Source: Verrucomicrobiia bacterium | GTDB lineage: Bacteria > Verrucomicrobiota > Verrucomicrobiia > Palsa-1439 | DNA length: 64,000 nt | Direction of reading: 5' to 3' | Assembly: GCA_035515475.1 (NCBI GenBank) | Contig: DATJBF010000070.1 | Coordinates: 3,228 to 67,227, forward strand | Part shown: piece after piece, positions 1 through 64,000 of the stretch | How the letters are laid out: the number at the start of each line of letters is the position of its first letter | Position numbering within the stretch: the stretch's first letter is position 1 | Notes under the pieces: generated by a model | Databases searched by the model: none | What the model was told of the DNA's origin: nothing | The model's input: the letters and a program-made list of their open reading frames with translations, nothing else | Program-made: the position numbers and the translations under genes

Positions 1-510
1 GACTACTACAAGACGCCCATCGCCCAGGCGAAGTTGAAGGAGACGGTGGACACCTTCACCAAAGAACAAGACGAGATGATGGCCAACTACAAGAAGGGAA
101 TCGACGAGCTGAACACGCTTCGCGAGGAGCAGGAAAAGTCCGAGTATACTGCCGAAGTGCGCGAGCAGAAGCGGAAGGCGGTGGCGGAGAAGCTCGCCGA
201 GACCCAGAAGCTGCAGCGCGACATTGAGGACTACCGCGCCAGCCACCAAAAGATACTGCAGGAGCAGACCCAGCGGATGCGGCAAACGATTCTCAAGGAG
301 ATCAACGACGTGATCAGCAAGGAAGCCGGGGATCAGGGCTACCAGTTGGTGCTCGACAAATCCGGCAACACGCTCAATGGCGTGCCGGCGGTCATCTACT
401 CGCAGGACTCCCTGGAAATCACCGATGACATCATCAAGATTTTGAACAAGAACCAGCCCAAGACCACTGAGACACCTCAGCCTGCTGAAAAGAAGGGTAA
501 TACAAAGTAG
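1..510 (+). CDS. skp: OmpH/Skp periplasmic chaperone (5'-truncated by window edge)
   Basis: Open frame from base 1; helical, charged protein ending 'ILKEINDVI...GYQLVLDKS...VIY...ITDDII'; directly upstream of lpxD as in the canonical operon. Confidence 0.85.
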   Translation, partial: DYYKTPIAQAKLKETVDTFTKEQDEMMANYKKGIDELNTLREEQEKSEYTAEVREQKRKAVAEKLAETQKLQRDIEDYRASHQKILQEQTQRMRQTILKEINDVISKEAGDQGYQLVLDKSGNTLNGVPAVIYSQDSLEITDDIIKILNKNQPKTTETPQPAEKKGNTK

Positions 511-512
511 GC

Positions 513-1556
513 GTGCAGCGTACGGCCCGTGACATCGCGCGAATCGTTGCGGGAGAGCTTTCGGGCGATCCCGAGCGGGTGGTGACCGGCTTGGCGGGTA
601 TCCGCGAGGCGGCCCCGGGCGACGTTACGTTTTTGGCGAGTCCGAAATACCAAGCTGCAGTGAAAACGACCCGGGCCTCCGTCCTCATCGTGGCCAAGGA
701 CATGGAGGTCTCGTTCGGGGGAACGCTCGTCCGCGTGGACAACCCGGCGGCGGCGTTTGCCAAGCTCGTCGAGCAGGTCGCGCCGCCTCCCGTCACATAC
801 GAGCCCGGCATTCACCCCAGCGCGGTGATCGCGGCGTCCGCCCGGCTGGGCAAGAACGTATCGATCCAGCCGCATGTCGTAGTCGAGGACCGCGCGGTCG
901 TCGGTGACGGCACCGTGATCGGCGCGGGCAGTTGCATCGGACGCGAGTGCCGGGTTGGCGTCGAATGTCTTATTTACCAGCAAGTAAGTCTGCGCGAGCG
1001 CACCACGCTCGGCGACCGGGTCATTCTGCACAGCGGCGTCGTGCTCGGCGCGGACGGGTTTGGCTTCGAGACCGTGCAGGGCGAGCACCGGAAGATTCCC
1101 CAGGTCGGTTTTGTGGAAATTGGCGACGATGTCGAGATCGGGGCCAACACGGCGATTGACCGCGGGCGTTTCGGCCGGACGCGCGTCGGCACGGGGACCA
1201 AGATCGACAATCTGGTGCAGATCGGCCACAACTGCGTGATTGGCGATCATTGTATCATCTGTGGGCTGGTCGGGATCGCCGGCAGCACCATCATCGGGAA
1301 TCAGGTAACCATCGCCGGGCAGGTGGGCATCGCCGGGCATCTGACCATCGGGGACAAGAGCATCATCATGGCGCAGGCGGGGGTCACCAAGGACGTGCCC
1401 GCTGGCTCGGTGATGCTGGGGGCACCGGCAGTGCCACACAAGGAATTCAAACGCGTCAACGCTGCCGTGCAGCGTCTTCCCGAGACGGTCGCGAAGATTC
1501 ATGAGTTGGAGCGGCAACTGGCGGAGTTGCGCACCCGCCTGACGGCGACCTCCTAG
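513..1556 (+). CDS. lpxD: UDP-3-O-(3-hydroxymyristoyl)glucosamine N-acyltransferase
   Basis: Hexapeptide repeats; 'GADGFG', 'IPQVG', 'DDVEIGANTAIDRG', 'KIDNLVQIGHNC'. Confidence 0.96.
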   Translation: MQRTARDIARIVAGELSGDPERVVTGLAGIREAAPGDVTFLASPKYQAAVKTTRASVLIVAKDMEVSFGGTLVRVDNPAAAFAKLVEQVAPPPVTYEPGIHPSAVIAASARLGKNVSIQPHVVVEDRAVVGDGTVIGAGSCIGRECRVGVECLIYQQVSLRERTTLGDRVILHSGVVLGADGFGFETVQGEHRKIPQVGFVEIGDDVEIGANTAIDRGRFGRTRVGTGTKIDNLVQIGHNCVIGDHCIICGLVGIAGSTIIGNQVTIAGQVGIAGHLTIGDKSIIMAQAGVTKDVPAGSVMLGAPAVPHKEFKRVNAAVQRLPETVAKIHELERQLAELRTRLTATS

Positions 1557-1649
1557 TGCGCCAGCTTGGCCGCCGGCACTGTGACACCAACCGGCGGTTG
1601 AGACAACTTGCGCGGGGCTACCCGCCGGAAACCCGCTCCGGCGATGCGA

Positions 1650-1676
1650 TTGGCGCCGTGGCACCGTGAGTGCTAA
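1650..1676 (+). promoter_or_regulatory. Degenerate CIRCE (HrcA operator) overlapping the clpB sigma70 promoter
   Basis: TTGGCGCCG-N9-GAGTGCTAA versus consensus TTAGCACTC-N9-GAGTGCTAA (right arm perfect, left arm 5/9); overlaps TTGGCG-N18-TAAGCT. Confidence 0.65.
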
Positions 1677-1690
1677 GCTGTTCTGCCGCC

Positions 1691-4255
1691 ATGATTCGCT
1701 TCGACAAACTCACGATCAAAGCGCAGGAGGCGTTGCAGTCGGCGCAAGAGATCGCCCAGAAACTGAACCACCAGGAAGTGGACTGTGAACACTTGTTGTC
1801 GGCGTTGATCCAGCAGCCGGACGGACTGGTGCGTCCACTCTTGGAGAAGCTGGGCGTGAATCCCGATGCCGAGTTGCGCAAGCTCGACGACGCGTTGAAC
1901 CGCCGTTCCCAAGTCCAGGGCGCGGCGGAGCAATACCTGGGCAGGTCTCTCCGTCAGGTCCTGGATTCGGCGCAAGCGCACGCGGACAAGCTCAAGGACC
2001 AGTACGTGAGCACCGAGCATTTCCTGTTGGGACTGGCCGAGCACAAGAAGGTCAACGTGACCGTGACGGCGGTGCTGAAGGCGCTCCGCGAGTTGCGGGG
2101 CAACGCGCAAGTGGCCGATCAGAATCCGGAGGACAAGTATCAAGCGCTGCAAAAGTACGGGCGCGATCTTACGGAGGAAGCGCGGCGTAGCAAACTCGAT
2201 CCCGTGATCGGGCGCGACGCCGAAATCCGCCGCGTGATCCAGGTGCTTTCGCGCCGGACGAAGAACAACCCCGTTCTGATTGGCGACCCGGGGGTTGGGA
2301 AAACGGCCATCGTGGAGGGCCTGGCGCGGCGCATCGTCAGTGGCGACGTTCCCGAAGGTCTCAAAGGCAAGCGGCTGATCGCGATGGACATCGGGGCGAT
2401 GCTGGCCGGCGCGAAATATCGGGGTGAGTTTGAGGACAGGCTGAAAGCGTTCCTCAAGGAGGTCACCGCCAGCGAGGGCCAGATCATCCTGTTCATCGAC
2501 GAGTTGCACACGGTGGTGGGCGCCGGCAAGGCCGAAGGCGCGCCGGTCGATGCGGCCAACATGCTCAAGCCGTCGTTGGCGCGCGGCGAACTGCATACCA
2601 TCGGCGCGACGACGCTGGGCGAGTACCGCAAGTACGTCGAAAAAGATCCCGCGCTCGAGAGGCGATTTCAGCCGATCCTGGTCGGGGAACCGAGCGTCGA
2701 AGACACGATTGCGATCCTGCGGGGCCTGAAGGAACGGTACGAGGTGCATCACGGCGTGCGGATTCAGGACAGCGCCCTGGTGAGCGCGGCGGTGTTGTCG
2801 CACCGGTACATCACCGACCGGTTTCTGCCGGACAAGGCCATCGATCTGGTCGACGAGGCGGCGTCGCGGCTGCGGATCGAGTTGGACTCGTTGCCGACGG
2901 AGATTGACCAGATCGAACGCCGCATCATGCAATTGGAGATCGAGCGCACCGCGTTGAAGAAGGAAAGCGACAAGGCGAGCAAGGAGCGCCTGGTGAAGCT
3001 GGAGAAGGATCTGGCGAATTGGCAGGAACAGAGCCAGAAGCTCAAGGTCCAATGGCAAAACGAGAAGTCGGTTGTCGACGAAATTCGCAATTTGAAATCG
3101 GCCCTCGAGATGTCGAAGGAACAAATCGAACAGGCGAAGCGCGAGGGCGATCTGGCGAAGGCCAGTGAGATTCAGTACGGGCGCTTGCCGGAGCTTCAGA
3201 ACAAGCTGAAGGCGGCGGACCAGAAGCTCGCGAAGCTGCAGAAAAACTCGAAGATGCTCACTGAAGAGGTCACCGAAAACGACATCGCGGAGGTGGTGGC
3301 GTCATGGACCGGCGTGCCCGTCTCGCGCCTCCTGGAAGGCGAACGCGACAAACTGGTGCGGATGGAGGAGCGGTTGCGGCGGCGCGTGGTCGGGCAGGAC
3401 GAGGCGATTGTTGCGGTCTCCAACGCGGTTCGGCGGGCCCGCAGCGGGTTGCAGGATCCAAACCGGCCGATTGGATCATTCATTTTTCTCGGCCCGACCG
3501 GCGTGGGCAAGACCGAGCTGGCTCGGGCCCTGGCGGAGTTCCTGTTCGACAACGAGAACGCGATGGTGCGGATCGACATGAGCGAGTACATGGAGAAACA
3601 CACGGTCGCCCGCTTGATCGGCGCGCCGCCGGGATACGTTGGGTATGAAGAAGGCGGCCAGCTCACGGAGGCGGTGCGGCGCCGGCCATATTCGGTCGTG
3701 CTGTTCGATGAGATCGAAAAGGCGCACCACGACGTGTTCAACGTCCTGTTGCAGATTCTCGACGATGGCCGGCTCACGGACGGGCAGGGACGAGAGGTGG
3801 ATTTCAAGAACGCCGTTATCATCATGACGAGCAACATCGGTTCGCGCCACTTTGCCGAGCGCGTTGGCGACGCGGACGCGGTGCGCCGGCACGTATTCGA
3901 AGATCTGCGGGCGCATTTCCGCCCCGAGTTTCTCAATCGCGTCGATGAGATCATCTTGTTCCACAGCCTGACGATGGAACACATCAAGCAGATCGTGGAG
4001 ATCCAACTCGCACGCGTGCAGCAGCGGCTGGCGGACCAGCATATTGCGCTCACTCTCAGTGACGCCGCGAAAGAGTTGGTAGCGCACGAAGGCTACGACC
4101 CCGTCTTCGGCGCCCGGCCGCTCAAGCGCGTCATTCAGAAACAGATCCTCGACGCGCTCTCACTGGAGATCCTCGCCGGCCGGTTCAGGGAGGGCGACAA
4201 GATCAGAGCGGATGTGACGAAAGGCGGGTCGACCCTCAGCTTCGCGAAAGCTTAG
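1691..4255 (+). CDS. clpB: ATP-dependent chaperone ClpB
   Basis: Clp N-domain, two AAA+ modules ([16 protein letters not shown]), coiled-coil middle domain, 'GARPLKR'; ATG at 1691 preferred over the track start. Confidence 0.97.
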
Positions 4256-4344
4256 GCCGCTGGAGCGCGGCCGCTCGGGCTTTGTCGGCACGCCGCCGGC
4301 GACGGGCCGAACGTGCACGCGACTGGATGGTTCCGAACTGCGGT

Positions 4345-4869
4345 CTACGACTCCGGCGTCTTTGAAGGTGCCGGTGGGATCGGTTTGGCGGAAAATCCCG
4401 GTTTGAGAGTTACCGGGCCGGTCTGCAGCTTCCCACCGGCGAAATCTGGTTTGACGACCTTGGCCATGCCGCGCTCCTTGGCGCTGGTACGCGGCGACCC
4501 TCCGCCCGAGGCACGAAGAATTCCTTCCCCCTGTTTGGCACCGAGGAGGGCTGCGCTGTCTGGAGATAGGCCCGGTTTGGCGGGCTCGGATTCGTACCGA
4601 AGCTCGACCGCGCCGAGCCGGATCGACACACCATGTTTCAGTTTGACCGCCATGATCCGTTCGTTGTTGACAAACGTGCCGTTGGTCGAATTGAAGTCGT
4701 GCAATTGATAATCGTCCCCATCGCGCACGAGGATTCCATGCCGCTTGGAGACGTTGTGATCCGGAATGTGGATCTCGTTATCTTCAGTACGTCCGATCGC
4801 CATGAGTTTTTTCGTCAGGTCGATCGTTCTGGCGAGCGAACTGGGTGACAGTATATGTAGTGTTGGCAT
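4345..4869 (-). CDS. FHA domain protein with Pro/Lys-rich tail
   Basis: 'IGR..DN......VSKRH......DFNSTNGTFVN' FHA signature; start chosen at MPTLHIL (4920 is an alternative). Confidence 0.85.
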   Translation of the reverse strand: MPTLHILSPSSLARTIDLTKKLMAIGRTEDNEIHIPDHNVSKRHGILVRDGDDYQLHDFNSTNGTFVNNERIMAVKLKHGVSIRLGAVELRYESEPAKPGLSPDSAALLGAKQGEGILRASGGGSPRTSAKERGMAKVVKPDFAGGKLQTGPVTLKPGFSAKPIPPAPSKTPES

Positions 4870-5043
4870 GGTCGGGCCCTTCTCGAGCGTTACGATGCGC
4901 TCCGGTCCCGCGCGCAACATAGCCAAGACGCGGGACCGAGTCAAACACGCGTTGTGGTCTTGCCGCCGAAGCGAAGCCGGGGAAGCCTGCTTGAATCGCC
5001 GGCGGCCGCGGTGCAGAATCAGGTAGCACTCTGAGGAACGATC

Positions 5044-5460
5044 ATGCCCAGCTACTGGTTACTGAAGACCGAGCCGAGTACCTATTCCTACATGGATTTG
5101 GAGCGAGCGGGGAAGGCAACATGGGACGGCGTGACGAATGCGTTGGCGTTGAGACATCTGCGGGCGATGAAGAATGGCGACCTGGCGTTCATCTATCACA
5201 CGGGCGATGAGAAGCGGATTGTTGGGATCGCGGCGGTGGCCAGCGATCCGTATCCCGATCCGCGGGAGGATGACCCAAAACTCGTGGTGGTCGACCTGAG
5301 ACCACGCGAGAGGTTGAACCGATCTGTGAGCTTGGCCGAGATTAAGATGCGGAGGGAGTTTGCCGATTTTGACCTCGTTCGGATGAGCCGGCTGAGCGTG
5401 ATGTCGGTGAGTGAGGCGCGTTGGCGTCGACTCTGCGAGATGGCCCAAGGCACCACCTGA
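5044..5460 (+). CDS. EVE domain protein
   Basis: 'YWLLKTEP..YS', 'WDGVTN..A..HLRAMK.GDLAFIYH', 'RLSVM.V'. Confidence 0.92.
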   Translation: MPSYWLLKTEPSTYSYMDLERAGKATWDGVTNALALRHLRAMKNGDLAFIYHTGDEKRIVGIAAVASDPYPDPREDDPKLVVVDLRPRERLNRSVSLAEIKMRREFADFDLVRMSRLSVMSVSEARWRRLCEMAQGTT

Positions 5461-5590
5461 CCGGGCCCTGAGAGTGAATAGTTTGTAACACGCGTTGGCC
5501 TAGCCAGTTGTGTCAGCAGGAGAATTCTTTGTCGTGGCGTCTGTGCATGAATGCTGCTATAGTAGTGGCCTTCGAGTTGACCGGTAGCAG

Positions 5591-5779
5591 GTGCAGAGAA
5601 AGAACAGGCAGCCAGTGAAACTGTTAGGCAGAATAAGGACACGGTCGGGCGCATCGCTATTTGAGTGCGCCGTCATCCTGGTTTTGGTGAGCATTGTCGC
5701 CGTGCTGATTCTCCAAGGCATTGGGGGCAAGACGAACCACATGCTCGCGCCCGTCAACGACGGGTTTGGGCAGCAGTAG
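5591..5779 (+). CDS. Flp/Fap-like (type IVb/c) pilin
   Basis: Basic leader, then G|ASLFE (Glu at +5), a ~20-aa hydrophobic helix and a short tail; 62 aa. Confidence 0.65.
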   Translation: MQRKNRQPVKLLGRIRTRSGASLFECAVILVLVSIVAVLILQGIGGKTNHMLAPVNDGFGQQ

Positions 5780-5787
5780 TTGGTGTC

Positions 5788-6825
5788 TCACCGCCGGGTG
5801 GCGGGCTGCTGTTGCGTGAGGCAGTGGAACGAGCCAAACCCCCAAATCAGGCTCGTACTATCCATCCCCACAACTCGTCGGCCGCGGAAAAGTTCCTGGA
5901 TAATCCGAATGGCGACCGCGTCGTTTTTCGGGTGACGGTACGTCGGCACCAAGACGACGCCGTTGGCGATGTAGAAGTTCGCGTAACTTGCCGGTAACCT
6001 CCGTCCCTGATATTCGACCAAGCCCGGCATCGGCAATTCCCTGATCCGCAAGAGCTGTCCATCTTGGTCACGCATGGCGCGCAACCGTTTCAGGTTTTCC
6101 TGCAACGGCTGGAAATTGCTGTCCTGCGGATCGTCCTCAACGGCGGTGACGACCGTTGCAGGACCCACAAAGCGCGTGAGGTCGTCCACGTGTCCGTCGG
6201 TGTCGTCGCCGGCGATTCCCTGGCCGAGCCAGAGAACGTTCGTGACGCCGAGATAATCCGTCAGGTACTGTTCGAGTTGGCGTTGGTTCAGTCGTGGATT
6301 GCGGTTGGGGTTGAGCAGGCACGACTCGGTGGTGAGGAGTGTGCCTTCGCCGTTTACGTCGAGTGCCCCGCCTTCCATCACGATGCCCGGCTTGAACACC
6401 GGCAGCCCGAGTGATTCGGCAATACGTGCCGGCACCCGGTCGTCCTCGTCGTAGGGCGGGTACTTACCTCCCCAAGCGTTGTAGTCCCAGTCCACAACGG
6501 CCAGTTCGCGCTCCCGTTTCACGAAGGTCGGCCCGTGATCGCGGCACCATGGCTCGTAGGCGGGGATGCGATGGTAGAACACGTTGACGGCGTCGCCAAT
6601 TGTTTTCCGGGCGATGGCTTCCACCTCCTCATTGCGGACGTTGATGTTGACCCGCTCGTGCGGCGCGAGCGTGCGCACCAACTCACCGAGCGTCGGCAAC
6701 ACCTCTTCGTAGCGATTGGGAAAACTGATCCCGTCGGGTCGCGGCCAACTCAGCCACGTCGCCGCATGCGGGTGCCACTCCGCGGGCATGCGATAGCCGA
6801 GTTCGCGTGGAGTTGGGCCGGACAT
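5788..6825 (-). CDS. aguA: Agmatine deiminase
   Basis: 'MPAEW.PH..TW..WP', 'WCRDHGP', 'EGG', 'DTDGHVD', 'ASYANF', 'GSFHCLTQQQP'. Confidence 0.95.
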   Translation of the reverse strand: MSGPTPRELGYRMPAEWHPHAATWLSWPRPDGISFPNRYEEVLPTLGELVRTLAPHERVNINVRNEEVEAIARKTIGDAVNVFYHRIPAYEPWCRDHGPTFVKRERELAVVDWDYNAWGGKYPPYDEDDRVPARIAESLGLPVFKPGIVMEGGALDVNGEGTLLTTESCLLNPNRNPRLNQRQLEQYLTDYLGVTNVLWLGQGIAGDDTDGHVDDLTRFVGPATVVTAVEDDPQDSNFQPLQENLKRLRAMRDQDGQLLRIRELPMPGLVEYQGRRLPASYANFYIANGVVLVPTYRHPKNDAVAIRIIQELFRGRRVVGMDSTSLIWGFGSFHCLTQQQPATRR

Positions 6826-7700
6826 CAGTCGAGAAACCGTTCCGTGATCGGGGCGTAGGCGTCGATGCGGCGGTCGCGCAGGAACGGCCAGTGTTGGCGC
6901 GTTTCCTCAACCAGGCGGAGGTCGCATTGGCCGACGACCACTTCCTCTGCGTCGTGGCTGGCGCGCGCGATGATCTCGCCGAACGGACCGCAGAGGAACG
7001 AGCCGCCCCAAAACTCAACGGTTCCCTCGCGTCCGACCCGATTGGACACGGCCACGAACACGCCGTTGGCGATGGCATGCGCGCGCTGGATCGTGACCCA
7101 GGCGTCGAACTGTTTCTGTCCGAGGGCTTTCTTCTCGCCGGCGTGCCAGCCGATCGCCGTGGGATAGACGAGGATTTGGGCGCCTTTGAGCGCGGTGAGC
7201 CGGGCGGCCTCGGGGTACCACTGGTCCCAACAAATGAGCGCGCCGATTCGGGCGTGCTTGGTGGTGAACGCTTGGAAACCCAGGTCGCCGGGCGTGAAGT
7301 AGAATTTCTCGTAGTACAGGGGATCGTCGGGGATATGCATCTTGCGATACCGCCCGAGGAGCTTCCCGTTCGCGTCGATCACGACGGCGGTGTTGTGATA
7401 GACGCCGGCCGAGCGTTTCTCAAAGATCGAGCCGATGACGGTGACGCGGTGACGGCGGGCGGTGTTCATGAGTGCCGCCGTGGTTGGACCGGGGATCGGC
7501 TCCGCCAGCGCGAACTGTCGGTGGTCCTCCGACTGGCAGAAATACAGCGACCGGAACAACTCGGGCAAACAGACAACGTGCGCGCCGCGTTCGGCGGCGC
7601 GGGCGACGAGCGCCAATCCCTTCTTCAGGTTTTCCGATGGTTGCGGCGTGCAGCGCATCTGCACGAGGCCAACGGTGATGGTGGGACGCGTCGTCGCCAT
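6825..7700 (-). CDS. aguB: N-carbamoylputrescine amidohydrolase (nitrilase family)
   Basis: 'PELF', 'YRKMHIPDDP.YYEKFYF.PGD', 'ICWDQWYPE', 'FLRDRR'; coupled to aguA; real start MATTRP at 7700. Confidence 0.9.
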   Translation of the reverse strand: MATTRPTITVGLVQMRCTPQPSENLKKGLALVARAAERGAHVVCLPELFRSLYFCQSEDHRQFALAEPIPGPTTAALMNTARRHRVTVIGSIFEKRSAGVYHNTAVVIDANGKLLGRYRKMHIPDDPLYYEKFYFTPGDLGFQAFTTKHARIGALICWDQWYPEAARLTALKGAQILVYPTAIGWHAGEKKALGQKQFDAWVTIQRAHAIANGVFVAVSNRVGREGTVEFWGGSFLCGPFGEIIARASHDAEEVVVGQCDLRLVEETRQHWPFLRDRRIDAYAPITERFLD

Positions 7701-7726
7701 GGAAAAAATCCGGCGGAACCATGATG

Positions 7727-7752
7727 AATTTCTTGCATTGCTGCAAGAAATT
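7727..7752. promoter_or_regulatory. Perfect 11-bp inverted repeat (putative operator) between divergent aguB and pdaD
   Basis: AATTTCTTGCA-TTGC-TGCAAGAAATT in an AT-rich 87-bp intergenic gap. Confidence 0.55.
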
Positions 7753-7787
7753 TGTTTTTGTTCGGCAGGGACGGCGAGAGCCAGCAC

Positions 7788-8336
7788 ATGCATTTTGTTC
7801 CATCGAAGATTTTTCTGACCAAGGGTGTCGGGACGCACAAGCACGAACTGCGCAGTTTCGAGTTGGCGCTGCGCGACGCGGGGATTGAAAAGTGCAACTT
7901 GGTGACCGTATCGAGCATTCTGCCGCCGCGGTGCAAGATCATTTCCCGGAAGCAGGGTGAGCAGCTGCTGCAGCCCGGGCAGATCACGTTCGCGGTCATC
8001 GCCCGCATCGCAACCAACGAACCGCACCGTTTGATCGCGGCGTCGATCGGCGTGGCCCAGCCCGCGGAAGAAGACGCGTATGGGTACCTGAGTGAATTGC
8101 ACGCCTACGGCATGAACGACACCGCGGCCGGCAATTTTTCCGAGGACATGGCGGCGGCGATGCTGGCAACGACGCTGGGGGTGGATTTCAACGAGGACGC
8201 CAGTTGGGATGAGAAGGAGCAGGTATTCCGCATGAGCAGCAAGATCGTGCGCACCAGCAATTGCACGCAGACCGCCGTCGGCCACCCGCAGGGGTTGTAC
8301 ACGACGGTGCTCACGGCGGCGATTTGTCTGTTCTGA
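7788..8336 (+). CDS. pdaD: Pyruvoyl-dependent arginine decarboxylase
   Basis: '[11 protein letters not shown]', '[11 protein letters not shown]...NLV.VSSILPP' (self-cleavage site), 'GYLSE'. Confidence 0.92.
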
Positions 8337-8387
8337 TCCGGCCGGCGACAGGTTGCCTTTCCCTCAGAAGGCATTATTATAACAACC

Positions 8388-8870
8388 GTGAAGAACGACG
8401 TGGTAGAGGTGCAAGTGAGGGGCGTGCTGCCGACGACGAACGGTTGCGCGGTGTTCGTCGGCAACGACGAGAAGACGTTTGTCATCTATGTGGACCACAG
8501 CGTCGGGGCTGCCATCACGATGTTTCTGCGCAACACGCCCAAGGAGCGACCGCTCACGCACGACCTGATCGGCCATATTTTCACGGGACTGGGCGTGAAG
8601 GTGGAGCGCATCGTGATCAACGACCTCAAGAACAGCACGTACTACGCGCGGCTCGTGCTGCGTTCCGAAAACGAACTCGGCAAGAAGATACTCGAGATCG
8701 ACTCGCGCCCCAGCGATTGTATTGCCCTGGCCGTGCAGCAAAAGAGTCCCATCTATGTCGCCACGAAAGTGTTTCATGCGGTCGACGACATGTCGGAGGT
8801 CCTCAAGCGCATGAAACAAGAGGGCGGCGACGAGTTCACCGGTCAGGAAGACGAAGGGCCGACCGAATAA
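8388..8870 (+). CDS. Bifunctional nuclease family protein (DUF151)
   Basis: 'RPLTHDL', 'IDSRPSDCIALA...PIYV'. Confidence 0.92.
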   Translation: MKNDVVEVQVRGVLPTTNGCAVFVGNDEKTFVIYVDHSVGAAITMFLRNTPKERPLTHDLIGHIFTGLGVKVERIVINDLKNSTYYARLVLRSENELGKKILEIDSRPSDCIALAVQQKSPIYVATKVFHAVDDMSEVLKRMKQEGGDEFTGQEDEGPTE

Positions 8871-8880
8871 GCGTGACGGT

Positions 8881-10653
8881 TTACGGCGGTTCTTGCCACC
8901 ACGGTCGCTCGACCTGGTAAACGTAGATTGAATACCCGATGACCACCACGGGCGTTGTGTCCGACAGGGGTTTGTAGAAGTCGCGCCAGCGTTCAGTAAA
9001 ATAGACCCCGCGCAGGTTGGTGGCGCTGACGGCCACCAGTCCGGGCAACTCCGGCGGGGCCACGAATTTCTCGTCAAAAAAGGGCGCGCCGGGCAGGTGA
9101 GTGCAGTGAATCTTGTAGTACGCGGGATCGGCAGTCCCAAAGTAACTCAGGTTGATGTGCTGCACGTGGTTCTCGTCCATCCAACCTTTCAAGCCTTTCA
9201 GGTCCTGGCCCCAGTCGAGGCTGGAATCGACGAGATACTTGTATCCGTTGCGCGGGCCGCCGACGAACCGGTTGAAGAAGGCGAGGTAGTGTGGGGCGAC
9301 CGATGCCAGTTCCCCAACGGCCAGAAGGCACAAGGCTCCCAACAACCCCTGGAGTGGACGTCGTTTCGTATACCAGAGCTTGGCCACAGCTTTCCCCGCC
9401 AGGAGTAACACGAATGGATAAATCGGCAGAATGTGACGCAGGCCGATGTTCAATTTGGCGGCCATCGCCGGCCCGAGGAATCCTGCAATCGACAGCAAAG
9501 CGTAGAGGTCGTCGCGAAAAAAACCGCCGCGCCGCTCGGCGCACAGGAACAGGCCCCCGAGGAAGAGCACGATGACCGACACCGGCGTTTTGATCAAAAA
9601 GGCCAGTGGAAAGAAATACCACCAACCCTGGACGCTGTATTGCCCCGCAAGAAATCCGCCACGGACTTGTGCCTTGGCCTGGGTGACGAAGAAACCCTGG
9701 AGATACGCGTTGGGCAACAAACGATGGTCGTCCGCCCAGCCCACGACGCGGGCGATCCCGGGCACACGGTCCTGCATGGACGGGTCGGCGGGGAAATCCA
9801 TTTTCCACGTGTTCGACGCCGACGGCAGGAAGCGGAAGCCATAACTTGCCCAGATGGCGAGCCACGCCGTAAGGCTGAGCGCGACGAAGATTGCCAGTCC
9901 CGCCAACGTCTTCCGCCCCATGCCGGCCAGTTCACCGCTGTGGCCGAAGCTCCCGCGCCATGGGGTTCGCTGGCAGACGCGCGCAACGAGCAACAGCAGC
10001 ACCACAGGACCGAGAAGAATTGCCGTGAATTTGCTGATCTGCGCCAGCGTGAAGAACCCGATCAGGCCGCAAAGATTGGCGGGGGTCAACTTCCGTGCGG
10101 TCCTCCAAAGAAAGTAGATCGTTCCAAATGCGAAACAGGTCACCCCGAAATCGGTTGTCACGAGGCTCGAATTGGCGAGAATGTTTGGTTCCATCGTGTA
10201 CAGAGCCAACACGATCAGCGCCGGCGCAAACCCGAGGAACTCTCGCGTCCAGCAGAACAGCAGGATGCCCAGCAACACGCCCAGCAGCACGATCATGAAC
10301 CGGGCGGGGTAGAGGAGTCGGTCGGCATCGTTCATGACGTACAGGAAACCATGGCAAAACTCGAACTGCACGGTGCCAATCCAGGCCAACGGGTCGACTT
10401 TGTCGATCACGCGGACTTCCATCTTGATGTCGTGCCTCGCCAGCAGTGGCAACGCCGCCCACATGCGTAGAAACGGCGGATGTTCCGGATCGGTTCGGTA
10501 GTCGTGGAATTTCAGCGCGGTATAGCCCGCGATCAGATGTTGCGGCTCATCCCAGGTCGCCGACTCCTGGCGGTAGCTGGTCACGGTCAGGGTAATGAAC
10601 ACGGCAGCGAAGACGGACAGCGCAAGTGCCGTCCGCACCCAGGGCTGATTCAT
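8881..10653 (-). CDS. GT-C fold (GT39/PMT-like) membrane glycosyltransferase, array copy 5 (most downstream)
   Basis: Polytopic; 'ESATWDEPQH', 'DPEHPP', 'TTDFG', 'LNIGLRH', 'DSSLDWGQ'; start set by alignment with paralogs. Confidence 0.8.
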   Translation of the reverse strand: MNQPWVRTALALSVFAAVFITLTVTSYRQESATWDEPQHLIAGYTALKFHDYRTDPEHPPFLRMWAALPLLARHDIKMEVRVIDKVDPLAWIGTVQFEFCHGFLYVMNDADRLLYPARFMIVLLGVLLGILLFCWTREFLGFAPALIVLALYTMEPNILANSSLVTTDFGVTCFAFGTIYFLWRTARKLTPANLCGLIGFFTLAQISKFTAILLGPVVLLLLVARVCQRTPWRGSFGHSGELAGMGRKTLAGLAIFVALSLTAWLAIWASYGFRFLPSASNTWKMDFPADPSMQDRVPGIARVVGWADDHRLLPNAYLQGFFVTQAKAQVRGGFLAGQYSVQGWWYFFPLAFLIKTPVSVIVLFLGGLFLCAERRGGFFRDDLYALLSIAGFLGPAMAAKLNIGLRHILPIYPFVLLLAGKAVAKLWYTKRRPLQGLLGALCLLAVGELASVAPHYLAFFNRFVGGPRNGYKYLVDSSLDWGQDLKGLKGWMDENHVQHINLSYFGTADPAYYKIHCTHLPGAPFFDEKFVAPPELPGLVAVSATNLRGVYFTERWRDFYKPLSDTTPVVVIGYSIYVYQVERPWWQEPP

Positions 10654-10705
10654 AGGCGCGGATTGTAGCCGCTGGGCGCGGGAGCGACTAGAAAAACCTC
10701 GCGGG
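10654..10705 (-). repeat. 52-bp conserved inter-gene spacer carrying TACAAT -10 box (1 of 4)
   Basis: Minus strand cccgcgaggtttttctagtcgctcccgcgcccagcggcTACAATccgcgcct-ATG. Confidence 0.8.
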
Positions 10706-12460
10706 CTACCACCACGGCTGCTCGACCCAATAAACATAGATGCAGTAGCCGAGGACGGCTACGGGTGTTTGGTCCCGCAACGGGGCGTACAGACTCCGTT
10801 CGACGTCGTTCAGGTACGCCCCGCGGAGATAAGTGGCGCTGATGGCGACGTAGCCGGGCAGCTGTGGCGGGGTGATTCGGCTGCGGTCGAAGAACGGCGC
10901 GCCCGGTAGCGGGGTATAATCGATCCCGTAGTACGTCGGGTCGGCTATCCCGAAGTAACTCAGGTTGATGCGGCGGACGTGGTGCTCCGTCATCCATCGT
11001 TTCAAGAGTTTCAGTCCCTGGCCCCAATCCAGGTTTGAGTCCACGAGGTATTCGGCGCCGTGGCGCGGGCCGCCGATGCTCACGTTGAAGAACGCGAGGC
11101 AGTACGGGTAGACCGTGGCGAATTCGGCCAATTGGCCCACGCACAAGACAGTCAGGATAAGGCGTCGCCAGCGGCGGCGCGAACCTGTTGCCAGCGGCGC
11201 GAGCAGCGCGGCAATTGTCCAACCCGCCAGCAGGAGCATGAACGGATAGATCATCAGAACGTGACGGAGCCCGATATTCAGATGGCCCGCCAGCGCGGTG
11301 GCCAGATAGACGCCGGGCGGCGCCAGAACGAACAGCGCATCGTGCCCCCGCGCCTTCCACTGAGCCACGCACAGCAAAAAACCGACGACAGCTGTCAACA
11401 ACAGGGACAGGGGCGTCTTGATCAGAATCGCGAGCGGAAAATAATACCACCAGCCGTCGTTGCTGAATTTGCCCATGAGGTATCCGGTCCGCCCCTGGGT
11501 TGTCGTGGCCATGGAAGCGAATCCCTGCGCGCAGGCGTTGGGCAGCAGGTGATGATCGTCAATCCATTGCATGACTCGCATCAGTTGTGGAAGATGGTTT
11601 TGCGCTTGAACGGTCATCACAAACCGTTCGGGCGTGCTTCCCGGAGTGGGCGCGTAACGGAACGCATAAACGCCCCAGAGTGCCGCGTATGACGTAAGCA
11701 GCAAGGCGCCCATGACCAGCACGGTCAACAAGCCCTTCGACGCCCGGGTGGTAAGGAGCTTCGGATGACCGAGCCGCAGTTGCCAGGGCGTGGCCTGGAG
11801 TGCCCGGATTAAGAGCAAGGCGAATAGGACAAGTCCGGTAAGTACGGCTGAGTATTTGCTGATTTGTGCCAGCACGAAGAACACGGCGAAGCCGGTCAGG
11901 TTGCCCGGGCTGAATTGACCGGCGAGTCGCCACGCGAAATAGGTGGCGCCGAACACGAGGCAGGTCGAGCCCAAATCCGTCGTGACCAGTCCCGAATGCG
12001 CCAGCAGATTCGGCTCGATGCAGTAGAATCCGAGAACGATTACGGCCGGCCAAAACCCGAACAACTCCCGGGCCCAGCAAAAGACCAAGATGCCGAGCAG
12101 CACCCCGAGGAGGGCGATCATGAAGCGAGCGCGAGACAGCAACAAATCCGCATCGTTGTCCTGAAACAGGAACTGATGGCAAAAGAGATACGGCTCGCCG
12201 TTCAGCCAGTACTGGCTGTTGGTTGCCACCTTGACGTTGGGGAGCGCCAGGAGTGGGAGCGCGGCCCACAGGCGAAGCAGCGGCGGATGTTCCGGGTCCA
12301 GCCGGTAGTCGTGCAGCTTGAGTGCGGTATAACCGGGCACGAGATGTTGGGGTTCGTCATAAGTCGCCGACTCCAGCCGGTAACATCCGATGGTCAGGGT
12401 CAGGTAGACCACGGCAAAGACGGCCAGCACGAGGGCAGTGCGAATCCAAGGTCGACTCAT
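10706..12460 (-). CDS. GT-C fold membrane glycosyltransferase, array copy 4
   Basis: 'ESATYDEPQH', 'DPEHPP', 'LNIGLRH', 'DSNLDWGQ', ends PWW. Confidence 0.8.
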   Translation of the reverse strand: MSRPWIRTALVLAVFAVVYLTLTIGCYRLESATYDEPQHLVPGYTALKLHDYRLDPEHPPLLRLWAALPLLALPNVKVATNSQYWLNGEPYLFCHQFLFQDNDADLLLSRARFMIALLGVLLGILVFCWARELFGFWPAVIVLGFYCIEPNLLAHSGLVTTDLGSTCLVFGATYFAWRLAGQFSPGNLTGFAVFFVLAQISKYSAVLTGLVLFALLLIRALQATPWQLRLGHPKLLTTRASKGLLTVLVMGALLLTSYAALWGVYAFRYAPTPGSTPERFVMTVQAQNHLPQLMRVMQWIDDHHLLPNACAQGFASMATTTQGRTGYLMGKFSNDGWWYYFPLAILIKTPLSLLLTAVVGFLLCVAQWKARGHDALFVLAPPGVYLATALAGHLNIGLRHVLMIYPFMLLLAGWTIAALLAPLATGSRRRWRRLILTVLCVGQLAEFATVYPYCLAFFNVSIGGPRHGAEYLVDSNLDWGQGLKLLKRWMTEHHVRRINLSYFGIADPTYYGIDYTPLPGAPFFDRSRITPPQLPGYVAISATYLRGAYLNDVERSLYAPLRDQTPVAVLGYCIYVYWVEQPWW

Positions 12461-12512
12461 CGCCGTGGATTGTAGCGGCTGGGCACGGAAGCGACGAGAG
12501 AAACGTTGCGAG
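12461..12512 (-). repeat. 52-bp conserved spacer with TACAAT (2 of 4)
   Basis: Same length and layout as the other spacers; TACAAT 8 nt before ATG. Confidence 0.8.
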
Positions 12513-14270
12513 CTACCACCACGGCCGCTCGACCCGGTAGATGTAGAGACAATAGCCGAGCACGGCGACGGGTTGACGTTGCCGCAACGGAGCGTACACA
12601 TCCTTGCCGAAGTCGCTGATGTACAGGCCGCGGAGATTGGTGGCGCTGACGGCGACGTAGCCGGGGAGTTCGGGCCAGGAGACCCGGGGGCGATCAAAGA
12701 ATGGGGCGCCGGGCAGCGGGGTATCGTCGATGCCGTAATACGCCGGGTCAGCCGTACCGAAGTAACTCAAGTTGATGTGACGGACGTGATTTTCCGTCAT
12801 CCACCCCTTGAGCAACTTCAGACCCTGGCCCCAATCCAGATTTGAATCGACGAGGTATTCCGCGCCGTATCGTGGACCGCCCACGCTCAGGTTAAAAAAT
12901 GCGAGGCAATACGGATAGATCGCGACGAATTCCGCCAACTGGGCAAGACACAAAATTGCCAGGACAACGCTTCGCCAACGTCTCCGCGTGTCGGACGCAG
13001 GCGGCGGCAGGAGGGCGCTGATGGTCCACCCAGCCACGAGAAGGACAAATGGATAGACCGTCAGGATGTGACGCAGTCCGATGTTCAAATGACCCTCGAT
13101 GGCCGCGCCGAGGTAAACGACGGGTGGCCCCGAGACGAAGAACGCATCGCATCCGCTCGTCTGCTGTCGCGCGACACACAGAATCAAGCCGATGGCGGCC
13201 ATCGCCAGCAACGCGACCGGAGTCTTGATCAGGAACGCCAGCGGAAAGTAATACCACCAACCTCGGCTGCTGAGTTCGCCCAGGAGATACGCCAGCCGCC
13301 GTTGCGCCGTCACCGCCATGGAGGCGAATCCTTGGGCACACGCGTTGGGCAAAAGATGGTGTTCGTCAATCCATTGCATGAAATGAACGAATTGCGGCAT
13401 CCGGCGCTGGGCTACGTCGGTCATCGCAAACCGAGCTTGCTCGATTCCCGCCGTCGTCGGCGCGTAGCGAAAGGCGTAAACGCCCCACAACGCTGCGTAC
13501 GAAACGGTCAGCAACCCGCCGATGGTGACCGCCGCCAGCAGCGCCTTCGACACGCGCCCCGTGATCACTTTCGGATGACCGAGATTGCAGAGCCACGGCA
13601 CGGAATTCAGCGCCCGGAACAACAGGAGTGCGAACAAGACGGGGTACAGCAGCACCGCCGAGTACTTGCTGATTTGCGCCAGCACAAAGAACACGACCAG
13701 CCCAGCCAAGTTCCCGATGGTGATGCGGCGGGCGCTGCGCCAGGCGAAGTAGACCGCGCCGAACATGAAGCAGGTCGCACCCAGATCGGTCGTCACCAAG
13801 CCGGAATGGGCCACCAGATTCGGTTCCGTGCAGTACAGTCCCAGGACGATCGTGGCCGGCCAAAATCCGAACAACTCTCGCGCCCAACTGAAGAGCAGAA
13901 CGCCGAGGAGCACGCCCAACAACGCGATCATGAATCGGGCGCGGAAGAGCAAACGATCCGCGTCGTTGTCCTGGTAAAGGAATTGATGACAGAAACTGTG
14001 CTGATCGCCGGACCACCAGTACGGGCTGTCGGTCGCCAGCTTGATGTCGCGGGTTGCCAGCAGCGGCAGAGCCGCCCACATGCGGACTAGGGGTGGATGT
14101 TCGGGGCCGAAACGGTAGTCGTGCAGTTTCCACGCGATGTAGCCTTCCGTGAGATGCTGCGGCTCATCATAAGTCGCGGACTCCAGGCGGTAACAGCCGA
14201 CGACCAACGCAAGGAAGACCGCGGCAAAAACGGTCAGCACGAGTGCCGTCCGGATCCAGGGCCGATTCAT
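12513..14270 (-). CDS. GT-C fold membrane glycosyltransferase, array copy 3
   Basis: 'ESATYDEPQH', 'GPEHPP', 'LNIGLRH', 'DSNLDWGQ', ends PWW. Confidence 0.8.
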   Translation of the reverse strand: MNRPWIRTALVLTVFAAVFLALVVGCYRLESATYDEPQHLTEGYIAWKLHDYRFGPEHPPLVRMWAALPLLATRDIKLATDSPYWWSGDQHSFCHQFLYQDNDADRLLFRARFMIALLGVLLGVLLFSWARELFGFWPATIVLGLYCTEPNLVAHSGLVTTDLGATCFMFGAVYFAWRSARRITIGNLAGLVVFFVLAQISKYSAVLLYPVLFALLLFRALNSVPWLCNLGHPKVITGRVSKALLAAVTIGGLLTVSYAALWGVYAFRYAPTTAGIEQARFAMTDVAQRRMPQFVHFMQWIDEHHLLPNACAQGFASMAVTAQRRLAYLLGELSSRGWWYYFPLAFLIKTPVALLAMAAIGLILCVARQQTSGCDAFFVSGPPVVYLGAAIEGHLNIGLRHILTVYPFVLLVAGWTISALLPPPASDTRRRWRSVVLAILCLAQLAEFVAIYPYCLAFFNLSVGGPRYGAEYLVDSNLDWGQGLKLLKGWMTENHVRHINLSYFGTADPAYYGIDDTPLPGAPFFDRPRVSWPELPGYVAVSATNLRGLYISDFGKDVYAPLRQRQPVAVLGYCLYIYRVERPWW

Positions 14271-14322
14271 CGCGGCGGATTGTAACGGCTGGGCGCAGGA
14301 GCGACCACAAAAACCTCGTCGG
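14271..14322 (-). repeat. 52-bp conserved spacer with TACAAT (3 of 4)
   Basis: ccgacgaggtttttgtggtcgctcctgcgcccagccgtTACAATccgccgcg-ATG. Confidence 0.8.
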
Positions 14323-16056
14323 CTACCACCATGGCTTTTCGACCCAGTAGACGTAGATGCTGTACCCGAGGACAACAACGGGCGTCCGCGCTTGCAGCGG
14401 TGCGTACCAACTGCTGCCGCCGGTGTAGGAGCACCGGAGATTGGTGGCGCTGACGGCGACGTAGCCGGGCAATCGCGGCGCGGCAATTCGCTCCTGATCG
14501 AAGAATGGCGCCCCGGGGAGGGGAGTATCTTCGATCCCGTAATACGCCGGGTCGGCGTGACCGAAGTAACTCAGATTGATGTGGCGCACGTGGTTCTGCA
14601 TCATCCACTGTTTCAAGAGTTTCAGGTCTTGTCCCCAATCCAGGTTCGAGTCCACGAGGTAATCGGCGCCATGCCGCGGGCCGCCAACGGCGATGTTGAA
14701 AAAGGCGAGGCAGTGCGGGTAGATCGCGACGAATTCCGCCAGTTGGCCGGCGCACAGGACGATCAGGGCGAAGCGTCGCCAAGGGAACCACGATCGGGTT
14801 GCGGTCGGCGCGAGAAGCGCGGTGATTGTCCACCCGGCCCACAAAAGGATGAACGGGTAGATCACCAGAATGTGGCGGAGCCCGATATTCACGTGACTCA
14901 CCACGGCCGTGCCAAAGTAGAAGACCGGCGGCCCGACCATGAATAGCGCATCGGGATGAACCTTGCCCCAGCGGAAAATGCACCATGTCAGGCCGCCAAG
15001 CGACATCACCAACAGGGCTAACGGCGTCTTGATTAGGAACGCCAAGGGGAAGTAATACCACCAGCCTTGAGGGCCGACCTTTCCGCAGAGGTAGGCGGGG
15101 TGCTGTCTGGCGAGCACGGAGGCGAAGCCGTGGATGCTGGCGTTGGGCAACAAATGGTGCTGTTGGATCCATTGGACGAAGCGCATCAGATGCGGTCGAT
15201 GCTCCGCCCCGGCGGTTATGGCAAAGACTCCCGCCTCCGACGGTGCATAGCGGAAATCGTAACCGGCCCAGATGGCACCGTAGGAAAGCGCCAGCAAACC
15301 GCCAACTATTGCCACGACGAGCACCACTTTCGGCCGCCACCCGGTGAGCGGTTTCGGCCGGCCGCTACGCCACGGCCAAGGCGCCGCACTCAGTGCGCGA
15401 ACCAACAGCAAGGCCAACAACACCGGCCCCAAGAGTAGCGCCGAATACTTGCTGACCTGCGCCAGTGCGAAGAACACGGCGAGCCCGATCAAGTTGCCGG
15501 GGCTCAGTTCGCGAGCGGTCCTCCAAGCAAAGTAGACCGCGCCGAAGATAAAGCAGGTCGCGCCCAGATCGGTGGTCACCAGCCCGGAATGGGCCACCAG
15601 ATTTGGTTCCACGCAGTACAGTCCCAGGACGATCGTGGCCGGCCAAAATCCAGACAACTCCCGCGCCCAACTGAAGAGCAAAACGCCGAGGAGCACTCCG
15701 AGCAGCGCAATCATGAATCGCGCCCGAAAGAGCAAGCGGTCCGCGTCGTTGTCCTGGTAGAGGAATTGATGGGCAAACGGATATTCGTCTCCCGCCAGCC
15801 AGCGCGGACTGTTCGTGTTGAACTTGATGTTGGAGGAAGCCAGGACCAATGGCAGCGCGGCCCACATTCGGAGGAAGGGCGGATGTTCGGCACCCATGCG
15901 GTAATCGCCCAGTTTCAGGGCGGCATAGCCCGCCACAAGATGCTCCGGTTCGTCCATGGTGGCCGACTCCAATCGGTAACAGCCGACAACCAACGCCAGG
16001 AATACCGCGGCAAACACGACCAACACGAGTGCGGGGCGAATCCACGGACGATTCAT
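14323..16056 (-). CDS. GT-C fold membrane glycosyltransferase, array copy 2
   Basis: 'ESATMDEPEH', 'GAEHPP', 'VNIGLRH', 'DSNLDWGQ', ends PWW. Confidence 0.8.
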   Translation of the reverse strand: MNRPWIRPALVLVVFAAVFLALVVGCYRLESATMDEPEHLVAGYAALKLGDYRMGAEHPPFLRMWAALPLVLASSNIKFNTNSPRWLAGDEYPFAHQFLYQDNDADRLLFRARFMIALLGVLLGVLLFSWARELSGFWPATIVLGLYCVEPNLVAHSGLVTTDLGATCFIFGAVYFAWRTARELSPGNLIGLAVFFALAQVSKYSALLLGPVLLALLLVRALSAAPWPWRSGRPKPLTGWRPKVVLVVAIVGGLLALSYGAIWAGYDFRYAPSEAGVFAITAGAEHRPHLMRFVQWIQQHHLLPNASIHGFASVLARQHPAYLCGKVGPQGWWYYFPLAFLIKTPLALLVMSLGGLTWCIFRWGKVHPDALFMVGPPVFYFGTAVVSHVNIGLRHILVIYPFILLWAGWTITALLAPTATRSWFPWRRFALIVLCAGQLAEFVAIYPHCLAFFNIAVGGPRHGADYLVDSNLDWGQDLKLLKQWMMQNHVRHINLSYFGHADPAYYGIEDTPLPGAPFFDQERIAAPRLPGYVAVSATNLRCSYTGGSSWYAPLQARTPVVVLGYSIYVYWVEKPWW

Positions 16057-16108
16057 CGCAACGGATTCTAGCGGCTCGCCGCGGCGGCGACCACAAAAAC
16101 CTCGCCGG
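16057..16108 (-). repeat. 52-bp conserved spacer with TAGAAT (4 of 4)
   Basis: ccggcgaggtttttgtggtcgccgccgcggcgagccgcTAGAATccgttgcg-ATG. Confidence 0.8.
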
Positions 16109-17857
16109 CTACCACCACGGCCGGTCGATCCAGTAGACGTAGATGCTATAGCCGAGGACGGCGACCGGTGTTCGCTCCCGCAGCGGCGCGTACAATTTCC
16201 TTTCGGAATCCGTCAGGTAGGCGCCACGGAGATTGGTGGCGCTGATGGCCACGTAACCGGGTAAGCGGATTGCACTGATCGGTTCGGCCTGTAAGTATGA
16301 CTGGCCGGGCAATAGCGTGCAGTTGATTCCGTAGTAGGCCGGGTCGGCCGTGCCGAAGTAACTCAGATTGATGTGATGGATCTGATGCTTCTTCATCCAT
16401 TGGCCCAAGAGCTTCAGACCCTGCCCCCAATCCAGATTTGAGTCCACCAGGTACTCCGAACCATGGCGCGCCCCGCCAACACTTGCGTTGAAGAATGACA
16501 GACAAAACGGGTAGATCATGGCGAACTCGACAACCTGAGCCAAACACAGTGCCGCCAGCACCAGCCTCCGCCAAGCGCGGCGAACTTGCGCTGTTCCTTC
16601 CGACAATAATTCCGCGATGGTCCAGCCGGCCAACAGGAGGATGAACGGGTAAACCGTCAAGACGTGGCGCAGGCCGATGTTCAACTGGCCGGCCATTGCC
16701 GCGCCGAGGTAGAGGGCGGGGGGCACCACGACAAACAGCGTGTCGCGGTTCGTCGTCTTCCACCGCACAACGCACAGGACCAAGCCGGTGAGCGCCAGTA
16801 ACAACTCGGCAATCGGAGTCTTGATCAGGATGGCAATCGGGAAGTAATACCACCACCCTTCGATGGTCGTCTGCCCGAGCAGGTAGGCTTGTCGGTGCCA
16901 CATCCACGCCATCGACAACGCGAATCCTTGGACGCAAGCATTGGGCAACAGACGGTGTTTGTCGATCCATCGCGTGACCTCCGCCAGGCGTGGCCACCGA
17001 TAGGCCTTGGCTTCCATGACGAAGATTCCACTCGCTCGCGGCGAGGGCGTGTATCGAAAACCGTAGGCCGCCCAGACCAGAACGTAGGCGATCACCAGCA
17101 ACCCCCCCAGCGTGACGATTACCGCCAATACTTTCGGCCTGCGTGCCGTAAGGAATCTCGAACGGCCGATGCTCCAAGGCCACGGCTCGTCACGGAGCGC
17201 CCGAATCAAGAGCAAGACCGACAACAGGGGCACCAGCGAGACCGCGGGATACTTGGTGATGGGGGCGAGCGTAAAGAACGTGCCGAATCCGACCAGGTTC
17301 CCAACGCTGAATTGTCTCGCCAATCGCCACGCAAAATAGATGGCGCCGAACATGAAACAGGTTGCGCCCAGGTCGTTCGTCACCAGACCCGAAAACGCCA
17401 CCAGATTCGGCTCGGTGCAATACAACCCGAGGACAATCGCCGCAGGCCAGAACCCGAACAAGTCCCGCGCCCAACAAAAGACCAGGATTCCCAACAGCGT
17501 TCCCAGCAGCGCGATCATGAACCGCGCCCGATACAGCAAACGGTCGGCATCGTTGTCCCGATACAGGAAATTGTGGCCGACCCCCCACATGTCACCCAGC
17601 CGCCAGGACTCGCTGGTGGTGTCCAGATGGACGTTGTCAATCGTCAACAGCGGCAGCGCTGCCCACAGCCACACGAGCGGCGGATGTTCGGGATCGATCC
17701 GATAATCGTGCTGCGTCCAGACGGCATACCCGTCGACCAGATGATGCGGTTCGTCAACCGTAGCGGATTCCCGTGTGTAACTTCCGACGACCAGCGTGAG
17801 GAAAACGACAGCGAAAAAGGACAACACGAGGGTCGTGCGAATCGACGGTCGGTTCAT
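16109..17857 (-). CDS. GT-C fold membrane glycosyltransferase, array copy 1 (most upstream)
   Basis: 'ESATVDEPHH', 'DPEHPP', 'LNIGLRH', 'DSNLDWGQ', ends PWW. Confidence 0.8.
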   Translation of the reverse strand: MNRPSIRTTLVLSFFAVVFLTLVVGSYTRESATVDEPHHLVDGYAVWTQHDYRIDPEHPPLVWLWAALPLLTIDNVHLDTTSESWRLGDMWGVGHNFLYRDNDADRLLYRARFMIALLGTLLGILVFCWARDLFGFWPAAIVLGLYCTEPNLVAFSGLVTNDLGATCFMFGAIYFAWRLARQFSVGNLVGFGTFFTLAPITKYPAVSLVPLLSVLLLIRALRDEPWPWSIGRSRFLTARRPKVLAVIVTLGGLLVIAYVLVWAAYGFRYTPSPRASGIFVMEAKAYRWPRLAEVTRWIDKHRLLPNACVQGFALSMAWMWHRQAYLLGQTTIEGWWYYFPIAILIKTPIAELLLALTGLVLCVVRWKTTNRDTLFVVVPPALYLGAAMAGQLNIGLRHVLTVYPFILLLAGWTIAELLSEGTAQVRRAWRRLVLAALCLAQVVEFAMIYPFCLSFFNASVGGARHGSEYLVDSNLDWGQGLKLLGQWMKKHQIHHINLSYFGTADPAYYGINCTLLPGQSYLQAEPISAIRLPGYVAISATNLRGAYLTDSERKLYAPLRERTPVAVLGYSIYVYWIDRPWW

Positions 17858-17968
17858 CGAAATCGAATTGTAGCGACGGCGAATGACTGCGGCGAGCGAA
17901 ACTTTACGCACCGGGGGAATTGTTTTCCGAGTCTTTGGCCGGCTCGGGCTTCGCTGGTTGCGCCTGGC

Positions 17969-19831
17969 TTACAGGCCGAGATTGGTGCCGAGACCGGGTT
18001 TCGCGTCCTGGTCGATGATGATCTCCCGGACCGTTTTACCGGCGGGAATCATCGGCAGCACGTGCTCGGTGTACGGCACGATGACGTCGAGAACGTAGGG
18101 TTCTTTCGACGCCAGCAGGCGCTCCAGCGCGGGCCGCAACTCGGTCTTGCGAACGGCGCGTTCGGCGGGAACGTTGAAGCCCTTGGCGATGGCCACGTAG
18201 TCGGGGTAAACCTTGTGCGGGTTCTGCGGGTCGCCCAGATAGGTGTGGCCGCGGTTCGACTGATAGAACCGGTCTTCCCACTGCACCACCATCCCCAAGT
18301 GCTGGTTGTTGATGACGATGGCCTTGGCGGCAATGCGCTCGATGTGCGCCGTGGCCAGTTCCTGGATGTTCATCAGGAACGAGCCGTCGCCGTCGATGTC
18401 GATCACTTGCCGGTCGGGGAAGGCGACCTTCGCACCCAGTGCCGCGGGATATCCGTAACCCATCGCGCCGAGCCCGGCCGACGTGAGGAAGGTGCGCGGA
18501 TGCTTGAATTTGTAGTACTGGCCGGCCCACATTTGGTGCTGACCGACGCCGGTGGTCACGATCGCTTCGCCCTTGGTAAGTTCGTCGAGCAACTCGATCA
18601 CGTATTGCGGCATGATGATCTCGTCGGTCTTGCCGTGCAGAAACTCGCGAACGTACTGTGATTTCAGCACCTCTTCGGTGACGCGATAGCCGAAGGGATA
18701 TTGCGCTTTCCATTCGGCGATCTGCTTGTGCCACGGCCCGAACTTCTTGCCCTTGACGACCTTGTTGAGTTGCTGCAAGGCGTACTTGATGTCGCTGACG
18801 ACCGGCAGGTGCACGACTTTGTTCTTGTTGATCTCGCTGGGATCAACGTCGATGTGGACGATCGTGCCGTGCTTGGCAAATTCGCTGACCTTGCCCGTCA
18901 CGCGGTCGTCGAACCGGACCCCGAGCGCCAGGAGCAAATCGGACTGGTCGACCGCGTAATTGGCGGCGACGCTGCCGTGCATGCCGAGCCAGCGCAACGA
19001 CAACGGGTGTTCCGCGGGAATTCCCCCGATACCCATGATGGTCGTCGCGACCGGTATATTCGTCTTCTCGGCGAACTCGACGAGTTCCGCTCCCGCGTTG
19101 GCCGAGATGATGCCGCCGCCGCAGTAGATGACCGGCCGCTCGCTCTTCTCGATCAAGCCCGCGATCTCGTTGACCGCGATGTCACTGATGCGTTTGTCGG
19201 GATTATAACCGCGCAGGATGACCTTGTCCGGGAAAACCGGTTTGCAGTTGCTCTGCTGAACGTCCTTGGGAATGTCGATCCAGACCGGCCCGGGTCGTCC
19301 CGTGTGGGCGATGTGGAACGCCTCTTTGAAGACGCGCGGGATGTCCTCGACGTTCATGATGAGGTAGCTGTGCTTGACGATTGGCAACGCCACGCCGAAA
19401 ACGTCGGTCTCCTGAAATGCGCCCTTGCCGATCATGGGACGCGGGACCTGGCCCGTGATTAACACGATCGGCACGGAATCCATGAACGCGTCGGCGACAC
19501 CGGTGACGAGGTTCGTTGCGCCCGGTCCGCTGGTGGCAATGGCGACGCCCGTCTTCCCGCTGGCCCGCGCATAGCCGCCGGCGGCGAACGCGCCACCCTG
19601 TTCGTGCCGGGGCAGAATCGTGCGAATGCTCTTCGAGCGGGTCAACGACTGATGCAATTCCATGCTGGCGCCGCCGGGATAGGCGAACACCGCTTCCACG
19701 CCCTCGCGCTCCAGACATTTGACAACGATGTCCGCCCCGCGCATGAGGCCGGACTGTTCCGCGCCGAGTTCGACAATCGGCGCTTGGGTCTTCGCGCGGC
19801 TTTTGGCCGTGGTATTCGATGGTTTGCTCAT
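17969..19831 (-). CDS. ilvB: Acetolactate synthase large (catalytic) subunit
   Basis: 'FAYPGGA', 'RHEQG', 'TSGPGATN', 'FQETD', 'GVGQHQMW', ThDP motif '[12 protein letters not shown]'. Confidence 0.96.
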
Positions 19832-20018
19832 CGGAGATTCATCCCTTCTGAGGGCATAGTTGCCCTGCGAACCAAGGGATTTATACCGTCAAACCCGCCC
19901 CCAATCAACGCAAATTGCGGAAGGACGTTGGCACAGCTGACGCCGACTAAACTCCGATTCAACAATCGCATTGCTCACCGAGTTGGACCAATTTCTTATG
20001 GTATAATTAATTGCACGC

Positions 20019-20204
20019 ATGAACATCAAAGAAATCATCGCCACCATTAACCAGATGCGGGTCGATGGCGTTATTGGGCAATATTCGCTCTCACAAGAAT
20101 CTGAATGTCTTGTTACGCTCTTGCAGGTTCTGGACTTGTTTATCGAAGCCGGCTGGTCCGAAGCACGGCAACTCACACATCGGCTGGAAGAAATCTACCG
20201 CTAG
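20019..20204 (+). CDS. Small hypothetical protein, possibly a gene remnant
   Basis: 61-aa ATG ORF in an AT-richer patch, TATAAT 11 nt upstream of ATG. Confidence 0.4.
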   Translation: MNIKEIIATINQMRVDGVIGQYSLSQESECLVTLLQVLDLFIEAGWSEARQLTHRLEEIYR

Positions 20205-20303
20205 TGCTGAACGTGGGGGAGACTCAGACTGACCGTATGACGAACTGGCCTTCAACGGTTCTCGTCGCTTGATTTCCGAGGGGTCTCCCACTAGCCTTAG
20301 GTC

Positions 20304-21581
20304 GTGGATCCGATCTATCAAGAACTCGCAGGCTTGTTGGAGCGCGGCCAGCCGCTGGCGTTTGCCGTCCTCGTCGAAACCAAAGGCTCGACGCCGCAGA
20401 AGTGCGGGGCCAAGGCGATTTTCCTGCCCGACGGTCGCGTCATCGGCACGCTCGGCGGCGGTTGCCTCGAAGCCGAGACGCGCCAGAAAGCGTTGCGGGC
20501 ACTCGAGACCGGCGAGCCGTTCACGTTCCGCGCCGTGCTCGACGACGATTTTGGATGGGACGACGGGTTGATTTGCGGCGGCGCGGTGCAAACGTTTGTC
20601 CAGCCGAACCCGGCCAGCCGCGAGGTCTGGCGGGCGTTGCTGGCCGATCCCGATTCGCGTGAGCGGCGCATGCTGGCGACGATCACCGGCGGCGAGCATG
20701 TTGGTAAGCGTGCGTTGTTTGCCGTTCGCCGGGAGGCTCACCCTCCCGGACAATCGACAGGGGAGGGCGAGGCTCCTGCCAAGCCGAATATCGATCTGAT
20801 CGTCGCGGACGAACTCCCATCCGAGATTATGTCCATTCTGGCCACGAAATCCGTCGAATTGCTGGTCGAACCGGAGCCGGAACCATCGCTCTTCGCCCTC
20901 CCGTCCGCCGAAGCCTCGGCGAAGGTGGATCGCCCTTCGCTGTTGGCTTATTTCGAGCCGCTTCTGCCACACCCGGTGCTGGTGATTTGTGGCGGCGGCC
21001 ACATCGGGGCGGCGACGGGCAGGCTCGCGGCCTCGTGCGGGTTTGACGTGATCGCCATTGACGATCGCGCGGCGTTCGCGAACAAGGAACGCTTCCCAGA
21101 CGCCAAGACGATTATCGTCGATGACCCCGCTCACGCGGTGAAAGGGCTGTCAATCGGCGAGAACACGTACATTCTCATCGTGACGCGCGGGCACCGGCAC
21201 GATGCCGTCGTGCTCAAGGAAGTCATTCACAGCCCGGCCGCCTACATCGGGATGATCGGGAGCCGCCGCAAGGTGCGCACGGTCATGGAGGGATTCGTTC
21301 AAGAAGGTGTGGCCACGGCCGATGAACTGCGCCGCATTCATTCACCCGTCGGACTCAATATCCACTCGATTACGGTCGAGGAAATCGCCGTCAGCATCGT
21401 CGCGGAGTTGATCGCCGTGCGCCGCGGCCAGGCCGATGGGCAACCCCTGACGGTCACCGGTGAAGTGGCCGACAAGCTGGCCGCTTCCGCTGGCGGTGGG
21501 AGCGGGCATCCTGCGCGACGTGGGAGGTCCCCCGACGCGGCGGGAGAGGGCGCACGACGCCAGGCGCCGCCGCCGAAATGA
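20304..21581 (+). CDS. xdhC: XdhC/CoxI family molybdoenzyme accessory protein
   Basis: 'GSTP', 'GTLGGGC.E', 'GLICGG', 'CGGGHIG', 'VTRGH..D', 'YIGMIGSRRK', 'PVGL.I...T.EEIA.SI.AELI'. Confidence 0.92.
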   Translation: MDPIYQELAGLLERGQPLAFAVLVETKGSTPQKCGAKAIFLPDGRVIGTLGGGCLEAETRQKALRALETGEPFTFRAVLDDDFGWDDGLICGGAVQTFVQPNPASREVWRALLADPDSRERRMLATITGGEHVGKRALFAVRREAHPPGQSTGEGEAPAKPNIDLIVADELPSEIMSILATKSVELLVEPEPEPSLFALPSAEASAKVDRPSLLAYFEPLLPHPVLVICGGGHIGAATGRLAASCGFDVIAIDDRAAFANKERFPDAKTIIVDDPAHAVKGLSIGENTYILIVTRGHRHDAVVLKEVIHSPAAYIGMIGSRRKVRTVMEGFVQEGVATADELRRIHSPVGLNIHSITVEEIAVSIVAELIAVRRGQADGQPLTVTGEVADKLAASAGGGSGHPARRGRSPDAAGEGARRQAPPPK

Positions 21582-22267
21582 ACGTTGCGATCATCCTGGC
21601 GGCGGGCGAATCACGGCGGATGGGCCAGCCCAAGCAACTTCTCCAGTTCGGCGGCAAGACGATGCTGGAGTGCGTGATTGACGCGCTTCGATCGCCGAAG
21701 ATTGATGAGATTCTCGTGGTGCTCGGACACAGAGCGGAAGAAATTGCTGCAAGCATTCGTTCACAGGCAGGGACCCTTCGACCGGACTCAGGGCAGGCGC
21801 CTGTGCCACCAAAGTCCTCCCAACGAGCAGGGACGAGTCGGCGGAGCCCAGCGCCGGCGACGGGCAAGCCTGTGTCGCCAAGAATCGTGAAGAACCCGCG
21901 GTACCAGCAGGGAATGTTCACCTCGGTTCAAACGGGGCTCCGCGGGTTGCCGAAACAGGCGACGCTCGTGCTGATCGCGTTGTGCGATCAGCCGCGGTTG
22001 CAGCGGGCGACGGTCGAAAAGCTCATCGACCAGTTCGAGGAGCGGCAGCACAAGATTCTGGTTCCCGTGTACGACGGACGGCAGGGGCACCCGCTGTTGT
22101 TCCGGGCCGAGTACGCGAACGAGATCCTGGGAATGAACGAATCACTGACGCTGAAACATTTCCTGGCGTCGCACGCGGAGGACGTTGCGCGGCTGCCGAT
22201 CACGGATGAAGGGGTGCTCATCGACATTGACGACCGCGCGACCTACGAACGGGAGCTCCGCCGGTAG
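21578..22267 (+). CDS. mocA: Molybdenum cofactor cytidylyltransferase-like nucleotidyltransferase
   Basis: 'ILAAGESRRMG..KQLL', 'GM..S...GL', 'LCDQP', 'GHP.LF', 'DIDD'; ATGA overlap with xdhC. Confidence 0.85.
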   Translation: MNVAIILAAGESRRMGQPKQLLQFGGKTMLECVIDALRSPKIDEILVVLGHRAEEIAASIRSQAGTLRPDSGQAPVPPKSSQRAGTSRRSPAPATGKPVSPRIVKNPRYQQGMFTSVQTGLRGLPKQATLVLIALCDQPRLQRATVEKLIDQFEERQHKILVPVYDGRQGHPLLFRAEYANEILGMNESLTLKHFLASHAEDVARLPITDEGVLIDIDDRATYERELRR

Positions 22268-22297
22268 TTCCCACCCGTCATCGCCTCGGACGACCGC

Positions 22298-23971
22298 CTA
22301 GAACCGGAAGACGTAGTACCGTTCATTGCGTACCGGTCCGAATGCGAACGGGAGCGGACCCCACAGATCCGCGTAGAAACCCGCTGCCGACTCCGGGCGC
22401 ATCGTTGACAGCCACCGACAAACATGCAAATCGACCCACCCGAAGGGCTTCAGATTCTCCAAGGGCAACGCGTTCACGTCGGTGTTGTTCTCGGGCAGTA
22501 CGACAAATGCGCCGGCGGGGATGGTTAAATTGAACAGATCGATCGGCTTGCATCCATAGGATTCCATGTAGTACTGGAATCCCCAGTGTCCCGCGAACCA
22601 CACGGGGCCCTGACCGCCGAATTTCTTGAAAATGGCCCTCGCGGCGGTGCGGGCACTATTTGCGAGCCGGTAATCGGAGTGAGCGGCTGACAGGGCGAGC
22701 ACGGCTGCGGGAATAAGCGCGCCCAGTGCCGTGTATAATCGTCTGGCTCCCGATTGAGAAGACGGGCGGCGACAGGCCACTCGTCGGGCCAACAAGATCG
22801 CCAGCGCGGGCATCATGGGGAGCAGCGCGCGCCCGGTTATCGCCCAATTGAAGTACGTGGCGAACGCAAACGTGCCGATGATCCACAGTGCCAACAGCGC
22901 CGACTCGGCATCTCTGGTTCTTCCCCATTCCGTGACAACAAGGCCAAACAGGCTGGCGCCTCCCATGACGAACAAGCCATACTGCAACGGGATCAACCAG
23001 TGCGCTGGACCGGCGGACGGCAGCGCATGGGTTCCGATTCTGGCGGAGAAATACGCGAGCAGGGCCACCGCCGTCGCGCCCCCAGCCAGGCCGAGCCACG
23101 TTCTGCGAGACCAGAGGAAAGGCGCCAGGAACAACACCGGCGCGCAACAACCTCCCGCGAACGCCAGGCCAATCAACGTCCTCGTCCACACCGACGCGCC
23201 GCCGCTTTGACGAACCCGGGGCGCAAATGCGATCGCGTACAGCAGGACGCCTTTCCCGTACGCCGCGCGCGTGACGCAGTCGTACACGATCGCCGCCGCG
23301 ACGGGGATCAATAGGTAGGCGGCCCACCAGCCGAGCCGTCGCTTCTTGATGGCGGAATACGCCAGCAACAAGCCGGGAAGAACGATGGCGAAATACTTCG
23401 TCAGCAATGCGGCGGCCATCAGGAGACCGGACACCAGAAGCGACCCGTGAGAGTCTCGCTGCATCCCGTCAATCCAGAAGACGATTGCCCAAACCAGGAA
23501 CGCCGTCATCGTTGTGTCGCACATCATCGTGGTGCTGGACACTAGGAAGGCCGGCGTGACCAACACCGTCAGACCGGCGAACATCGGGTTCGAGCCAAGC
23601 TGACGGGCCAGGTAATAGGTGCCCAAGATGGCCGCGATTGCCGGGAGAAGGAGTCCGATGTGCGCCGCCCGTTCGCCCCAGCCGAACCACCGGCCGATCT
23701 GGGCCAGGTAATACGATGCCAACGGCGGATTCTGATCGACCGCGGCCATGGGCATTTGGGTGATATTCCAATTGACGCTGAACCCGTAGGGATCCAGGGG
23801 ATGGGTTTGAATGCGCCGCGCAACCCAGAGGAACAAGGGATCATCGATGTGAACGGCTTTGTCGGAAAACGGCACGAGGCAGGCGACCACCGCAATGATG
23901 AGCAGCCAGAACGGATCGGCTACGATTCTTCGCAGCGGCTTCCAGCACGTCGGTTTCACCGGTGTGGACAT
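22298..23971 (-). CDS. GT-C fold (GT39/ArnT-like) membrane glycosyltransferase, unrelated to the array
   Basis: Polytopic; first-loop 'IDDP', 'NPPL..Y', 'A.LTKY'. Confidence 0.75.
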   Translation of the reverse strand: MSTPVKPTCWKPLRRIVADPFWLLIIAVVACLVPFSDKAVHIDDPLFLWVARRIQTHPLDPYGFSVNWNITQMPMAAVDQNPPLASYYLAQIGRWFGWGERAAHIGLLLPAIAAILGTYYLARQLGSNPMFAGLTVLVTPAFLVSSTTMMCDTTMTAFLVWAIVFWIDGMQRDSHGSLLVSGLLMAAALLTKYFAIVLPGLLLAYSAIKKRRLGWWAAYLLIPVAAAIVYDCVTRAAYGKGVLLYAIAFAPRVRQSGGASVWTRTLIGLAFAGGCCAPVLFLAPFLWSRRTWLGLAGGATAVALLAYFSARIGTHALPSAGPAHWLIPLQYGLFVMGGASLFGLVVTEWGRTRDAESALLALWIIGTFAFATYFNWAITGRALLPMMPALAILLARRVACRRPSSQSGARRLYTALGALIPAAVLALSAAHSDYRLANSARTAARAIFKKFGGQGPVWFAGHWGFQYYMESYGCKPIDLFNLTIPAGAFVVLPENNTDVNALPLENLKPFGWVDLHVCRWLSTMRPESAAGFYADLWGPLPFAFGPVRNERYYVFRF

Positions 23972-24136
23972 TCCTGTGCGAACGCCTGATCGCCTGTCCG
24001 GCGATGGAAAATCAACCGGAACGACGCGGCCTTTCTAGGGGATAACGTGATGGCGCGGCAAGTGTTTTCTGCGTTGCACGGGACCGACGGTGCGACTTGC
24101 TTTCGGGGCGATCTGTCACTAGCCTTGATGGGCGAG

Positions 24137-25297
24137 ATGACTCCGGATTTCGAACTGATCGCTCGCGACACTCGCACGGCGGCGCGAGCAGGGCGGCTGC
24201 GGACGGCGCACGGCGTGGTCGAGACGCCGGTGTTTATGCCGGTGGGCACGCAGGCAACGGTCAAATGCATGGCACCCCACGAGTTGCGCGAACTCGGCGC
24301 GCAAGTGATTTTGGGCAACACGTATCATCTCGTCGTCCGTCCGGGTACCGACCTCATTGCCAGGGCGGGAGGACTGCACAAGTTTATGGGCTGGGACGGA
24401 CCGATTCTGACCGACAGCGGCGGCTATCAGGTGTTCTCGCTGGCGAAGCTGCGCAAGATTTCGGCGGACGGCGTCGAGTTTCAGTCGCATGTGGATGGCG
24501 CGACGCTGTTTCTTGGGCCCCGCGAGGCGATCGCGGCCCAAGCGGCTCTGGGCAGCGATATTGCGATGGCATTTGACGAGTGTCCCCACTGGCCGTGTGA
24601 CCGAGAATACGCTTGCAGTAGTCTGGAGCTGACATTACAGTGGGCGGCCCGCTGCAAGGGAGCTGTCAGCCATCAGCCGTCAGCCGTCCGCGGGCGACAA
24701 CTGCTCTTTGGAATTGTGCAGGGAAGCGTGTATCCCGACCTGCGCGAACGCGGCGCGCGCGAGTTGGTCGCGATCGGTTTCGACGGTTATGCGATCGGCG
24801 GTGTCAGTGTGGGAGAGCCTCCTGCCGAGATGACCCGGCAGGTCGAGATGGCGGTGCCGTTTCTGCCACCGGACAAACCACGTTACCTGATGGGCGTGGG
24901 CACGCCGCCACAAATGCTGGAGATGATCGCCCGCGGGGTGGACATGTTTGACTGCGTGCTGCCGACGCGGGTGGCCCGCAACGGGACGGTTTTTACGGCG
25001 CACGGCACGTACGCGATCAAGAACGCACACTGCCGCGAGAACTTCGAGCCGCTGGAAACGGGTTGTGAGTGTTACGCGTGCCGCCAGTTCACTCGCGCCT
25101 ATCTGCGGCACCTGTTTTGGGCCAACGAGATTCTCGGGCTGCGGCTGATGACGTGGCACAACCTGCACCTGTACCTGAACACGTTGCAGCGTGCGCGCGC
25201 CGCCATTGCCGCCGGCACGTTCGACGATTTTCGGAGGAAATTTGTGGCGGAGTACCGCCGGGACTGTCAGCCGGAGTGCCGCGAGGAATCTCAGTAG
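24137..25297 (+). CDS. tgt: Queuine tRNA-ribosyltransferase
   Basis: 'TPVFMPVGT', 'LTDSGGYQVFSL', 'FGIVQG', 'PRYLMGVG', 'DMFDCVLPTR', Zn site 'CECYAC'; start set from promoter TTGCTT-N17-TAGCCT (24097-24125). Confidence 0.97.
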   Translation: MTPDFELIARDTRTAARAGRLRTAHGVVETPVFMPVGTQATVKCMAPHELRELGAQVILGNTYHLVVRPGTDLIARAGGLHKFMGWDGPILTDSGGYQVFSLAKLRKISADGVEFQSHVDGATLFLGPREAIAAQAALGSDIAMAFDECPHWPCDREYACSSLELTLQWAARCKGAVSHQPSAVRGRQLLFGIVQGSVYPDLRERGARELVAIGFDGYAIGGVSVGEPPAEMTRQVEMAVPFLPPDKPRYLMGVGTPPQMLEMIARGVDMFDCVLPTRVARNGTVFTAHGTYAIKNAHCRENFEPLETGCECYACRQFTRAYLRHLFWANEILGLRLMTWHNLHLYLNTLQRARAAIAAGTFDDFRRKFVAEYRRDCQPECREESQ

Positions 25298-25362
25298 TGG
25301 GGAACGAAACCCGTCGCGGTACCCGGGTGACACACATGCGAAGGAGCCGAGTGAATTGAGTT

Positions 25363-25722
25363 ATGAAACCATTTGAGTTGATTGCGATGGCACCGCCACC
25401 GGCGGGGACGGAGCAGGATCCTCGCGCGGGTCTGTTGCAGATGGTGGGGATGTTCGTGATTTTGGGCGTGATGTTCTATTTCCTGCTGATTCGTCCGCAA
25501 CAGAAGCAACGCAAGGAACAGGAAAACCTGATCAAGAACGTAAAGAGCGGCGACAAGATTCTCATGAACAGCGGGATCTACGGCATCGTCACGAACGTAA
25601 AGGAGAAGACTCTGATGGTGAAGATCGCCGACAACGTCAAGGTCGAAGTTCTGAAGAGCGCCATCGGCTCGGTCGTCCAAAAATCCGTGGAAGCAGATGC
25701 TCCCGCGGTATCCCAGAAATAA
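25363..25722 (+). CDS. yajC: Preprotein translocase subunit YajC
   Basis: 'FYFLLIRPQQK', 'GD.I...GIYG.V'; tgt-yajC-secD synteny. Confidence 0.95.
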   Translation: MKPFELIAMAPPPAGTEQDPRAGLLQMVGMFVILGVMFYFLLIRPQQKQRKEQENLIKNVKSGDKILMNSGIYGIVTNVKEKTLMVKIADNVKVEVLKSAIGSVVQKSVEADAPAVSQK

Positions 25723-25735
25723 TCGCGGTTCACTC

Positions 25736-28021
25736 ATGAATAAACAATTCGCATGGAAATTCGGCATCGTCGCCGCCATTCTGGCCGCCTCGGTTTACTC
25801 GATGTGGCCGGTCGACAAGAAAATCAAGCTCGGCCTGGACCTCAAAGGCGGCACGTCGTTCCTGCTGCAGATGGATTTGTCGAAGATCGACGTGACGGGG
25901 CGCGGGCAAGCGATTCGGCAGGCGGTGGAGATCATCCGCAAGCGCGTCGATCGCTTCGGTGTGGCCGAGCCCATCATTCAGCCCGTCGGCGAGAATCGCA
26001 TTCTGGTGCAATTGCCCGGCTTGGCCGAGCAACGTCAGGCCGAGGCGCGCCAGACGATCGAGCGCACGGCGTACCTGGAGTTCCGTCTGGTTCACGAACG
26101 CAACGAGGAATTGGTGGCGGAGTCCGTGTCGGATCCGCGTTTCGTTCCACCGGTCGGCTACCAGAAACTGGTCCGGGAAGAAACGCGCGACGGTCGTCTC
26201 GTCAAGCAGACGTATTTTGTGAAGGTGCGGCCCGAGTTGACCGGCAAACACGTCGACCGCGCCTACGTGCAGTACAGCGAGATCGGGCAGCCGTACGTGG
26301 CCCTGAGCTTCGATCCGGAAGGGGCCGCGATTTTCGCCCGGGTCACGTCGGCCAACGTCGGCCGCAAACTGGCCATTGTGCTCGACGGCGAGCTTTATTC
26401 CGCTCCCGTGATTCAGGACGCGATTACGGGAGGGCACGCACAGATCACGGGCAACTTCAGCGTGCCCGAGGCCCAGGAGTTGGCCAACGTGCTGGAGAAC
26501 CCGCTCGAAGCGCCCGTGAAAGTGATGGAAACGCGTAGCGTCGATCCGTCACTGGGCCGGGATTCGATCAACAGCGGCATCCGGGCGGCGCTGGTCGGGT
26601 CCGTGGCAGTGGTGGTGTTCATGGCGGCGTACTATCTGGTCGCGGGCGTGGTGGCGGATCTGGCGCTGCTGTTGAACATGGTGATCCTGATCGGCGTGCT
26701 CGCCATGTTCGGGTTTACCCTGACGCTGCCGGGCATCGCCGGCATCGTGCTGACCGTCGGCATGGCGGTGGATGCCAACGTGCTGATCTACGAACGCGTC
26801 CGCGAGGAGTTGGCGGCCAACAAGCCGTTGCGCGCGGCCATTGCCGCGGGGTATCAGCGGGCGTTTGTCGTCATTTTCGACTCGAACTTCACCACGATCA
26901 TGACCGCAGTAATCCTGATCTGGCTGGGGAGCGGACCCGTCAAGGGCTTCGGGGTGACGCTCACGATCGGTTTGCTGGCCAACATCTTCGCCGCGGTGTT
27001 CGTGACGCGCTGGGTGTTCGACTGGTTGGTGATGAAGGGCTGGATGAAGTCGTTCAACATGTTGCACGTGTTCCGTCATCTGCCGCACATCAACTTCCTC
27101 GGTGTGTGGAAGCTTGCCTTCGGACTCTCTTGGGTGCTCATTATCGTCGGCATGATCTCGTTCGTGCACCGGGGCGGACCGGACGTCGGCAAAGGAGCGG
27201 TTTACGGCATCGATTTTGCCGGGGGCGACACGGTGACCATGCACTTCGTGCAACGGGTGGACGAAGATAAACTGCGCAACGCGCTCAATGCCGCCGGGTT
27301 TTCCGAGTCGTACATCCAGTACCAGCGCAGTCTGTCGGGCGGCGCGGAGGTGCTGTCGATCAAGCTTCCGGAAGGGGCCTCGGAAAAGGTCGTGGCGATG
27401 TTGCAGGAGGATTTCCCGGCAGCGCAGCTGAAGGCCATCGGCACGGAGCACGTCGGCGCGGTGGTCGGGAAAGAATTGCTCAAGCAGGCGCTCTGGGCGG
27501 TGGCGGCGTCGCTGGTGGCGATTATGATCTACGTCGGGTTCCGCTTCGGCGAGTTTTCCTACGGTTTGGGGGCGCTGGTGTCGTTGATTCACGATGTGCT
27601 GATGACCATCGGCTGGTTCTGCCTTACGGGGCGCACCTTTTCGATGCCCGTGGTGGCGGCGGTGCTGACGCTCATTGGTTATTCGATCAATGACACGATC
27701 GTCGTGTATGACCGGATTCGGGAAAACCGGAAGCTGACGGGTGGCCGGCTCAACTATTTCGACCTCATCAACCGCAGTGTGAACGAGACGCTGTCGCGGA
27801 CGATTCTGACGGCCGGGACGGTGTTCCTGTGCTCGGTCGCGCTGTACGGGTTTGGGGGCAGCGTGATCAACGACTTCGCGTTCTGCTTTATGGTGGGCGT
27901 GCTGACGGGTACGTACTCGTCGGTCTACATCGCCAGTCCGGTGGTGTTGTGGTTTCACCGGGCCGAAGCGTCCCGAGCGAGCAAGGCCGCCGCCAAGAAA
28001 CCGCAGCCCGCCAAAGCCTGA
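25736..28021 (+). CDS. secDF: Fused protein translocase SecD/SecF
   Basis: 'LGLDLKGG', 'LTLPGIAGIVLT.GMAVDANVLI.ER', 'GIDFAGG', 'GYSINDTIVV.DRIRE'. Confidence 0.96.
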   Translation: MNKQFAWKFGIVAAILAASVYSMWPVDKKIKLGLDLKGGTSFLLQMDLSKIDVTGRGQAIRQAVEIIRKRVDRFGVAEPIIQPVGENRILVQLPGLAEQRQAEARQTIERTAYLEFRLVHERNEELVAESVSDPRFVPPVGYQKLVREETRDGRLVKQTYFVKVRPELTGKHVDRAYVQYSEIGQPYVALSFDPEGAAIFARVTSANVGRKLAIVLDGELYSAPVIQDAITGGHAQITGNFSVPEAQELANVLENPLEAPVKVMETRSVDPSLGRDSINSGIRAALVGSVAVVVFMAAYYLVAGVVADLALLLNMVILIGVLAMFGFTLTLPGIAGIVLTVGMAVDANVLIYERVREELAANKPLRAAIAAGYQRAFVVIFDSNFTTIMTAVILIWLGSGPVKGFGVTLTIGLLANIFAAVFVTRWVFDWLVMKGWMKSFNMLHVFRHLPHINFLGVWKLAFGLSWVLIIVGMISFVHRGGPDVGKGAVYGIDFAGGDTVTMHFVQRVDEDKLRNALNAAGFSESYIQYQRSLSGGAEVLSIKLPEGASEKVVAMLQEDFPAAQLKAIGTEHVGAVVGKELLKQALWAVAASLVAIMIYVGFRFGEFSYGLGALVSLIHDVLMTIGWFCLTGRTFSMPVVAAVLTLIGYSINDTIVVYDRIRENRKLTGGRLNYFDLINRSVNETLSRTILTAGTVFLCSVALYGFGGSVINDFAFCFMVGVLTGTYSSVYIASPVVLWFHRAEASRASKAAAKKPQPAKA

Positions 28022-28063
28022 TGAGGAAATGGTTTCTGGTTCGTGGTGCATGAACCATTACCC

Positions 28064-29788
28064 ATGGCCCGTTCCTTACTGAAGCGGTGGGTGATTGCCA
28101 ACTCCGAACCCGCGCGGACGCGAGCGTTGGCCCAGGCGGTCCGCATCCCGGCTCCTCTGGCGCAAGTTCTGATCAACCGCGGTTATTGCGATCCCGCTGA
28201 GGCGGGACGCTTTCTCAATCCGCAGCTTCGGCAACTCCGCGATCCGTTCGAGTTGCCCGACATGGATGCGGCGGTGGCGCGCCTCGTGACGGCCATCGGC
28301 CGGCGCGAGCGGCTCGTGATTTATGGCGACTACGACGTGGATGGTGTCACCTCCAGCGCACTCTTGCTGCGCGTTCTCCGGGCCGCCGGTGCCGACGTGG
28401 GAAGTTTTCTTCCGCACCGCATGGACGAAGGCTACGGCCTCAGCCAGAATGGGGTGGCACGCTGTCTCCAGGAGCATGACCCCCGGCTGTTGGTCGCGGT
28501 CGACTGCGGCACCAGTTCCGTTCACGAGATCGCCGAGCTGAAGAAGCGCCACATCGACACGATCGTCCTCGACCATCACGAACCGCCCGACCAATTGCCG
28601 GAGTGCGTGGCGGTGGTGAACCCCAAGCGGTCGGTGGAGCGTCGGAGCGACGGGGGGTCAGCGCGCGCAGACTCCTGCGAGCCGTTGGCCAGCGTGGGCG
28701 TGTCGTTCAAGCTCGCGCACGCGCTGTTCAAGCGCGAACGTCATCTGGCGAAAGCGGTCGACTTGCGCGAGCATCTCGACCTCGTGGCGGTCGGAACGGT
28801 CGCGGACGTTGTGCCGCTGACCGGCGAGAACCGGATCCTGGTGAGGTCGGGACTGGAGCGGTTGCCGCGCACGCGGAAGGTCGGGTTGCGGGCGTTGCTC
28901 AACGTGGCGGACGTGCCGGACAAGGTGGGTCCCTATCACATCGGGTTCCGTCTTGGGCCGCGCTTGAACGCTGCCGGGCGGTTGGCGGACGCGATGGCCG
29001 CGCTGGAATTGTTGCTGACCGAGAACGCGGCGCGCGCGGACGAACTGGCCCGGCTGCTCGACGAGCACAATGCCGAGCGCCAGCAAATTGAAGAACGCAT
29101 CTCCGAGGAAGCCCTGGCAGAGGCCGCGCGGCGGGAAACGGATCGGGTCCTCGTGCTGGCAAATCCCGAGTGGCACGCCGGCGTGATCGGCATCGTCGCC
29201 TCGCGGATAGCGCAGCAATATCATCGGCCGACCGTGATGATTGGCGAGGGTGGCAAAGGGTCATGCCGCAGCATTGGCGGCTTCTCGATGGTCGACGCGC
29301 TGTCGCACTGCGCGTCGGTGCTCGAACGGTTCGGCGGCCACGAGATGGCGGCGGGGTTGAGCGTTCAAACGGGGAAGATTGCCGCCTTGCGTCGCCTGCT
29401 CAACGAACACGCGGCCCGCGTGCTCTCGGACGAAGATTTGCAGCCGCGTCTCCGCGTCGACGCGGTCGTCCGGCTCGACGAATTGGATGCCGAATTCTTC
29501 CAACATCTCGACCGTCTCGAACCGTGCGGCCAGGGCAACCCCGAGCCGACGTTCGCCGCGCAAGGTGTTCGGGTGCGCGGCACGCCGCGCGTGGTGGGCG
29601 CCGATCATCTGAAATTTTTCGTGCGAGACCCCGACAGCGGGATCGGGGCCGAAGCGATTTGGTGGAAAATGGCCGGACGCGAATTGCCGGGCGGGCCGCT
29701 GGATGTGGCGTTCCACGCCGAGTTGCACGAATACCGCGGCGAGCAGACCGTGCAGCTCAACGTGCGGGACGTCCGGCCGAATGGATAG
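28064..29788 (+). CDS. recJ: ssDNA-specific exonuclease RecJ
   Basis: 'GDYDVDG', 'EGYGL', 'VDCG', 'DHH', 'GTVADV.PL', 'PRLNAAGRL', 'GGH.MAAGL', 'P.G.GNPEP'. Confidence 0.96.
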   Translation: MARSLLKRWVIANSEPARTRALAQAVRIPAPLAQVLINRGYCDPAEAGRFLNPQLRQLRDPFELPDMDAAVARLVTAIGRRERLVIYGDYDVDGVTSSALLLRVLRAAGADVGSFLPHRMDEGYGLSQNGVARCLQEHDPRLLVAVDCGTSSVHEIAELKKRHIDTIVLDHHEPPDQLPECVAVVNPKRSVERRSDGGSARADSCEPLASVGVSFKLAHALFKRERHLAKAVDLREHLDLVAVGTVADVVPLTGENRILVRSGLERLPRTRKVGLRALLNVADVPDKVGPYHIGFRLGPRLNAAGRLADAMAALELLLTENAARADELARLLDEHNAERQQIEERISEEALAEAARRETDRVLVLANPEWHAGVIGIVASRIAQQYHRPTVMIGEGGKGSCRSIGGFSMVDALSHCASVLERFGGHEMAAGLSVQTGKIAALRRLLNEHAARVLSDEDLQPRLRVDAVVRLDELDAEFFQHLDRLEPCGQGNPEPTFAAQGVRVRGTPRVVGADHLKFFVRDPDSGIGAEAIWWKMAGRELPGGPLDVAFHAELHEYRGEQTVQLNVRDVRPNG

Positions 29789-29799
29789 TCAGCAGTGGG

Positions 29800-29830
29800 T
29801 GATGGTTCATGAGCCATCAGCCATGAACCA
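29800..29830. terminator. Hairpin between convergent recJ and rpmB (possible bidirectional terminator or REP-like element)
   Basis: TGGTTCATG-agccatcagc-CATGAACCA followed by CTTT. Confidence 0.45.
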
Positions 29831-29836
29831 CTTTCC

Positions 29837-30067
29837 CTACGCCACTTTGAGCACGCGACCGCTCTTGATGCAGTTGGTGCAGGCCTTGATCTTGCGGTGC
29901 GTACCGCCCACGACCGCGTGAACGACTTGAAGGTTGGGCTTGAACAACCGCGGCGTGATCGCCGTCACGTGTTGGCCGATGCCGCCCTTCTTCTTGGGCT
30001 GGCCGCGGCGCAGGATGCGGTTGCCGCGCACACCGCCCTTGCCGCAAATTTCACAACGTCGAGACAT
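29837..30067 (-). CDS. rpmB: 50S ribosomal protein L28
   Basis: 'MSRRCEICGK', 'FKPNLQ', 'ACTNCIK'; promoter TTGCGA-N17-TATTGT upstream. Confidence 0.96.
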   Translation of the reverse strand: MSRRCEICGKGGVRGNRILRRGQPKKKGGIGQHVTAITPRLFKPNLQVVHAVVGGTHRKIKACTNCIKSGRVLKVA

Positions 30068-30136
30068 GAGGTAACTCCGTTTCTTTCTGAGAGCGGCGAA
30101 CAATAGCCAAAGTGCCGCGCCGTCGCAAGGGGAAAA

Positions 30137-31492
30137 TTAGCCGCGCAATTTCCGCGCGATGAGCGGCGCCAATTCGGCGATCGGGATGCGGTCTTGCTTC
30201 ATCGTGTCGCGGTCGCGGAGGGTCACGGTATCTTTCAGCTCCGGGCCCTTTTCGCCGAGCGTCTCAAAGTCGATGGTCGCGCACCACGGCGTGCCCTGTT
30301 CATCCTGGTACCGGTAACGCTTGCCGATGTTGCCGCGGTCGTCCCACTCGGTGGTGACGTGCGGTTGCAGGAGTCGGAAGACCTCCTTGGCTTTCTCGAC
30401 CAGCGGCGGTTTGTTGCGCAACAGGGGAAACACCGCCACTTTGACCGGCGCGATGCGCGGGGCGAAGCGCATGACGACGCGCGTCTCCGTTTTGCCGCTG
30501 TCGTCGGCGATCGGTTCTTCGTCATACGCCGAGCAGATGAGCGCGAGGGCGATGCGGTCCACGCCGGCGGAGGGCTCGACGACGTGCGGGATGTATTTCT
30601 CCTTCGTCTCGTCGTCGAAATATTCCATGCTCTTGCCGGAAAACTTCTGGTGCTGGCTCAGGTCGAAATCACCGCGGGCGGCGATGCCTTCCAGTTCCTG
30701 CACGCCGAACGGAAACTCGAACATCACGTCCACGCAGGCGCTGGCATAGTGGGCGAGTTCCTCCTTCCTGTAATTGTAGCAACTGAGCTTGTTGGCCGGC
30801 AGGCCGATGGACTCGTACCACTTCATCCGTTCTTTCACCCAGTATTCGTGCCAGCGGGAGTCCGTGCCGGGCTTGACAAAGAACTCCAGCTCCATCTGCT
30901 CGAACTCGCGGCTGCGGAAGGTGAAATTGCGCGGGTTGATTTCGTTGCGGAAGGCCTTGCCGATTTGCGCGATGCCGAACGGGACTTTTTGGCGGGACAC
31001 GCTGAGCACGTTGAGGAAGTCGGCGAAAATGGCCTGCGCCGTTTCGGGCCGTAGATAAGCGACGCTGGCGGCATCCTCGACGGGGCCGACATTGGTCTTG
31101 AACATCAGATTGAACTTGCGCGCCTCGGTGAACTCGTGCGGGCCGCCTGCGGGGCATTTCGTGTCGGGCAACTGATCGGCCCGCCAGCGGCCCTTGCACT
31201 TTTTGCAGTCCACCATCGGGTCGGTGAACGCGGTCGTGTGTCCGCTGGCTTCCCAAACGCGGGGATGCGTGATGATGGTGCCGTCGATGCCGACGACGTC
31301 GGTGCGGCTGCGGACCACGTCATTCCACCAGGCGTCCTTGATATTGCGTTTGAGCTCGGCGCCGGCTGGGCCGTAATCCCAAAACCCGTTGATGCCGCCG
31401 TAGATTTCGCTGGATTGGAAGACGAACCCGCGCCGTTTGCACAGCGCGACAATTTTGTCCATCAACGGCGGCGATTGCTTCGGGGCTGACAT
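30137..31492 (-). CDS. glyQS: Glycine--tRNA ligase, alpha2 (eukaryote/Thermus-like) type
   Basis: '[15 protein letters not shown]', 'YLRPETAQ', 'GKAFRNEI', 'FR.REFEQME', 'IEPS.G' equivalent VVEPSAG, anticodon domain. Confidence 0.96.
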   Translation of the reverse strand: MSAPKQSPPLMDKIVALCKRRGFVFQSSEIYGGINGFWDYGPAGAELKRNIKDAWWNDVVRSRTDVVGIDGTIITHPRVWEASGHTTAFTDPMVDCKKCKGRWRADQLPDTKCPAGGPHEFTEARKFNLMFKTNVGPVEDAASVAYLRPETAQAIFADFLNVLSVSRQKVPFGIAQIGKAFRNEINPRNFTFRSREFEQMELEFFVKPGTDSRWHEYWVKERMKWYESIGLPANKLSCYNYRKEELAHYASACVDVMFEFPFGVQELEGIAARGDFDLSQHQKFSGKSMEYFDDETKEKYIPHVVEPSAGVDRIALALICSAYDEEPIADDSGKTETRVVMRFAPRIAPVKVAVFPLLRNKPPLVEKAKEVFRLLQPHVTTEWDDRGNIGKRYRYQDEQGTPWCATIDFETLGEKGPELKDTVTLRDRDTMKQDRIPIAELAPLIARKLRG

Positions 31493-31503
31493 TGCGAGCG
31501 CGA

Positions 31504-31533
31504 ACTATCGCACGAACGTTTTGTGCGAGTCAA
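31504..31533 (-). promoter_or_regulatory. sigma70 promoter of glyS
   Basis: TTGACT-N18-GATAGT with extended TG, 11 nt before ATG. Confidence 0.6.
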
Positions 31534-31751
31534 GTTGCCAGCGCGCCCGGCGAGGCGGTACCGGTCCCGATCTCGCCAGGCGAACATTTTTCTCGCGACC
31601 GAACGTGGATTGCGTGAGAAGCCGCAACCCCAGAGACCCGGTCGGGCCCTTTCGTACAGCCTCCCACTTTTTGAGCCACAACTCCAAGCGCAGTGCCGCT
31701 TGAGATGAGATTGCATCGGCGGACCTGCCAGCTCTGACGAATTTAGTCTAT

Positions 31752-31844
31752 GTAATCCCAGAACCCGTTGATGCCGCCGTAGATTTCGCTGGATTGGAAG
31801 ACGAACCCGCGGCGTTTGCACAGCGCGACAATTTTGTCCATCAA
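31752..31844 (-). repeat. Direct-repeat copy of the glyS 5' region (31373-31465), forming a truncated mini-ORF
   Basis: 93 bp, 91/93 identical; reads [32 protein letters not shown]-stop. Confidence 0.9.
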
Positions 31845-32016
31845 ACCGGCTCGTTTTGGCCCTGTCAGGGCAGGCAGACCATGGGGAAAACCCTTAGATC
31901 ATGTTGAGATGAGGCGGTTCGGTAGTGGCATCTTCGGTGCTCTAGCGGTTGTGCTGGGAGGTGCCCCCCATAAGGACAGATTGAGGAAGGAGAGGCGTTA
32001 TGCGGAGAGCGGCGTT

Positions 32017-34173
32017 ATGAAAAGACTGTTGGGGAGCATATGTTCTGGTGCCCTGCTCTTGGGCATGGTCACCGTGAACAGCCGTGCGGCGACCACCACC
32101 AATCTGTTGGAGATGGACTTGGAAGCGCTGGTGAACGTCGAGGTCCGAAGCCCCGCCGGATTGACCGAAATCGATTCCCGCCGGGTGCCGGTCGCGATGA
32201 CGGAACTCGACGCGCGGGATATACAGCAGTCGGGTGCCCGAGATTTGGATCACTTGTTGGAGATTTACGTTCCCAACACGCAGTTCCTCCTGCATCACAC
32301 CCCACAACCTGATTTCGGATTTCGGGGAATCATCAGCGACCGGGATGACAAATACCTTTACCAGGTGAATGGCGTCACGATGAACAACCGGCTGTTGCAG
32401 GGCGCGGGGGACGAGCGCGAGCTGCCGTTGCTGGGGGACATCCGCTCCGTGGACGTGGTGCGGGGCCCGGCGTCGGCCACGCACGGCGCGGGCGCACTGG
32501 CCGGAGTCATTGACGTGGAAACATACAACGGCCTGACGTTTCAGGGAGCTGACCTGAACCTCCGCCAAGGTGTGATCAATCAATACACTGCGGCCGAGGC
32601 GCGGTATGGCCACAAGTTCAGCGACACATCCGGGTTGTTTGCGTATGGCGGCGTCGCCGACGTGCAAGGCGCGGACAATACTTATTACATCGGACACTCC
32701 TATCCGGCCAAGAACGGTTTGCCCGCCAATGTCGTCGGGGAACCGGTTGACGGGCCGATCCCGGGTCTCAATGAGCCGGCGTTCGGCTCGCTCTGGGGCA
32801 AGGCTCACCTGAGTTACGTGAACGGGCCGTTTGAGATCTGGGGCCGATTCGTCCAAGACGGCGAGGTGGCGCCGCCGAGCCGCTCGATTTATTCGAGCAC
32901 GCGGCCGGCGGACAGATCTCTGGACGACTGGACGTTGGGGCGTGAGATCCGAAATCAGCAGTACACCGCCACCGCCAGCTTCAAGAAGGACCTCTCGCCG
33001 TCGTGGAACCTGGAAATGCTGGAAAGCTGCGACCTATGGGTGTTCAAGGATCAGCGGGCCTTCACCAGCCCGAAGCCGACGCGCGTGGCGCACGAGGACC
33101 AAGCGTTCAGCCGCGCCATTGCGGATTGGACTCCCAACAGCGCCCATTCGTTGGCCTTCGGCGTGGAATACTCCCACATGTGGTTCCACGATCCGCCATA
33201 TGCCGATGCCTTGGATATCTCGCCGGTGGTTTCCAATCGTAACTGGCAGACCGACACAATTTCTTTCCTGGCTGAGCACCAGTGGAAGATCACCAAGGAC
33301 TGGACGACCTTTTTGAGTTTTCGCACGGACAAACACACCTACTCCGGCTGGCTGCTCTCGCCACGAGGCACGGTGGTATTCACGCCGACGGATCGGGACA
33401 CGTTCAAGGCCATGGCCGGGCAGTCCGTCCGCCGCAGTGGGGATGAGGAGTTGTGGGCGGAGTGGGAACGGGAGCGCACGGTCCCGGACCCGGAAACGCT
33501 CCGTTCCTACGAGGGTTCGTACGAGCACCGATTCTGGGACCAGTGGAGCGTGGGGGCTAACGGGTTTTACGAAGACTATAGTGCCATTGGTTACAGCTCG
33601 ACTTTGTATCATTCGGTGTCCCTCGGTCGTTTTCGAATTGCTGGCGGCGAGTTTCTGATCAGCTACACCAATCGGGCCACGCGCCTCACGTTGTCCGAGG
33701 GAGTAGCGAAGCTGGTGAATTCCAAGGTGCCCACGAGTTTGCCGGCGGGCGGGCAGGGGATCACCGCCGAGCCATACGGCTATGGGCACGACCTGGCGGA
33801 GTGGGCGCCGTCGATCACCAAGCTGGCACTCCTGCATGATATCGGTAGGAGATGGACGGTCAGTTCCTCGCTGGTTTATTATTCAGGGTTCCCCGGGGCT
33901 CAGGACTACGCCAAGTACAACGGCTCGCGCTCGTCTCCGCTGTCCGGCTTGCCCTATAGCGATGCGGGAGACACGACGCCGTACGGCCCCAATCTGTACG
34001 TGAATGCAGGCCTGGAGTTTCGTCCGTCGCCGAACTGGACCATCCGTGTGGACGGATACAACCTTGCGGCGCTTGCGGACAAGTCGTTGTCCAAACGCAA
34101 CTATTACTTCCGACTATCGGAATACAGCGTGGAGCCGGCCTCAGCGACCGTGTCCGTGCGTTACCGATTCTAA
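32017..34173 (+). CDS. TonB-dependent outer-membrane receptor (plug + barrel)
   Basis: Signal peptide; plug motif 'VDVVRGPASATHGAGALAGVIDV'; C-terminal '...VRYRF'. Confidence 0.88.
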   Translation: MKRLLGSICSGALLLGMVTVNSRAATTTNLLEMDLEALVNVEVRSPAGLTEIDSRRVPVAMTELDARDIQQSGARDLDHLLEIYVPNTQFLLHHTPQPDFGFRGIISDRDDKYLYQVNGVTMNNRLLQGAGDERELPLLGDIRSVDVVRGPASATHGAGALAGVIDVETYNGLTFQGADLNLRQGVINQYTAAEARYGHKFSDTSGLFAYGGVADVQGADNTYYIGHSYPAKNGLPANVVGEPVDGPIPGLNEPAFGSLWGKAHLSYVNGPFEIWGRFVQDGEVAPPSRSIYSSTRPADRSLDDWTLGREIRNQQYTATASFKKDLSPSWNLEMLESCDLWVFKDQRAFTSPKPTRVAHEDQAFSRAIADWTPNSAHSLAFGVEYSHMWFHDPPYADALDISPVVSNRNWQTDTISFLAEHQWKITKDWTTFLSFRTDKHTYSGWLLSPRGTVVFTPTDRDTFKAMAGQSVRRSGDEELWAEWERERTVPDPETLRSYEGSYEHRFWDQWSVGANGFYEDYSAIGYSSTLYHSVSLGRFRIAGGEFLISYTNRATRLTLSEGVAKLVNSKVPTSLPAGGQGITAEPYGYGHDLAEWAPSITKLALLHDIGRRWTVSSSLVYYSGFPGAQDYAKYNGSRSSPLSGLPYSDAGDTTPYGPNLYVNAGLEFRPSPNWTIRVDGYNLAALADKSLSKRNYYFRLSEYSVEPASATVSVRYRF

Positions 34174-34805
34174 TGTTTACCAAACCACATATTCCAGATC
34201 GGGCAGGTACGGTGCGCGGCTTGGCGAGCGAAACCAGGATGGTTCGGCTTCTGGTTGTGGTATTGGCTACGCTGGGATTCCCGTGTGGGAAGATGATGGT
34301 GGCGGCTAATGCTCCGGATGTGTCCGAGGAACAGGTCAAGGCCGCTTTTCTCATCAACTTCCCGAAGTACGTGGATTGGCCGGCGAACGCTTTTGCCGAG
34401 ACCAACAGCCCGATCGTGGTGGCGGTGTTTGGCGAGACCAGTTTGGACGGAGACCTCCAGAGAATGATCAAGGGCAAAGTGATCATGGGGCATCCTCTCG
34501 TTTTCAAGCGGGTGACGACGGAAGAAGAGTGCGCCAGCGGTTGTCAGATTCTGTTCATTGACGCAGCCGCGGCCCGGCGGGTCCCGGACATCATCAACAA
34601 GCTTGATGGGGCGAGCACACTGACCGTTGGCGACAGTGAAGATTTCCTCGACAGTGGCGGCGTCATCAAACTCGCCAAACGCGACCGGAAGATCCGGCTC
34701 GAGGTGAACCTGACCGCGGCCCGCCGCGCCCATCTCAAGCTCAGTTCGAAACTGCTCGGCGTGGCCGATGTTGTGCTGGGCAAGCCGCAGAGTGGGGGAG
34801 GCTGA
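34173..34805 (+). CDS. yfiR: YfiR family periplasmic protein (DUF4154)
   Basis: 'EEQVKAAFL.NF.KYV.WP', 'CQILFI', 'LTVGD...F...GG.I', 'EVNL.AA....L.LSSKLL'; alternative start 34239. Confidence 0.92.
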   Translation: MFTKPHIPDRAGTVRGLASETRMVRLLVVVLATLGFPCGKMMVAANAPDVSEEQVKAAFLINFPKYVDWPANAFAETNSPIVVAVFGETSLDGDLQRMIKGKVIMGHPLVFKRVTTEEECASGCQILFIDAAAARRVPDIINKLDGASTLTVGDSEDFLDSGGVIKLAKRDRKIRLEVNLTAARRAHLKLSSKLLGVADVVLGKPQSGGG

Positions 34806-34806
34806 C

Positions 34807-36807
34807 GTGCGGCTCCTCCAAAATGCCTCCATTCGGCGCAAGCAGATGCTGGTCATCATGCTCACCTGTATCGTTGCGCTGCTGTTGGCCTGCACGGGGT
34901 TCGTCGTTTACGAAATCGTCTCGTATCGACAGGAATTGGTCTGGAGTCTTACGTCGCTGGGCCAGATGGTTGGCGATAACGCCAGTGGGGCCCTCGACTT
35001 CAATGATCCCAAGGCCGCGGAAGACATGATGTCGGCGTTCCGGATGCGGCCGAACATTGTGGCCGCGTGCATTTACGCAAAGGACGGGAGTCCATTCGCC
35101 AAGTATCTTCGGACCGACCTTCCGGCCGACTTCTCGTTTCCAAAGCTGGAGACGGACGGCTACAGGTTTACCGACGGCCGGTTGATGTTGTTCCACACCA
35201 TTCTGGAAAAGGGCGATAAGATTGGCTCGATTTACCTGGAGTCGGACCTCGGACGGTTGACGGCGCGGTTGAGAAGGTACGCAATTATCGTCATCGTCGT
35301 GTTGTGCGCGTCCGTGTTGGCCGCCTTTCTCCTGTCGTCCGGACTTCAGCGCTGGCTGTCGAAACCGATCCTGCATCTGGCCGAGATCGCCAAGGCGGTC
35401 GCGGTGGAGAAGAACTATGCCGTTCGTGCCGTCAAGCAGAGCGGGGACGAATTGGGCATACTCACCGACGGTTTCAACGAGATGCTGGCGCAAATTCAGC
35501 AGCGGGACGCCGCCCTCCAGGCCGCCAACGAAGGTTTGGAGAAACGCGTGGAGGCACGCACGCAGGAGTTGGAGAGTTCCCTGTCGCTGCTGCATGCCAC
35601 GGTTGAGTCCACAGCCGACGGCATTCTGGTGGTGGATCGCCGGGGCAAGGTCGTGACCTACAACAAGAAGTTCGCGACCATGTGGCACATTCCGGAGACC
35701 GTGCTCTCGTCCGATGACGACGAACGGTTGCTGGGGGCGGTGCTCGATCAACTGAGCGATCCGGACGGATTCCTTGACAAGGTGCGGCAGTTGTACGCCA
35801 CCCCTGACGCGGAGAGTTTTGACGTGATCACTTTCAAGGATGGCCGGATCTTCGAACGATACTCGCAGCCCCAGTATGTGCGGGATCAAATTGTCGGCCG
35901 TGTCTGGAATTTCCGGGACGTGAGCGAGCGCAAGCGTGCCGAAAGCAAACTGGAAACCCTCCACCGGCAACTGCTGGACACGTCCCGCCAGGCCGGTATG
36001 GCCGAGGTGGCGACGAACGTGCTGCACAACGTCGGCAACGTGCTCAACACCGTGAACGTCTCTATTTCCATCGCCTCGGACAAGGTCCGGAAATCCAGAA
36101 TCGCGAACCTGGCCAAGGCGGCCGGGCTGCTCGAGGAGCACCGGGGCGATTTGGCTGCGTTTCTCACGCACGATGCGAAAGGAACGCAGTTGCCTGATTA
36201 CCTGATCAAACTCGCGAGCCATTTGACCGAGGAACAAGGGGAAATTCTCAAGGAGCTGCAGTTACTCCAGAGCAACGTCGAGCACATCAAGGACATCGTG
36301 GCTATGCAGCAGAGTTACGCCAAGGTTTCGGGCATGGTGGAGTCCTTGCCGCCGGTGGAACTGGTCGAGGACGCACTGCGCATGAACGCCGCCGCGTTGG
36401 GGCGGCACGAGGTGCAGGTCGTCCGCGAGTATGGCGACGCCCCGCTCGTATCGGTGGAAAAACACAAGGTATTGCAAATCTTGGTGAACCTGATTCGCAA
36501 TGCCAAGTACGCGTTGGACGAGGGCGGTCGTTCCGACAAGCGGTTGACACTGCGGATCGCTCGCAATGGCGACGACTTCGTCCACGTTTCGGTGATCGAC
36601 AACGGCGTGGGGATCCCCGCGGAGAACGTGACGCGGATTTTTGAGCACGGCTTCACCACCCGCAAAGGCGGTCATGGATTTGGCCTGCATAGCGGGGCGT
36701 TGGCAGCCCAAGAGATGGGCGGGACGTTGAGTGTCAGCAGCGATGGCCCCGGCCACGGCGCCGTCTTCACCCTGGCATTGCCGATCAAACCGAAGGAGGG
36801 GAAATGA
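34807..36807 (+). CDS. Sensor histidine kinase: TM-periplasmic (YfiN/CHASE8-like)-TM-HAMP-PAS-HisKA-HATPase
   Basis: 'AL.FND..AA', HAMP 'DELG.L.DGFN.ML', H-box 'VLHNVGN', N/G boxes 'NLIRNA', 'GFTT..GGHGFGL'. Confidence 0.9.
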   Translation: MRLLQNASIRRKQMLVIMLTCIVALLLACTGFVVYEIVSYRQELVWSLTSLGQMVGDNASGALDFNDPKAAEDMMSAFRMRPNIVAACIYAKDGSPFAKYLRTDLPADFSFPKLETDGYRFTDGRLMLFHTILEKGDKIGSIYLESDLGRLTARLRRYAIIVIVVLCASVLAAFLLSSGLQRWLSKPILHLAEIAKAVAVEKNYAVRAVKQSGDELGILTDGFNEMLAQIQQRDAALQAANEGLEKRVEARTQELESSLSLLHATVESTADGILVVDRRGKVVTYNKKFATMWHIPETVLSSDDDERLLGAVLDQLSDPDGFLDKVRQLYATPDAESFDVITFKDGRIFERYSQPQYVRDQIVGRVWNFRDVSERKRAESKLETLHRQLLDTSRQAGMAEVATNVLHNVGNVLNTVNVSISIASDKVRKSRIANLAKAAGLLEEHRGDLAAFLTHDAKGTQLPDYLIKLASHLTEEQGEILKELQLLQSNVEHIKDIVAMQQSYAKVSGMVESLPPVELVEDALRMNAAALGRHEVQVVREYGDAPLVSVEKHKVLQILVNLIRNAKYALDEGGRSDKRLTLRIARNGDDFVHVSVIDNGVGIPAENVTRIFEHGFTTRKGGHGFGLHSGALAAQEMGGTLSVSSDGPGHGAVFTLALPIKPKEGK

Positions 36808-39092
36808 TGAAATCCCCCGCTTCTGAGAAGAATCATCGCATTTTGGTAATCGACGACAATCGGGCCATCCACGACGATTTCCGCAAAATACTCGGCGGCC
36901 CGACAACCGAGAGTCCGGACCTTGCCGAGGCGGAAACGGCGTTGTTTGGAGAACGGGCGCCAACGCTACAGCCGGCACGTTTTCAGATTGATTCTGCCTA
37001 TCAGGGACAAGAAGGACTGGCGGTGGTCCAGAAATCAGTCCAACTGAAGCAACCCTACGCGGTGGCGTTCGTGGACATCCGCATGCCGCCGGGCTGGGAT
37101 GGCGTAGAGACGACGCGGAAACTGTGGGAGGTCGACCCGGACCTTCAGGTGGTGATTTGCACGGCCCACTCCGATTATTCATGGGAAGACATCTGCAGAG
37201 AGATTGGCAACTCGGACCGGTTTCTCGTTCTCAAGAAGCCATTCGACACGGTCGAGGTGCTGCAGTTGGCGAATGCGTTGACGGAGAAATGGTGGCTGCA
37301 ACAAGAGGTGAAGCGGCAGGTAGATGAGCTGGAACTGAAGGTGGCGGAGCGCACGAAGGAATTGCGGGAAGCCAACGGCTTGCTCAAGAAGGAAGTGGTG
37401 GAGCGCACGGAGGCCGAGGACAGCTTACGCATCAAGACCGAGCAACTTCAGGCCATTACCGACGCCATGGTGGCATTCCTCCAGAGCGGCGACGAATGTC
37501 TGCCCAGCGAGATTCTCTTACGGAACGCCCTGCAGCAGACGGGCAGCGAATGCGGGTTTGTGGGGTTGGTCACCGATGGGCCGTCACTCCGCATCTTGGC
37601 CCAGGCGGGCTTGGGTTGGGAACCAACCAAGGACGGGAAACGGCTGGAGATCATCAATTTCAAGAATCTCTTCGGCGGCGTCATCACCAGCGGGCAGGCG
37701 GTCGTCTCCAACGAACCAGGCGCCGATTCCCCCTCCGCCGAGGGACTGCCAATTGGTACGACGTCCCTGCAGCGTTTTCTGGCGGTACCGGTCCTCAGTG
37801 GAACCCAGGTTGTCGGGATGATCAGCGTGGCCAATCGCCCCGATGCGTACGCCGGGCGCGAACAGAATAAAATCGGTGTTCTGGCGCGGGTAGCCGGTGT
37901 TTTGCTCGACAACTACCGGCGCAAGGAGCGGGAGGCGATTCTGGAGAAGCAGTTGCGGCAATCCCAGAAGGTCGAGGCCATTGGTCGACTCGCGGGTGGC
38001 GTGGCCCACGATTTCAACAACATTCTGACCGCCATTCTCGGCTACAGCGACTTGCTGCTGTTGCGAATGAAGGCCGACGATTCGCTCCACGGAAGCGTGG
38101 AGGAAATTCGCAACGCGGCCCAGCGCGCAGCGGCGTTGACCCGGCAACTGCTGGCGTTCAGTCGCAAACAGATTCTGGAGCCCAAGGTCGTCAACCTGAA
38201 CGATATTGTGCTCGACCTGAGCAAGATGTTGAGGCGCATGATCGGTGAAGACATCGAATTGATTACCCACGGGGCCTGGGACCTCGGGCGGACGAAAGTC
38301 GACCCGGGCCAGATCGAACAGGTCATCATTAACCTGGCCATCAATGCACGCGACGCCATGCCGCACGGTGGGAAGCTGACAATCGAGACTGCCAATGTGG
38401 CGTTGGACAGGGCAAGCACACTCCGTTTGGGCGACGTGGCCCCGGGCAAGTACGTCAGAGTTGCCGTCAGTGACACCGGCACGGGGATGACTCCCGAAGT
38501 TCAAGCCCGGCTCTTCGAGCCATTTTTCACGACCAAGGCAGAGGGGAAAGGCACAGGGTTGGGACTGGCAATGTGCTACGGCATCGTCAAACAAAGCGGC
38601 GGCCATATCACCGTTTATAGCGAGCCGGGCCACGGGACGGTCTTCAAAATCTATCTGCCCCGGATCGAGGAGGCGGCCGCCCCCGAAGCGAAGCAGGATC
38701 AATCGGGCGACCTGCCTCAGGGCAAGGAAACGATCCTTCTCGTCGAGGACGAAGCCGGCCTGCGCAAGCTGACGAAGTTGGTTCTCCAAGACCTCGGATA
38801 CACGATTCTGGAAGCGGCCAACGGTTGTGAAGCCCTCCGCATCGCCAAGGAACGGGACGGACGCGGGTTCGATCTCGTCTTTACCGACGTGGTAATGCCG
38901 CAGATGGGAGGCAAAGAACTGGCCGACCATATTCACTCCCTCCGGCCCGATGCCAAAGTGCTCTTCACTTCCGGGTACACGGAGGACGCGATTGTCGATC
39001 ATGGCGTTCTCAACGATGACGTGGCCTTTCTGCATAAGCCGTACACGCCCAACATACTCGCGTGCAAGCTGCGGGAGGTCTTGGATACTTGA
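36804..39092 (+). CDS. Hybrid kinase REC-GAF-HisKA-HATPase-REC
   Basis: 'ILVIDD', 'VDIRMP', H-box '[10 protein letters not shown]', '[14 protein letters not shown]', C-terminal REC. Confidence 0.92.
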
Positions 39093-39107
39093 CCGGGGTG
39101 GGAAGCC

Positions 39108-41357
39108 GTGAACAACTCGCTCACACAAAGTCTGCTGGAACAATCAGTCCTGCTGTTTCCGCCCGAGTGGATCAAGTCGGCGCTCGTGTTGGCCTTGATT
39201 ACCGTGTGGATGGTGATCGTGTTGTTCGCGTACTTGAACTACTCGATGCGGCGCCCACACCTGAGTATGTGGATCGTGTCCTGGATGCTGTATTCGGTGT
39301 ACTTGGCAGCGTCGATCGGGCTCGAGGACGCGCCCGGTACGCCGTTCCTCTTGATGGCCTCGCGCGGCTGTATCGGCATCAGTGCGATGTTCATGTTTTG
39401 GGGAAGCTTTCAGCTCACCGGCCACAAACGGGACCAGCGCGAACTGGCCTTGGGCACCATCATGGTCGTCGTGTGGAGTTACATCGCGGCGTACAAGGTG
39501 GGCGATGTGATGTGGATCACGTTTCCGGTGTTCCTGCTGCTCTCGCTCGCCGGGGTGTACACGGGCGTGTTGTATATGCGCCGCCGGCGCTCGCGGGGCG
39601 CCACAATCCTTGGGGTGGGGTTCTTGCTGTGGGGTGTCCATCTGATCGGGTTTCCGCTGGCCAGTGGATCGCAGGCTCTGATGTCCGGCGCGTATTTCAC
39701 GTCGGCCATCTTGTCGCTGCTGATCATCGTGGGAATGGTCCTGGAGGATGAAGTCAACATTTCCGAGCAGGATTATCGGGCACTGTTTGATTCATCGGGC
39801 GACGCGATCTTTCTGCTGGATTCCACCACGCTGGGGATTCGGGAAACCAATCTCGCGGCTCTGGTCTTTAGCGGGCTGGGCGCGACGGACCTGCGCAATC
39901 GGCGGTTCACAGATTTGTGCCCCGATCTGCTGCCTGCGCCAGCCGCGGCATGCGATCCGGAAATGATCCTCGCCCATATCAACGAGCCCGGCCGCGAGTT
40001 CCGCTTGCTGCGGCCCGATGGCGGTCTCCTCGTTTTCGAAGCGTGCGCGAGCCTGGTTCATTGCCCGCAGGGGCCGGTCCTGCAGGTCAATGTCCACGAC
40101 ATCACGCAGCGCAAGCGAACCGAGGAATCGCTCCGTGAGACTGCGCGCCAGCTCGAAAGCACGTTGACGGAACTGCGCGAGATGCAAAAGCAACTGATCC
40201 AGCAGGAGCGGCTGCGGGCGTTGGCGCAAATGGCCAGCGGCGTGGCGCACGATTTCAACAACGCCCTCGCCAAGATCCTTGGCTTCAACGAACTGTTACT
40301 TTCTTGGCCGGAGAACCTCGAGGACAAGGACAAGGTCAAGAAGTACCTGCAGATGACGAATACCGCAGCCCAAGAGGCGGTCAACATCGTCAATCGTCTG
40401 CGCGAGTTCTACCGTCATCGGAAGGAGACCGAAATTTACCAGCCGGTCAATCTCAACGAGGCTGTTCGGGAGGCCATCGAGTTGACGCAACCGAAGTGGA
40501 AGGATATCGGAATGGCCAGCGGCGCAACCATTCACATCCAAACGAGCCTGCAGGATGCAGTCAGCGTGTCCGGCAGTCCCGTGGATCTGCGTGAAACTGT
40601 CATGAACTTGATTCTGAACTCGGTTGACGCCATGCCGGACGGGGGCACGATTACCGTCACCACCCGGGCGGAGGACGAAACTGCGGTTTTGGAAGTGCGC
40701 GATACCGGCAAGGGCATGACCGAGGAAGTGCGCCAGAGATGTTTCGAGCCCCTGTTCACGACGAAGGGAGAACACGGCACGGGCTTGGGCTTGGCGATCG
40801 TCTACGGCATCTTGCAGCGCCATCACGGTTCGATTCAGATCGAGAGCGAGGTGGGCAAGGGCACCTGCGTCACCGTGCGCCTGCCGGCGTTGCGCGAAGC
40901 CGACACCCCAGTCTGCCCAACCCCAAATCTGTTCCGTGCGTTGCGCGTGCTGCTGGTTGAGGATGAATCGCAAGTGCGTGACATCGAGGCCGAGTATCTG
41001 CGCCGGGATGGACATTCGGTCGAAACGGCGGCCAACGGGCGAGAGGGCTTGGAGAAGTTCCGCCGCGGCCGGTTCGACTTGGTTGTCGCCGATCGCGCGA
41101 TGCCGGAAATGAACGGCGACAAAATGACCGAAGTCATCAAGCAATCTGCGCCAGCCACCCCGGTTATGATGGTAACTGGTTTTGCCGACCTGCCTTTGGA
41201 TCAGGCCGCTGGGAACCCGCGACCGGATCTGATTGTGCGAAAACCGATCACGCAGACGACTCTGCGCCAAGCCATTGCGCAAACGCTGGCCGCATCCGCT
41301 TCGCCACGGCCTGCGCCATCTCCAGAACAGGCCCGCGAGAAGTCAAGTGGAACATAA
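39108..41357 (+). CDS. Membrane-bound hybrid kinase (about 7 TM sensor)-PAS-HisKA-HATPase-REC
   Basis: Hydrophobic N-terminal ~210 aa, 'SGVAHDFNN', 'LFTTKG..GTGLGL', REC 'DRAMP'. Confidence 0.9.
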   Translation: MNNSLTQSLLEQSVLLFPPEWIKSALVLALITVWMVIVLFAYLNYSMRRPHLSMWIVSWMLYSVYLAASIGLEDAPGTPFLLMASRGCIGISAMFMFWGSFQLTGHKRDQRELALGTIMVVVWSYIAAYKVGDVMWITFPVFLLLSLAGVYTGVLYMRRRRSRGATILGVGFLLWGVHLIGFPLASGSQALMSGAYFTSAILSLLIIVGMVLEDEVNISEQDYRALFDSSGDAIFLLDSTTLGIRETNLAALVFSGLGATDLRNRRFTDLCPDLLPAPAAACDPEMILAHINEPGREFRLLRPDGGLLVFEACASLVHCPQGPVLQVNVHDITQRKRTEESLRETARQLESTLTELREMQKQLIQQERLRALAQMASGVAHDFNNALAKILGFNELLLSWPENLEDKDKVKKYLQMTNTAAQEAVNIVNRLREFYRHRKETEIYQPVNLNEAVREAIELTQPKWKDIGMASGATIHIQTSLQDAVSVSGSPVDLRETVMNLILNSVDAMPDGGTITVTTRAEDETAVLEVRDTGKGMTEEVRQRCFEPLFTTKGEHGTGLGLAIVYGILQRHHGSIQIESEVGKGTCVTVRLPALREADTPVCPTPNLFRALRVLLVEDESQVRDIEAEYLRRDGHSVETAANGREGLEKFRRGRFDLVVADRAMPEMNGDKMTEVIKQSAPATPVMMVTGFADLPLDQAAGNPRPDLIVRKPITQTTLRQAIAQTLAASASPRPAPSPEQAREKSSGT

Positions 41358-41395
41358 CCTGCTAAAATGGGCCGCGGAAGGGTGAAAGCAAGGTT

Positions 41396-41812
41396 ATGAT
41401 TAAGACCAAAGTTCTTATTGTCGATGATGATGTGGCCGCGAGCCGCTTACTCGCGCTGGGCTTGGAGAAAACCGGGGCCTTCGAGGTGATCGTGGAAAAC
41501 GTTGCCACGCGGGCGCTCGGCTCCGCGCGGCAATTCGGCCCCGATGTGATTTTCTTGGACGTGTGCATGCCGGGGGCTGACGGCGGCGATGTCGCCTTCC
41601 AAATTCACAGCGACCCTCGCCTAAGGGCAACGCCCATCATCTTCCTCACATCGCTCGTCTCGGGACGTGAAACGAACGCCCAGGCAGAGCGAGGTGGATA
41701 CGAGTTTCTCCCCAAACCTGCCAGCTTGGCAAAGGTTATTGCCTGCATCGACCGTCATCTGACGCGGCGAGCAGAGGCGTCCGGTGCCGTCCCGGCGGGC
41801 AAGCCTCACTGA
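41396..41812 (+). CDS. Single-domain response regulator
   Basis: 'VLIVDDD', 'FLDVCMP', 'TS', 'KP'. Confidence 0.9.
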   Translation: MIKTKVLIVDDDVAASRLLALGLEKTGAFEVIVENVATRALGSARQFGPDVIFLDVCMPGADGGDVAFQIHSDPRLRATPIIFLTSLVSGRETNAQAERGGYEFLPKPASLAKVIACIDRHLTRRAEASGAVPAGKPH

Positions 41813-42028
41813 TCCCCATCGCCGGTGCGGCGCGACATCGCGCCTCAGAAACCTTGGCACCATGGTGCCACATCGTCCACCGTTCTGGGACTGATCGCGT
41901 TCACGATTGTACGCGGGGGATGCCCCGGTTTCCAAGCGGGACAAAGTCCTCGGGCGATGCAGGCTTGCGGGCGGCCACTCACGCGAGTCTTTCGCAATTT
42001 CCGATGAGTGCCCCCGAGATCGGTACCG

Positions 42029-42044
42029 TGGCACTGACGCTGCT
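42029..42044 (+). promoter_or_regulatory. Putative sigma54 (-24/-12) promoter
   Basis: TGGCAC-TGACG-CTGCT with correct GG-N10-GC spacing, ~100 nt before ATG 42146. Confidence 0.45.
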
Positions 42045-42145
42045 TTTGATAGCCGTCATGGACTGGCGCCCGCGCTGTCGTGACGAGCGACTTGACCATC
42101 GACAAGACGGGGCCTCGGTGAACGGATGAAACGACAGGCTTGAAA

Positions 42146-44808
<2,663 letters not shown>

Positions 44809-44821
<13 letters not shown>

Positions 44822-45423
44822 TTGCCGAAGATGATGCCGTGTCGCGACGGGTGTTGGAGGCCACGCTGGCCAAGTGGGGTTACGAGGTGGTTGTGACCAC
44901 CGATGGCCAGCAGGCGCTCGAGCAGTTAATGCACCCCGATGCCCCGTCGTTGGCCGTGCTGGACTGGATGATGCCGGGTTTGGATGGCTCGGAGGTGTGT
45001 CGTCAAGCCCGTCAAGCACGGGGCGACCGCTTGTTGTACCTGATTTTGCTCACGGCCAAAGGCCGCAAAGAAGACGTTGTCGAAGGATTGACCGCGGGGG
45101 CGGACGACTATGTCGTCAAACCGTTTGATCGGGCCGAATTGAAGGCCCGCCTCAACGTCGGCGAGCGCATCCTGCGGTTGCAGGCGGAACTGGCCACGCG
45201 CGTGAAGGAACTCGAACTCGCGCTCTCCAAAGTCAAATTGCTGCAGGGTCTGCTGCCGATTTGTTGTTACTGCAAGAAAATCCGTGACGACCAGAACTAC
45301 TGGCGGCAGGTCGAAGCGTACGTCTCCTCCCATTCGGAAGCGCAGTTCACCCACGCGATTTGCCCGGAGTGCCGGGCGAACATCGTCGAGCCCGAGTTGG
45401 ATCGTCTCAAGTCCGAACGGTGA
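44809..45423 (+). CDS. Response regulator with Cys/His-rich C-terminal domain
   Basis: REC 'DWMMP'; tail '[19 protein letters not shown]...HS...FTHAICPEC'. Confidence 0.9.
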
Positions 45424-45456
45424 CCGCTGGCTGGCGTCGCTGGCACTCTGGTTGCG

Positions 45457-46464
45457 TCAGTGACAGTTCTGCGCGAAACTCGCCGTCAACTCGTCGGGCG
45501 AACACGTGGCGGTGCCGATCTTGCCGACGACCACACCCGCCGCATGGTTGGAAATCTCCGCCGCCTCGACGGGATTCGCCCCCGCCGCGAGCGCCAATGC
45601 CAACGTCGCGATGACCGTGTCGCCCGCGCCGGACACGTCGAACACTTGTTGGGCCACCGTCGGGATGTGGTGCGGTTTGTGGCCGGGGCGGAACAAACAC
45701 ATGCCATGTTCCCCCAGCGTAACGAGCAGGTTTTGGACGGCCCATTTCTTGAGCAGCAGATCGCCCACCACCTTCAACGGCTCGTCCGAAAGAACATCGT
45801 CAGTCGGCTCGGCATACGGCACTCCGGCGGCAGCAAAGGCCTCCTGACGATTGGGAGTGATGGCCGTGATCTTGCCATAGTCGAGGACCCGTCGTGAGTT
45901 CGGATCGGCAGCGGTGATGATCCCCTTGGGGAAGGCGAGTTCCAGCATTTTGCCGAACAAATCCTGCGTGAACACTCCCTTGGCGTAATCTTCGAAGACC
46001 ACCGCCTTCACTTGCGGCACTGCCTGGAGAAAATGGTGGAACAACCTGTCTTGAGTTGCCCGGGCAATCGGTGCGCTGTTTTCCCGGTCGAACCGGACCA
46101 CCTGCTGATTGTGTGCCACGATGCGCGTTTTGAGCGAGGTGGGCCGGGATGGGTCAACCGTCAGACCGGCGGTCTCGATCTCTTGTTCGTCGAGCAATTC
46201 CCGGAGCTTGCGTCCGGCATCATCTTCACCAACGACGCCGATGATTCGCACCGTGGCCCCGAGCGCGCGCAGATTGCGGGCGACATTCGCCGCTCCACCC
46301 GGGAAATACGACTCTCGCGTAACCTCCACCACGGGGACCGGAGCTTCTGGCGAGATGCGCGAGACCCGGCCCCAGAGGAAATGATCCAGCATGACGTCGC
46401 CGACGACCACAATCGTTTGTTTGGGAAAGCGGTTCAGAACCTCTTGGAGTCGATCACGCGTCAT
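45457..46464 (-). CDS. rfaE1: D-glycero-beta-D-manno-heptose-7-phosphate kinase (stand-alone HldE kinase domain)
   Basis: 'VGDVMLD', 'RISPEAPVPV', 'GGAANVA.N', 'DVSGAGDT' (PfkB fold). Confidence 0.92.
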   Translation of the reverse strand: MTRDRLQEVLNRFPKQTIVVVGDVMLDHFLWGRVSRISPEAPVPVVEVTRESYFPGGAANVARNLRALGATVRIIGVVGEDDAGRKLRELLDEQEIETAGLTVDPSRPTSLKTRIVAHNQQVVRFDRENSAPIARATQDRLFHHFLQAVPQVKAVVFEDYAKGVFTQDLFGKMLELAFPKGIITAADPNSRRVLDYGKITAITPNRQEAFAAAGVPYAEPTDDVLSDEPLKVVGDLLLKKWAVQNLLVTLGEHGMCLFRPGHKPHHIPTVAQQVFDVSGAGDTVIATLALALAAGANPVEAAEISNHAAGVVVGKIGTATCSPDELTASFAQNCH

Positions 46465-47402
46465 GGCAATTGCTCCACGGTTGCGGCCGCCCAGAGCGGG
46501 ACCAGAAGTTCGTGATGGCCGATGATGTAGTAGCCTTGTCCACCCTTGTGGGTTGGACGGCGCACGACGTTTTCCATCGGGCGATAGTGGCGTACCATGT
46601 CGAAGGTGACGGTCGTAAAGTTCTCGACTTTGTGGCCCAGGTTGCGGGCAATGGTCAGGGCCTTGAGGAACACTTCGGGCAGGATGACGGCCGAGCCGAT
46701 GTTGAGTACGATGCCGCCCTCGAGTCGGGCGACGACCGCGGCGAATTTCTGGAAATCGAGATACGTGGCTTCCCCCAATACGCTGCCGTCGGTAGTCGGA
46801 TGCTGGTGAATGATGTCCGTCCCAACGGCGATGTGGACGGTGACGGGAACGTCGCTCGCGATGCCCTGATGGAGGATGCTCAGTTCGCGGTTCCGAAACT
46901 GGCCCGAGACGATCGCCTCGCCGAGCGCGCGGCCCGCGCCGATCCCCTGTGTCACACCGGCAGCCAGCGCCTGGTTCATCAGTCGCCCGGTCTCGTCAAT
47001 CATGCCGAAGCTGCCGTCGTCGAGTCCGCGTTGAACGTCTTCGCTGGTCTCGCCGATGTAGGCCAGTTCGAAGTCGTGGATCGCGCCCGCGCCGTTGAAT
47101 GCGACCGCGCTGACGACGCCGCGTTTGATCAGGTCGACGAAAACTGGATTGAGACCACACTTGATGGTGTGGGCGCCCATCATGACCACGACGGGCCTGT
47201 GGTTGCGCACCGCCGCCACGGTGCCGCCGACGACCGCGCGGAAATCGTTGCCGACGAGAAGGCGCGGCAACGAATCGACAAACTGCGCAAAACTGCCGCG
47301 GGCGCTCCACGCGCGGGCCAACTCGTTCAGATGCACCTTGTTGGGGCGCTCGCGAATGGGGTAGGTGTGGACACGGCTGAAATCGAGCGGGGGAAACTCC
47401 AT
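46461..47402 (-). CDS. Conserved hypothetical protein, probable DHS-like NAD-binding fold
   Basis: 'GAH.IK.GL', 'NGAGAIHDFE', 'ETSEDV', 'GSAVILPEVFLK', 'GHHE'; 4-nt overlap with rfaE1. Confidence 0.6.
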   Translation of the reverse strand: MEFPPLDFSRVHTYPIRERPNKVHLNELARAWSARGSFAQFVDSLPRLLVGNDFRAVVGGTVAAVRNHRPVVVMMGAHTIKCGLNPVFVDLIKRGVVSAVAFNGAGAIHDFELAYIGETSEDVQRGLDDGSFGMIDETGRLMNQALAAGVTQGIGAGRALGEAIVSGQFRNRELSILHQGIASDVPVTVHIAVGTDIIHQHPTTDGSVLGEATYLDFQKFAAVVARLEGGIVLNIGSAVILPEVFLKALTIARNLGHKVENFTTVTFDMVRHYRPMENVVRRPTHKGGQGYYIIGHHELLVPLWAAATVEQLP

Positions 47403-47403
47403 G

Positions 47404-48246
47404 TCAGCGTCCCGATGCGAGGGGCCCGCCGCGCGACGACGCCGATGTGGTCGCAGTCGCACCGGCAGGTCCGTTTGTCGTTGCCGATGAAGGGGTGGTC
47501 GAAGCGACGCTGTAGAGGACCAGCTTGGCGTTGCCAAATCGCAACTCCGAGTTGACGAGCAATGGCAAGCGACGCTCGTCGTCGCTCACCCAAAACCACA
47601 ACCTTCCGTTGTTGGCCGCGACGATTTTCAGGGTCGGATTCGGCTCGATGCGCAAGGCCTCGACGTCTCCAACGGGCCGCAGCCAGATCTCCTTGCGCTC
47701 ATCGGGGCGAATGGTGACGACGTAGTTCGTATCGCTGGCGTTGAGCACGAACGTTTGCTCGGCATCGAGCATCAGCTTTTGGGCACGCACGAAGTACACC
47801 GACGAAACAACGTCCTGAACGGGCTGTTCGAGCGGGACACGCTTCTTCCGTCCCCACTTGTTCTTCGTGATCGCTTCCATGTGTTCATAATCATACCGCG
47901 TCTCATCATTCGTGACGTGCTTGCCCTCACTGCGGTGCTGTCGGTACCGGCGCGTGAACAACTCCCGACAATCCAGCCAGCTTTCCGCGGTGCTGTCCAC
48001 CGGGAACAACCATTCCGCCAACCCGCTGGTCTTGGCCTTCGCAATCAGGTGATAGCAATCGTGGTCGTCCACCTTCTCGACGTCGGCCACCTCCAACGAC
48101 GCCCGTCCCACCACGAACGGCCCCCAGAAGATCTGGTAGGTCAACTTTTCCCCGACCCGAAACGGCACGAGCGGGCCAATCCGGGCCGACGCCGCGCCCG
48201 ACGACGCCAGAAGCAGCCCGAGAATTGCCATGGTTGTCTTCACCAT
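47404..48246 (-). CDS. DUF3108 domain secreted protein
   Basis: Signal peptide; 'GEKLTY.I.WG....G.A.L', 'W.SDD.RRLPL'. Confidence 0.8.
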   Translation of the reverse strand: MVKTTMAILGLLLASSGAASARIGPLVPFRVGEKLTYQIFWGPFVVGRASLEVADVEKVDDHDCYHLIAKAKTSGLAEWLFPVDSTAESWLDCRELFTRRYRQHRSEGKHVTNDETRYDYEHMEAITKNKWGRKKRVPLEQPVQDVVSSVYFVRAQKLMLDAEQTFVLNASDTNYVVTIRPDERKEIWLRPVGDVEALRIEPNPTLKIVAANNGRLWFWVSDDERRLPLLVNSELRFGNAKLVLYSVASTTPSSATTNGPAGATATTSASSRGGPLASGR

Positions 48247-48353
48247 CCTTAGCCGCTGCGGAGTATAGAAACGCGCTTCTCAGGTTACAACGAAAAAGCC
48301 TGTCGTCCGACCGCCATTGTGCGCCCGTCTCCCGACCGCGCACAACCGGGCGG

Positions 48354-48737
48354 TCACCTCCGGCAACACACCTCCAACTTGTTGCCCTCCGGGTCTTCGA
48401 AAAACACCGCGTAATAATCCGGCTCCTCGTACACTTCCGGCCCCTCGATGTTCTTCGCGCCGGCTTTCCGGGCGACTCCGGCGATGCGATCGACTTCCGC
48501 GCGGGTCTCCGCCCAGAACGCGATGCGCGTTCCGTTCGGCGTGTGGTCCGGATCGTGCGTGAACCCGAAGAATTCGGCCGGCCTGCCGTCCTTGCGCGGC
48601 GCTTCGTAGCTCACCCAATCCGTGATTTTCTGGTCGACCGTGAACCCCAGGGCATTCAGCACCGGCACATAAAACTTCTTCGCCCGCGCCACATCCTTTA
48701 CCCGCAAATCAATGTGATCGAACAGGCGGGATTTCAT
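48354..48737 (-). CDS. VOC/glyoxalase family protein
   Basis: 'FDHIDLRV', 'IAF.A..R..VD', 'YYAVFFEDPEGNKLE'. Confidence 0.9.
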   Translation of the reverse strand: MKSRLFDHIDLRVKDVARAKKFYVPVLNALGFTVDQKITDWVSYEAPRKDGRPAEFFGFTHDPDHTPNGTRIAFWAETRAEVDRIAGVARKAGAKNIEGPEVYEEPDYYAVFFEDPEGNKLEVCCRR

Positions 48738-48785
48738 GGCGCCACCTGATAGGCCGGCCTCTCGTTATTCACAAGATTCTTATCC

Positions 48786-50081
48786 TTACGCTTTGAAATC
48801 GATCACTTCCTTCTTCCATCCTTTCGGACAGAGTACGGTTTCGCCAGGGGTCGTGCGGGCGACAATCTGGCCGCGGCGAATGACGAGCAGGCGCGGGGCG
48901 ATGCGACGGAGGGCGTCGCATTCGGTCTCGGCGTCCAGCAGCACGAGGTCGGCGGGGTTGCCCAGCGCAATGCCATAGTCTCTTGCCGTCGCGCCGAATG
49001 CTTTCGCGGGATTCTTGGTGATCATGTCCCAGACTAGCGGGAGTTCGCTGGCGCCGCTCATTTGGCCGTAGTGAATCCAGACAAACGCGACCTGGACCGG
49101 ATCGCCGACGCCGAGCGGATACCACGGGTCCATGATCGAATCGTGGCCGATGCCGACGTTGACGCCGGCGGCCAGCAATTCCTTGACGCGCGTGTGTCCG
49201 CGCCGTTTCGGATACGTATCGAACCGGCCTTGCAGGACGGAGTTGTCGCATGGATTGGTGACAATGTGCAGGGCCGCGCGTTTGATGAGGCGGATGAGTT
49301 TGAACGCGTACGCGTTATCCACGCTGTGCATTGAGGTGGTGTGACTGGCGGTCACGCGACCGCGGAGACCCCGCCTGATCGTCTCGGCAGCGAGGACTTC
49401 GGTGAAACGCGAATTCGGGTCGTCGGTCTCGTCGATGTGCAGATCCAGCGGCTTGTGAAATCGTTGGGCGAGGTCGCAGGCAAATTCCACGTCCGCCACG
49501 CCGTCGTCGCGGGTCATCTCATGATGCGGGATGCCGCCGACGAGGTCGCAGCCGAGTTCCAGCGCGCGTTCCATGAGGGTTTCGCCGTTCGGGAACGCAT
49601 AGATGCCGTCCTGCGGGAAGGCCACGAGCTGGACATCCACCAGCCCGGCAAAATCCTTCTTCACTTCCAGCAGGGCTTTGACGGCGGTAAGTTCGGGGTC
49701 GCAGACGTCCACATGACTGCGGATGCGCGTGACGCCATGGGCCAATTCCCATTTGACGGCGAGCGTGGCGCGGCGTTTCACGTCGTCGGCCGTGAGCGCC
49801 TTCTTGCGGTCGGTCCAAATCTCGATGCCTTCGATGAGTGTGCCGCTTTGGTTGAAGCGGGGCTGACCAACCGTCAGCACGGCGTCGAGGTGGACGTGGA
49901 TATCGGTGAACGGTGGGGAGACGAGCTTGCCGGAGCAATCGATGACTTGCCGGCCACGGTGAGACGGGCCGCGCGCCCGTTTGCCTGTCGGTGCGATGGA
50001 GGCGACGACGCCGTTGTTGACGGCAATGTCGACGGGCTTGTCGTGGTCGCGCACGCGCGCATTGCGTAGGATCAGGTCCAT
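48786..50081 (-). CDS. codA: Cytosine deaminase (amidohydrolase family)
   Basis: 'H.HLD', 'R.HVD', 'VAFPQDG', 'GGIPH', 'H.DE.DD', 'SH', 'G.D...DPWYPLG'. Confidence 0.9.
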   Translation of the reverse strand: MDLILRNARVRDHDKPVDIAVNNGVVASIAPTGKRARGPSHRGRQVIDCSGKLVSPPFTDIHVHLDAVLTVGQPRFNQSGTLIEGIEIWTDRKKALTADDVKRRATLAVKWELAHGVTRIRSHVDVCDPELTAVKALLEVKKDFAGLVDVQLVAFPQDGIYAFPNGETLMERALELGCDLVGGIPHHEMTRDDGVADVEFACDLAQRFHKPLDLHIDETDDPNSRFTEVLAAETIRRGLRGRVTASHTTSMHSVDNAYAFKLIRLIKRAALHIVTNPCDNSVLQGRFDTYPKRRGHTRVKELLAAGVNVGIGHDSIMDPWYPLGVGDPVQVAFVWIHYGQMSGASELPLVWDMITKNPAKAFGATARDYGIALGNPADLVLLDAETECDALRRIAPRLLVIRRGQIVARTTPGETVLCPKGWKKEVIDFKA

Positions 50082-50209
50082 GGAGCGCTTCCGCTGGAGC
50101 CATTGTAACCCGCGGTTTGCCGGGCGGAAGCCAATTTTAAAAAGCGTTGACGGTGGTGGGCGATGGTGTTATCACCGAAGCAAATGCAAGGAGGAGGCCG
50201 TCTGCAATT

Positions 50210-50749
50210 ATGAAGAGTCTGGCAAGATTTTCTCTGTCGTTGGTCGAGGTGGCCTGTGCCGCGTTGTTGCTCAACGGCTGCGCGACGGGGCCGAAGCGAC
50301 TCCAGCCTGTCAATGAGGAACAAAAGAGCGAATTCCTCAAGGGTATGGAGGTGGTGGAGAAGCCCGAGTTGGAGCCTGAGTGGGCCGACTTCGTGAAGGA
50401 GCACTATCCGAACTGGCGGCGGCACTACTGGGTAGATCGCGGTCAGTGGGGCAACCGTGGGTACATCGTTGGTCGTCCGTCCGCCGAGGCCGAGCCGGTC
50501 GTCGAAGCACAGATCACGCCGCTGCCACCAGCCGCGCCGGCGATCGTCGAATCCGAACCGCCCAAAGTCGAGACGCCCGAGAAACCGACCAGGTACGTGG
50601 TTAAGAGAGGCGATTCGCTGTGGAGGATTGCGGGAAAGGTCTACCACAATCCACTGAAATGGCCCCGGATCTATCGCGCCAACAAAGACAAGATCACAAA
50701 TCCGAACAAGATTTACCCCAATCAGGTTCTGGTTATACCGCAGGATTAG
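50210..50749 (+). CDS. LysM peptidoglycan-binding lipoprotein
   Basis: Lipobox LNGC; LysM 'YVVKRGDSLWRIA...Y....W..IY.AN...I.NP..IYP.Q.L.IP'. Confidence 0.9.
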   Translation: MKSLARFSLSLVEVACAALLLNGCATGPKRLQPVNEEQKSEFLKGMEVVEKPELEPEWADFVKEHYPNWRRHYWVDRGQWGNRGYIVGRPSAEAEPVVEAQITPLPPAAPAIVESEPPKVETPEKPTRYVVKRGDSLWRIAGKVYHNPLKWPRIYRANKDKITNPNKIYPNQVLVIPQD

Positions 50750-50833
50750 GGCGGCGTAGGGGGCTGGGATTGCCAAGGGCGGGCATATGCAGTATGTTTC
50801 TTTCGCGTGAGCGAAGGACTCTCTAGCTAATCC

Positions 50834-51844
50834 ATGGCGAGCGAGACACTGCATTTCGACAACGCGCGCCAAGCGCAAGCCCTGTACGCCAGCGAGGCCA
50901 AAAACCTTCGCCTCATCGAAGACCTGCTGAATCTTAAGGTCACCGCTCGCGACGGCTGGATCAGCATGGAGGGGGCGCCCGGCGACATTGAGCGGGCCAA
51001 ATCGCTGTTTCATGAGCTTCAGCAGGCCCTCTCTCGCGGCACAACCATTCGCCGGCAAGAGTTCAGCCGCGCCGTTAGCGCCGTCTCACGCGGTGAGCCG
51101 TTGCGGATGCAGGAACTTCATGAGGGACGCGTTGATGTTTCCACGCGCAAGCGGCCCATTGTTCCGAAAACGCAGGGGCAGAAACGCTACCTCGAAGCGA
51201 TCCGTCAACACGACATCGTCATCGGAATCGGTCCGGCGGGAACGGGCAAGACGTATCTGGCCATGGCCATGGCAGTCAACGCCTTGCGCAGCGACCGGGT
51301 CGGGCGCATCATTCTATGCCGGCCCGCAGTCGAGGCGGGTGAGGCCCTCGGGTTCCTGCCCGGCACGCTCGAGGAGAAAGTCAGTCCGTACCTCCGGCCG
51401 CTCTATGACGCGCTCTACGATATGATGGATCCCGACGAAATCCAGCGCAACATGGAGCGCGGGGTTATCGAGATCGCGCCACTGGCCTACATGCGTGGCC
51501 GCACGCTCAACAACGCGTTCGTCATTCTCGACGAAGCACAGAACGCCACCAGCGAGCAAATGCTGATGTTCCTGACGCGCATGGGATTTGATTCGAAGGT
51601 CGTCATCACGGGTGACATCACGCAGGTGGATCTGCCCGGCCACAAAACCTCGGGTTTGATCGAAGTGCAAGGCATTCTCAAGGAGATTCCGGGCTTGGAG
51701 ATCATTTACTTTAACGAGCACGACGTCGTCCGCCACGAGCTTGTCCAAAAAATCATCACTGCGTACGCAAAATTCAAAGAGGAGCGCGAACGCCGCCGCC
51801 AGGAAGCCGCCGCCAACGGGAACGGCAAGCCACCCGCCGCATGA
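50834..51844 (+). CDS. phoH: PhoH family ATPase
   Basis: 'GPAGTGKTYLA', 'RPAVEAGE.LGFLPG', 'LAYMRGRTL', 'DEAQN', 'GD.TQ.DLP'. Confidence 0.95.
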   Translation: MASETLHFDNARQAQALYASEAKNLRLIEDLLNLKVTARDGWISMEGAPGDIERAKSLFHELQQALSRGTTIRRQEFSRAVSAVSRGEPLRMQELHEGRVDVSTRKRPIVPKTQGQKRYLEAIRQHDIVIGIGPAGTGKTYLAMAMAVNALRSDRVGRIILCRPAVEAGEALGFLPGTLEEKVSPYLRPLYDALYDMMDPDEIQRNMERGVIEIAPLAYMRGRTLNNAFVILDEAQNATSEQMLMFLTRMGFDSKVVITGDITQVDLPGHKTSGLIEVQGILKEIPGLEIIYFNEHDVVRHELVQKIITAYAKFKEERERRRQEAAANGNGKPPAA

Positions 51845-52290
51845 CCGTCGAGGTTCGCAACCGCCGGTCCCGGAAACTAGCAGGTTTCCGGGTTGATACG
51901 CGTCTCCTCCAGGCGCTGGCCACCCAGGCTCTCGAACTTGCCGGCGCTTCTCCGAATTACAGCCTCAGCATCGTGTTGGCGGATGACCCGCAGATCGCCA
52001 CTCTCAACGCTCGGTTCCATCACACTCAAGGCCCAACCGACATTCTGAGTTTCGACTACGGCGATGGTCAAGGTGAGCTGATCATCTCCTTAGACCGTGT
52101 CCGAGCCCAAGCCCGCCGCTTTCGCACGACGCCCGCACGCGAGCTGGCTCTCTATGTCAGCCATGGTGTCCTGCATCTCCACGGTTACGACGACGGCACA
52201 GTGCGCGCCCGTCGCCGCATGCGTGCTGCGGAATGCCGGATCATGAGGTCTTTGGCCTCCGGTATGCTGATACAAAACCTTGTACCCTAG
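51841..52290 (+). CDS. ybeY: rRNA maturation endoribonuclease YbeY
   Basis: 'PTDILSF', 'HG.LHL.GYD'; phoH-ybeY synteny. Confidence 0.9.
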   Translation: MTVEVRNRRSRKLAGFRVDTRLLQALATQALELAGASPNYSLSIVLADDPQIATLNARFHHTQGPTDILSFDYGDGQGELIISLDRVRAQARRFRTTPARELALYVSHGVLHLHGYDDGTVRARRRMRAAECRIMRSLASGMLIQNLVP

Positions 52291-52392
52291 TGCGTTGCGA
52301 ATGCAGTTGTGCCACGCACCTGGCCATTATTAGCTTGACCTTTTTTGGGTAGTGCGGTCCAATCCCTGCTTTAGCCGGAACATTCACGTTCG

Positions 52393-54447
52393 ATGTTCAA
52401 GATGAGAAGAGCGATAGCGTGTTCGATTATTGGTTTGTTTGGTCTCTCCGGCCTGACTCCCGCCCCTGCCCAACAAGTCAAGGTGATGCAGTACAACATC
52501 GAGGGCAACCTCGGCAGTCTGTCCGGCAACAGTAGCGCAAGCGCCAAGGCGATCGCTCGGATTGTGAATTACAATCAGCCGGATATCATCACGTTTAACG
52601 AATTGGCCCAGCAATCTCCCATCGCGAATACGGCAGCCGGGATGATCGATTGGGTAACCAATAACCTGACCTACTTCGGGAACAAGACCGGGGTAACCTT
52701 CTGGGTGGATATCGCCACCAACGGGGATGGAAGCGAGATCAACGGGTCCATCAGCCGTTACCCGATCTCCAACGCCAAGACCTACAGCGACGCCGGGGGC
52801 GGGTACGCCAATCTGCGCGGGATGGAGTCGTTTAAGGTCCAACTCAGCGGGACGAATGCACTGCAGATTTTCCACGTTCACCTCAAAGCCAGCAGCACCA
52901 CAACTTCTTGTCCCAGGAAACAGGCCGAGGCCGCGACCGATGCCACCAACATGGTCAATTGGGCTAGCACCAACGTGTTTCCTTACGTCTTCACCGGCGA
53001 CTGCAACGAGTCGGAGGATCCGCGTGACACGAGCGAATGTACGATTACGAGCACCTATCACCCGATTACCACCCTCAAGCAGGTCGGCCATTTGGTTGAG
53101 TACGAACCGACCACGCTCAGTGGCGATTGGGATACATGGAGCACGGGTGATCCCTCTCCCTACTCGAATATTCGCTTCGACCACGTCCTTCCGTCGACCA
53201 ACCGCATCAGCACGACCTATAGCGCCACGGCCGCATGCATCGTGACCGGTTATGTATTCAGCACCATGGACTGGGCGGCGCACGGTCTGTACACCAACGC
53301 CAGTTCGCAGAATCTCGTCAATGACAGCCAGACGGCCTCCGACCACTATTGCGTCCAAGTGACTTATTGGTTTCCGACCAGTCTGACCAATTTCAATGTG
53401 ACTCCGGCCACAACCTTCGCCAGCAGCGGGAATGTGGGAGGCCCATTCAGCCCGTCCAGTCAGCTCTACACCGTGACCAACAGCGACACCATTCCATTGT
53501 TTTGGAGTGTGACGAAGACTTCGAATTGGTTGACGGTCTCGCCGGTGGCGACGAACTTGGATATCGGCGCTCGCATTGCCACCAACGTCACCGCATCGAT
53601 CAACCCCGCGGCCAACTCGCTGTCCGCTGGCGTGTATGTCGACACGATTAACTTCAGCAACACCGTTACGGGCGTCACCTTCACCCGCAGCGTTACTCTC
53701 ACAGTGGGCTCAATCTCTCCCGCAGCGCTCTCGGTCGTGCCTGCAGCCGGTGTCAACCTCTCCGGAGAACAAGGTGGACCGTTCGCGCCGGGATCGCGGG
53801 TGTATTCGCTCACCAACACCGGCGGCAGCGCCTTGAGTTGGACGGCCGGCGTCAGCAATAACTGGCTCGGCGTTTCGGCGGCCGGCGGCTCGCTCGGTGC
53901 CGGTACCAGCACGAATGTCACGGTCAGCACGAACGCGAACATCAACGCATTGGTCGGGGGCCTGTACTCGAACCGCGTCAGCTTTGTCAACGCAACCAAC
54001 GGGAACGGCACGACGAACTTCGTGTGGACGCTGCTGGTGCGCGACGGCATCAGCGACGATTGGCGGCAGCAATACTTTGGACACATCGAACCCGAGGCGT
54101 CCGACCAAAGCCGGGCGCAGGACGATCCGGACGGAGACGGCTGCGACAACCTATGCGAGTTCCAAGCCGGCACAGATCCGACCGACGCCGCTTCGTACTT
54201 CCATATCACTGCGGTCACTGCGCAGGGCAACAATGCCTTGCTGACCTGGGCCGCCGGACTAGGGCGGACTAACGTGGTACAAGCCAGCGCTGGCTTGCCG
54301 AGCGGTTCGTATTCGACCAACTTCAGCGACGTGAGCCCGTGGATCATTCTCCCGGCCGGCAGCGGACCCACCACGACCAACTACCTGCACGCCGGAGCAA
54401 TGACGAATTCTCCCGCTCTTTACTACCGCATCCGACTGCAACAGTAG
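52393..54447 (+). CDS. Secreted EEP (endonuclease/exonuclease/phosphatase) protein with 2 BACON-like domains and DxDGDG/YYRI C-terminal domain
   Basis: Signal peptide; EEP motifs 'QYNI', 'FNE', 'HLK', 'GDCNE', 'FDH', 'SDH'; repeats 'G..GGPF.P.S..Y..TN....L.W'. Confidence 0.8.
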   Translation: MFKMRRAIACSIIGLFGLSGLTPAPAQQVKVMQYNIEGNLGSLSGNSSASAKAIARIVNYNQPDIITFNELAQQSPIANTAAGMIDWVTNNLTYFGNKTGVTFWVDIATNGDGSEINGSISRYPISNAKTYSDAGGGYANLRGMESFKVQLSGTNALQIFHVHLKASSTTTSCPRKQAEAATDATNMVNWASTNVFPYVFTGDCNESEDPRDTSECTITSTYHPITTLKQVGHLVEYEPTTLSGDWDTWSTGDPSPYSNIRFDHVLPSTNRISTTYSATAACIVTGYVFSTMDWAAHGLYTNASSQNLVNDSQTASDHYCVQVTYWFPTSLTNFNVTPATTFASSGNVGGPFSPSSQLYTVTNSDTIPLFWSVTKTSNWLTVSPVATNLDIGARIATNVTASINPAANSLSAGVYVDTINFSNTVTGVTFTRSVTLTVGSISPAALSVVPAAGVNLSGEQGGPFAPGSRVYSLTNTGGSALSWTAGVSNNWLGVSAAGGSLGAGTSTNVTVSTNANINALVGGLYSNRVSFVNATNGNGTTNFVWTLLVRDGISDDWRQQYFGHIEPEASDQSRAQDDPDGDGCDNLCEFQAGTDPTDAASYFHITAVTAQGNNALLTWAAGLGRTNVVQASAGLPSGSYSTNFSDVSPWIILPAGSGPTTTNYLHAGAMTNSPALYYRIRLQQ

Positions 54448-54562
54448 CGGCGTGCCCGTTGACGACACGGCGATGCCCGTTTACCATGACGCTTTCGTGG
54501 ACGAGGCGCGGTAGGATCTGTGGAATATCTACCTTCGACTCCTCGCCAGGACTGAGCCAATT

Positions 54563-56599
54563 GTGAACGCGCGAACGGTGTGCCAGGAGCCGCTTCCTCG
54601 GTCGCGACCATGGATTATCATCCTTGCCGGCGCCGTGATTGTCGGCGCAGCGCTCGTGTCGTACAAGAATTCCTACCGCGTGCCCTTCCTGTTCGACGAC
54701 GTCGAGTCAATTGTGGAAAATCCCACGATCCGTCATTTGTGGCCCATCGGGCCGGTCTTGTCGCCACCCCGAACCAGGGGATTCACCGTTGCGGGCCGGC
54801 CATTGGTGAATGTTTCGCTGGCTGTCAACTACGCGTTGGGCGGCACCGCGGGTTGGGGATATCACGTAGTCAATCTGACGATCCATATCCTCGCGGGTCT
54901 GACGCTGTTTGGAATCGTGAGGCGGACGTTGCACTGCCCGGTGTTGCGCGGACGATTTGCTGGTTCAGCCACCACATTGGCTTTGGCGACCGCAATCTTG
55001 TGGATGCTTCACCCGCTCCAAACCGAGGCGGTCACCTATGTTGTGCAACGGACGGAATCCCTGATGGGGTTGTTTTACCTGTTGACACTGTATTGTTTCC
55101 TTCGCGCGACGGAGTCCCCAAGTCCGCGACTCTGGTTGGCGTGTTCCGTAGTGGCGTGCGCGCTGGGCATGGCGACCAAGGAAGTGGCCGTAACCGCTCC
55201 TCTAATGGTCCTGTTGTATGACCGGACGTTTGTTGGCGGAGAATTTGCCGAGGCATGGAGACGGCGTCGGCGATTCTACGCTTGGCTGGGTTGCACCTGG
55301 TTGATTGTAGGCTGGTTGGCGTTGCGGACAAGCGGCCGGGGTGGCACGGCCGGCTTCGGCACTGAAATCCTTTGGTGGCAATACGCACTGACCCAGTGCT
55401 GGGCGATTAGCCGGTACCTTTGGCTATCGGTTTGGCCGCGGGGATTGGTTTTCGACTACGGGATTCTTTTGTACCGACACGCGGCCGAAGTCATGCCGCA
55501 GATCCTGCTGCTGGCCGGCCTGTTGACCGCCACCGCGGTCGCACTCGTATACCGTCCGCGCCTTGGGTTCTTGGGCGCTTGGTTCTTCGTGATTCTGGCG
55601 CCCAGTTCGAGCTTCTTCCCAGTGGCATCGCAAACGATCGCAGAACACCGCCTGTACCTGCCCCTGGCCGGCGTGGTCACGCTGGTCGTCATGGGCATCC
55701 ACAAACTGCTGGGAAAATCCAGCATGGCGGTTTACGTCGCGCTCGCGGCAGCACTCGGGTTGCTGACGCTGCAGCGCAATCACGACTACCGGAGCAAATG
55801 GGCCATCTGGACCGACACGGTGACCAAATGCCCGAACAACGCGCGCGCCCAGAACAACCTGTGCGACGTTCTGACTACCTTGGGCCGCCCGACCGAAGCC
55901 GTCGCGCATTGCGAACAAGCTTTGCGGAGCGAGCCCGATTACGCCGAGGCGTACAACAATTTGGGCGTCGCCTTTGAGCAAATGGGCAAGCCACAAGAGG
56001 CAGCCAAATATTACGCGCAGGCGCTCCAACTCAAATCGGATTATCCTGAGGCGCACTACAATCTTGGTGTGGCACTGATTGAACTGGGAGATTTGAAAGA
56101 GGCGGTCGGACATTTCCGTCAGGCGCTGCGGCCCAAGCCTGAGGACGTCGATACGCACTACAATCTGGGTGTGGCTCTGCTCGGACTGGGACGGGCTTCG
56201 GAAGCCGCTACCCATTTTGAGAAGGTATTGTTGCAAAAGCCCCATGACGCCGATGCGCACTACAGCCTGGCACTCGCACTTGTCCAACAGAGAAAACTCG
56301 TCGAGGCGACGGAACATTTCGAGCAGACGCTGGAGATCAGACCCGATTTCGCCGATGCCCACAATAATCTGGGGGTGGCACTGCTTCGACAGGGCAAACC
56401 GGCCGAAGCGATTGGACATTTCGAACAAGCCATCCACCTCAGCCCGAATAACGCAGAGGCATACAATAACCTCGGGGCGGCCTTGGAGAAGACAGGCAGG
56501 ATTCGCGAGGCCATTCAATCCTACGAGCAAGCGTTACGGGTCAAGCCCGATGATGCCGCCGCCCAAAGCAATCTGGCTCGGGCCCGGGCTGCTCGGTAA
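54563..56599 (+). CDS. TMTC-like protein: GT-C membrane domain plus C-terminal TPR array
   Basis: First-loop 'FLFDDVESIVENP', 'HPLQTEAV', 'KE.A', 'EHRLYLP', about 8 TPRs ('A.NNLG.A'). Confidence 0.82.
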   Translation: MNARTVCQEPLPRSRPWIIILAGAVIVGAALVSYKNSYRVPFLFDDVESIVENPTIRHLWPIGPVLSPPRTRGFTVAGRPLVNVSLAVNYALGGTAGWGYHVVNLTIHILAGLTLFGIVRRTLHCPVLRGRFAGSATTLALATAILWMLHPLQTEAVTYVVQRTESLMGLFYLLTLYCFLRATESPSPRLWLACSVVACALGMATKEVAVTAPLMVLLYDRTFVGGEFAEAWRRRRRFYAWLGCTWLIVGWLALRTSGRGGTAGFGTEILWWQYALTQCWAISRYLWLSVWPRGLVFDYGILLYRHAAEVMPQILLLAGLLTATAVALVYRPRLGFLGAWFFVILAPSSSFFPVASQTIAEHRLYLPLAGVVTLVVMGIHKLLGKSSMAVYVALAAALGLLTLQRNHDYRSKWAIWTDTVTKCPNNARAQNNLCDVLTTLGRPTEAVAHCEQALRSEPDYAEAYNNLGVAFEQMGKPQEAAKYYAQALQLKSDYPEAHYNLGVALIELGDLKEAVGHFRQALRPKPEDVDTHYNLGVALLGLGRASEAATHFEKVLLQKPHDADAHYSLALALVQQRKLVEATEHFEQTLEIRPDFADAHNNLGVALLRQGKPAEAIGHFEQAIHLSPNNAEAYNNLGAALEKTGRIREAIQSYEQALRVKPDDAAAQSNLARARAAR

Positions 56600-56775
56600 C
56601 TGACCGGGCTTGCGGCATGGAACCACGACGTGGATGCGGTCGCAGTTCTTGCCAACCCAGACTCGTGAATGATTGCTGCGGACAGCGGCGAGCCGCTGCC
56701 TGCACCGCGCCGCATTTGGGCTGCGAGGCAACATTCCAATTGACTTTCATGGGGCATTGCTGTTAAGTAAAAGCG

Positions 56776-59409
56776 GTGCAGCTAACGTTCGTGTGCAATT
56801 CTTCGATGCGCGGGGCCGCGACCTATTTGTTTATCGCTTTCCTCGGTCTTTCCGGGGTGCCCACCGTCCGTGCGCAGCAGATACGAGTCATGCAGTGGAA
56901 CGTGCATGGCACGATCGGGGACATCGCGAGCAACACCACGGACGCAGCCAAGGCGCTCGCCCGCATCGTCAATTACAATCAGCCTGACATCTTGCTGTTC
57001 AACGAGTTGAACGACTCGGACCGGCCGCATGTCACGGCAGCCGTGATTGACTGGGTCACCAACAACGTCTCGTATCTCGGCTCGGTGCCCAGTTCGATCT
57101 TGGGCGCGCCGTCGAACGCGACGTTTTGGGTGGCGATGTCGTCGCGGACGGATGGTTACGAGCGCGACGGCATAGTCAGCCGATATCCGGTATCCAATGA
57201 GGCCGCCTACAACATCGGCCCGCGCGGACTGCACACGCTCCGCGTTCAGCTCGACGGCACGAACGTATTGCAGGTTTTCCAAGCGCATCTCAGGTGCTGC
57301 GCTGATGGGTGCCCCGACAGCTCTTCATGCGACTGCACCAACCGCCAAATCGAAGCCATGGAAGACGCGGGCTCGATCAGTTCATTGATGTCCAGCAGCT
57401 CGCTGCCCTACATATTTGGCGGCGACTGGAACGAGGATGAAGTCACCGGGGATTCGCACGAGTGCACGATCACCAGCTATTATGATCCAATCACGACGAT
57501 AAAAGAGGTGGGCCACCTTGTGGAGTTCATGCCAACCACTCTCAGTGGCAACTGGAGAACCTGGAGTACGGCAGGCACTTCGCCATCCATCCGATTTGAT
57601 TATATTTTTGCGGCGACCAACCGTCTCACGCCGGCCTCGGGATACGTGTTCAGTTCGAAGGACTGGGCCAGCCACGGCTTGTACACGAACGTCAGCCCCC
57701 AAAACCTCGTTGGTGACAGCGGTGCGGCCTCCGACCATTACTGCGTGTTTGTCGATTACGTGTTCCCGACGACCAATGCCGCCCTGTCGGTTTCGCCCGG
57801 CAACGGCTTGTTGAGCAGTGGTGTCGCCGGCGGACCCTTCAGCCCGTCCAACCAGCTTTACACCCTGAGCAACGTCGGCGGTTCGGCGTTGAGTTGGACA
57901 GCCAGCAAGGGGGTGAGTTGGCTGGACCTCTCCGCCACCAGCGGATCACTGGATCCCGGCTCGAACACGACGGTCTTGGTGTCGTTGAACGGGAATGCCA
58001 CCAATCTGGCTGAGGGGAGCTATTCCGACACGGTTTCGTTCAGCAACACAACCAGCGGCGTTGGCAACTCGACCCGCTCGGTCAACCTGACGGTCAATTC
58101 CAGCAACTTTGGATTCTTTGACGATTTCGCCATGTTTGCCCCGACCAATCTGGTCGGGCAAAGCAACTGGGTGCAGGTGAGCATCGCGTCCAGTTTACCG
58201 CTAAAGATTACGAATGGACAGGTGGGGATCCCAGCCAAACAAGCGCCGTTCAACAATCAGGACGCGTACAAGAACTTTGACCAGACTTCGGGCACCACGT
58301 ATTACGGTTTGAACCTGACCGTCACGAATGCGCCGTCCATCGGCGTCGGGACAAACATCACGTATTTTGTCGGGATGTACACTGCCACCAACGCCGCCGG
58401 GTCTGACGTTTACCGCATGGCCGCTGCGGATATGAGCGGCGGCAAATACTCGCTGGGTTTTCGGATCACGGGCAACACCCCGTACTCGTGGGGCACGCAG
58501 ACGCTCGACTACAACACTCCGGTCAAGGTGATTGCCGCGGCGCCCGCAGGCGGCACGGTCGCCTATGTCTATGTCAATCCAACCAGCAGCGATGAGGGAT
58601 CGCAAACGGGTTATCTGACCAACAACGTGAGCGGATCGCCTCCGTCGTCCGTGGGTTCGTTTGTGATCTCACAGAACGCCAGCAGCGCCACCACGAACGA
58701 CGGTCTGACCATCGCCAAGGCCTGCGTGGGGAACAACTTCGCCTCCGTGTACAATTTCCTCAATCCACCGCCGCCGGTGGCCAATTTCAGCGCCACTCCG
58801 ACTGATGGCACCGAACCGTTGATGGTGACGTTTACCGACACGTCAACGGGTTCCATCACCAATCGGTTCTGGAATTTCGGTGACACCGGCACGACCAACG
58901 TCACGACCAATAGCGTGGTGCACACCTACTCCGCGGGCACGTACGACGTCACCCTTATCGTGAGTGGATCGGGCGGCTCGGATACCGACAGCCAGCCGGG
59001 TTATATCGTTGCTCTGACGGAGTTTGAGGCCTGGCAAATCCATTATTTCACCGACGTCAACAACCCGCTGGCGGCGCCGGACGCCGATCCGGATGGCGAC
59101 GGCATGAACAACTCGCAGGAATTCCAAGCCGGTACCGACCCCACCAATGCCGCCTCGTATTTCCATATCACTTCGGTAACGGTGCAGGGCAACAGCTTGG
59201 TCTTGGCGTGGGCGACGGGGTTGGGGAGGACCAACATCGTACAAGCGAGTGCCGGCCTGCCCGGCGGCTCGTATTCGACTAACTTTACCAACGTCAGCTC
59301 GCCGATCATTCTTCCACCGGGCAGCGGAGCCACGGCGACCAACTTCTCCGATTTCGGAGCCGCGACCAATTCGCCCGCTCGATACTACCGGATTCGTCTC
59401 CAACCTTAG
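56776..59409 (+). CDS. Secreted EEP protein with BACON-like, beta-rich and PKD domains and the same C-terminal domain
   Basis: 'QWNV', 'FNE', 'HLR', 'GDWNE', 'FDY', 'SDH'; PKD 'VTFTDTS.G......WNFGD....HTY..G.Y.V.L'; alternative start 56806. Confidence 0.8.
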   Translation: MQLTFVCNSSMRGAATYLFIAFLGLSGVPTVRAQQIRVMQWNVHGTIGDIASNTTDAAKALARIVNYNQPDILLFNELNDSDRPHVTAAVIDWVTNNVSYLGSVPSSILGAPSNATFWVAMSSRTDGYERDGIVSRYPVSNEAAYNIGPRGLHTLRVQLDGTNVLQVFQAHLRCCADGCPDSSSCDCTNRQIEAMEDAGSISSLMSSSSLPYIFGGDWNEDEVTGDSHECTITSYYDPITTIKEVGHLVEFMPTTLSGNWRTWSTAGTSPSIRFDYIFAATNRLTPASGYVFSSKDWASHGLYTNVSPQNLVGDSGAASDHYCVFVDYVFPTTNAALSVSPGNGLLSSGVAGGPFSPSNQLYTLSNVGGSALSWTASKGVSWLDLSATSGSLDPGSNTTVLVSLNGNATNLAEGSYSDTVSFSNTTSGVGNSTRSVNLTVNSSNFGFFDDFAMFAPTNLVGQSNWVQVSIASSLPLKITNGQVGIPAKQAPFNNQDAYKNFDQTSGTTYYGLNLTVTNAPSIGVGTNITYFVGMYTATNAAGSDVYRMAAADMSGGKYSLGFRITGNTPYSWGTQTLDYNTPVKVIAAAPAGGTVAYVYVNPTSSDEGSQTGYLTNNVSGSPPSSVGSFVISQNASSATTNDGLTIAKACVGNNFASVYNFLNPPPPVANFSATPTDGTEPLMVTFTDTSTGSITNRFWNFGDTGTTNVTTNSVVHTYSAGTYDVTLIVSGSGGSDTDSQPGYIVALTEFEAWQIHYFTDVNNPLAAPDADPDGDGMNNSQEFQAGTDPTNAASYFHITSVTVQGNSLVLAWATGLGRTNIVQASAGLPGGSYSTNFTNVSSPIILPPGSGATATNFSDFGAATNSPARYYRIRLQP

Positions 59410-59415
59410 AGCCGG

Positions 59416-59522
59416 TAATCCGTCGGCTTCAGAACTGTAGCGGCGACCTGTGACCGCCGGCTCTGCAACCAGCTGCCTCCCGCGGCGCTCATACTTGACT
59501 CCCGGAGTGGGCCGACGGATTA
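59416..59522. repeat. 107-bp REP/MITE-like element with 12-bp perfect terminal inverted repeats
   Basis: TAATCCGTCGGC (59416-59427) ... GCCGACGGATTA (59511-59522). Confidence 0.6.
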
Positions 59523-59617
59523 GGGCGGCCCCGCGCCGCTCCAGCAAGGTGATACACCATCTCCCCAGGCCGTGCGCGTTTGACAGCCCGGTCATGGGCG
59601 GCTACGATGGCGTGCGC

Positions 59618-60253
59618 ATGAGCGAAAAGTGGAAGGCCATTCGGAACTCATTTGTCGCAGGCCTGTTGGTCGTGATGCCCTTGGCCGCCTCGATTTTGAT
59701 CCTGCTTTCATTGTTCACCTGGGTCACCGATTTCATGCTGCCCGAATCGCTCCGAAAGCAGATGTTGACTCCCCTGTATCGCATCGTCGCGCTGGTGGCG
59801 TTCCTGGTTTTCACTACGGTGGTGGGTTGGGTGACGCGCTTGGTGGTGGGCCGACGGATGATTGCCCTGGGAGAGGCGATCATTGCCCGCGTGCCACTGC
59901 TGAACAAGACGTACATATTCATCAAGGAGATTAGCCACACGCTGTTTTCGGGGCGCAAAACCATGTTCCAACGCGTGGTGCTGGTGGAGTATCCCCGGGC
60001 GGGTGTTTACACGATCGGTTTCGTGACCAGCGAGGCGGTGGGGGAGACCCAAGTGAAGACCCCCGGCCAGGTCATCAACGTGTTTTTTCCCACCACGCCG
60101 AATCCCACCAGCGGATGGTTGGCGCTGGTGCCGCGCAGTCAGGTGATCGATCTCGACATGAGTGTGGCCGACGGGATGCGGTTGATCGTATCCGGCGGCG
60201 CGATCGTTCCGCCGTTTACGCCCAAGACCCTGCCGCCGGCCGATTCCCGGTAG
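59618..60253 (+). CDS. DUF502 membrane protein
   Basis: 'F.AGLLV..PL', 'VLVEYPR.G....GFVT', 'PTTPNPTSG'; promoter TTGACA-N17-TACGAT 9 nt before ATG. Confidence 0.92.
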   Translation: MSEKWKAIRNSFVAGLLVVMPLAASILILLSLFTWVTDFMLPESLRKQMLTPLYRIVALVAFLVFTTVVGWVTRLVVGRRMIALGEAIIARVPLLNKTYIFIKEISHTLFSGRKTMFQRVVLVEYPRAGVYTIGFVTSEAVGETQVKTPGQVINVFFPTTPNPTSGWLALVPRSQVIDLDMSVADGMRLIVSGGAIVPPFTPKTLPPADSR

Positions 60254-60258
60254 CGCAC

Positions 60259-60903
60259 ATGGACACGGAACGTGTCGAGGCGATCGTCTTGCGGAAACAG
60301 TCCGTCACCGAATCCAGCCTGATTGTCACCTGGTTTACCCGCGAGGTCGGCAAGCTGAAAACGTTGGCCAAGGGCGCACGCCGGCCCAAAGGTCCGTTCC
60401 AAGGGAAAATCGACCTCTTTTATCGCGATGAAATCGTCTTTCTGCGCAGCCGAAGGAGCGACCTCCATTTGCTCCACGATTGTTTCCTGGAAGACCCGCA
60501 CAAAGAATTGCGTGATTCCGTGGGAGCCCTGACGGCCGCCTCGTATGTCGGCGAGTTGGTTGACCTGGCTACCGAGTGGGAGGACCCGAACCCGAAGTTG
60601 TTCGACGTCTTGGCGGCAACGCTTGATGCACTGGGAATTCAGCGGGGGAGAACCGCCGCCATCATCTGGTTCGAGCTCCAGCTACTCGCCGCGGCTGGCT
60701 GGGCGCCCCAGTGGGAGCCGCGCACCGCCGTCACCAGAGTTCTGGAGTCTCTGTCGGCCACCGGCCTCGAAGGCGCCCGTCGCGTTCGGCTCAGCGAAAG
60801 TCAGATCGCCGATGCCCGTGGCGTGGTTTGGCAGCTGCTCGACTCGCAACTCGGCCGAGCGCCGCGTTCCCGCACCCTCCTGACAAAAACCGTGCTGCAG
60901 TGA
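60259..60903 (+). CDS. recO: DNA repair protein RecO
   Basis: 'AIVLR', 'ESS.IV..FT...GK....AKGARR.K', 'FELQLL..AG..P'. Confidence 0.88.
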   Translation: MDTERVEAIVLRKQSVTESSLIVTWFTREVGKLKTLAKGARRPKGPFQGKIDLFYRDEIVFLRSRRSDLHLLHDCFLEDPHKELRDSVGALTAASYVGELVDLATEWEDPNPKLFDVLAATLDALGIQRGRTAAIIWFELQLLAAAGWAPQWEPRTAVTRVLESLSATGLEGARRVRLSESQIADARGVVWQLLDSQLGRAPRSRTLLTKTVLQ

Positions 60904-60963
60904 CCTGCCGCCGCGAATCGCGTTCGCGGTTTCGGTCGGGGCCGGCCGCGCGGTTCGCGCCCG

Positions 60964-61752
60964 TTACCCCTTGCGCGGCGGTGGGCAAATGCCATTGGGA
61001 GAACTACGGGCGAACTCAATGAATTCCCTGGCCTCGGCGGTCACAAACGAGCCGTCTTCGGATGCGCGCTTGACAGCTTCGGAGCCGTTCAGGCCGGAGA
61101 GATAAAACAGTTTGAACAGCTTCTTCAGTTCCGCGACCGATGCTACGGGAATTTTGGCGCGGCGCAGGCCCACGAGGTTCAGCGCATGGATCTCGTTGCG
61201 CTCCGCCGCCAGGGTGAACGGCGGCACGTCCATCGACACGCGCGCGTTGCCTGAGAACATGGCCAGCCTCCCGATGTGCGTGAATTGGTGGATGACGACT
61301 CCGCCGGAGATGAACGCGTTGTTGCCGACGTGGGCGTGGCCGGCCACCAGGGCGCAGTTGCAGATGATGACGTGGTTGCCGATGACGCAGTTGTGTCCCA
61401 CGTGCGACAATCCCATGAGATAACAATCGTCTCCGATCACGGTGGCGCTCTCGGGGTCGGTGCCGCGGTGCACCGTGCAATACTCGCGAAAGACGTTGCG
61501 ATGGCCGATGCGCAGGTAGCTGCGGCAGGAGCGGTCGAACTTCAAATCCTGCGGCTCGTGTCCGATCACCGCGCCCATGTGGATTTCGTTGTCGCGACCG
61601 ATTTCCGTGTGGCCGGTGATGTAGGCATTGGCCCAGACCCGTGTTCCCGCGCCGATCTTCACGTGGTCTTCGACGATGGCGTTCGGTCCGACCGCAACAG
61701 TCGAATCAAGCTCCGCCTTCGGGCTGACGATCGCTGTCGGATGAATGGGCAT
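60964..61752 (-). CDS. lpxA: UDP-N-acetylglucosamine acyltransferase
   Basis: 'IHPTA.V', 'G.EPQDLK', 'REYCTVHRGT', 'HVGHNC', 'HQF', 'DVPPF', 'LNLVGL.R'. Confidence 0.94.
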   Translation of the reverse strand: MPIHPTAIVSPKAELDSTVAVGPNAIVEDHVKIGAGTRVWANAYITGHTEIGRDNEIHMGAVIGHEPQDLKFDRSCRSYLRIGHRNVFREYCTVHRGTDPESATVIGDDCYLMGLSHVGHNCVIGNHVIICNCALVAGHAHVGNNAFISGGVVIHQFTHIGRLAMFSGNARVSMDVPPFTLAAERNEIHALNLVGLRRAKIPVASVAELKKLFKLFYLSGLNGSEAVKRASEDGSFVTAEAREFIEFARSSPNGICPPPRKG

Positions 61753-61844
61753 GGCGGGGGCGAGTATAGGCAATCAGCGGCTGATTCGCAAAACAAGAAG
61801 AGGCCGGGCGGTCCCGGCCTCTCAGGTCAGAAAACCCAGCGCAT

Positions 61845-62396
61845 TTAGAATGCGGCGTTGATGATCGGAACGACGCTCCAATTCTCCTTGCTCTTGATTT
61901 CGTTCCACAGACCGATCTGGATCCCCGTCATGTCATCGGCAAAATTCGCCACCCCGATTTGCAGGCCGTGGATGTTGCCGGATCGGTTCACGATTCCGAC
62001 CTGCAAGCCGGACATGCCCGCATCCGCACCGCTGTAGATCCCGCTCAATTGCAGGCCACGGGCCTCGCCGTGCACGGTATTGAGCAAGCCGAACGCGACG
62101 CCGCTGAACCGATCCTTCGTCTCGTGCATCAGGCCGACGTCCACGCCCGACATGTTCTGGTTCTCGCCGTAGATGTTCAATCGCAATCCGCGAATGGACT
62201 GATCTTGTGGCACCAACTGGATCGTCGGTACGAGCGCCAATTGCAGTGGTGCGACCGGCTCCGACGCCGAAGCTGGACTGGCCGGTGTGGCTGGCGCTGT
62301 GCCGGTGTTGCCCACCTGCCCCTTGTCAGCGTAGGACGCACTGGCGAGTGAGATCACCACGGTTGTGACCACTCCAAGAATCCGAAACCTCCTCAT
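61845..62396 (-). CDS. Secreted/outer-membrane protein with G(L/I)Q(I/V)G repeats (LA_2272-like)
   Basis: Signal peptide, SD GGAGG, repeats GLQLSG/GLQVG/GLQIG/GIQIG, C-terminal Phe. Confidence 0.65.
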   Translation of the reverse strand: MRRFRILGVVTTVVISLASASYADKGQVGNTGTAPATPASPASASEPVAPLQLALVPTIQLVPQDQSIRGLRLNIYGENQNMSGVDVGLMHETKDRFSGVAFGLLNTVHGEARGLQLSGIYSGADAGMSGLQVGIVNRSGNIHGLQIGVANFADDMTGIQIGLWNEIKSKENWSVVPIINAAF

Positions 62397-62593
62397 AACG
62401 TATCCTCCCTTTGCTTATGGTTTGCCTGCACGACCTCCCCACTACTTCGCGTGAAGACAACGCCAATAACTCTCCCAACGCGTCGACTCTGTCAAGCCCA
62501 GACATCTCGAGCGCCAGCAGTTCCACGGTGTCTGCCGTTGACCTCCGACGCCGGCAGTGCTTACAATCCGCCCGGGCCAAAGACCGTCAGTCG

Positions 62594-63253
62594 ATGAGAC
62601 CAAAGCGCAAGCTCTGGCTGGTTGTTGCCGCGATCATCGCCGCCCTGCTGTTCTGGGTTGGCCTCGACCTGTTCGGCCCGCGCCGCGCGGATATTCGCCG
62701 GTTTGACCCGAACGAAGTGGCACACCTAGACTCCGTGATGTGGCGTTCCTACTACGAGCGGAACCCGCGTGAACTATTCTTCCAACTCGCCGAGTTGATG
62801 CGTCGCCAATTCCATTTCCCGCTGCTCCGGTCCAATGAAGTCGCCGCCTACGCCGCGAAAGCCGCTTTCATCTTCAAAGACGGTCACAACCGCGCCGAGT
62901 ACGAACAGGCTCTGCCTGAGTTGGTGAAGTACTTCCAGGCGATCCGCGACATCAGCGCCGAGCCGTTCGACGTGCCGCGCGCGGCAAAGTTGGAATTGGA
63001 GTGGTGGATTGTACACCGCGAACGGGAGAACCACGCCGATGGCGATCTGCCGCGGGCGCTGGCTGAAGCCGCTGCGGAGCTTTATCAGGTGCCGCCCGAC
63101 AAGCTGATGGAATACGGGCGCTACCGGGCGGAGGCGATGAAGATTCGCGACGCAAAAGCCGCCGCGGGCGGCCTCACCGAGGACGACTGGCGCCACATTG
63201 AGACCGACCTCCAATCCTCGTGGCAATCACTATGGAAAGCGATTCAGCCGTAA
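62594..63253 (+). CDS. Hypothetical helical protein with N-terminal membrane anchor
   Basis: MRPKRKLW + TM helix; promoter TTGACC-N18-TACAAT upstream; coding-like codon usage. Confidence 0.7.
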   Translation: MRPKRKLWLVVAAIIAALLFWVGLDLFGPRRADIRRFDPNEVAHLDSVMWRSYYERNPRELFFQLAELMRRQFHFPLLRSNEVAAYAAKAAFIFKDGHNRAEYEQALPELVKYFQAIRDISAEPFDVPRAAKLELEWWIVHRERENHADGDLPRALAEAAAELYQVPPDKLMEYGRYRAEAMKIRDAKAAAGGLTEDDWRHIETDLQSSWQSLWKAIQP

Positions 63254-63440
63254 TCACTTCCCGTCTCGTGCGGGCGAAAGGCTTCGCCTCGCCGCCCCGG
63301 GAAGGATAGCGCGGAAGTCGCCTTGACTTCGTGGTTTCGGAAGAGCTATAAGGACGTTAGTCGACCCCGTTTGGGGCTGTATCCATACAGCCTTGTGAGA
63401 GTGTAGTTCAGGCGAGAAGCGCGGGCACAAAAAGGACCGT

Positions 63441-64000
63441 ATGCGAGTGAGTTCGCTCTTTCGGCATTTCGTGCGAATCTTGGTTTGCGTCACCTGTTTG
63501 TCGATCGGCCTTGCCATCTCGCAGTCCTGTACGGCAACAGTGTTCACCGACAGCGTATTCTTGTCGCCTGATTTATATCCGCCGCCGGGCATTCAGCATG
63601 GCTTCGAAATCCAAGCCTGGACGCAGCCGAGCGGTGGCGGCGACGGTGGATTTGTCTGGGCGAGCGTCGACGACAACCTCACTTTGAGCCCGTATGCGTA
63701 TACCGCTGGGATCGGCGAGCGCTGGTTCAGTGTCGGTTATGGGGCGGTCTTCGACCACGCCGCTCTCTCGACTGCAACGCCGTTCGCGAATAATCTCACG
63801 GCACCGTTCACACCCGGCCAGATGCAGTTGTCTGTTGGGCAGGATTTCTATCTCGCATTCTGGCTCGACTCGTCGCCGTCGCCCTACACGTATGGATGGG
63901 CGCATTTGAAACTCACGAGCCCCACATCGTTGACGTTACTGGGCAGCGCGATTGAGAACTCGGGGTCGGGGATCGTTGTGGGAACCACGACCGTTGTTCC
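63441..64000 (+). CDS. Secreted protein, probable PEP-CTERM (3'-truncated; not in the ORF track)
   Basis: Open frame MRVSSLFRHFVRILVCVTCLSIGLA...GWAHLKL...LLGSAIENSGSGIVVGTTTVV(P) runs off the window where VPEP is expected. Confidence 0.7.
   Translation, partial: MRVSSLFRHFVRILVCVTCLSIGLAISQSCTATVFTDSVFLSPDLYPPPGIQHGFEIQAWTQPSGGGDGGFVWASVDDNLTLSPYAYTAGIGERWFSVGYGAVFDHAALSTATPFANNLTAPFTPGQMQLSVGQDFYLAFWLDSSPSPYTYGWAHLKLTSPTSLTLLGSAIENSGSGIVVGTTTVV

Follow-up and report, generated by a model that had tools for sequence, protein, structure and literature searches.

A tandem array of five predicted GT-C glycosyltransferase paralogues at a conserved site in Verrucomicrobiia

Adjacent genes for paralogous GT-C glycosyltransferases are found in mycobacteria (embC-embA-embB) and in Rhizobium (rgtA/rgtB/rgtC), where the paralogues share one lipid-linked donor and act on different acceptor positions. 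In Rhizobium, the donor synthase gene rgtE lies distant from rgtA/rgtB/rgtC. The acidic DE or DxD motif of GT-C enzymes is located in the first extracytoplasmic loop, before the first helix of that loop (PMC12331936, PMC7801869), and in ArnT it is represented by D55/E56 (PMC7801869), a pair equivalent to D35/E36 of the proteins that are the focus of this report.

These proteins are encoded in a wetland Verrucomicrobiia bacterium by five head-to-tail genes of GT-C type, which occupy the minus strand at 8881-17857 of the window, that is, of the whole 64-kb stretch of DNA analysed. An earlier note on this DNA had described them as five intact tandem paralogues of 577-590 aa, and the ORFs and their translations confirm it, since all five start with ATG and contain no internal stop. 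With stop codons included in the coordinates, they are G1 (8881..10653; 590 aa), a clade-A copy which we term the anchor, and the four clade-C copies G2 (10706..12460; 584 aa), G3 (12513..14270; 585 aa), G4 (14323..16056; 577 aa, the shortest of the five and the one with the longest branch in the tree, 0.35) and G5 (16109..17857; 582 aa). The motifs ESATxDEPxH, EHPP, NIGLRH, DSxLDWGQ and PWW, which the same note had listed, recur in the alignment of all five copies, as does the variable residue before the DE pair, which is W in G1 (SATWDEP), Y in G2 and G3 (SATYDEP), M in G4 (SATMDEP) and V in G5 (SATVDEP). A second variable segment that it had quoted (WHRQAYLLGQ and its counterparts) was likewise recovered, at about residues 322-335 of G3.

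Assignment of the copies to the GT-C enzymes, as the note had proposed, is borne out by profile scores, by structure prediction and by an invariant Asp-Glu pair in the first periplasmic loop. All five score above the gathering threshold of Pfam PMT_2 (PF13231; 29.4-40.6 bits against 26.1), with 39.3 bits for G1, 29.4 for G2, 35.3 for G3, 40.6 for G4 and 37.1 for G5; the match spans residues ~110-230, and the public annotation reads 'glycosyltransferase family 39 protein'. G3 was modelled with AF2 (pLDDT 93.3, pTM 0.94), and all 26 PDB matches of this model at E <= 1e-3 in Foldseek are GT-C enzymes, the best being Pmt4 (9i5k_A; E = 2e-6, TM 0.51/0.59) and the others including ArnT, STT3, ALG9, AglB, DPY19 and PglB. 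Both the fold and the catalytic acids, whose absence would have spoken against the assignment, are thus present. At the level of sequence, PDB searches with profiles of 5 and of 60 sequences returned only spurious matches to aldehyde dehydrogenase and haemoglobin (E >= 0.17), and none of the five copies reached the threshold of the models specific for PMT, ArnT or STT3. The only NCBIfam match among them was a sub-threshold one of G4 to Agl23 (19.9 bits), and literature searches on this GT-C family found no paper.

Each copy is predicted to be an inner-membrane enzyme of ~11 TM helices with a cytoplasmic N-terminus and a periplasmic active site, and the distribution of Lys and Arg is consistent with this topology. 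In an alignment of 60 family members from eight or more phyla, 19 columns are invariant, including D35, E36, D162, K202, K349 and D475-Q482; the five window copies keep every one of them, and in the predicted structure they all lie on the periplasmic face. D35 and E36 directly precede helix 36-49, which is the placement expected of the GT-C acidic motif. In the model, the putative active site comprises Asp35-Glu36, directly before the first juxtamembrane helix of EL1, together with Asp162 (EL2), Lys202 (EL3), Arg400 of NIGLRH (EL5) and the GWWYYFP/IKTP block that closes EL4. The EL1 DE pair, the EL2 Asp and the EL5 Arg before TM10 agree with features of PMT, ArnT and TMTC enzymes (PMC12331936, PMC7801869). 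The invariant DSNLDWGQ is carried by a family-specific C-terminal periplasmic domain of ~130 aa with a predicted alpha/beta structure (pLDDT 83.7 when modelled alone). This domain has no Foldseek match in the PDB (best E = 3.1) and none in Pfam, and its fold therefore gives no functional lead. Clusters containing it number over 8,000 (50% identity; E <= 1e-10) and come from Verrucomicrobiota, Acidobacteriota, Planctomycetota, Thermodesulfobacteriota/Myxococcota (former Deltaproteobacteria), Chloroflexota, CPR and others. The family is thus large, and it is one without a characterised member, a solved structure or a Pfam model for its C-terminal domain.

Pairwise identity, dN/dS and gene conversion were the checks that the earlier note had suggested. 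Protein identity among G1-G5 is 52-70% and DNA identity 58-72%; by NG86, dS is 1.0-2.0 and dN/dS 0.17-0.31; across paralogue and orthologue pairs together, dN/dS is 0.14-0.31. All four gene junctions are covered, with zero mismatches, by contigs of three wetland metagenome runs, one of which may be the window's own source sample. These contigs and the divergence of the copies rule out both an assembly artefact and a recent amplification, and the near-identical copies that the note had named as a sign against its reading are not what the window holds. A GENECONV-like permutation test was negative in nine of ten pairs, the sole signal being a tract of ~40 nt common to G3 and G4 (p < 0.0005).

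All copies are retained under purifying selection. The idea that their variable loops had diversified adaptively found no support: mean identity is 0.575 in periplasmic loops and 0.595 in TM helices, so that the two are about equally variable, and dN/dS in a sliding window of 30 codons never exceeded 0.5, in what is a weak test at dS ~1. The most variable parts are the cytoplasmic loops (0.34). As these vary more than the periplasmic ones and positive selection was not detected, relaxed constraint alone may account for much of the copy-to-copy variation.

The array site is fixed between two genes that are its conserved neighbours across related loci. Upstream lies ilvB for the biosynthetic acetolactate synthase large subunit (17969..19831, minus strand; TIGR00118, 711 bits; cut-off 538), and downstream a BFN-domain gene (8388..8870, plus strand; PF02577, 100 bits), which is convergent with the adjoining G1, the terminal gene in the array. 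The note had called the array expanding and had asked for a comparison of copy number in relatives, and this comparison supports it: ~29 related contigs hold 1-4 copies at the same site, against five in the window. The architectures are A (three loci, L122-L124), B-A (12), C-B-A (seven, in one of which the B copy is truncated), C-C-C-A (L001/L002) and, in the window only, C-C-C-C-A, the largest array found. The letters denote the three clades of the tree, in which G1 and G5 are orthologous to genes of other genomes. G1 clusters with the last copy of each related array (support 100/99), and G5 has a 1:1 orthologue in L001/L002 (73% identity; support 100/100). In AU tests, a clade of G2-G5 is rejected (p = 2.6e-6), and one of G2+G3+G4 is not (p = 0.455), which fits a lineage-specific duplication. 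Synteny and phylogeny together show that the array grew by a birth-and-death process, in which genes at a fixed site were duplicated in tandem and lost, with the order A, B-A and C-B-A in relatives, and that the window lineage lost B and expanded C to four copies. The clades also differ at two places in the protein. Ahead of DE, all nine clade-A sequences compared and nearly all terminal copies of syntenic arrays have Trp, where clades B and C have V, I, M, Y, A or S; EL4 segment 312-335 is conserved in each of clades A and B, and variable within C.

That no donor-synthesis gene lies beside the array had been observed before, and it extends to a wider range: Pfam scans of the other ORFs found no GT2 within the 64-kb window, none was found in the flanks of the syntenic related arrays, and the window and related arrays yielded neither a donor synthase nor a flippase. 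Among distant family members, a GT2 is encoded within 6 kb at 26 of 88 loci and directly adjacent at seven, from at least five phyla. The best matches of these neighbouring GT2 proteins, all sub-threshold, are the polyprenyl-phosphate sugar synthases PgfS, ArnC, AglJ and PpgS. SAM methyltransferase genes are neighbours at 11 loci of distant members.

Taken as a whole, the five genes probably encode functional, non-redundant paralogues of a GT-C family that belongs to the Pfam PMT_2 clan. If they act as PMT, ArnT and Gtr-type systems do, a GT2 whose gene lies elsewhere in the genome would synthesise a polyprenyl-monophosphate-sugar donor at the cytoplasmic side of the membrane, the donor would be flipped to the periplasmic side, and each GT-C copy would there pass its sugar on to an acceptor of the envelope, for which LPS, another glycan or a protein are candidates. 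Given the purifying selection on all copies and the differences between clades in the pre-DE residue and in the EL4 hairpin region, specialisation of the copies by acceptor site, linkage or donor is the likeliest interpretation. Both elements may line a putative acceptor groove, as their counterparts do in PMTs (PMC12331936). The Verrucomicrobiia locus is also a natural experiment, with 1-5 copies of the defined types A, B and C at one fixed site, and comparative glycomics or single-copy expression could therefore link copy type to modification. If the copies differ in acceptor or linkage, this would show envelope-glycan variation in abundant soil and wetland bacteria.

Other readings of the same array were weighed. 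The A protein could form a hetero-oligomer with a B- or C-type partner, much as Pmt1 pairs with Pmt2 and EmbA with EmbB, and the additional C copies would then be alternative partners that retune one machine. At 26 of the 29 syntenic loci the terminal A copy has one or more companions, and it always comes last; a 4-nt overlap of the B and A genes in relatives points to translational coupling, and the best structural match is the Pmt4 homodimer. PMTs are described as acting as obligate dimers (PMC7759382, PMC12705809). However, A stands alone at L122-L124, every catalytic residue is kept in all copies, and most loci in distant phyla hold one copy only, so that the family can work without a paralogue. 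We therefore regard such partnership as unlikely to explain the array.

An assembly line, in which the copies act successively on one periplasmic polymer and each adds a residue or branch taken from one common lipid-linked donor, has a similarly low probability. The Emb, Aft and Mpt GT-C enzymes of mycobacteria build arabinan and mannan by such successive action. The gene order of the array is fixed and colinear across genomes, and in other phyla the family clusters with genes for YfhO, PMT_2 + TPR and other PMT_2 proteins, that is, with other GT-C types, and with GT2, DegT and methyltransferase genes. Set against this, close relatives have anything from one to five copies, which is unexpected if each pathway step is essential, and no priming-enzyme or polymer-export genes were found near the array.

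A third reading starts from the spacers, each of which carries a promoter-like element. The three 52-nt spacers G2/G1 (10654..10705), G3/G2 (12461..12512) and G4/G3 (14271..14322), all given on the minus strand, share the motif GGTTTTT...GCTACAAT, followed by 9 nt and then ATG; the G5/G4 spacer (16057..16108, 52 nt, minus strand) has TAGAAT in place of TACAAT, and the 111-nt region between ilvB and G5 (17858..17968, minus strand) ends in GCTACAAT, followed by 10 nt and ATG. The T5 run is ruled out as a terminator tail, because folding of the four gene junctions in search of intrinsic terminators gave z-scores of only -0.14 to +0.95. An element of this type (GGTTTTTGTGG...TACAAT) 9 nt before the ATG would imply nearly leaderless mRNAs; the RNA runs searched for the array stretch gave no match. 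The array might be a modular glycosylation cassette that is separately switchable, with a constant A-type core and four C-type copies as alternative partners or enzymes, each under its own promoter-like element. We hold this to be quite doubtful; if true, it would allow combinatorial variation of a surface glycan, for instance against phages or grazers, and, over evolutionary time, gain and loss of C cassettes would correspond to such switching of expression.

Neutral redundancy, in the form of dosage amplification, decaying duplicates or an artefact without functional differentiation, is largely refuted and extremely improbable: the most variable segments do coincide with lower-confidence loops of the model and with cytoplasmic loops, and the related assembly L001 has one frameshifted copy, but every pair in the window has dS of at least 1 with dN/dS of 0.17-0.31, all five copies are intact with the 19 family-invariant residues in place, orthologues of G1 and G5 are retained in other genomes, the junctions recur in three metagenome runs, and gene conversion amounts to the one short tract.

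Read as non-redundant paralogues of one GT-C family, the array proteins can be placed beside the characterised enzymes. With PMTs (CAZy GT39; 6p25, 9i5k; M. tuberculosis PMT, PMC12331936) they share the GT-C fold, with Pmt4 as the top Foldseek match, the Asp-Glu before the first EL1 helix, the EL2 Asp, the EL5 Arg and a beta-hairpin at the C-terminal end of EL4. In contrast to PMTs, none of the five matches PF02366 or PMT_4TMC, a MIR domain, as eukaryotic PMTs have, is absent (Pfam at E <= 0.01 gives PMT_2 only), PDB searches show no sequence match to any solved PMT, and the DSNLDWGQ C-terminal domain is unique to the array family. ArnT (CAZy GT83; undecaprenyl-phosphate-L-Ara4N:lipid A transferase; 5ezm, 5f15), which holds Foldseek ranks 2 and 4, resembles the copies in fold, in its size of ~550-590 aa and in having a periplasmic C-terminal domain, and the array host has the lipid A genes LpxD and LpxA. 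However, TM-scores are only 0.31-0.45 at 12% sequence identity, no copy matches the NCBIfam ArnT model, and ArnB, ArnC, ArnA, ArnD and ArnE/F are absent from the window. Likeness to STT3/PglB/AglB (GT66) is confined to the fold, as there is no PF02516 match and their C-terminal motif is WWDYG, whereas that of the array family is DSNLDWGQ.

The logic of GtrA/GtrB/Gtr-type systems and of the Citrobacter GT136 system (PMC11127046), in which a GT2 provides the donor, a flippase moves it and a GT-C enzyme transfers the sugar outside the cytoplasm, may well apply here too, and distant members of the array family often lie beside a small GT2. The array differs from these three-component systems in that five GT-C genes stand in a row instead of one, and in that neither the window nor close relatives have an array-linked GT2 or flippase. 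The arrangement comes close to Emb and Rgt in its side-by-side GT-C paralogues and, for Rhizobium, in the unlinked donor synthase. Emb and Rgt belong to other GT-C families, and the array copies have no Arabinose_trans or ArnT-type matches; the Emb and Rgt copy number is fixed, whereas that of the array ranges from 1 to 5 among close relatives. As division of labour among GT-C paralogues is already established, this locus contributes no new principle; its gain lies in a new family and in a system that is tractable.

Five minus-strand open reading frames, all intact, lie head to tail at 8881-17857. With start codons set at the conserved MN(R/Q)PW, they are G1 (8881-10653, 590 aa), G2 (10706-12460, 584 aa), G3 (12513-14270, 585 aa), G4 (14323-16056, 577 aa) and G5 (16109-17857, 582 aa). 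Their alignment contains ESATxDEPxH, EHPP, NIGLRH, DSxLDWGQ and a terminal PWW, and thus the open reading frames and the alignment confirm the array, the motifs and the variable segments described in the earlier note. The proposed check on pairwise identity and dN/dS finds copies that are 52-70% identical in protein and 58-72% in DNA, with dS of 1.0-2.0 and dN/dS of 0.17-0.31 between pairs (NG86). Three wetland metagenome runs yield unitig-level contigs that span all four gene junctions with 0 mismatches, and one of the runs may be the source sample of the window. The copies are old, under selection and truly tandem.

The array sits in a housekeeping neighbourhood, between ilvB (TIGR00118, 711 bits) and a BFN-domain gene, beyond which PvlArgDC, CN_hydrolase and PAD_porph genes follow in related contigs, matched in the window by open reading frames at 5788-8336. 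Metagenome contigs of related Verrucomicrobiia have fewer copies at this site. After a further scan of metagenome contigs, about 29 loci with both flanking markers were available, some of them on duplicate contigs. A maximum-likelihood tree of the array copies resolved three clades: A, the BFN-adjacent gene present in every array; B, the middle gene; and C, the ilvB-proximal gene. The architectures, in which a few low-identity loci are ambiguously assigned to clades, are A (3 loci), B-A (12 loci), C-B-A (7 loci, one of them with its B copy truncated), C-C-C-A (contigs L001 and L002) and C-C-C-C-A, which is found in the window only. With 1 to 5 copies at one site and the most in the window, the suggestion of an expanding array is supported. 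In L001 the third of four copies (11646-13558) is broken into two overlapping reading frames (HMM 1-341 and 343-584), and it is intact in the near-identical L002; the split means either that this copy has recently become a pseudogene or that the sequence is in error. On one of the related contigs, an inserted PEP_mutase-family gene (L087:5535-6359) separates ilvB from the first GT-C copy.

In the tree, all terminal copies are orthologous to G1, and G5 pairs 1:1 with an orthologue in L001/L002 (100/100 support). G2, G3 and G4 fall into a group of unresolved branching order together with one copy each from L002 and contig L085. An AU test did not reject a single clade of G2, G3 and G4 (p = 0.455), and a G2-G5 clade was rejected (p = 2.6e-6). 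Since dS among G2, G3 and G4 (about 1.0-1.2) is close to dS to the orthologues, these duplications are approximately as old as the genome split. The search for gene conversion, also proposed earlier, was negative across the array except for one tract of about 40 nt common to G3 and G4 (GENECONV-like test, permutation p < 0.0005). The two genes share 21 consecutive polymorphic sites there, at about 13830-13868 in G3 and the corresponding stretch of G4, which encode GFWPATIVLGLYC in TM3. Judged from these comparisons, the array evolves by birth-and-death and not in concert.

The intergenic spacers of the array (10654-10705, 12461-12512, 14271-14322 and 16057-16108, minus strand) are all exactly 52 nt long, and share with the region between ilvB and G5 (17858-17968, minus strand) an element, GGTTTTTGTGG...GCTACAAT, followed by 9-10 nt and an ATG, which is conserved in 18 upstream regions of eight arrays. 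Among the window copies, third codon positions reach an identity of 0.51 and the spacers one of 0.76. The window has four matches to TACAAT-N7-11-ATG, all of them before array genes (G1, G2, G3 and G5), with 0.6 expected by chance; G4 has TAGAAT instead. No Shine-Dalgarno-like sequence was found in the array upstream regions, and no stable terminator hairpin at the spacers. The simplest reading suggests a private -10-like element for each gene, which would yield nearly leaderless transcripts.

G1-G5 score 29.4-40.6 bits against Pfam PMT_2 (gathering score 26.1), and no NCBIfam model reaches threshold. An alignment of 60 sequences, from the window and from loci of at least 8 phyla, has 19 invariant columns (numbered as in G3): D35, E36, P150, D162, K202, G331, K349, P453, F459, G465, G469, D475, S476, D479, W480, G481, Q482, L487 and S542. 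A PDB search by sequence detected no solved structure for the family. The AlphaFold2 model built from this alignment (pLDDT 93.3, pTM 0.94) has 26 Foldseek matches in the PDB at E <= 1e-3, exclusively GT-C enzymes, led by Pmt4 (9i5k_A, E = 2e-6, TM 0.51/0.59) and followed by ArnT, STT3, ALG9, AglB, DPY19 and PglB. The model helices and the Lys/Arg distribution agree with 11 TM segments, a cytoplasmic N-terminus and a periplasmic C-terminus, and this topology places all invariant residues on the periplasmic side. In the model, D35/E36 directly precede the first helix of periplasmic loop EL1, a second Asp (D162) lies in EL2, R400 lies in EL5 ahead of TM10, and a beta-hairpin (327-334) ends EL4. 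Published descriptions of M. tuberculosis PMT, yeast Pmt1 (D77/E78), ArnT (D55/E56) and TMTCs give a matching layout of DE pair, EL2 Asp, EL5 Arg and EL4 hairpin (PMC12331936, PMC7801869). PMT_2 scores, fold matches and residue layout together bear out the GT-C identity proposed for these genes.

The last ~130 residues are modelled as a small alpha/beta periplasmic domain with no Pfam model and no fold match in the PDB. Of 1.84 billion clusters at 50% identity, 11,109 have a representative that its profile detects at E <= 1e-3, a number that falls to 8,435 at E <= 1e-10; most of the matches are C-terminal, in proteins 550-620 aa long. With thousands of such clusters, G1-G5 belong to a large, unnamed GT-C family, which public records label 'glycosyltransferase family 39 protein'.

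The four most variable 10-residue windows fall in periplasmic EL4 (273-290, 317-326) and EL1 (78-92). Trp precedes the catalytic DE in 9/9 clade-A sequences; in clades B and C this position is V, I, M, Y, A or S. The EL4 segment 312-335, hairpin included, varies among clade-C copies but, within each of clades A and B, is conserved from genome to genome. The acceptor groove of M. tuberculosis PMT is built from EL1 and the hairpin that corresponds to this one (PMC12331936). By this analogy, the two variable segments singled out earlier probably lie where acceptor specificity would be set, and the best account we can infer is that each copy has a specificity of its own. Adaptive diversification, which had also been suggested, finds no support: there is no sign of positive selection, no 30-codon window reaches a dN/dS of 0.5, in a test that is weak at such divergence, and periplasmic loops (mean identity 0.575) are not more variable than TM helices (0.595), the most variable parts being the cytoplasmic loops (0.34).

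As noted earlier for donor synthesis, no adjacent gene was seen: neither a GT2 nor a flippase gene occurs in the 64 kb of the window or in sequence flanking the syntenic arrays. Among distant family members, a GT2 gene lies within 6 kb in 26/88 loci, and is directly adjacent in L015, L019, L030, L054, L067, L074 and L084, from at least 5 phyla. The best similarities of these GT2s, all sub-threshold, are to PgfS, ArnC, AglJ, a dolichyl-phosphate hexose transferase and PpgS, all makers of polyprenyl-phosphate sugars. These distant neighbours support a polyprenyl-monophosphate sugar as the probable donor of the family, a route that would resemble the multi-component glycosylation systems reviewed in PMC11127046. 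Other repeated neighbours are TPR proteins (19 loci), other PMT_2 proteins (12), SAM methyltransferases (11), DegT aminotransferases (9) and YfhO (8). In Opitutae, a class-I SAM methyltransferase gene (DVU_1556-like) is divergently paired with the family gene (L049:6274-7101, L058:9133-9873, L066:1512-2255, L077:9129-9914), and the sugar or acceptor may be methylated in that lineage.

Two further GT-C genes were observed in the window. The sixth (22298-23971, minus strand; PMT_2-type, 557 aa, 50.3 bits) has a MobA-like gene and tgt as its neighbours and is unrelated to the array, whose family profile it does not match. L001 and the related contig L003 lack it at this position, which suggests a lineage-specific insertion. 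The seventh (54563-56599, plus strand) fuses a PMT_2 N-terminal half to many TPR repeats in a TMTC-like architecture, and is flanked by secreted EEP-BACON(-PKD) proteins (52393-54447 and 56776-59409).

The observation of the array is confirmed, and both its GT-C assignment and its expansion are supported. What makes the locus valuable is that copy number runs cleanly from 1 to 5 at a single site and that the uncharacterised family is so large. Tandem sets of GT-C paralogues are already known, as in embCAB and rgtABC, and G1-G5 are therefore not a new kind of array.

Follow-up and report, generated by a model that had tools for sequence, protein, structure and literature searches.

A truncated second copy of the glyS 5' end in a Verrucomicrobiia genome, a probable relic of recombination at the border of a variable operon

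Some integrative elements, such as SXT at prfC and the dusA-specific elements, supply a replacement promoter and 5' end to the gene that they target. Short intrachromosomal repeats, for example the duplicated tuf genes, may undergo concerted evolution by gene conversion. Homology-facilitated illegitimate recombination (HFIR) leaving orphan fragments beside a conserved anchor is an established model (PMC5361080). The arrays of orphan fragments found at T6SS effector/immunity, Rhs and CDI loci are thought to have been left by HFIR, for which the same paper cites de Vries and Wackernagel (2002), Prudhomme et al. (2002), and Meier and Wackernagel (2003).

The locus described here lies in a Verrucomicrobiia genome, within a stretch of 64,000 nucleotides (contig DATJBF010000070.1, positions 3,228 to 67,227) that is called the window below and to which all coordinates refer. 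It contains a second, truncated copy of the 5' end of glyS, the gene of glycyl-tRNA synthetase (GlyRS), upstream of the working gene. This upstream copy is probably the relic of a recombination that placed two glyS-upstream haplotypes one behind the other where a highly conserved core gene meets a variable accessory operon, and that would have proceeded without a site-specific recombinase. The parts of the locus are the following.

30137..31492, minus strand: glyS/glyQS, dimeric-type glycyl-tRNA synthetase of 451 aa (NF003211/TIGR00389; NF003211 E=1e-184)
31373..31465, minus strand: repeat copy 1, codons 10-40 of the working glyS
31466..31751, no strand: 286-bp spacer, with 9 N-terminal codons and the promoter of glyS (about 31466-31545), plus X
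31504..31533, minus strand: U1, the predicted working promoter of glyS, with -35 TTGACT, an 18-nt spacer and a TG-extended -10 GATAGT
about 31546-31751, no strand: X, about 200 bp of the 286-bp spacer
31743..31751, minus strand: ATA GAC TAA (Ile-Asp-stop), the junction past the truncated copy, with an abrupt end of the homology to glyS
31752..31844, minus strand: repeat copy 2, codons 10-40 of glyS as a truncated fragment that agrees with copy 1 at 91/93 positions
31845..31934, minus strand: U2, a putative relic of a glyS start region and promoter, recognised by its anchored match to the regions upstream of glyS in relatives
32017..34173, plus strand: TonB-dependent receptor, first gene of a divergent receptor/YfiR-like/sensor-kinase operon that borders U2

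The two 93-nt copies form a direct repeat with a spacing of 379, and 286 bp separate them. Their identity of 98% is interrupted by two silent third-position changes, at sense position 33 in an Arg codon (CGG/CGC) and at sense position 84 in a Phe codon (TTT/TTC). The pair is the sole near-identical repeat within the 64-kb window and is therefore not a chance match; no third copy was found in the 3.8-Mb, 94-contig assembly. Copy 2 and its junction are read on the minus strand as an ORF of 32 aa (31743..31844), (L)MDKIV...WDYID*. A preliminary description of this DNA had reported the position and the 91/93 identity of the repeat with its two silent mismatches, the end of the copy after WDY followed by ATA GAC TAA, and the presence of the glyS promoter in the 286 bp between the copies. 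The first two were reproduced directly from the sequence, and the promoter TTGACT-18-GATAGT was located where the third had placed it. The same description had the homology start exactly at the TTG-ATG of MDKIV. The 93-nt block does start at that TTG, but the TTG is codon 10 (Leu) and not an initiation codon, and weaker homology runs for some 45-90 nt past 31844. As a separate observation from a genome-wide self-comparison, the other local repeats that were examined either have the look of dispersed REP-like sequences (e.g., inside metH) or are ambiguous, and a genome-wide pattern of similar scars is not claimed.

glyS is the only GlyRS gene of the assembly, in which neither a glyQ-type gene nor a second full GlyRS copy was found. 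An ATG located 8-10 codons ahead of LMDKIV is invariant in 22/22 family relatives, and by this column the true start of glyS is predicted to be ATG 31492 (MSAPKQSPPLMDKIV), with the repeat running from codon 10. Public gene callers start glyS at ATG 31462 (Met11), giving a protein of 441 aa, and they also annotate the 32-aa fragment as a gene. Pseudo-gene ends left by joins of this kind can mislead annotation, which here calls the fragment and begins glyS 10 codons late.

In a promoter scan of both strands of 31200-32200, TTGACT-18-GATAGT (31533->31504) was the only sigma-70-like promoter. Its -10 ends 11 nt ahead of ATG 31492, which gives a very short predicted leader. A compact promoter of this kind is found family-wide, as TTGACT-N17/18-(C/G)ATAGT a few bases ahead of the glyS ATG. 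A profile of the relatives' upstream regions matches U1 at E=2e-5, and U1 has 23 of the 26 upstream columns that are conserved in at least 85% of family members. The N-extension that follows U1 has 9 codons and is of the '..SPPL' type, which occurs also in the congener G001 and in g7 and g10.

The 286-bp spacer has no ORF of note and no real match to phage or plasmid sequences, and its RNA fold is ordinary (z=-1.3). An Rfam scan of 31000-32300 gave nothing meaningful. No homologs of X were found in the loci of 29 relatives. Exact-pattern searches for the junction and the promoter had 0 matches on metagenome contigs, a collection that may lack records of this genome itself.

On the far side of copy 2, blast alignments of several relatives extend 13-45 nt beyond 31844. 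In ungapped alignments anchored at the repeat boundary, U2 matches the regions upstream of glyS in relatives at 20/30 (G005/G017), 29/45, and 45/90 positions, and these anchored matches have P<=0.0003 against random segments of the window. A search for U2 by profile HMM of the relatives' upstream regions gave no match, and the promoter scan found no promoter-like site in U2. The changes affect the elements expected of a start region, with ATG replaced by CTG, the -35 TTGAC by TCAAC, and the -10 ATAGT by ATGGT. U2 has 17/26 conserved upstream columns. The family shows no variation at three of the columns that it has lost (-35 T, -10 A, and the A of ATG). Decay is judged here from the consensus, and the upstream region of G015, presumably a working one, has only 16/26. 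By these comparisons, U2 appears as a recognisable but degraded glyS start region, and the upstream copy is most likely a pseudo-5' end of glyS, i.e., a non-functional relic.

U1 and U2 match each other at 6/30 anchored positions. The N-extension of U2 has 8 codons and is of the '..KRAGL' type, also found in genera g5, g9, g11, and g14. The nearest relative of U1 is the congener G001, and those of U2 are in genera g5, g3, g12, and g11. Judged from sequence, U1 and U2 are assigned to different family types, that is, to two glyS-upstream haplotypes. The locus has in this way the two features looked for in a homology-anchored scar: an orphan fragment with a conserved anchor at the border of core and variable DNA, and different origins on the two sides of the anchor, as indicated by the poor match of U1 to U2, their N-extension classes and their nearest relatives.

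The preliminary description had also offered a short translated leader or regulatory mini-gene. In a functional reading the 32-aa ORF would act as a leader or mini-protein, or the fragment would tune glyS as a decoy or antisense RNA. In favour of this, the frame is intact and both copy differences are silent (chance 0.04 for two random changes); moreover, the fragment sits in the upstream region of the TonB operon and would be antisense to the glyS 5' end if co-transcribed. However, it is absent from 46/46 other genomes of the order, the congener included, its place is on the upstream side of the working promoter, and the start region attached to it is degraded. There is no promoter-like site near it on either strand, no Rfam match, and no unusual fold. 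Identity at nearly all synonymous sites points to copying and not to selection on a peptide. A function of this kind is thus very unlikely, and the mini-gene proposal was abandoned on its absence from relatives, its lack of a promoter and its synonymous-site identity.

Mis-assembly of a strain mixture, raised at the outset as a real alternative, has been largely refuted by further assemblies. Independent contigs were located by exact-protein look-up of the 32-aa ORF and the TonB receptor. At least two further ENA assemblies carry the layout: it is identical (TonB receptor, 32-aa ORF, ~280 bp, GlyRS, L28, RecJ) on contigs ERZ27256514:k141_5934471 (158,675 bp) and ERZ27256617:k141_5662227 (33,565 bp), and a third contig is among the matches to the 32-aa ORF or TonB receptor. 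Across the structure, the two ENA contigs match the window at 100%; the second differs at 14 positions, all within the ~105 bases at its end, which lie in the 3' end of glyS. The contig names point to MEGAHIT with k=141, and since this exceeds the 93-bp repeat, each k-mer spanning a copy includes unique flank. With the identical structure in two other MEGAHIT k141 assemblies, a chimeric join of two strains' glyS-upstream contexts in the MAG is extremely improbable. It is true that the genome is a 94-contig MAG, that related MAGs hold redundant strain contigs at glyS (G060), and that the 105-bp variant tip terminating one ENA contig within the glyS 3' end is a sign of graph tangling at a conserved gene. 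Nevertheless, the contigs that share the structure differ in length, and the copies differ from each other at two positions, which a collapsed shared node would not show. After codon 40 the junction has no sequence in common with the real gene, so that a de Bruijn path through it needs real reads, and a comparable structure is present in G167, a genome of another class of the phylum.

The relatives compared are all MAGs, of other genera or one distant congener, and each of them is equidistant from both copies (best 86/93; congener G001 74/93). Both copies have an ATT Ile codon, which is ATC in 29/29 relatives. By these shared bases, the 93 bp of both copies are ascribed to this lineage. Changes amount to 9/26 at the conserved upstream sites vs 2/93 in the repeat (Fisher p=1.3e-5). 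The near-identity of the copies may have come about in either of two ways. Gene conversion or templated repair may have copied the working gene over the relic, with the promoter relic left to drift; or the event may have been a recent one between very close genomes with already different glyS-upstream regions. A recent origin from a very close donor would explain the 93-bp identity equally well as gene conversion. Since both differences are silent, allelic origin from functional genes fits better than pseudogene drift, and this mildly favours the recent close-genome event over gene conversion. That three invariant positions of the promoter and start are lost favours gene conversion with a drifting promoter relic.

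The duplicated fragment is the most conserved part of glyS, with 80-92% DNA identity across genera. The 3' side of the gene (secDF-recJ-rpmB-glyS) is syntenic among relatives. Its 5' neighbour varies: kinase paralogs in G009, G008, and G018, unrelated genes in G001, G015, and G012, and in G005 a TonB receptor, which adjoins the glyS 5' end there also. The TonB receptor occurs in 10/45 family genomes and is absent from the congener G001. Orthologs of the TonB operon are found in g5 and some g7 genomes, with none in G001, and the downstream kinase gene (36804-39092) has full-length orthologs in g5 genomes and none in G001. Mosaicism inside glyS itself is only suggestive. The first 390 nt have 37 mismatches to G018 vs 69 to G001, with the chi-square breakpoint picked post hoc. 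In the remaining 940 nt this genome (G000) is sister to G001 (UFBoot 98), and grouping with g7 is rejected in an AU test (p=0.005); for the 5' part, the sister position of G001 is not rejected (p=0.17).

In the recombination that we favour, DNA of a related genome would have paired through the conserved glyS 5' coding stretch and its other end would have been joined illegitimately after codon 40. The route may have been HFIR, or a single-crossover (Campbell-type) insertion of a circularised fragment. Haplotype X-U1, whose promoter is the canonical one and which also has the start codon and an N-extension of the 'PPL' type, would drive the essential gene. Haplotype U2, of the '..AGL' type of other genera, would still be joined to the TonB/YfiR/kinase operon as in G005 and would have kept only the first 31 conserved codons. 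Either X-U1 came in with the gene start and pushed aside a resident U2 end, or a piece of the donor's glyS came in with the TonB operon, and the two directions have roughly even chances. No parental or 'empty' haplotype was found in relatives or metagenome contigs.

Conversion would be the only survivable outcome of later recombination between the repeats. After a deletion, the single-copy essential gene would have a degraded promoter and a CTG in front of it, and we infer that the direct repeat persists because deletion between the copies would remove the only intact promoter and ATG of this gene. If the reading by gene conversion and blocked deletion is true, the locus illustrates how a direct repeat can be trapped in a genome by the essential gene beside it.

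The preliminary description had proposed a remnant of an element integrated in glyS. What stands of this is that a scar left a truncated glyS 5' fragment beside a working gene with its own promoter; the site-specific element, with glyS as a non-tRNA attB, does not, neither an integrase on the contig nor an occupied site in the order- and phylum-level genomes having been found. In that explanation a phage, ICE or IME would have entered at the glyS 5' end as its attB, bringing along a substitute promoter and 5' end, and its interior would later have been deleted with ~200 bp left. The order of parts fits and is alike in the elements of the SXT/prfC and dusA type: the displaced old promoter with the truncated 5' end, the foreign insert, then the new promoter with the restored gene. 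On sequence, a replacement promoter and start are indeed present at the target gene, with the intact set by the working gene and the degraded set by the fragment. Unlike those elements, the glyS locus has no element body, and no integrase, excisionase (RDF), or other gene of an element lies in its spacer. The recombinase search, which covered the tyrosine-type family PF00589, gave no match on the 92.6-kb contig.

The relatives' locus was compared, as had been proposed, for an integrase-bearing element between the repeats, and none was found in 47 order-level or 401 phylum-level genomes; nor was any occupied glyS site seen in them. In a search with the 40-residue N-terminal peptide, this genome alone among 47 genomes of the order had a second in-locus copy, and the only other case among 401 phylum genomes was G167 (mazEF only). 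Second glyS matches in G060 and G012 proved to be redundant strain contigs. Five glyS contigs were found among viral contigs (IMG/VR), each with full-length glyS and no second fragment. Furthermore, the promoter supposed to be element-borne is the canonical one of the family and the supposedly native one is deviant. The repeat is long and near-identical, with lineage-specific bases in both copies and no amino-acid change, and so differs from the prfC and dusA elements, whose cores are short and whose replacement N-termini have diverged. On this evidence, a site-specific integrative element is unlikely.

Parallel cases at glyS ends bear on the same question. G167 has a 428-bp duplication (99.3%) of the glyS promoter, start and first ~94 codons; its two copies lie 936 bp apart, and the intervening DNA has genes for MazE (PF04014) and MazF/PemK (PF02452), oriented like glyS. 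The block is wholly absent from one relative. mazEF modules are typical survivors of decayed elements, and the module between these duplicates speaks for an element. In G015, of the same family as the present genome, a 176-bp fragment of the glyS 3' end (90%) lies 1.2 kb past the intact gene, beyond an inserted TPR-repeat gene, and another glyS fragment terminates a separate contig. No integrase was found near the duplications of G167 or G015, which argues against an element, and the repeated duplication of glyS ends beside small inserts in these cases fits gene-anchored recombination better than a dedicated element. A bolder generalisation, which we regard as rather doubtful, is that in Verrucomicrobiota the conserved glyS ends serve time and again as homology anchors at which small accessory cassettes insert independently of a recombinase, with three independent A-B-A cases (this genome, G167, and G015), and that here the 93 bp are held identical by gene conversion with repeat loss blocked, as a self-stabilising 'promoter-swap' architecture.

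The glyS locus does not reveal a new mobile element, attachment site or regulatory device. Most likely it is a recombination scar of an ordinary sort, neat in its anatomy, and a clean small example of how accessory operons are stitched beside conserved housekeeping genes. With the concerted evolution of duplicated tuf genes it shares a sharply bounded, near-identical block, synonymous sites included, between diverged flanks; it differs in that one partner is a 93-bp pseudogene fragment and that conversion would be deduced from the contrast of 2/93 with 9/26. With the orphan arrays ascribed to HFIR it shares a conserved stretch that serves as anchor by a variable region, the proposed join at one homologous and one illegitimate junction, a displaced orphan that keeps part of the conserved sequence, and the lack of a dedicated recombinase. 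In those arrays the displaced part is a toxin tip or immunity gene, whereas here an essential housekeeping gene provides the anchor with its 5' end, and a promoter and 31 codons make up the orphan.

The G167 genome, from another class of the phylum, is a second member of the phylum with a duplication of the glyS 5' end. The duplicated segment covers the promoter and the first ~94 codons of this gene, and the copies lie on either side of a toxin-antitoxin pair:

L052 (G167:C55:10000-28000) 7134-7561 and 8498-8925, glyS 5' duplicate pair, 428 bp, 99.3% identical
L052 7639-8229, minus strand, mazE/mazF toxin-antitoxin pair, between the two glyS 5' copies

Past the truncated glyS copy comes a gene for a Ser/Thr kinase. 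The whole block is absent from a relative, G093.

Fragments of the opposite end of glyS were found in G015, a genome from the same family as the window:

L016 (G015:C21:9221-13549) 2633-2808 and 4046-4221, two copies of part of the glyS 3' end (in the intact gene and as a fragment), 176 bp, 90% identical
L055 (G015:C102) 8575-8667, third glyS 3' fragment, at the extreme end of a separate contig

The 176-bp fragment is located 1.2 kb downstream of the intact glyS, from which it is separated by an inserted TPR-repeat gene (377 aa). There is no integrase in the vicinity.

Public gene calls for the window locus annotate the 32-aa truncated glyS fragment as a gene and start glyS itself (30137-31492, minus strand) at Met11, giving 441 aa. 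The ATG further upstream is invariant in 22 relatives, which speaks for starting there instead, giving 451 aa. Because this ATG is 11 nt past the -10 box, the glyS mRNA would be nearly leaderless. Genomes of genus g7 (L014/L012; G018, G024) have an extra ~40-nt insert separating the conserved -10 box from the glyS ATG; it is missing in the other genera and may represent a lineage-specific leader.

On its other side, glyS adjoins a ribosomal protein gene, flanked by recJ and glyS:

29837-30067, minus strand, rpmB, ribosomal protein L28, 76 aa (PF00830 in public calls)

The ENA contig ERZ27256617:k141_5662227 (L058/L060) is 100% identical to the window apart from 14 mismatches, concentrated in its last ~105 bases within the glyS 3' end (window 30194-30296). 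This end looks like a chimeric tip from glyS of a co-occurring relative.

Other local repeats occur in the window's own genome:

C13:8759-8945 and 10455-10641, direct repeat, 187 bp, 98.9% identity
C15:15798-19298, metH with low-complexity in-frame segments (e.g. ...SERSEESHNVSETLPFDSAQGKLAQGD...)
C15:20079-20191, copy of part of metH, 113 bp, 97% identical, 1.2 kb downstream

The direct repeat on contig C13 brackets one ORF of ~380 aa, and the metH repeat on contig C15 has the appearance of an in-frame insertion of a dispersed REP/MITE-like repeat.

Follow-up and report, generated by a model that had tools for sequence, protein, structure and literature searches.

A TonB-Dependent Receptor, a YfiR-Like Protein and a CHASE8 Histidine Kinase Encoded Together in Verrucomicrobiota: A Candidate Trans-Envelope Relay

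Three adjacent genes of a Verrucomicrobiia bacterium encode a TonB-dependent receptor (TBDR), a YfiR-like protein and a sensor histidine kinase (K1), and this trio may relay a cell-surface signal into the cytoplasm. The YfiR-like gene is the hub of a conserved neighbourhood. In the preferred reading, to which we give a probability of about 0.4, the products form a trans-envelope relay, with the soluble YfiR-like protein shuttling between the outer-membrane receptor and inner-membrane kinases. The trio lies at 32017-36807 on the forward strand of the window (the whole analysed stretch of 64,000 nucleotides) and consists of a complete TBDR gene, a DUF4154/YfiR-like gene and the gene of a CHASE8-HAMP-PAS histidine kinase. 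An earlier note on this DNA had described a translationally coupled trio here, and the coordinates, the strand and the tight junctions bear this out.

The locus and its products

The following features were found in the window:

32017..34173, + strand: TonB-dependent receptor, 718 aa, lineage A (Pfam Plug and barrel, AF2 model)
32113..32145, + strand: N-terminal motif MDLEALVNVEV of the TBDR, residues 33-43 (alignment)
34173..34805, + strand: periplasmic YfiR-like (DUF4154) protein (PF13689, NF053591, AF2/Foldseek)
34807..36807, + strand: sensor kinase K1 with TM, CHASE8, TM, HAMP, PAS, FixL-like DHp and HATPase (Pfam, NCBIfam)
36804..39092, + strand: hybrid kinase REC-GAF-HisKA-HATPase-REC, its start overlapping the K1 stop (ATGA)
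39108..41357, + strand: membrane-bound hybrid kinase TM-PAS-HisKA-HATPase-REC (domain search)
41396..41812, + strand: stand-alone receiver (REC) protein, 138 aa (domain search)
42140..44821, + strand: second CHASE8 kinase K2, CHASE8-HAMP-HisKA-HATPase-REC-REC-Hpt (Pfam, NCBIfam)
44809..45423, + strand: receiver protein with a Cys-rich C-terminal tail ending HAICPEC, the last gene of the cluster

The genes of the TBDR and the YfiR-like protein meet at TAATG (34171-34175), those of the YfiR-like protein and K1 at TGA-c-GTG (34803-34809), and those of K1 and the hybrid kinase at ATGA (36804-36807). Because of the Shine-Dalgarno sequence GGGGGAGG just before the second junction and because of the homologues, GTG 34807 is most likely the start of K1, and the start at ATG 34768 proposed earlier is not favoured. 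The trio holds as a unit but not as its full extent, since it heads an eight-gene kinase cluster that runs on through kinases and receivers to the end of the operon at 45423; its upstream neighbours are glyS and recJ. Domain searches of the cluster genes revealed no DNA-binding regulator, and no FecR anti-sigma or FecI ECF sigma genes adjoin the trio. A gene for the OmpA/Pal-like lipoprotein YfiB is absent from 31493-45423, where the outer-membrane slot is filled by the TBDR.

The receptor was assigned by Pfam on the basis of its plug (1.5e-12) and barrel (1.1e-16), and its AF2 model (pLDDT 85.4, pTM 0.87) is an ordinary plug and barrel, with BtuB and Cir as the nearest structures. Residues 1-43 form in this model a disordered stretch (pLDDT <50), which is followed by the plug. 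The FecA-type signalling domain STN is absent, Pfam giving the plug and barrel only and the AF2 model being in agreement. Because the plug and barrel are intact and the protein is full-size, it is probably, judging from the model, an ordinary transporter that imports something besides signalling; three ExbD homologues are encoded in the genome, and energy transduction is therefore available. This TBDR is the sole Plug-domain match in the whole genome (93.6% complete), and its 162 homologues include that of Geotalea uraniireducens with 49% identity. The NCBIfam model NF053590 gives it 66.6 bits, below the cut-off of 645, because the receptor is of a different lineage; the match is confined to model positions 2-185 of 604, corresponding to the N-terminal motif and plug.

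The middle protein had been taken for a YfiR homologue, and both its sequence and its predicted fold agree with this. It matches PF13689 (7e-42) and exceeds the cut-off of 125 for NF053591 with 156.1 bits (E 6.2e-46; 156.7 bits in the genome search), its gene being present in the genome in a single copy. The best PDB matches of its AF2 model (pLDDT 86.8) are the YfiR structures 4yn7, 4zhu and 5eb1 (TMt 0.76-0.78; for 4yn7, 0.76 with rmsd 2.7 A), and YfiR alone was matched by the family profile among PDB chains (E 1.5e-3). The YfiR equivalog model NF053586 gave 30.1 bits, under its cut-off of 85. The best conserved part of the family is the surface by which YfiR binds YfiB and YfiN: I160-T-F-E163-A-N165-L166 of YfiR aligns to IRLEVNL of the family, with N and L invariant. 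The YfiR disulfides C71-C110 and C145-C152 are not kept, only the C110 equivalent being conserved in the family alignment. The model comprises one alpha/beta domain of ~150 residues, which aligns to one lobe of 3lft and 3lkv (TMt 0.35), and the nearest non-YfiR folds are single- and two-domain substrate-binding proteins, namely 5z6v from Rhodothermus marinus and L-Trp-bound 3lft (PMC4655355). The signal peptide has a long n-region, and the gene caller gives an alternative start at 34239.

As the earlier note had it, the N-terminus of K1 is built as TM-periplasmic part-TM-HAMP. The E. coli/P. aeruginosa DgcN/YfiN model NF007423 (positions 7-239) matches K1 residues 21-261 (E 3.9e-22), the homology to YfiN spanning TM1, CHASE8, TM2 and HAMP. 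The CHASE8 domain surmised in the periplasmic part was found there by Pfam (residues 55-157, 49.5 bits at a cut-off of 27) and is related to that of YfiN; it is followed by HAMP (194-245), PAS (275-392) and HATPase (567-674). K1 scores 238.7 bits with NF053592, above the cut-off of 194, and keeps the A-A-x-x-F motif, its A-L-D-F78 being aligned with AAVVF of YfiN. The suggestion that HisKA/HATPase had taken the place of GGDEF was correct as to the histidine kinase output, composed of PAS, FixL-like DHp and HATPase with no GGDEF match in K1, but not as to HisKA, for which Pfam gave no match in K1. The phospho-acceptor region is FixL-like instead, and His420 (numbering from ATG 34768) is aligned to the FixL H-box. 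The sensors of K2 (Pfam CHASE8 3.9e-10) and K1 are paralogous, the AxxF motif of the former being degenerate in the alignment, and K2 scores 189.4 bits with NF053592, just under the cut-off of 194.

Conservation of the neighbourhood

Among 29 Verrucomicrobiota genomes, a TBDR gene stands directly upstream of the YfiR-like gene in 23, a CHASE8 protein is encoded directly downstream in 25, and both are present in 19. The pair of TBDR and YfiR-like genes without a CHASE8 gene directly downstream occurs at 4 of the 29 loci, and the pair of YfiR-like and kinase genes whose upstream 1.5 kb holds no TBDR gene also at 4. The order receptor, adaptor, kinase on the same strand was recorded at 19/29 loci of the phylum and 14/14 genome loci. 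The trio was also detected in Geotalea uraniireducens Rf4 and on one Desulfuromonadota-looking contig. The neighbourhood, said earlier to recur in genomes, is widespread and has curated NCBIfam models. Since the arrangement is kept amid flanks that are unrelated across all related loci examined, it is not due to chance.

Among the associated receptors there are at least three lineages, all deeply diverged. To the proteins of the window, the relatives show identities of ~25% for most TBDRs, ~50% for the kinases and 45-59% for the YfiR-like proteins. The phylogeny of the latter is decoupled from receptor lineage, and this mismatch of trees is at best neutral for a specific protein-protein interface.

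A common N-terminal motif, [LM]x[LIV]E[EQA]L..V.V, was found in 20/20 YfiR-like-associated TBDRs of several lineages and in 0/20 non-associated ones, the pattern having been drawn up after inspection of the associated set and the controls having been drawn from no more than three genomes within the phylum. The classical TonB-box pattern was found in 13/20 non-associated receptors versus 0/20 associated ones. In lineage A receptors, L38 is invariant and E36 nearly so, and MDLEALVNVEV sits in the disordered segment before the plug, at the place expected for the TonB box. The associated receptors may simply be one old clade with its own TonB-box variant, and descent would then account for the motif.

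Natural fusions were also found, which consist of a signal peptide, DUF4154, a proline-free periplasmic stalk of 133-216 residues (20-32 nm if it is one helix), a single TM and a kinase. As a subfamily they are distant, matching NF053591 with E 1e-12 to 1e-21. A TBDR gene is directly upstream of the fusion gene in 2 of the 4 clearly resolved loci, that of locus L056 belonging to lineage A, and the remaining two have no adjoining TBDR. Such a stalk would keep the YfiR-like domain close to the outer membrane.

Possible mechanism and competing explanations

We infer the physical contacts, the sign of the regulatory effect, the partners in phosphotransfer and the part of a ligand in the proposed relay as follows. 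At rest, the C-terminal surface of the YfiR-like protein (strand beta7 'IRLEVNL' and the last helices) would bind the periplasmic CHASE8 of K1, probably also an orphan CHASE8 kinase encoded on contig C17 and, with less certainty, K2, and would lock these kinases into a single signalling state in the way that YfiR acts on YfiN. The ligand-bound TBDR would release its disordered N-terminal segment with the motif from the plug into the periplasm, and this segment would capture the YfiR-like protein, much as YfiB uses its unwound N-terminus to capture YfiR. By this analogy, the TBDR may stand in YfiB's place as a candidate sequestering partner. The kinase would then change its state, K1 autophosphorylating on His420, and the phosphate would pass to the hybrid kinase that is translationally coupled to it, whose N-terminal receiver is, from this coupling, the likely first acceptor. 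The hybrid kinase would feed a multi-kinase network with an output outside the cluster. Besides the neighbourhood, the motif and the fusions, the well-conserved YfiR surface, the AAxxF motif kept in CHASE8 and the presence of this TBDR alone in the genome speak for the relay; the complete transporter build of the receptor, the possible descent of the motif, the remoteness of the fusions and the missing YfiR disulfides speak against it.

The direct link between the TBDR and the YfiR-like protein is indirectly supported by the adjacency of their genes, the kinase-less pairs, the motif of the associated receptors and the stalked fusions. Most of these data are also compatible with a possible, if rather doubtful, explanation, according to which the TBDR is a TonB-powered importer whose substrate binds the YfiR-like protein and alters its hold on the CHASE8 kinases with no contact between receptor and adaptor. 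The receptor model is indeed that of a complete BtuB/Cir-like transporter, the three ExbD homologues are encoded in the genome, the YfiR-like fold is half of a periplasmic-binding-protein fold with 5z6v and 3lft close to it, and the 49% identity of lineage-A receptors between Verrucomicrobiota and Geotalea suggests a conserved ligand. Xu et al. are said to have reported in 2016 the binding of small molecules (vitamin B6, L-Trp) by YfiR. However, import followed by sensing explains neither the special N-terminal motif and missing classical TonB-box pattern of the associated receptors nor the 20-32 nm stalk under the fused YfiR-like domain. A protein of a single alpha/beta lobe offers no cleft between lobes, and a ligand-binding adaptor might track the receptor lineage, which the YfiR-like clades do not.

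It is improbable, in our opinion, that the YfiR-like protein and CHASE8 make up a self-contained sensor of envelope or redox stress, as is assumed for YfiNR pairs that lack YfiB, and that the TBDR is merely co-transcribed with them or is their regulated target. This would agree with the four loci where no TBDR precedes the YfiR-like and kinase genes, with the decoupling of receptor lineage from the YfiR-like tree and with the fact that many YfiNR pairs have no outer-membrane partner (Malone et al. 2012, PMC3375315). Nevertheless, the TBDR gene comes first and its translation is coupled to that of the YfiR-like gene, no CHASE8 gene directly follows these two at four loci, the motif sets the associated receptors apart from the others, the cluster has no DNA-binding regulator to make the receptor a local target, and the redox-sensing YfiR disulfides are not conserved. 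Very improbable is the reverse direction, in which the YfiR-like protein would bind the TonB-box region of the receptor and gate TonB coupling, uptake being set post-translationally by the sensor state of the kinase. The motif does occupy the expected TonB-box place, pairs of TBDR and YfiR-like genes do occur without a CHASE8 gene directly downstream, and tight control of the single TBDR of the genome is plausible. Such gating is, however, without precedent, the large downstream kinase cascade suggests an inward flow of information, and CHASE8 is not known to alter a soluble partner by any means but binding.

Relation to known systems

The YfiR-YfiN core with kinase outputs, including that of the verrucomicrobium Opitutus, was reported from in silico work in 2012 (PMC3375315, section 12, Table S4), and the 'rewiring' of this core to a kinase is therefore not new. 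In that work, YfiR homologues were found beside YfiN-type sensors with histidine kinase, Hpt, MCP or GGDEF-EAL outputs, the binding residues were argued to be conserved in YfiR-YfiN[PAS] systems, and A-A-x-x-F was put forward as the site at which YfiR binds (Malone et al. 2012, PMC3375315). These systems were seen as having no outer-membrane input, and TonB-dependent receptors are unmentioned there, whereas the locus of the window has one. The trio itself is already catalogued and widespread, NCBIfam containing the TOL_0244 family TBDR (NF053590), the TOL_0243 family YfiR-like protein (NF053591) and the YfiR-like-associated sensor kinase domain (NF053592). The three-gene neighbourhood is the same, and the YfiR-like protein and K1 of the window pass the cut-offs, but its receptor belongs to a separate lineage, common to Geotalea. 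These families are annotation models only; no experimental study of the trio and no published mechanism were found in the literature, in keeping with the earlier note.

YfiBNR (TpbB/DgcN-YfiR-YfiB) of P. aeruginosa and E. coli and HmsCDE of Yersinia likewise have a periplasmic YfiR fold beside a TM-CHASE8-TM-HAMP sensor. The C-terminal surface of YfiR and AAxxF of the sensor are conserved, and an outer-membrane protein is encoded in the same operon. However, the partner in the window is not the OmpA/Pal-like lipoprotein YfiB but a 22-strand TonB-dependent receptor, a histidine kinase feeding a multi-kinase cluster serves as output instead of a GGDEF cyclase, and the order is receptor-adaptor-sensor instead of yfiR-yfiN-yfiB; the YfiR disulfides are missing, and the score with the YfiR equivalog model is too low. 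As in FecA-FecR-FecI, the TBDR would signal ligand occupancy to an inner-membrane transducer via its periplasmic N-terminus. Because it has no FecA-type signalling domain, the route would differ from FecIRA, in accordance with the earlier note; anti-sigma and ECF sigma factors are also missing, and a soluble adaptor (tethered by a stalk in the fusions) and phosphorylation output are present instead.

In LuxP/LuxQ, TorT/TorS and SusC-type sensing, a periplasmic alpha/beta binding-protein-like partner also modulates a membrane kinase, and a TBDR brings the cue. Unlike LuxP and TorT, the partner in the window is a single lobe without a two-lobed clamp, and the receptor has a dedicated N-terminal motif. 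A single alpha/beta fold is shared with the single-domain substrate-binding protein of Rhodothermus marinus (5z6v, 6k1x, 8wgl; Foldseek TMt 0.58-0.60; PMC10805632), which gave no sequence-profile match to the YfiR-like family among PDB chains and was not connected with YfiR by its authors; its gene is located near a chemoreceptor gene (PMC10805632).

Genes of the receptor, the adaptor and the kinase

A TonB-dependent receptor (TBDR), a YfiR-like (DUF4154) protein, called below the adaptor, and a sensor kinase are encoded by a trio of genes at 32017–36807, downstream of which further signalling genes are situated.

Genes of the trio and of the cluster downstream
32017–34173, +, TonB-dependent receptor; Pfam Plug 1.5e-12, barrel 1.1e-16; signal peptide, short N-terminal segment
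34173–34805, +, DUF4154/YfiR-like protein (adaptor); PF13689 7e-42
34768/34807–36807, +, kinase K1, TM-CHASE8-TM-HAMP-PAS-kinase; CHASE8 49.5 bits (cut-off 27)
36804–39092, +, REC-GAF-HisKA-HATPase-REC hybrid kinase
39108–41357, +, membrane-bound PAS hybrid kinase
41396–41812, +, stand-alone receiver
42140–44821, +, kinase K2, CHASE8-HAMP hybrid kinase with two receivers and an Hpt domain
44809–45423, +, receiver with a Cys-rich tail

The arrangement described in the earlier note, in which a TBDR, a YfiR-like protein and a TM-periplasmic-TM-HAMP kinase are coupled, was borne out by the reading frames, by Pfam and NCBIfam matches and by the junctions. The latter read TAATG, TGA-c-GTG with GGGGGAGG 6 nt 5' of the GTG, and ATGA, and the stop codon of K1 overlaps the start of the downstream hybrid kinase. 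The relationship of the kinase sensor to YfiN also held, since the CHASE8 model exceeded its cut-off and the DgcN/YfiN model covered residues 21–261 of K1 (3.9e-22). Two details had to be corrected, namely the kinase start, which is likely the GTG at 34807, and the HisKA output. No HisKA domain was detected in K1 by Pfam; its DHp region carries a FixL-like H-box, the alignment with FixL places His420 correctly, and the ATP-binding boxes are legible in the translation. About 145 residues (36025–36470, residues about 420–565) lie between the H-box and the ATP-binding domain, some 80 residues more than a DHp usually has, and this spacing may explain the Pfam result.

Against the NCBIfam model NF053592 ('sensor histidine kinase, YfiR-like protein-associated', cut-off 194 bits), K1 scored 238.7 and K2 189.4 bits. 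The adaptor passed NF053591 ('TOL_0243 family YfiR-like periplasmic protein') with 156.1 bits at a cut-off of 125 and failed the true YfiR equivalog NF053586 with 30.1 bits at a cut-off of 85. The best matches of its structural model (pLDDT 86.8) were YfiR crystal structures (TMt 0.76–0.78, 18–21% identity), followed by a single-domain 'substrate-binding protein' of Rhodothermus marinus and one lobe of PF04392-type binding proteins. The AlphaFold2 model of the receptor, based on 41 homologues (pLDDT 85.4, pTM 0.87), is that of an ordinary plug-in-barrel transporter nearest to BtuB and Cir (TMt about 0.83), with residues 1–43 disordered and no extra domain.

Distribution of the trio and lineages of its receptors

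The order receptor, DUF4154 protein, CHASE8 kinase is kept in three relatives with wholly different flanks. A pattern scan of the genome collection based on the adaptor alignment gave 14 loci with the trio, all in Verrucomicrobiota, the patterns being so narrow that only the own phylum was reached; three of these loci (L017, L018 and L021) are at contig ends or frameshifted. The receptor, adaptor and kinase genes of L018 and L021, both on MAG contigs, are split over two or three frames; either they are pseudogenes or the breaks arose from errors in sequencing or assembly.

Of 401 Verrucomicrobiota genomes sampled, 52 (13%) gave matches to NF053591, the highest number of copies in one genome being 7. 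In a survey of 29 loci of the phylum, one per genome and with 1.5 kb of flank each, the TBDR gene was directly upstream on the same strand in 23 loci and adjacent in divergent orientation in one more, a CHASE8 protein was encoded directly downstream in 25, and the full trio in canonical order was present in 19. Four loci contained the TBDR and the adaptor without a CHASE8 gene directly downstream, and another four the adaptor and the kinase with no TBDR within 1.5 kb upstream. The adaptor is the hub, and either pair can occur with the third gene absent from the immediate surroundings.

Other phyla were reached via receptor homologues rather than the adaptor alignment. Genes of a receptor, a DUF4154 protein and a CHASE8 protein follow one another in Geotalea uraniireducens Rf4 (CP000698.1, about 1.797–1.820 Mb, locus L022:12856–17181). 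The last of these is a CHASE8-HAMP-PAS protein with a coiled-coil end and without a kinase domain, downstream of which come an ORF of 43 codons and the gene of a PAS/GAF protein. The sensor is either genuinely split or frameshifted. In public data, the YfiR-like family comprises 12,271 clusters (50% identity, E ≤ 1e-10). Some homologues of 340–380 residues (P0253, P0256, P0260, P0271 and P0297) contain two tandem DUF4154 domains, in which a two-lobed binding protein might be rebuilt.

The receptors encoded beside adaptor genes (associated receptors) belong to lineage A, which includes that of the window, to lineage B, the main one of the others, and to further lineages. The window's receptor is 55% identical to its counterpart in locus L010, and about 25% identical, in the plug alone, to lineage B and to the receptor of L016; by contrast, the kinases are about 50% and the adaptors 45–59% identical. 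Lineage A has 162 homologues, including those from Tepidisphaeraceae, Elusimicrobia and G. uraniireducens Rf4 (49% identity). In the adaptor tree the window falls in a well-supported clade of 17 rows, whose receptors are 14 of lineage B, two of A and one other, and at least two changes are needed for label A. Moreover, in locus L024:10001–14331 (GCA_936419385.1, CAKYZQ010000075.1) a lineage-A paralogue, 68% identical to the window's receptor, precedes a lineage-B receptor with stop/start overlap, the contig ending inside the lineage-B gene; such a tandem may be the ancestral layout. The mixed tree and this tandem indicate that receptor and adaptor lineages are uncoupled; either receptors were exchanged, or an ancestor had two, of which one or the other was lost.

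Just ahead of the plug, a motif [LM]-x-[LIVM]-E-[EQA]-L-x(2-3)-[LIVMA]-x-[LIVM] was found in all adaptor-adjacent receptor lineages. In the window it is MDLEALVNVEV (residues 33–43), and within lineage A L38 is invariant and E36 nearly so. The receptor peptide TTNLLEMDLEALVNVEVRSPAG is a candidate for adaptor binding. With one pattern per motif, the N-terminal pattern being derived from the associated set and the controls coming from few genomes, the motif was present in 20/20 associated and 0/20 non-associated receptors (three genomes of the same phylum), and a classical TonB-box pattern in 0/20 and 13/20, respectively. Common descent of the associated receptors could also explain the motif. 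The idea that 'unrelated' TBDRs were swapped into the slot was rejected because the motif is common to all associated receptors, NF053590, the receptor model, is the best NCBIfam match of the window's receptor, and lineages A and B stand in tandem in L024. A deeply diverged, dedicated receptor superclade with differential loss or exchange fits better, and the lineage of the window's receptor falls outside the curated TOL_0244 family.

Fusions, CHASE8 kinases and the possible route of the signal

The YfiR segment I160-T-F162-E163-A-N165-L166 corresponds to the best conserved block of the adaptor family, 'IRLEVNL', with N and L invariant; F151 and I169 of YfiR are replaced by Ile and Ala, and three of the four disulfide cysteines are absent. 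YfiR is similar to a single lobe of a type I periplasmic binding protein, its conserved C-terminal surface binds YfiB, with beta7 forming a sheet with it, and YfiN binding was proposed for the same surface (Li et al. 2015, PMC4655355). The segment I160–L166 is part of this surface for YfiB and, presumably, YfiN. In the alignment of the sensors, AAVVF of YfiN is matched by A-L-D-F78 in K1 and by A-L-Q-F in a third CHASE8 kinase, encoded on another contig (C17); K2 has Leu at the Phe position in a shifted context.

The genome of the window is a 3.8-Mb MAG (93.6% complete) with one YfiR-like gene, three CHASE8 kinases (two in the cluster, one on C17) and one Plug-domain protein, the window's receptor, whose role is therefore unambiguous. 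The sole TonB_C match is in a Tol cluster, beside TolB, and there are three ExbD homologues, because of which we do not claim that a TonB system is absent despite the location of that match. The TBDR, TonB_C and ExbD sites are on the window's contig (C70) and at C49:25189–26907, C56:6250–6624 and C5:33685–34038.

Third CHASE8 kinase
C17:22450–24432, CHASE8-HAMP-PAS-HisKA-HATPase kinase with a well-conserved AALQF motif

Next to it are genes of a LuxR-type response regulator pair and of a further hybrid kinase. Conservation of AALQF so distant from the only adaptor gene suggests that one adaptor may serve several kinases, and in this genome one adaptor faces three CHASE8 kinases. A single TBDR is not a general feature of Verrucomicrobiota, as relatives carry 1–79 Plug proteins. 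The proposal that TBDR number tracks the number of YfiR-like genes was also rejected, since only some genomes approach it, such as two relatives with 8 TBDRs and 6 YfiR-like genes (G351) and 12 and 7 (G337).

DUF4154 forms the N-terminal periplasmic head of a kinase in a different family of the phylum and also outside the phylum (e.g., Melioribacteraceae).

Fusions of DUF4154 with a kinase
L056:5998–9231
L057:1–1881, −
L055:5184–8927
Proteins P0248–P0250

These proteins consist of a signal peptide, DUF4154, a proline-free stalk of 133–216 residues rich in Ala, Glu, Lys, Leu and Gln, one TM segment and HisKA-HATPase(-REC), and a conserved junction LLGGTE[VI]DVA..LYREGQ.SL follows the DUF4154 domain. 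As a continuous helix, such a stalk would span 20–32 nm, about the width of the periplasm. A TBDR gene is directly upstream in two of the four clearly resolved fusion loci, L056 (lineage A) and L059, and not in L057 and L058. A homologue search with a fused kinase gave five matches, which is no measure of frequency because the low-complexity stalk probably dominated the word index. The fusions place adaptor and kinase in one pathway, and the stalk hints at a site of action of the YfiR-like head near the outer membrane.

According to the best-supported reading, a signal enters at the receptor, is passed on by the YfiR-like protein as adaptor and is transduced by the CHASE8 kinases; every contact, the ligand, the partners in phosphotransfer and whether control is positive or negative are inferred. 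The exposed N-terminal motif of the receptor would capture the adaptor directly, by analogy with the unwound N-terminus of YfiB engaging YfiR, and phosphate would go from K1 to the coupled hybrid kinase and then into a multi-kinase network. In our opinion, direct capture is to be favoured (probability about 0.4), as it alone accounts for the motif specificity, the pairs without a kinase and the stalked fusions. A serious rival, if a doubtful one, is that the ligand is imported and then sensed in the periplasm; the receptor is modelled as a complete transporter and the adaptor with a binding-protein fold, and the three features just named are left unaccounted for by it. Weaker still are the proposals that the TBDR is only co-regulated cargo of the system, which seems quite improbable, and that the receptor is gated in reverse, which we hold to be very unlikely.

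To our knowledge, only two routes from a TBDR to the cytoplasm are established: either a FecA-type signalling domain acts on an anti-sigma factor, or a substrate is imported and sensed in the periplasm. Unlike in FecA-FecR-FecI, the window's receptor has no signalling domain, and if the adaptor reads the receptor directly, a third route, ending in phosphorylation, would exist. It is a tentative and rather doubtful generalization that the trios represent a third general TonB-dependent route, in which a superclade receptor without a signalling domain exposes, on ligand binding, its motif in place of a classical TonB box, the adaptor is captured under the outer membrane, either soluble, as in the window, or on the periplasm-spanning coiled-coil stalk of a kinase, and the only TBDR of the window's genome is mainly a sensor. 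If the receptor is indeed the partner, the YfiR-sensor core would have recruited different outer-membrane partners, YfiB or, in other lineages, TBDRs.

The YfiR-YfiN[PAS] core is a widespread modular system, usually without YfiB, and in place of its GGDEF output there are often histidine kinase, Hpt, MCP or GGDEF-EAL domains; a kinase output in Opitutus (Verrucomicrobiota) is listed in Table S4, and TonB is never mentioned (Malone et al. 2012, PMC3375315). The earlier interpretation is partly supported: the homology to the Yfi system and the uncharacterised state of the neighbourhood stand as proposed, the 'rewiring' to a kinase is not new, and the replacement of YfiB by the receptor is a hypothesis. 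Three linked NCBIfam models, for receptor, adaptor and kinase, mean that the neighbourhood was already noticed by curators, and no experimental study of a TBDR/YfiR-like/CHASE8 kinase trio was found in the literature. The locus is an added member of a catalogued, experimentally untouched class; the class would be important if the contact relay is real, a single instance being of moderate interest, and G. uraniireducens Rf4 and Opitutus terrae are cultured relatives suitable for testing.

Flanks and upstream region

Housekeeping genes flank the cluster; to one side are secDF, recJ and the gene of a class II aminoacyl-tRNA synthetase, to the other pfkB. The Cys-rich tail of the receiver at 44809–45423 has no Pfam match and presumably resembles a small zinc-binding output module of other signalling proteins. 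Scans for promoters and terminators gave no useful information, terminator-like sites being as numerous as in shuffled sequence. A strong Shine-Dalgarno sequence, GGAAGGAGAGG (31986–31996), lies 4 nt 5' of an ATG at 32000 that begins a six-codon ORF (MRRAAL), whose TGA overlaps the receptor ATG at 32017 (ATGA); this ORF may encode a leader peptide by which translation of the receptor is coupled, or it may be due to chance. Within the 524-nt region upstream of the receptor, the 5' end of the synthetase gene is duplicated (31373–31465 and 31752–31844), a possible trace of the boundary at which the signalling cluster was once inserted.

Follow-up and report, generated by a model that had tools for sequence, protein, structure and literature searches.

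A predicted GT-C glycosyltransferase with a TPR arm between two paralogous phosphoesterase genes in a Verrucomicrobiia bacterium: a lineage-specific gene order

Introduction

Eukaryotic TMTC1-4 (CAZy GT105), which act on proteins in the O-mannosylation of cadherins, begin with a multi-pass GT-C domain, end in a TPR array and carry a DD pair in the first extracytoplasmic loop. They are described by seven motifs, M1-M7 (PMC7801869, Table 4), and full-length bacterial TMTC homologues have been noted, as uncharacterised proteins (PMC7801869). PMT/POMT enzymes (GT39) and actinobacterial Pmt also have a GT-C fold and an acidic pair in loop 1. ArnT (GT83), the lipid A aminoarabinose transferase, consists of 13 TM helices plus a small domain in the periplasm and lacks TPRs. 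Secreted EEP phosphoesterases (PF03372) include nucleases, sphingomyelinase/phospholipase C-like enzymes and phosphatases.

Here, we analyze a three-gene locus in a 64-kb stretch of DNA (the window) from a Verrucomicrobiia bacterium. A preliminary description proposed that the middle gene, B, is dedicated to glycosylating the Ig-like stalks of the products of its neighbors, A and C, for surface display. B resembles TMTC1-4 in domain order and in the DD pair of the first extracytoplasmic loop. It differs from them in that it has no match to TMTC_DUF1736, a loop that lies between TM7 and TM8 in TMTC, in that it would use bacterial polyprenyl phosphate in place of dolichyl phosphate as the donor, and in that its gene family is massively expanded, often in tandem arrays. 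B shares the fold and the loop 1 acidic pair with the PMT/POMT enzymes and has a C-terminal TPR arm in place of their MIR domain, and it shares the Pfam family PMT_2 with ArnT. A and C have the domain of secreted EEP phosphoesterases with its conserved catalytic positions (N, E, D, N, D and D-H); however, they are very divergent and have BACON/PKD/"mid" stalks and a lineage-specific C-terminal domain (CTD).

Results

The locus and its flanks comprise the following features, in window coordinates.

50834-51844, + strand: PhoH, upstream flank
51841-52290, + strand: YbeY, upstream flank
52393-54447, + strand: gene A, predicted secreted EEP phosphoesterase, 684 aa (ORF, Pfam)
54028-54447, + strand: CTD of A; counterpart in C at 59026-59409
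54563-56599, + strand: gene B, predicted GT-C membrane glycosyltransferase with TPRs, 678 aa (ORF, Pfam)
54563-55852, + strand: N-terminal GT-C membrane domain of B, residues 1-430 (PMT_2, AF2/Foldseek, motifs)
55853-56599, + strand: C-terminal TPR superhelix of B, eight helix pairs, residues ~412-677 (TPR_1, AF2)
56776-59409, + strand: gene C, predicted secreted EEP phosphoesterase, 877 aa (ORF, Pfam)
59450-60253, + strand: DUF502, downstream flank (Pfam DUF502)
ending at 60903, + strand: RecO, downstream flank
60964-61773, − strand: LpxA-like, downstream flank
Gene A by residue: signal peptide ~1-26; EEP 29-330; two BACON_2 331-545; TSP3-like motif and CTD 546-684
Gene C by residue: EEP 35-335; BACON 336-442; "mid" domain 443-660; PKD 661-750; TSP3 and CTD 751-877

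The open reading frames lie exactly where the preliminary description had placed a GT-C plus TPR gene between two paralogous EEP genes, although the true start of C may be the ATG at 56806. They are on one strand, separated by gaps of 115 bp (A-B) and 176 bp (B-C), and a promoter/terminator scan predicted no terminators between them. An assembly chimera is ruled out by a 7,402-nt contig of run X1 that covers both junctions, and the B-C junction is also covered by an independent contig of run X2. Horizontal transfer of B is likewise unsupported: B matches its neighbors in GC content, and its orthologues group in one clade and occupy this locus as well. The only runs that matched the locus were wetland metagenome DNA; none of RNA was found.

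A and C are paralogues on the basis of their sequences (47% identity over 452 aa, E 4e-125). Both exceed the cut-off of 24.5 bits for the EEP superfamily PF03372, with Exo_endo_phos scores of 29 bits in A and 54.7 bits in C. A also has two BACON_2 stretches (43.7 bits), and C has PKD_4 (41.6 bits) and TSP3_bac; BACON_2 is sub-threshold in C (21.6 bits), yet this region is 46-53% identical to the BACON of A. A, C and the protein of locus L001 all have in common the EEP residues N35, E70, D203, N205, D263, D317 and H318, and we take their catalytic roles to be those of the known EEP motifs. The stalks are swappable: over 563 aa, the BACON-mid-PKD-CTD part of C shares 41% identity with a protein of L008 whose head is different. 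As judged from these features, A and C are predicted Sec-exported phosphoesterases that have an intact EEP catalytic set on exchangeable Ig-like stalks. Searches for PDB sequence relatives of the EEP domain and of the "mid" domain of C found none, and the sole NCBIfam match was TSP3-type, to Amuc_1099. Relatives of A and C are fused to or adjoin PF04185 phosphoesterases.

The preliminary description had also called A and C secreted, Ig-like and very rich in Ser, Thr and Asn, and the composition bears this out: A (0.31) and C (0.30) have a higher S+T+N fraction than 11 other window proteins (0.12-0.16), and the BACON modules of A and C reach 35-43%. N-x-S/T sequons are mildly elevated in C (22 versus 14.6 ± 3.2), and sequon counts gave no enrichment of the Bacteroidota motif D(S/T)(A/I/L/V/M/T).

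The CTD shared by A and C is ~130 aa long; the alignment of A with C gave 53% identity over the C-terminal domain, and a comparison of the two CTD copies gave 64-65%. Sixteen copies were aligned, and a profile search matched 804 cluster representatives at E ≤1e-30; most of these matches run precisely to the C-terminus of the host proteins, which are 136-2,124 aa long. The CTD thus terminates more than 800 diverse protein clusters, which makes it a better candidate for the surface-display signal than the B-based system proposed earlier; it probably handles sorting or anchoring.

In B, the TPR region has seven to eight repeats by Pfam (TPR_1 and similar models, E as low as 1e-62) and eight helix pairs in the AF2 model at pLDDT >90. 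PMT_2 (PF13231) matches residues 81-226 at 27.8 bits against a gathering cut-off of 26.1 and is found at E ≤1 in just 8 of 20 family members, so that membership of B in PMT_2 is marginal. Because a full-length model matched only TPR proteins in Foldseek, the membrane domain (residues 1-432) was modeled alone (AF2, pTM 0.81, pLDDT 72.9). With this model, 20 of the 21 best PDB matches were GT-C enzymes (probability 0.97-1.0), headed at probability 1.0 by Pmt4, ArnT, AglB, PglB, STT3, EmbB, AftB and Pmt1/2, with TM scores of 0.4-0.47 and weak E-values of ~1e-3; searches of the PDB by single sequence and by profile returned no match. As modeled, the membrane domain has a GT-C fold, in line with the preliminary description.

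The membrane domain of B was compared with that of homologues and with the TMTC motifs. First, the acidic pair noted previously ("FDD", residues 44-46) lies in the first extracytoplasmic loop, with the two Asp residues (45-46) at window positions 54695-54700; in an alignment of 53 homologues of 50-69% identity, D45 is invariant and D46 is conserved in ≥90%. Second, R79, P80, R163, E165, K206, E207, Y299, E361, R363 and Y365 are also invariant in this alignment, and D298 is conserved in ≥90%. Third, most TMTC motifs have apparent counterparts when positions are matched by eye, without alignment to TMTC sequences: the DD of M1 and the KEVxxT of M4 (K206-E207) are present; M2 is reduced to its RP (R79-P80), without SHKSY; RxE (R163/E165) replaces the RxD of M3, DY (D298-Y299) the DW of M5, and EHRxY (E361/R363/Y365) the ERxxY of M7; and the PxxP of M6 is absent, with P-x5-P instead. 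The scores of two models, PMT_2 barely above threshold and TMTC_DUF1736 (PF08409) below it (10.3 bits, E 0.69, cut-off 27), could suggest that B has lost catalysis and serves as a scaffold or chaperone, its TPRs tethered to the membrane by a degenerate GT-C domain. However, invariance of the putative catalytic and phosphate-binding residues across these homologues points to purifying selection on an active site, and we regard a dead scaffold as very improbable. The earlier designation of B as TMTC-like holds for its architecture and, as matched by eye, for most catalytic motifs and fails for the DUF1736 model, although 10 of 20 relatives have sub-threshold DUF1736 matches at the corresponding position, the best with E 0.011.

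The side of the membrane on which the TPRs lie depends on the last hydrophobic stretch. A basic G(R/K)(R/K)S loop, which carries insertions of 10-25 residues in homologues, lies between the last two hydrophobic segments; this loop would split the stretch into two TM segments and place the TPRs in the periplasm. Both AF2 models, by contrast, have one continuous helix at 367-408, which, if true, would place them in the cytoplasm. We infer from the loop that the superhelix is periplasmic.

The Verrucomicrobiota family of GT-C plus TPR proteins to which B belongs, as one orthologue, underwent ancient duplication and is very large, with at least 7,927 relatives; the window alone has seven PMT_2 genes. 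Among 80 metagenomic loci of the family (905 kb), none has a homologue of the EEP, BACON, mid or PKD parts of A or C, two have a CTD protein, and 33 have tandem arrays of two to six family genes. A Pfam tally of 113 immediate neighbors revealed no recurrent partner except more TPR proteins. Immediate neighbors with an S/T/N fraction of ≥0.22 are slightly enriched (14 of 123 versus 8 of 216, P 0.007) at this post hoc threshold, and no enrichment is found at ≥0.25. Close paralogues of B (62-65% identical) are stable in an unrelated aconitase/LplA context.

These data also bear on the possibility that the family, in the manner of ArnT or Emb/Aft, acts on a lipid or glycan acceptor rather than on proteins (lipid A or LPS core, peptidoglycan or exopolysaccharide), with the TPR arm scaffolding envelope machinery. 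In the fold comparison, ArnT (5f15/5ezm) ranked second for B (18-20% identity over ~445 columns), Emb and AftB were matched as well, PMT_2 is the ArnT-type Pfam family, and the tandem arrays resemble glycan-diversification loci. Moreover, the literature searched held neither a characterized bacterial TMTC-like enzyme nor a protein substrate for any bacterial member of the B family, which agrees with the preliminary description that such proteins have few or no defined substrates. On the other hand, the best fold match is a protein O-mannosyltransferase, Chaetomium Pmt4 (9i5k), with Pmt1-Pmt2 (6p25) also matched; the motif set and the GT-C plus TPR architecture are closest to the TMTCs; polypeptides are the typical ligands of TPR arms; and glycan-synthesis genes do not recur among the neighbors. 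We therefore consider a lipid or glycan acceptor rather unlikely.

The comparison with orthologous loci bears on the proposed dedication of B to A and C. In the closest of these, L098 (PhoH 94%, DUF502 85% and A 75-81% identical), the order is PhoH-YbeY-A-C'-DUF502-RecO-LpxA, where C' is a C-like gene; B is absent, and A and C' are directly adjacent with no room for a remnant. The more distant syntenic locus L012 has the order EEP-DUF4139 (− strand)-DUF502, also without B. The PhoH/YbeY flank lies upstream of EEP genes in L098, L010, L012 and L013 as well, and the DUF502/RecO/LpxA-like flank follows orthologues of B in L001 and on the P0002 contig and follows C' in L098. B forms one clade with P0002 and P0003 (support 94/81); on both of these contigs, the orthologue is directly upstream of DUF502, and B is retained at the locus in three genomes despite rearrangement. 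Thus, the A-B-C order is specific to the lineage, and its component genes belong to known kinds.

If B were a dedicated protein O-glycosyltransferase with TPRs that recognize the BACON/PKD stalks of A and C, the locus would parallel, in a prokaryote, the O-mannosylation of cadherins by TMTCs. The TMTC-like architecture, fold and motifs of B, the predicted export and Ser/Thr/Asn-rich BACON modules of A and C, and the placement of all three genes on one strand with short gaps and no predicted terminators are all compatible with this proposal, as are the adjacency of an A-like gene and B in L001 and the GT-C plus TPR genes near EEP genes in loci L009 and L100. However, the adjacency in L001 is accompanied by conserved housekeeping flanks and is, therefore, not independent of shared ancestry; the genes in L009 and L100 come from other lineages and are not orthologues of B; the same logic of adjacency would tie B to DUF502; and the search for expression data had matched DNA runs only. 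Neither L098, L012 nor the 80 family loci reveal adjacency of B with A or C conserved beyond shared gene order, and because the closest relative keeps intact A and C' side by side without B, a dedicated glycosylation system is not supported. We judge it decidedly unlikely, and the synteny with A and C across relatives that the preliminary description expected is largely missing.

A looser association deserves mention. In three of eight independent contexts (the window locus, L009 and L100), a GT-C plus TPR gene is found at most two genes away from an EEP/CTD gene, each time from a different lineage; none was seen in the other ~110 kb of EEP-anchored sequence. The chance of such proximity is roughly P 0.004-0.08, varying with the assumed genome-wide density, with numbers too small to test. 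It could reflect a real, loose client relationship.

Discussion

Altogether, these findings favor a model, which we hold to be probable, of three real genes in a lineage-specific order in which B is a general member of the GT-C plus TPR family and is not dedicated to A and C. B would be an inner-membrane GT-C glycosyltransferase fused to a TPR arm, in the architecture of animal TMTC1-4. At a site facing the periplasm and formed by the DD loop, K206/E207, D298 and R363, it would accept a sugar carried by a polyprenyl-phosphate donor and pass this sugar to an acceptor docked by the putatively periplasmic TPR superhelix; the acceptors would most likely be exported proteins. A and C could be clients of B because both pass through the periplasm, although no finding links B to these two in particular. 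They end in the widespread CTD, which probably serves sorting or anchoring. We suggest that a local change in gene order put B between A and C, and that B is ancestrally linked to DUF502 at least as closely as to A or C.

A broader, and doubtful, scenario is a periplasmic protein O-glycosylation network of dozens of Verrucomicrobiota TMTC-like paralogues, with A, C and other exported enzymes that bear the CTD as clients, modified on their Ig-like stalks (BACON/PKD/Big/fn3); the recurrent but loose proximity in three of eight contexts across three lineages would be its genomic trace. If true, this network would be a bacterial counterpart of the domain-specific O-mannosylation of cadherins.

For the locus analyzed here, our results show that gene adjacency is unreliable evidence for an enzyme-client pair, and they indicate the widespread CTD as the likelier determinant of surface display. 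Full-length bacterial TMTC homologues amount to thousands of genes, none with a defined substrate in the literature searched. A real enzyme-client pair, if found, would be an entry to a large unexplored glycosylation system and a tractable model for domain-specific O-mannosylation.

Results

Two exported hydrolases flank a GT-C+TPR gene. B, a TMTC-like GT-C+TPR glycosyltransferase gene, lies between genes for two secreted EEP (Exo_endo_phos, PF03372) hydrolases, A and C, and the three ORFs occupy one strand, precisely where the preliminary description had placed them:

52393-54447, + strand: A, ORF of 684 aa; Exo_endo_phos and two BACON_2 modules
54563-56599, + strand: B, ORF of 678 aa; PMT_2 and TPRs
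56776-59409, + strand: C, ORF of 877 aa; Exo_endo_phos, BACON_2 (a Pfam match just under threshold), PKD_4/PKD and a bacterial TSP3 repeat

The arrangement is real: a 7.4-kb contig from one wetland metagenome run covers the A|B and B|C junctions, and a contig of a second run also covers B|C.

Pfam, pairwise identity and composition agree that A and C are, as originally described, Ser/Thr/Asn-rich paralogues built from an EEP domain and Ig-like modules. Their EEP+BACON parts are 47% identical (E 4e-125) and their shared C-terminal blocks 53%, and a Sec-type signal peptide can be read at the N-terminus of each. Ser+Thr+Asn make up 30-31% of A and C vs 12-16% of eleven other window proteins, with the highest fractions (0.35-0.43) in the BACON modules. 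N-x-S/T sequons number 22 in C, where shuffling at constant composition yields 14.6 +/- 3.2 (z about 2.3), and 15 in A, where it yields 11.8 +/- 2.9. Since the canonical EEP positions N35, E70, D203, N205, D263 and D317-H318 are identical in A, C and the protein of L001, a related locus, A and C are probably active metal-dependent phosphoesterases; a sequence search detected no PDB relative of the EEP domain. This EEP family is small (about 100 relatives), and relatives occur as fusions with PF04185 phosphoesterases or next to them, an association that fits extracellular phosphodiester or phospholipid hydrolysis.

B resembles the TMTC enzymes. Several lines of evidence support B as a TMTC-like GT-C+TPR enzyme with an acidic pair in its first loop, as initially proposed. 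First, residues 81-226 score 27.8 bits with PMT_2, over a cut-off of 26.1, and Pfam also recognises seven to eight TPRs. Second, the full-length AF2 model (pLDDT 86.8, pTM 0.80) retrieved TPR proteins only in a fold search, and the membrane domain was therefore modelled separately (pTM 0.81); among the PDB structures searched, which include no TMTC, its best matches are almost exclusively GT-C enzymes (Pmt4, ArnT, AglB, PglB, STT3, EmbB, AftB and Pmt1/2), so the proposal survives the first outcome named as refuting it, a membrane domain that fails to model as GT-C. Third, in an alignment with 52 homologues (50-69% identity), D45 of the "FDD" at residues 44-46, R79-P80, R163, E165, K206-E207, Y299, E361, R363 and Y365 are invariant, and D46 and D298 are at least 90% conserved. 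Compared by eye, the conserved residues appear to coincide with the places of TMTC motifs M1 (DD), M2 (..RP), M3 (RxD), M4 (KExxT), M5 (DW) and M7 (ERxxY), which Eisenhaber and co-workers explained as a metal and dolichyl-phosphate-mannose site (PMC7801869), whereas M6 is not recognisable. The TMTC loop model DUF1736 scores 10.3 bits in B, under its cut-off of 27, with sub-threshold matches at the equivalent place in 10 of 20 relatives.

A basic G(R/K)(R/K)S loop, into which several homologues insert 10-25 residues, interrupts the last hydrophobic stretch of B. Split in this way, B would cross the membrane an odd number of times, like the TMTCs, and the TPR arm is probably periplasmic. AF2 models residues 367-408 (window 55661-55786) with high confidence as one 42-residue helix; contrary to this, the homologue indels and the GRRS loop indicate a two-helix hairpin. 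Which of the two forms decides the sidedness of the TPR arm.

B is not consistently conserved beside A and C. EEP loci in species genomes and in contigs encoding the closest homologues were mapped by tblastn and Pfam. The expected conservation of B beside A and C fails at the closest relative, L098 (PhoH 94%, DUF502 85% and A 75-81% identical). There the genes run PhoH-YbeY-A-C'-DUF502-RecO-LpxA, where C' is a C-like EEP gene; B is absent, and A and C' are directly adjacent, with zero space for a remnant. The more distant L001 reads [CTD protein]-[A-like]-[B orthologue]-DUF502-RecO-LpxA; P0002, the contig with B's closest homologue (69%), reads [fragment]-B-DUF502-RecO; and L012, which lacks B, has PhoH-YbeY-EEP ... 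DUF502-RecO and a DUF4139 gene. In a maximum-likelihood tree, B and its homologues on P0002 and P0003 form one clade (94/81 support), sister to paralogues in an aconitase context. This clade argues that B is ancestral at the PhoH-DUF502 locus; B was lost or moved in the L098 lineage. The position of B relative to the EEP genes varies among genomes, the A-B-C "sandwich" is specific to the source genome and, judged only by what it lies next to, B is linked to DUF502 no less closely than to the EEP genes.

Relatives of the B membrane domain number at least 7,927, mostly from Verrucomicrobiota metagenomes, under the pipeline names "protein O-mannosyl-transferase" or "TPR protein". Across 80 sampled metagenomic loci (905 kb; relatives 49-61% identical), EEP, BACON, "mid" (C residues 443-660) and PKD homologues of A/C occur in none and a protein with the C-terminal domain (CTD) of A and C in two, while 33 hold two to six tandem B-family copies. 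Among 113 immediate neighbours counted by Pfam family, no partner recurs besides further TPR proteins. Close paralogues (62-65% identical) occupy a stable aconitase/LplA-RmuC context in several assemblies, unrelated to the B locus. The window itself holds seven PMT_2 genes, so that a GT-C gene as neighbour is not rare in the source genome; by tblastn, the six besides B have no detectable similarity to it:

8881-17911, - strand: array of five tandem GT-C genes without TPRs
22298-23971, - strand: sixth PMT_2 gene, a singleton

Moderately S/T/N-rich proteins (>=0.22, a post hoc threshold) are slightly enriched among immediate neighbours of the family (14/123 vs 8/216, P 0.007), but a threshold of >=0.25, the range of A and C, shows no enrichment (5/123 vs 5/216). 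The richer neighbours are a mixed exported set: an outer-membrane barrel, an arabinofuranosidase, GH28+Ig, an S1/P1 nuclease and a PEP-CTERM protein. L062 offers a single case of an S1/P1 nuclease gene (8776-9843, + strand; 25% S+T+N) immediately preceding a B-family GT-C+TPR gene.

Of eight independent EEP contexts, three (the window locus, L009 and L100) have a GT-C+TPR gene at most two genes away; the other five (L008, L011, L099, L101, L102) have none, and none occurs in the other ~110 kb of EEP-anchored sequence. L009 carries two convergent PMT_2+TPR genes just 23-25% identical to B. L100 carries EEP-Big_7-fn3, then a 932-aa multi-pass+TPR protein, then a PMT_2+TPR gene 51% identical to B:

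L100 3192-5990, + strand: 932-aa protein directly downstream of EEP-Big_7-fn3; about ten hydrophobic segments, then TPRs

The first 475 residues of this protein lack a Pfam match, and it may belong to a second membrane-domain+TPR family that has yet to be described. A rough binomial puts the chance of three in eight at about 0.004 to 0.08, varying with the assumed genome-wide GT-C+TPR density. The proximity could reflect a loose client relationship; in the tree, the glycosyltransferases of the three contexts belong to three different lineages, which argues against a co-evolving dedicated pair.

A and C share a widespread C-terminal domain. Two stalk elements recur beyond the window:

58102-58755, + strand: "mid" domain of C, ~218 aa
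54028-54447 (A) and 59026-59409 (C), + strand: CTD copies, ~130 aa each

The stalks are modular: an L008 protein with a different, unassigned head matches the BACON-mid-PKD-CTD stalk of C at 41% identity over 563 aa. The mid domain has zero Pfam, NCBIfam or PDB matches and is kept (33-48% identity) in stalks of L008, L009, L011, L098 and L102. The CTD comprises a TSP3-like DPDGDG motif, a beta-rich block and a terminal YYRIRL (consensus WxxxYF..DPDGDGxxNxxEFLAGTDPTN..ITSV..TW..GRTNVLQ..YYRIRL). Besides the window it occurs in L001, L008, L009, L010, L011, L057, L098, L099, L101 and L102, joined to very diverse heads (EEP, GH28+Ig, PF04185 phosphoesterase, unassigned). A profile search (E<=1e-30) found 804 cluster representatives, 136 to over 2,000 residues long, in most of which the CTD is the exact C-terminus. 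L099 has three consecutive genes for exported CTD-bearing or EEP-type products, which may form a cluster of exported phosphoesterases:

L099 1251-11372: 1,177-aa unassigned+CTD; PF04185 phosphoesterase-TIG+CTD; EEP-BACON-PKD-Big_7

Discussion

B had been proposed as a dedicated O-glycosyltransferase for the Ig-like stalks of A and C that would also bring about their surface display. With B missing from the closest relative, a dedicated system is unsupported. For surface display, the CTD is a better candidate determinant than B: its C-terminal placement on many proteins, as sorting or anchoring domains behave, makes it a candidate for such a domain of Verrucomicrobiota. In wetland soil, A and C perhaps help to scavenge phosphorus. 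It seems rather unlikely that the B family takes exported Ig-stalked, CTD-bearing enzymes as its clients in general. We consider it fairly probable that B is instead an orthologue within a very large family of paralogous, periplasm-facing glycosyltransferases, and that its setting between A and C would stem from lineage-specific gene order.
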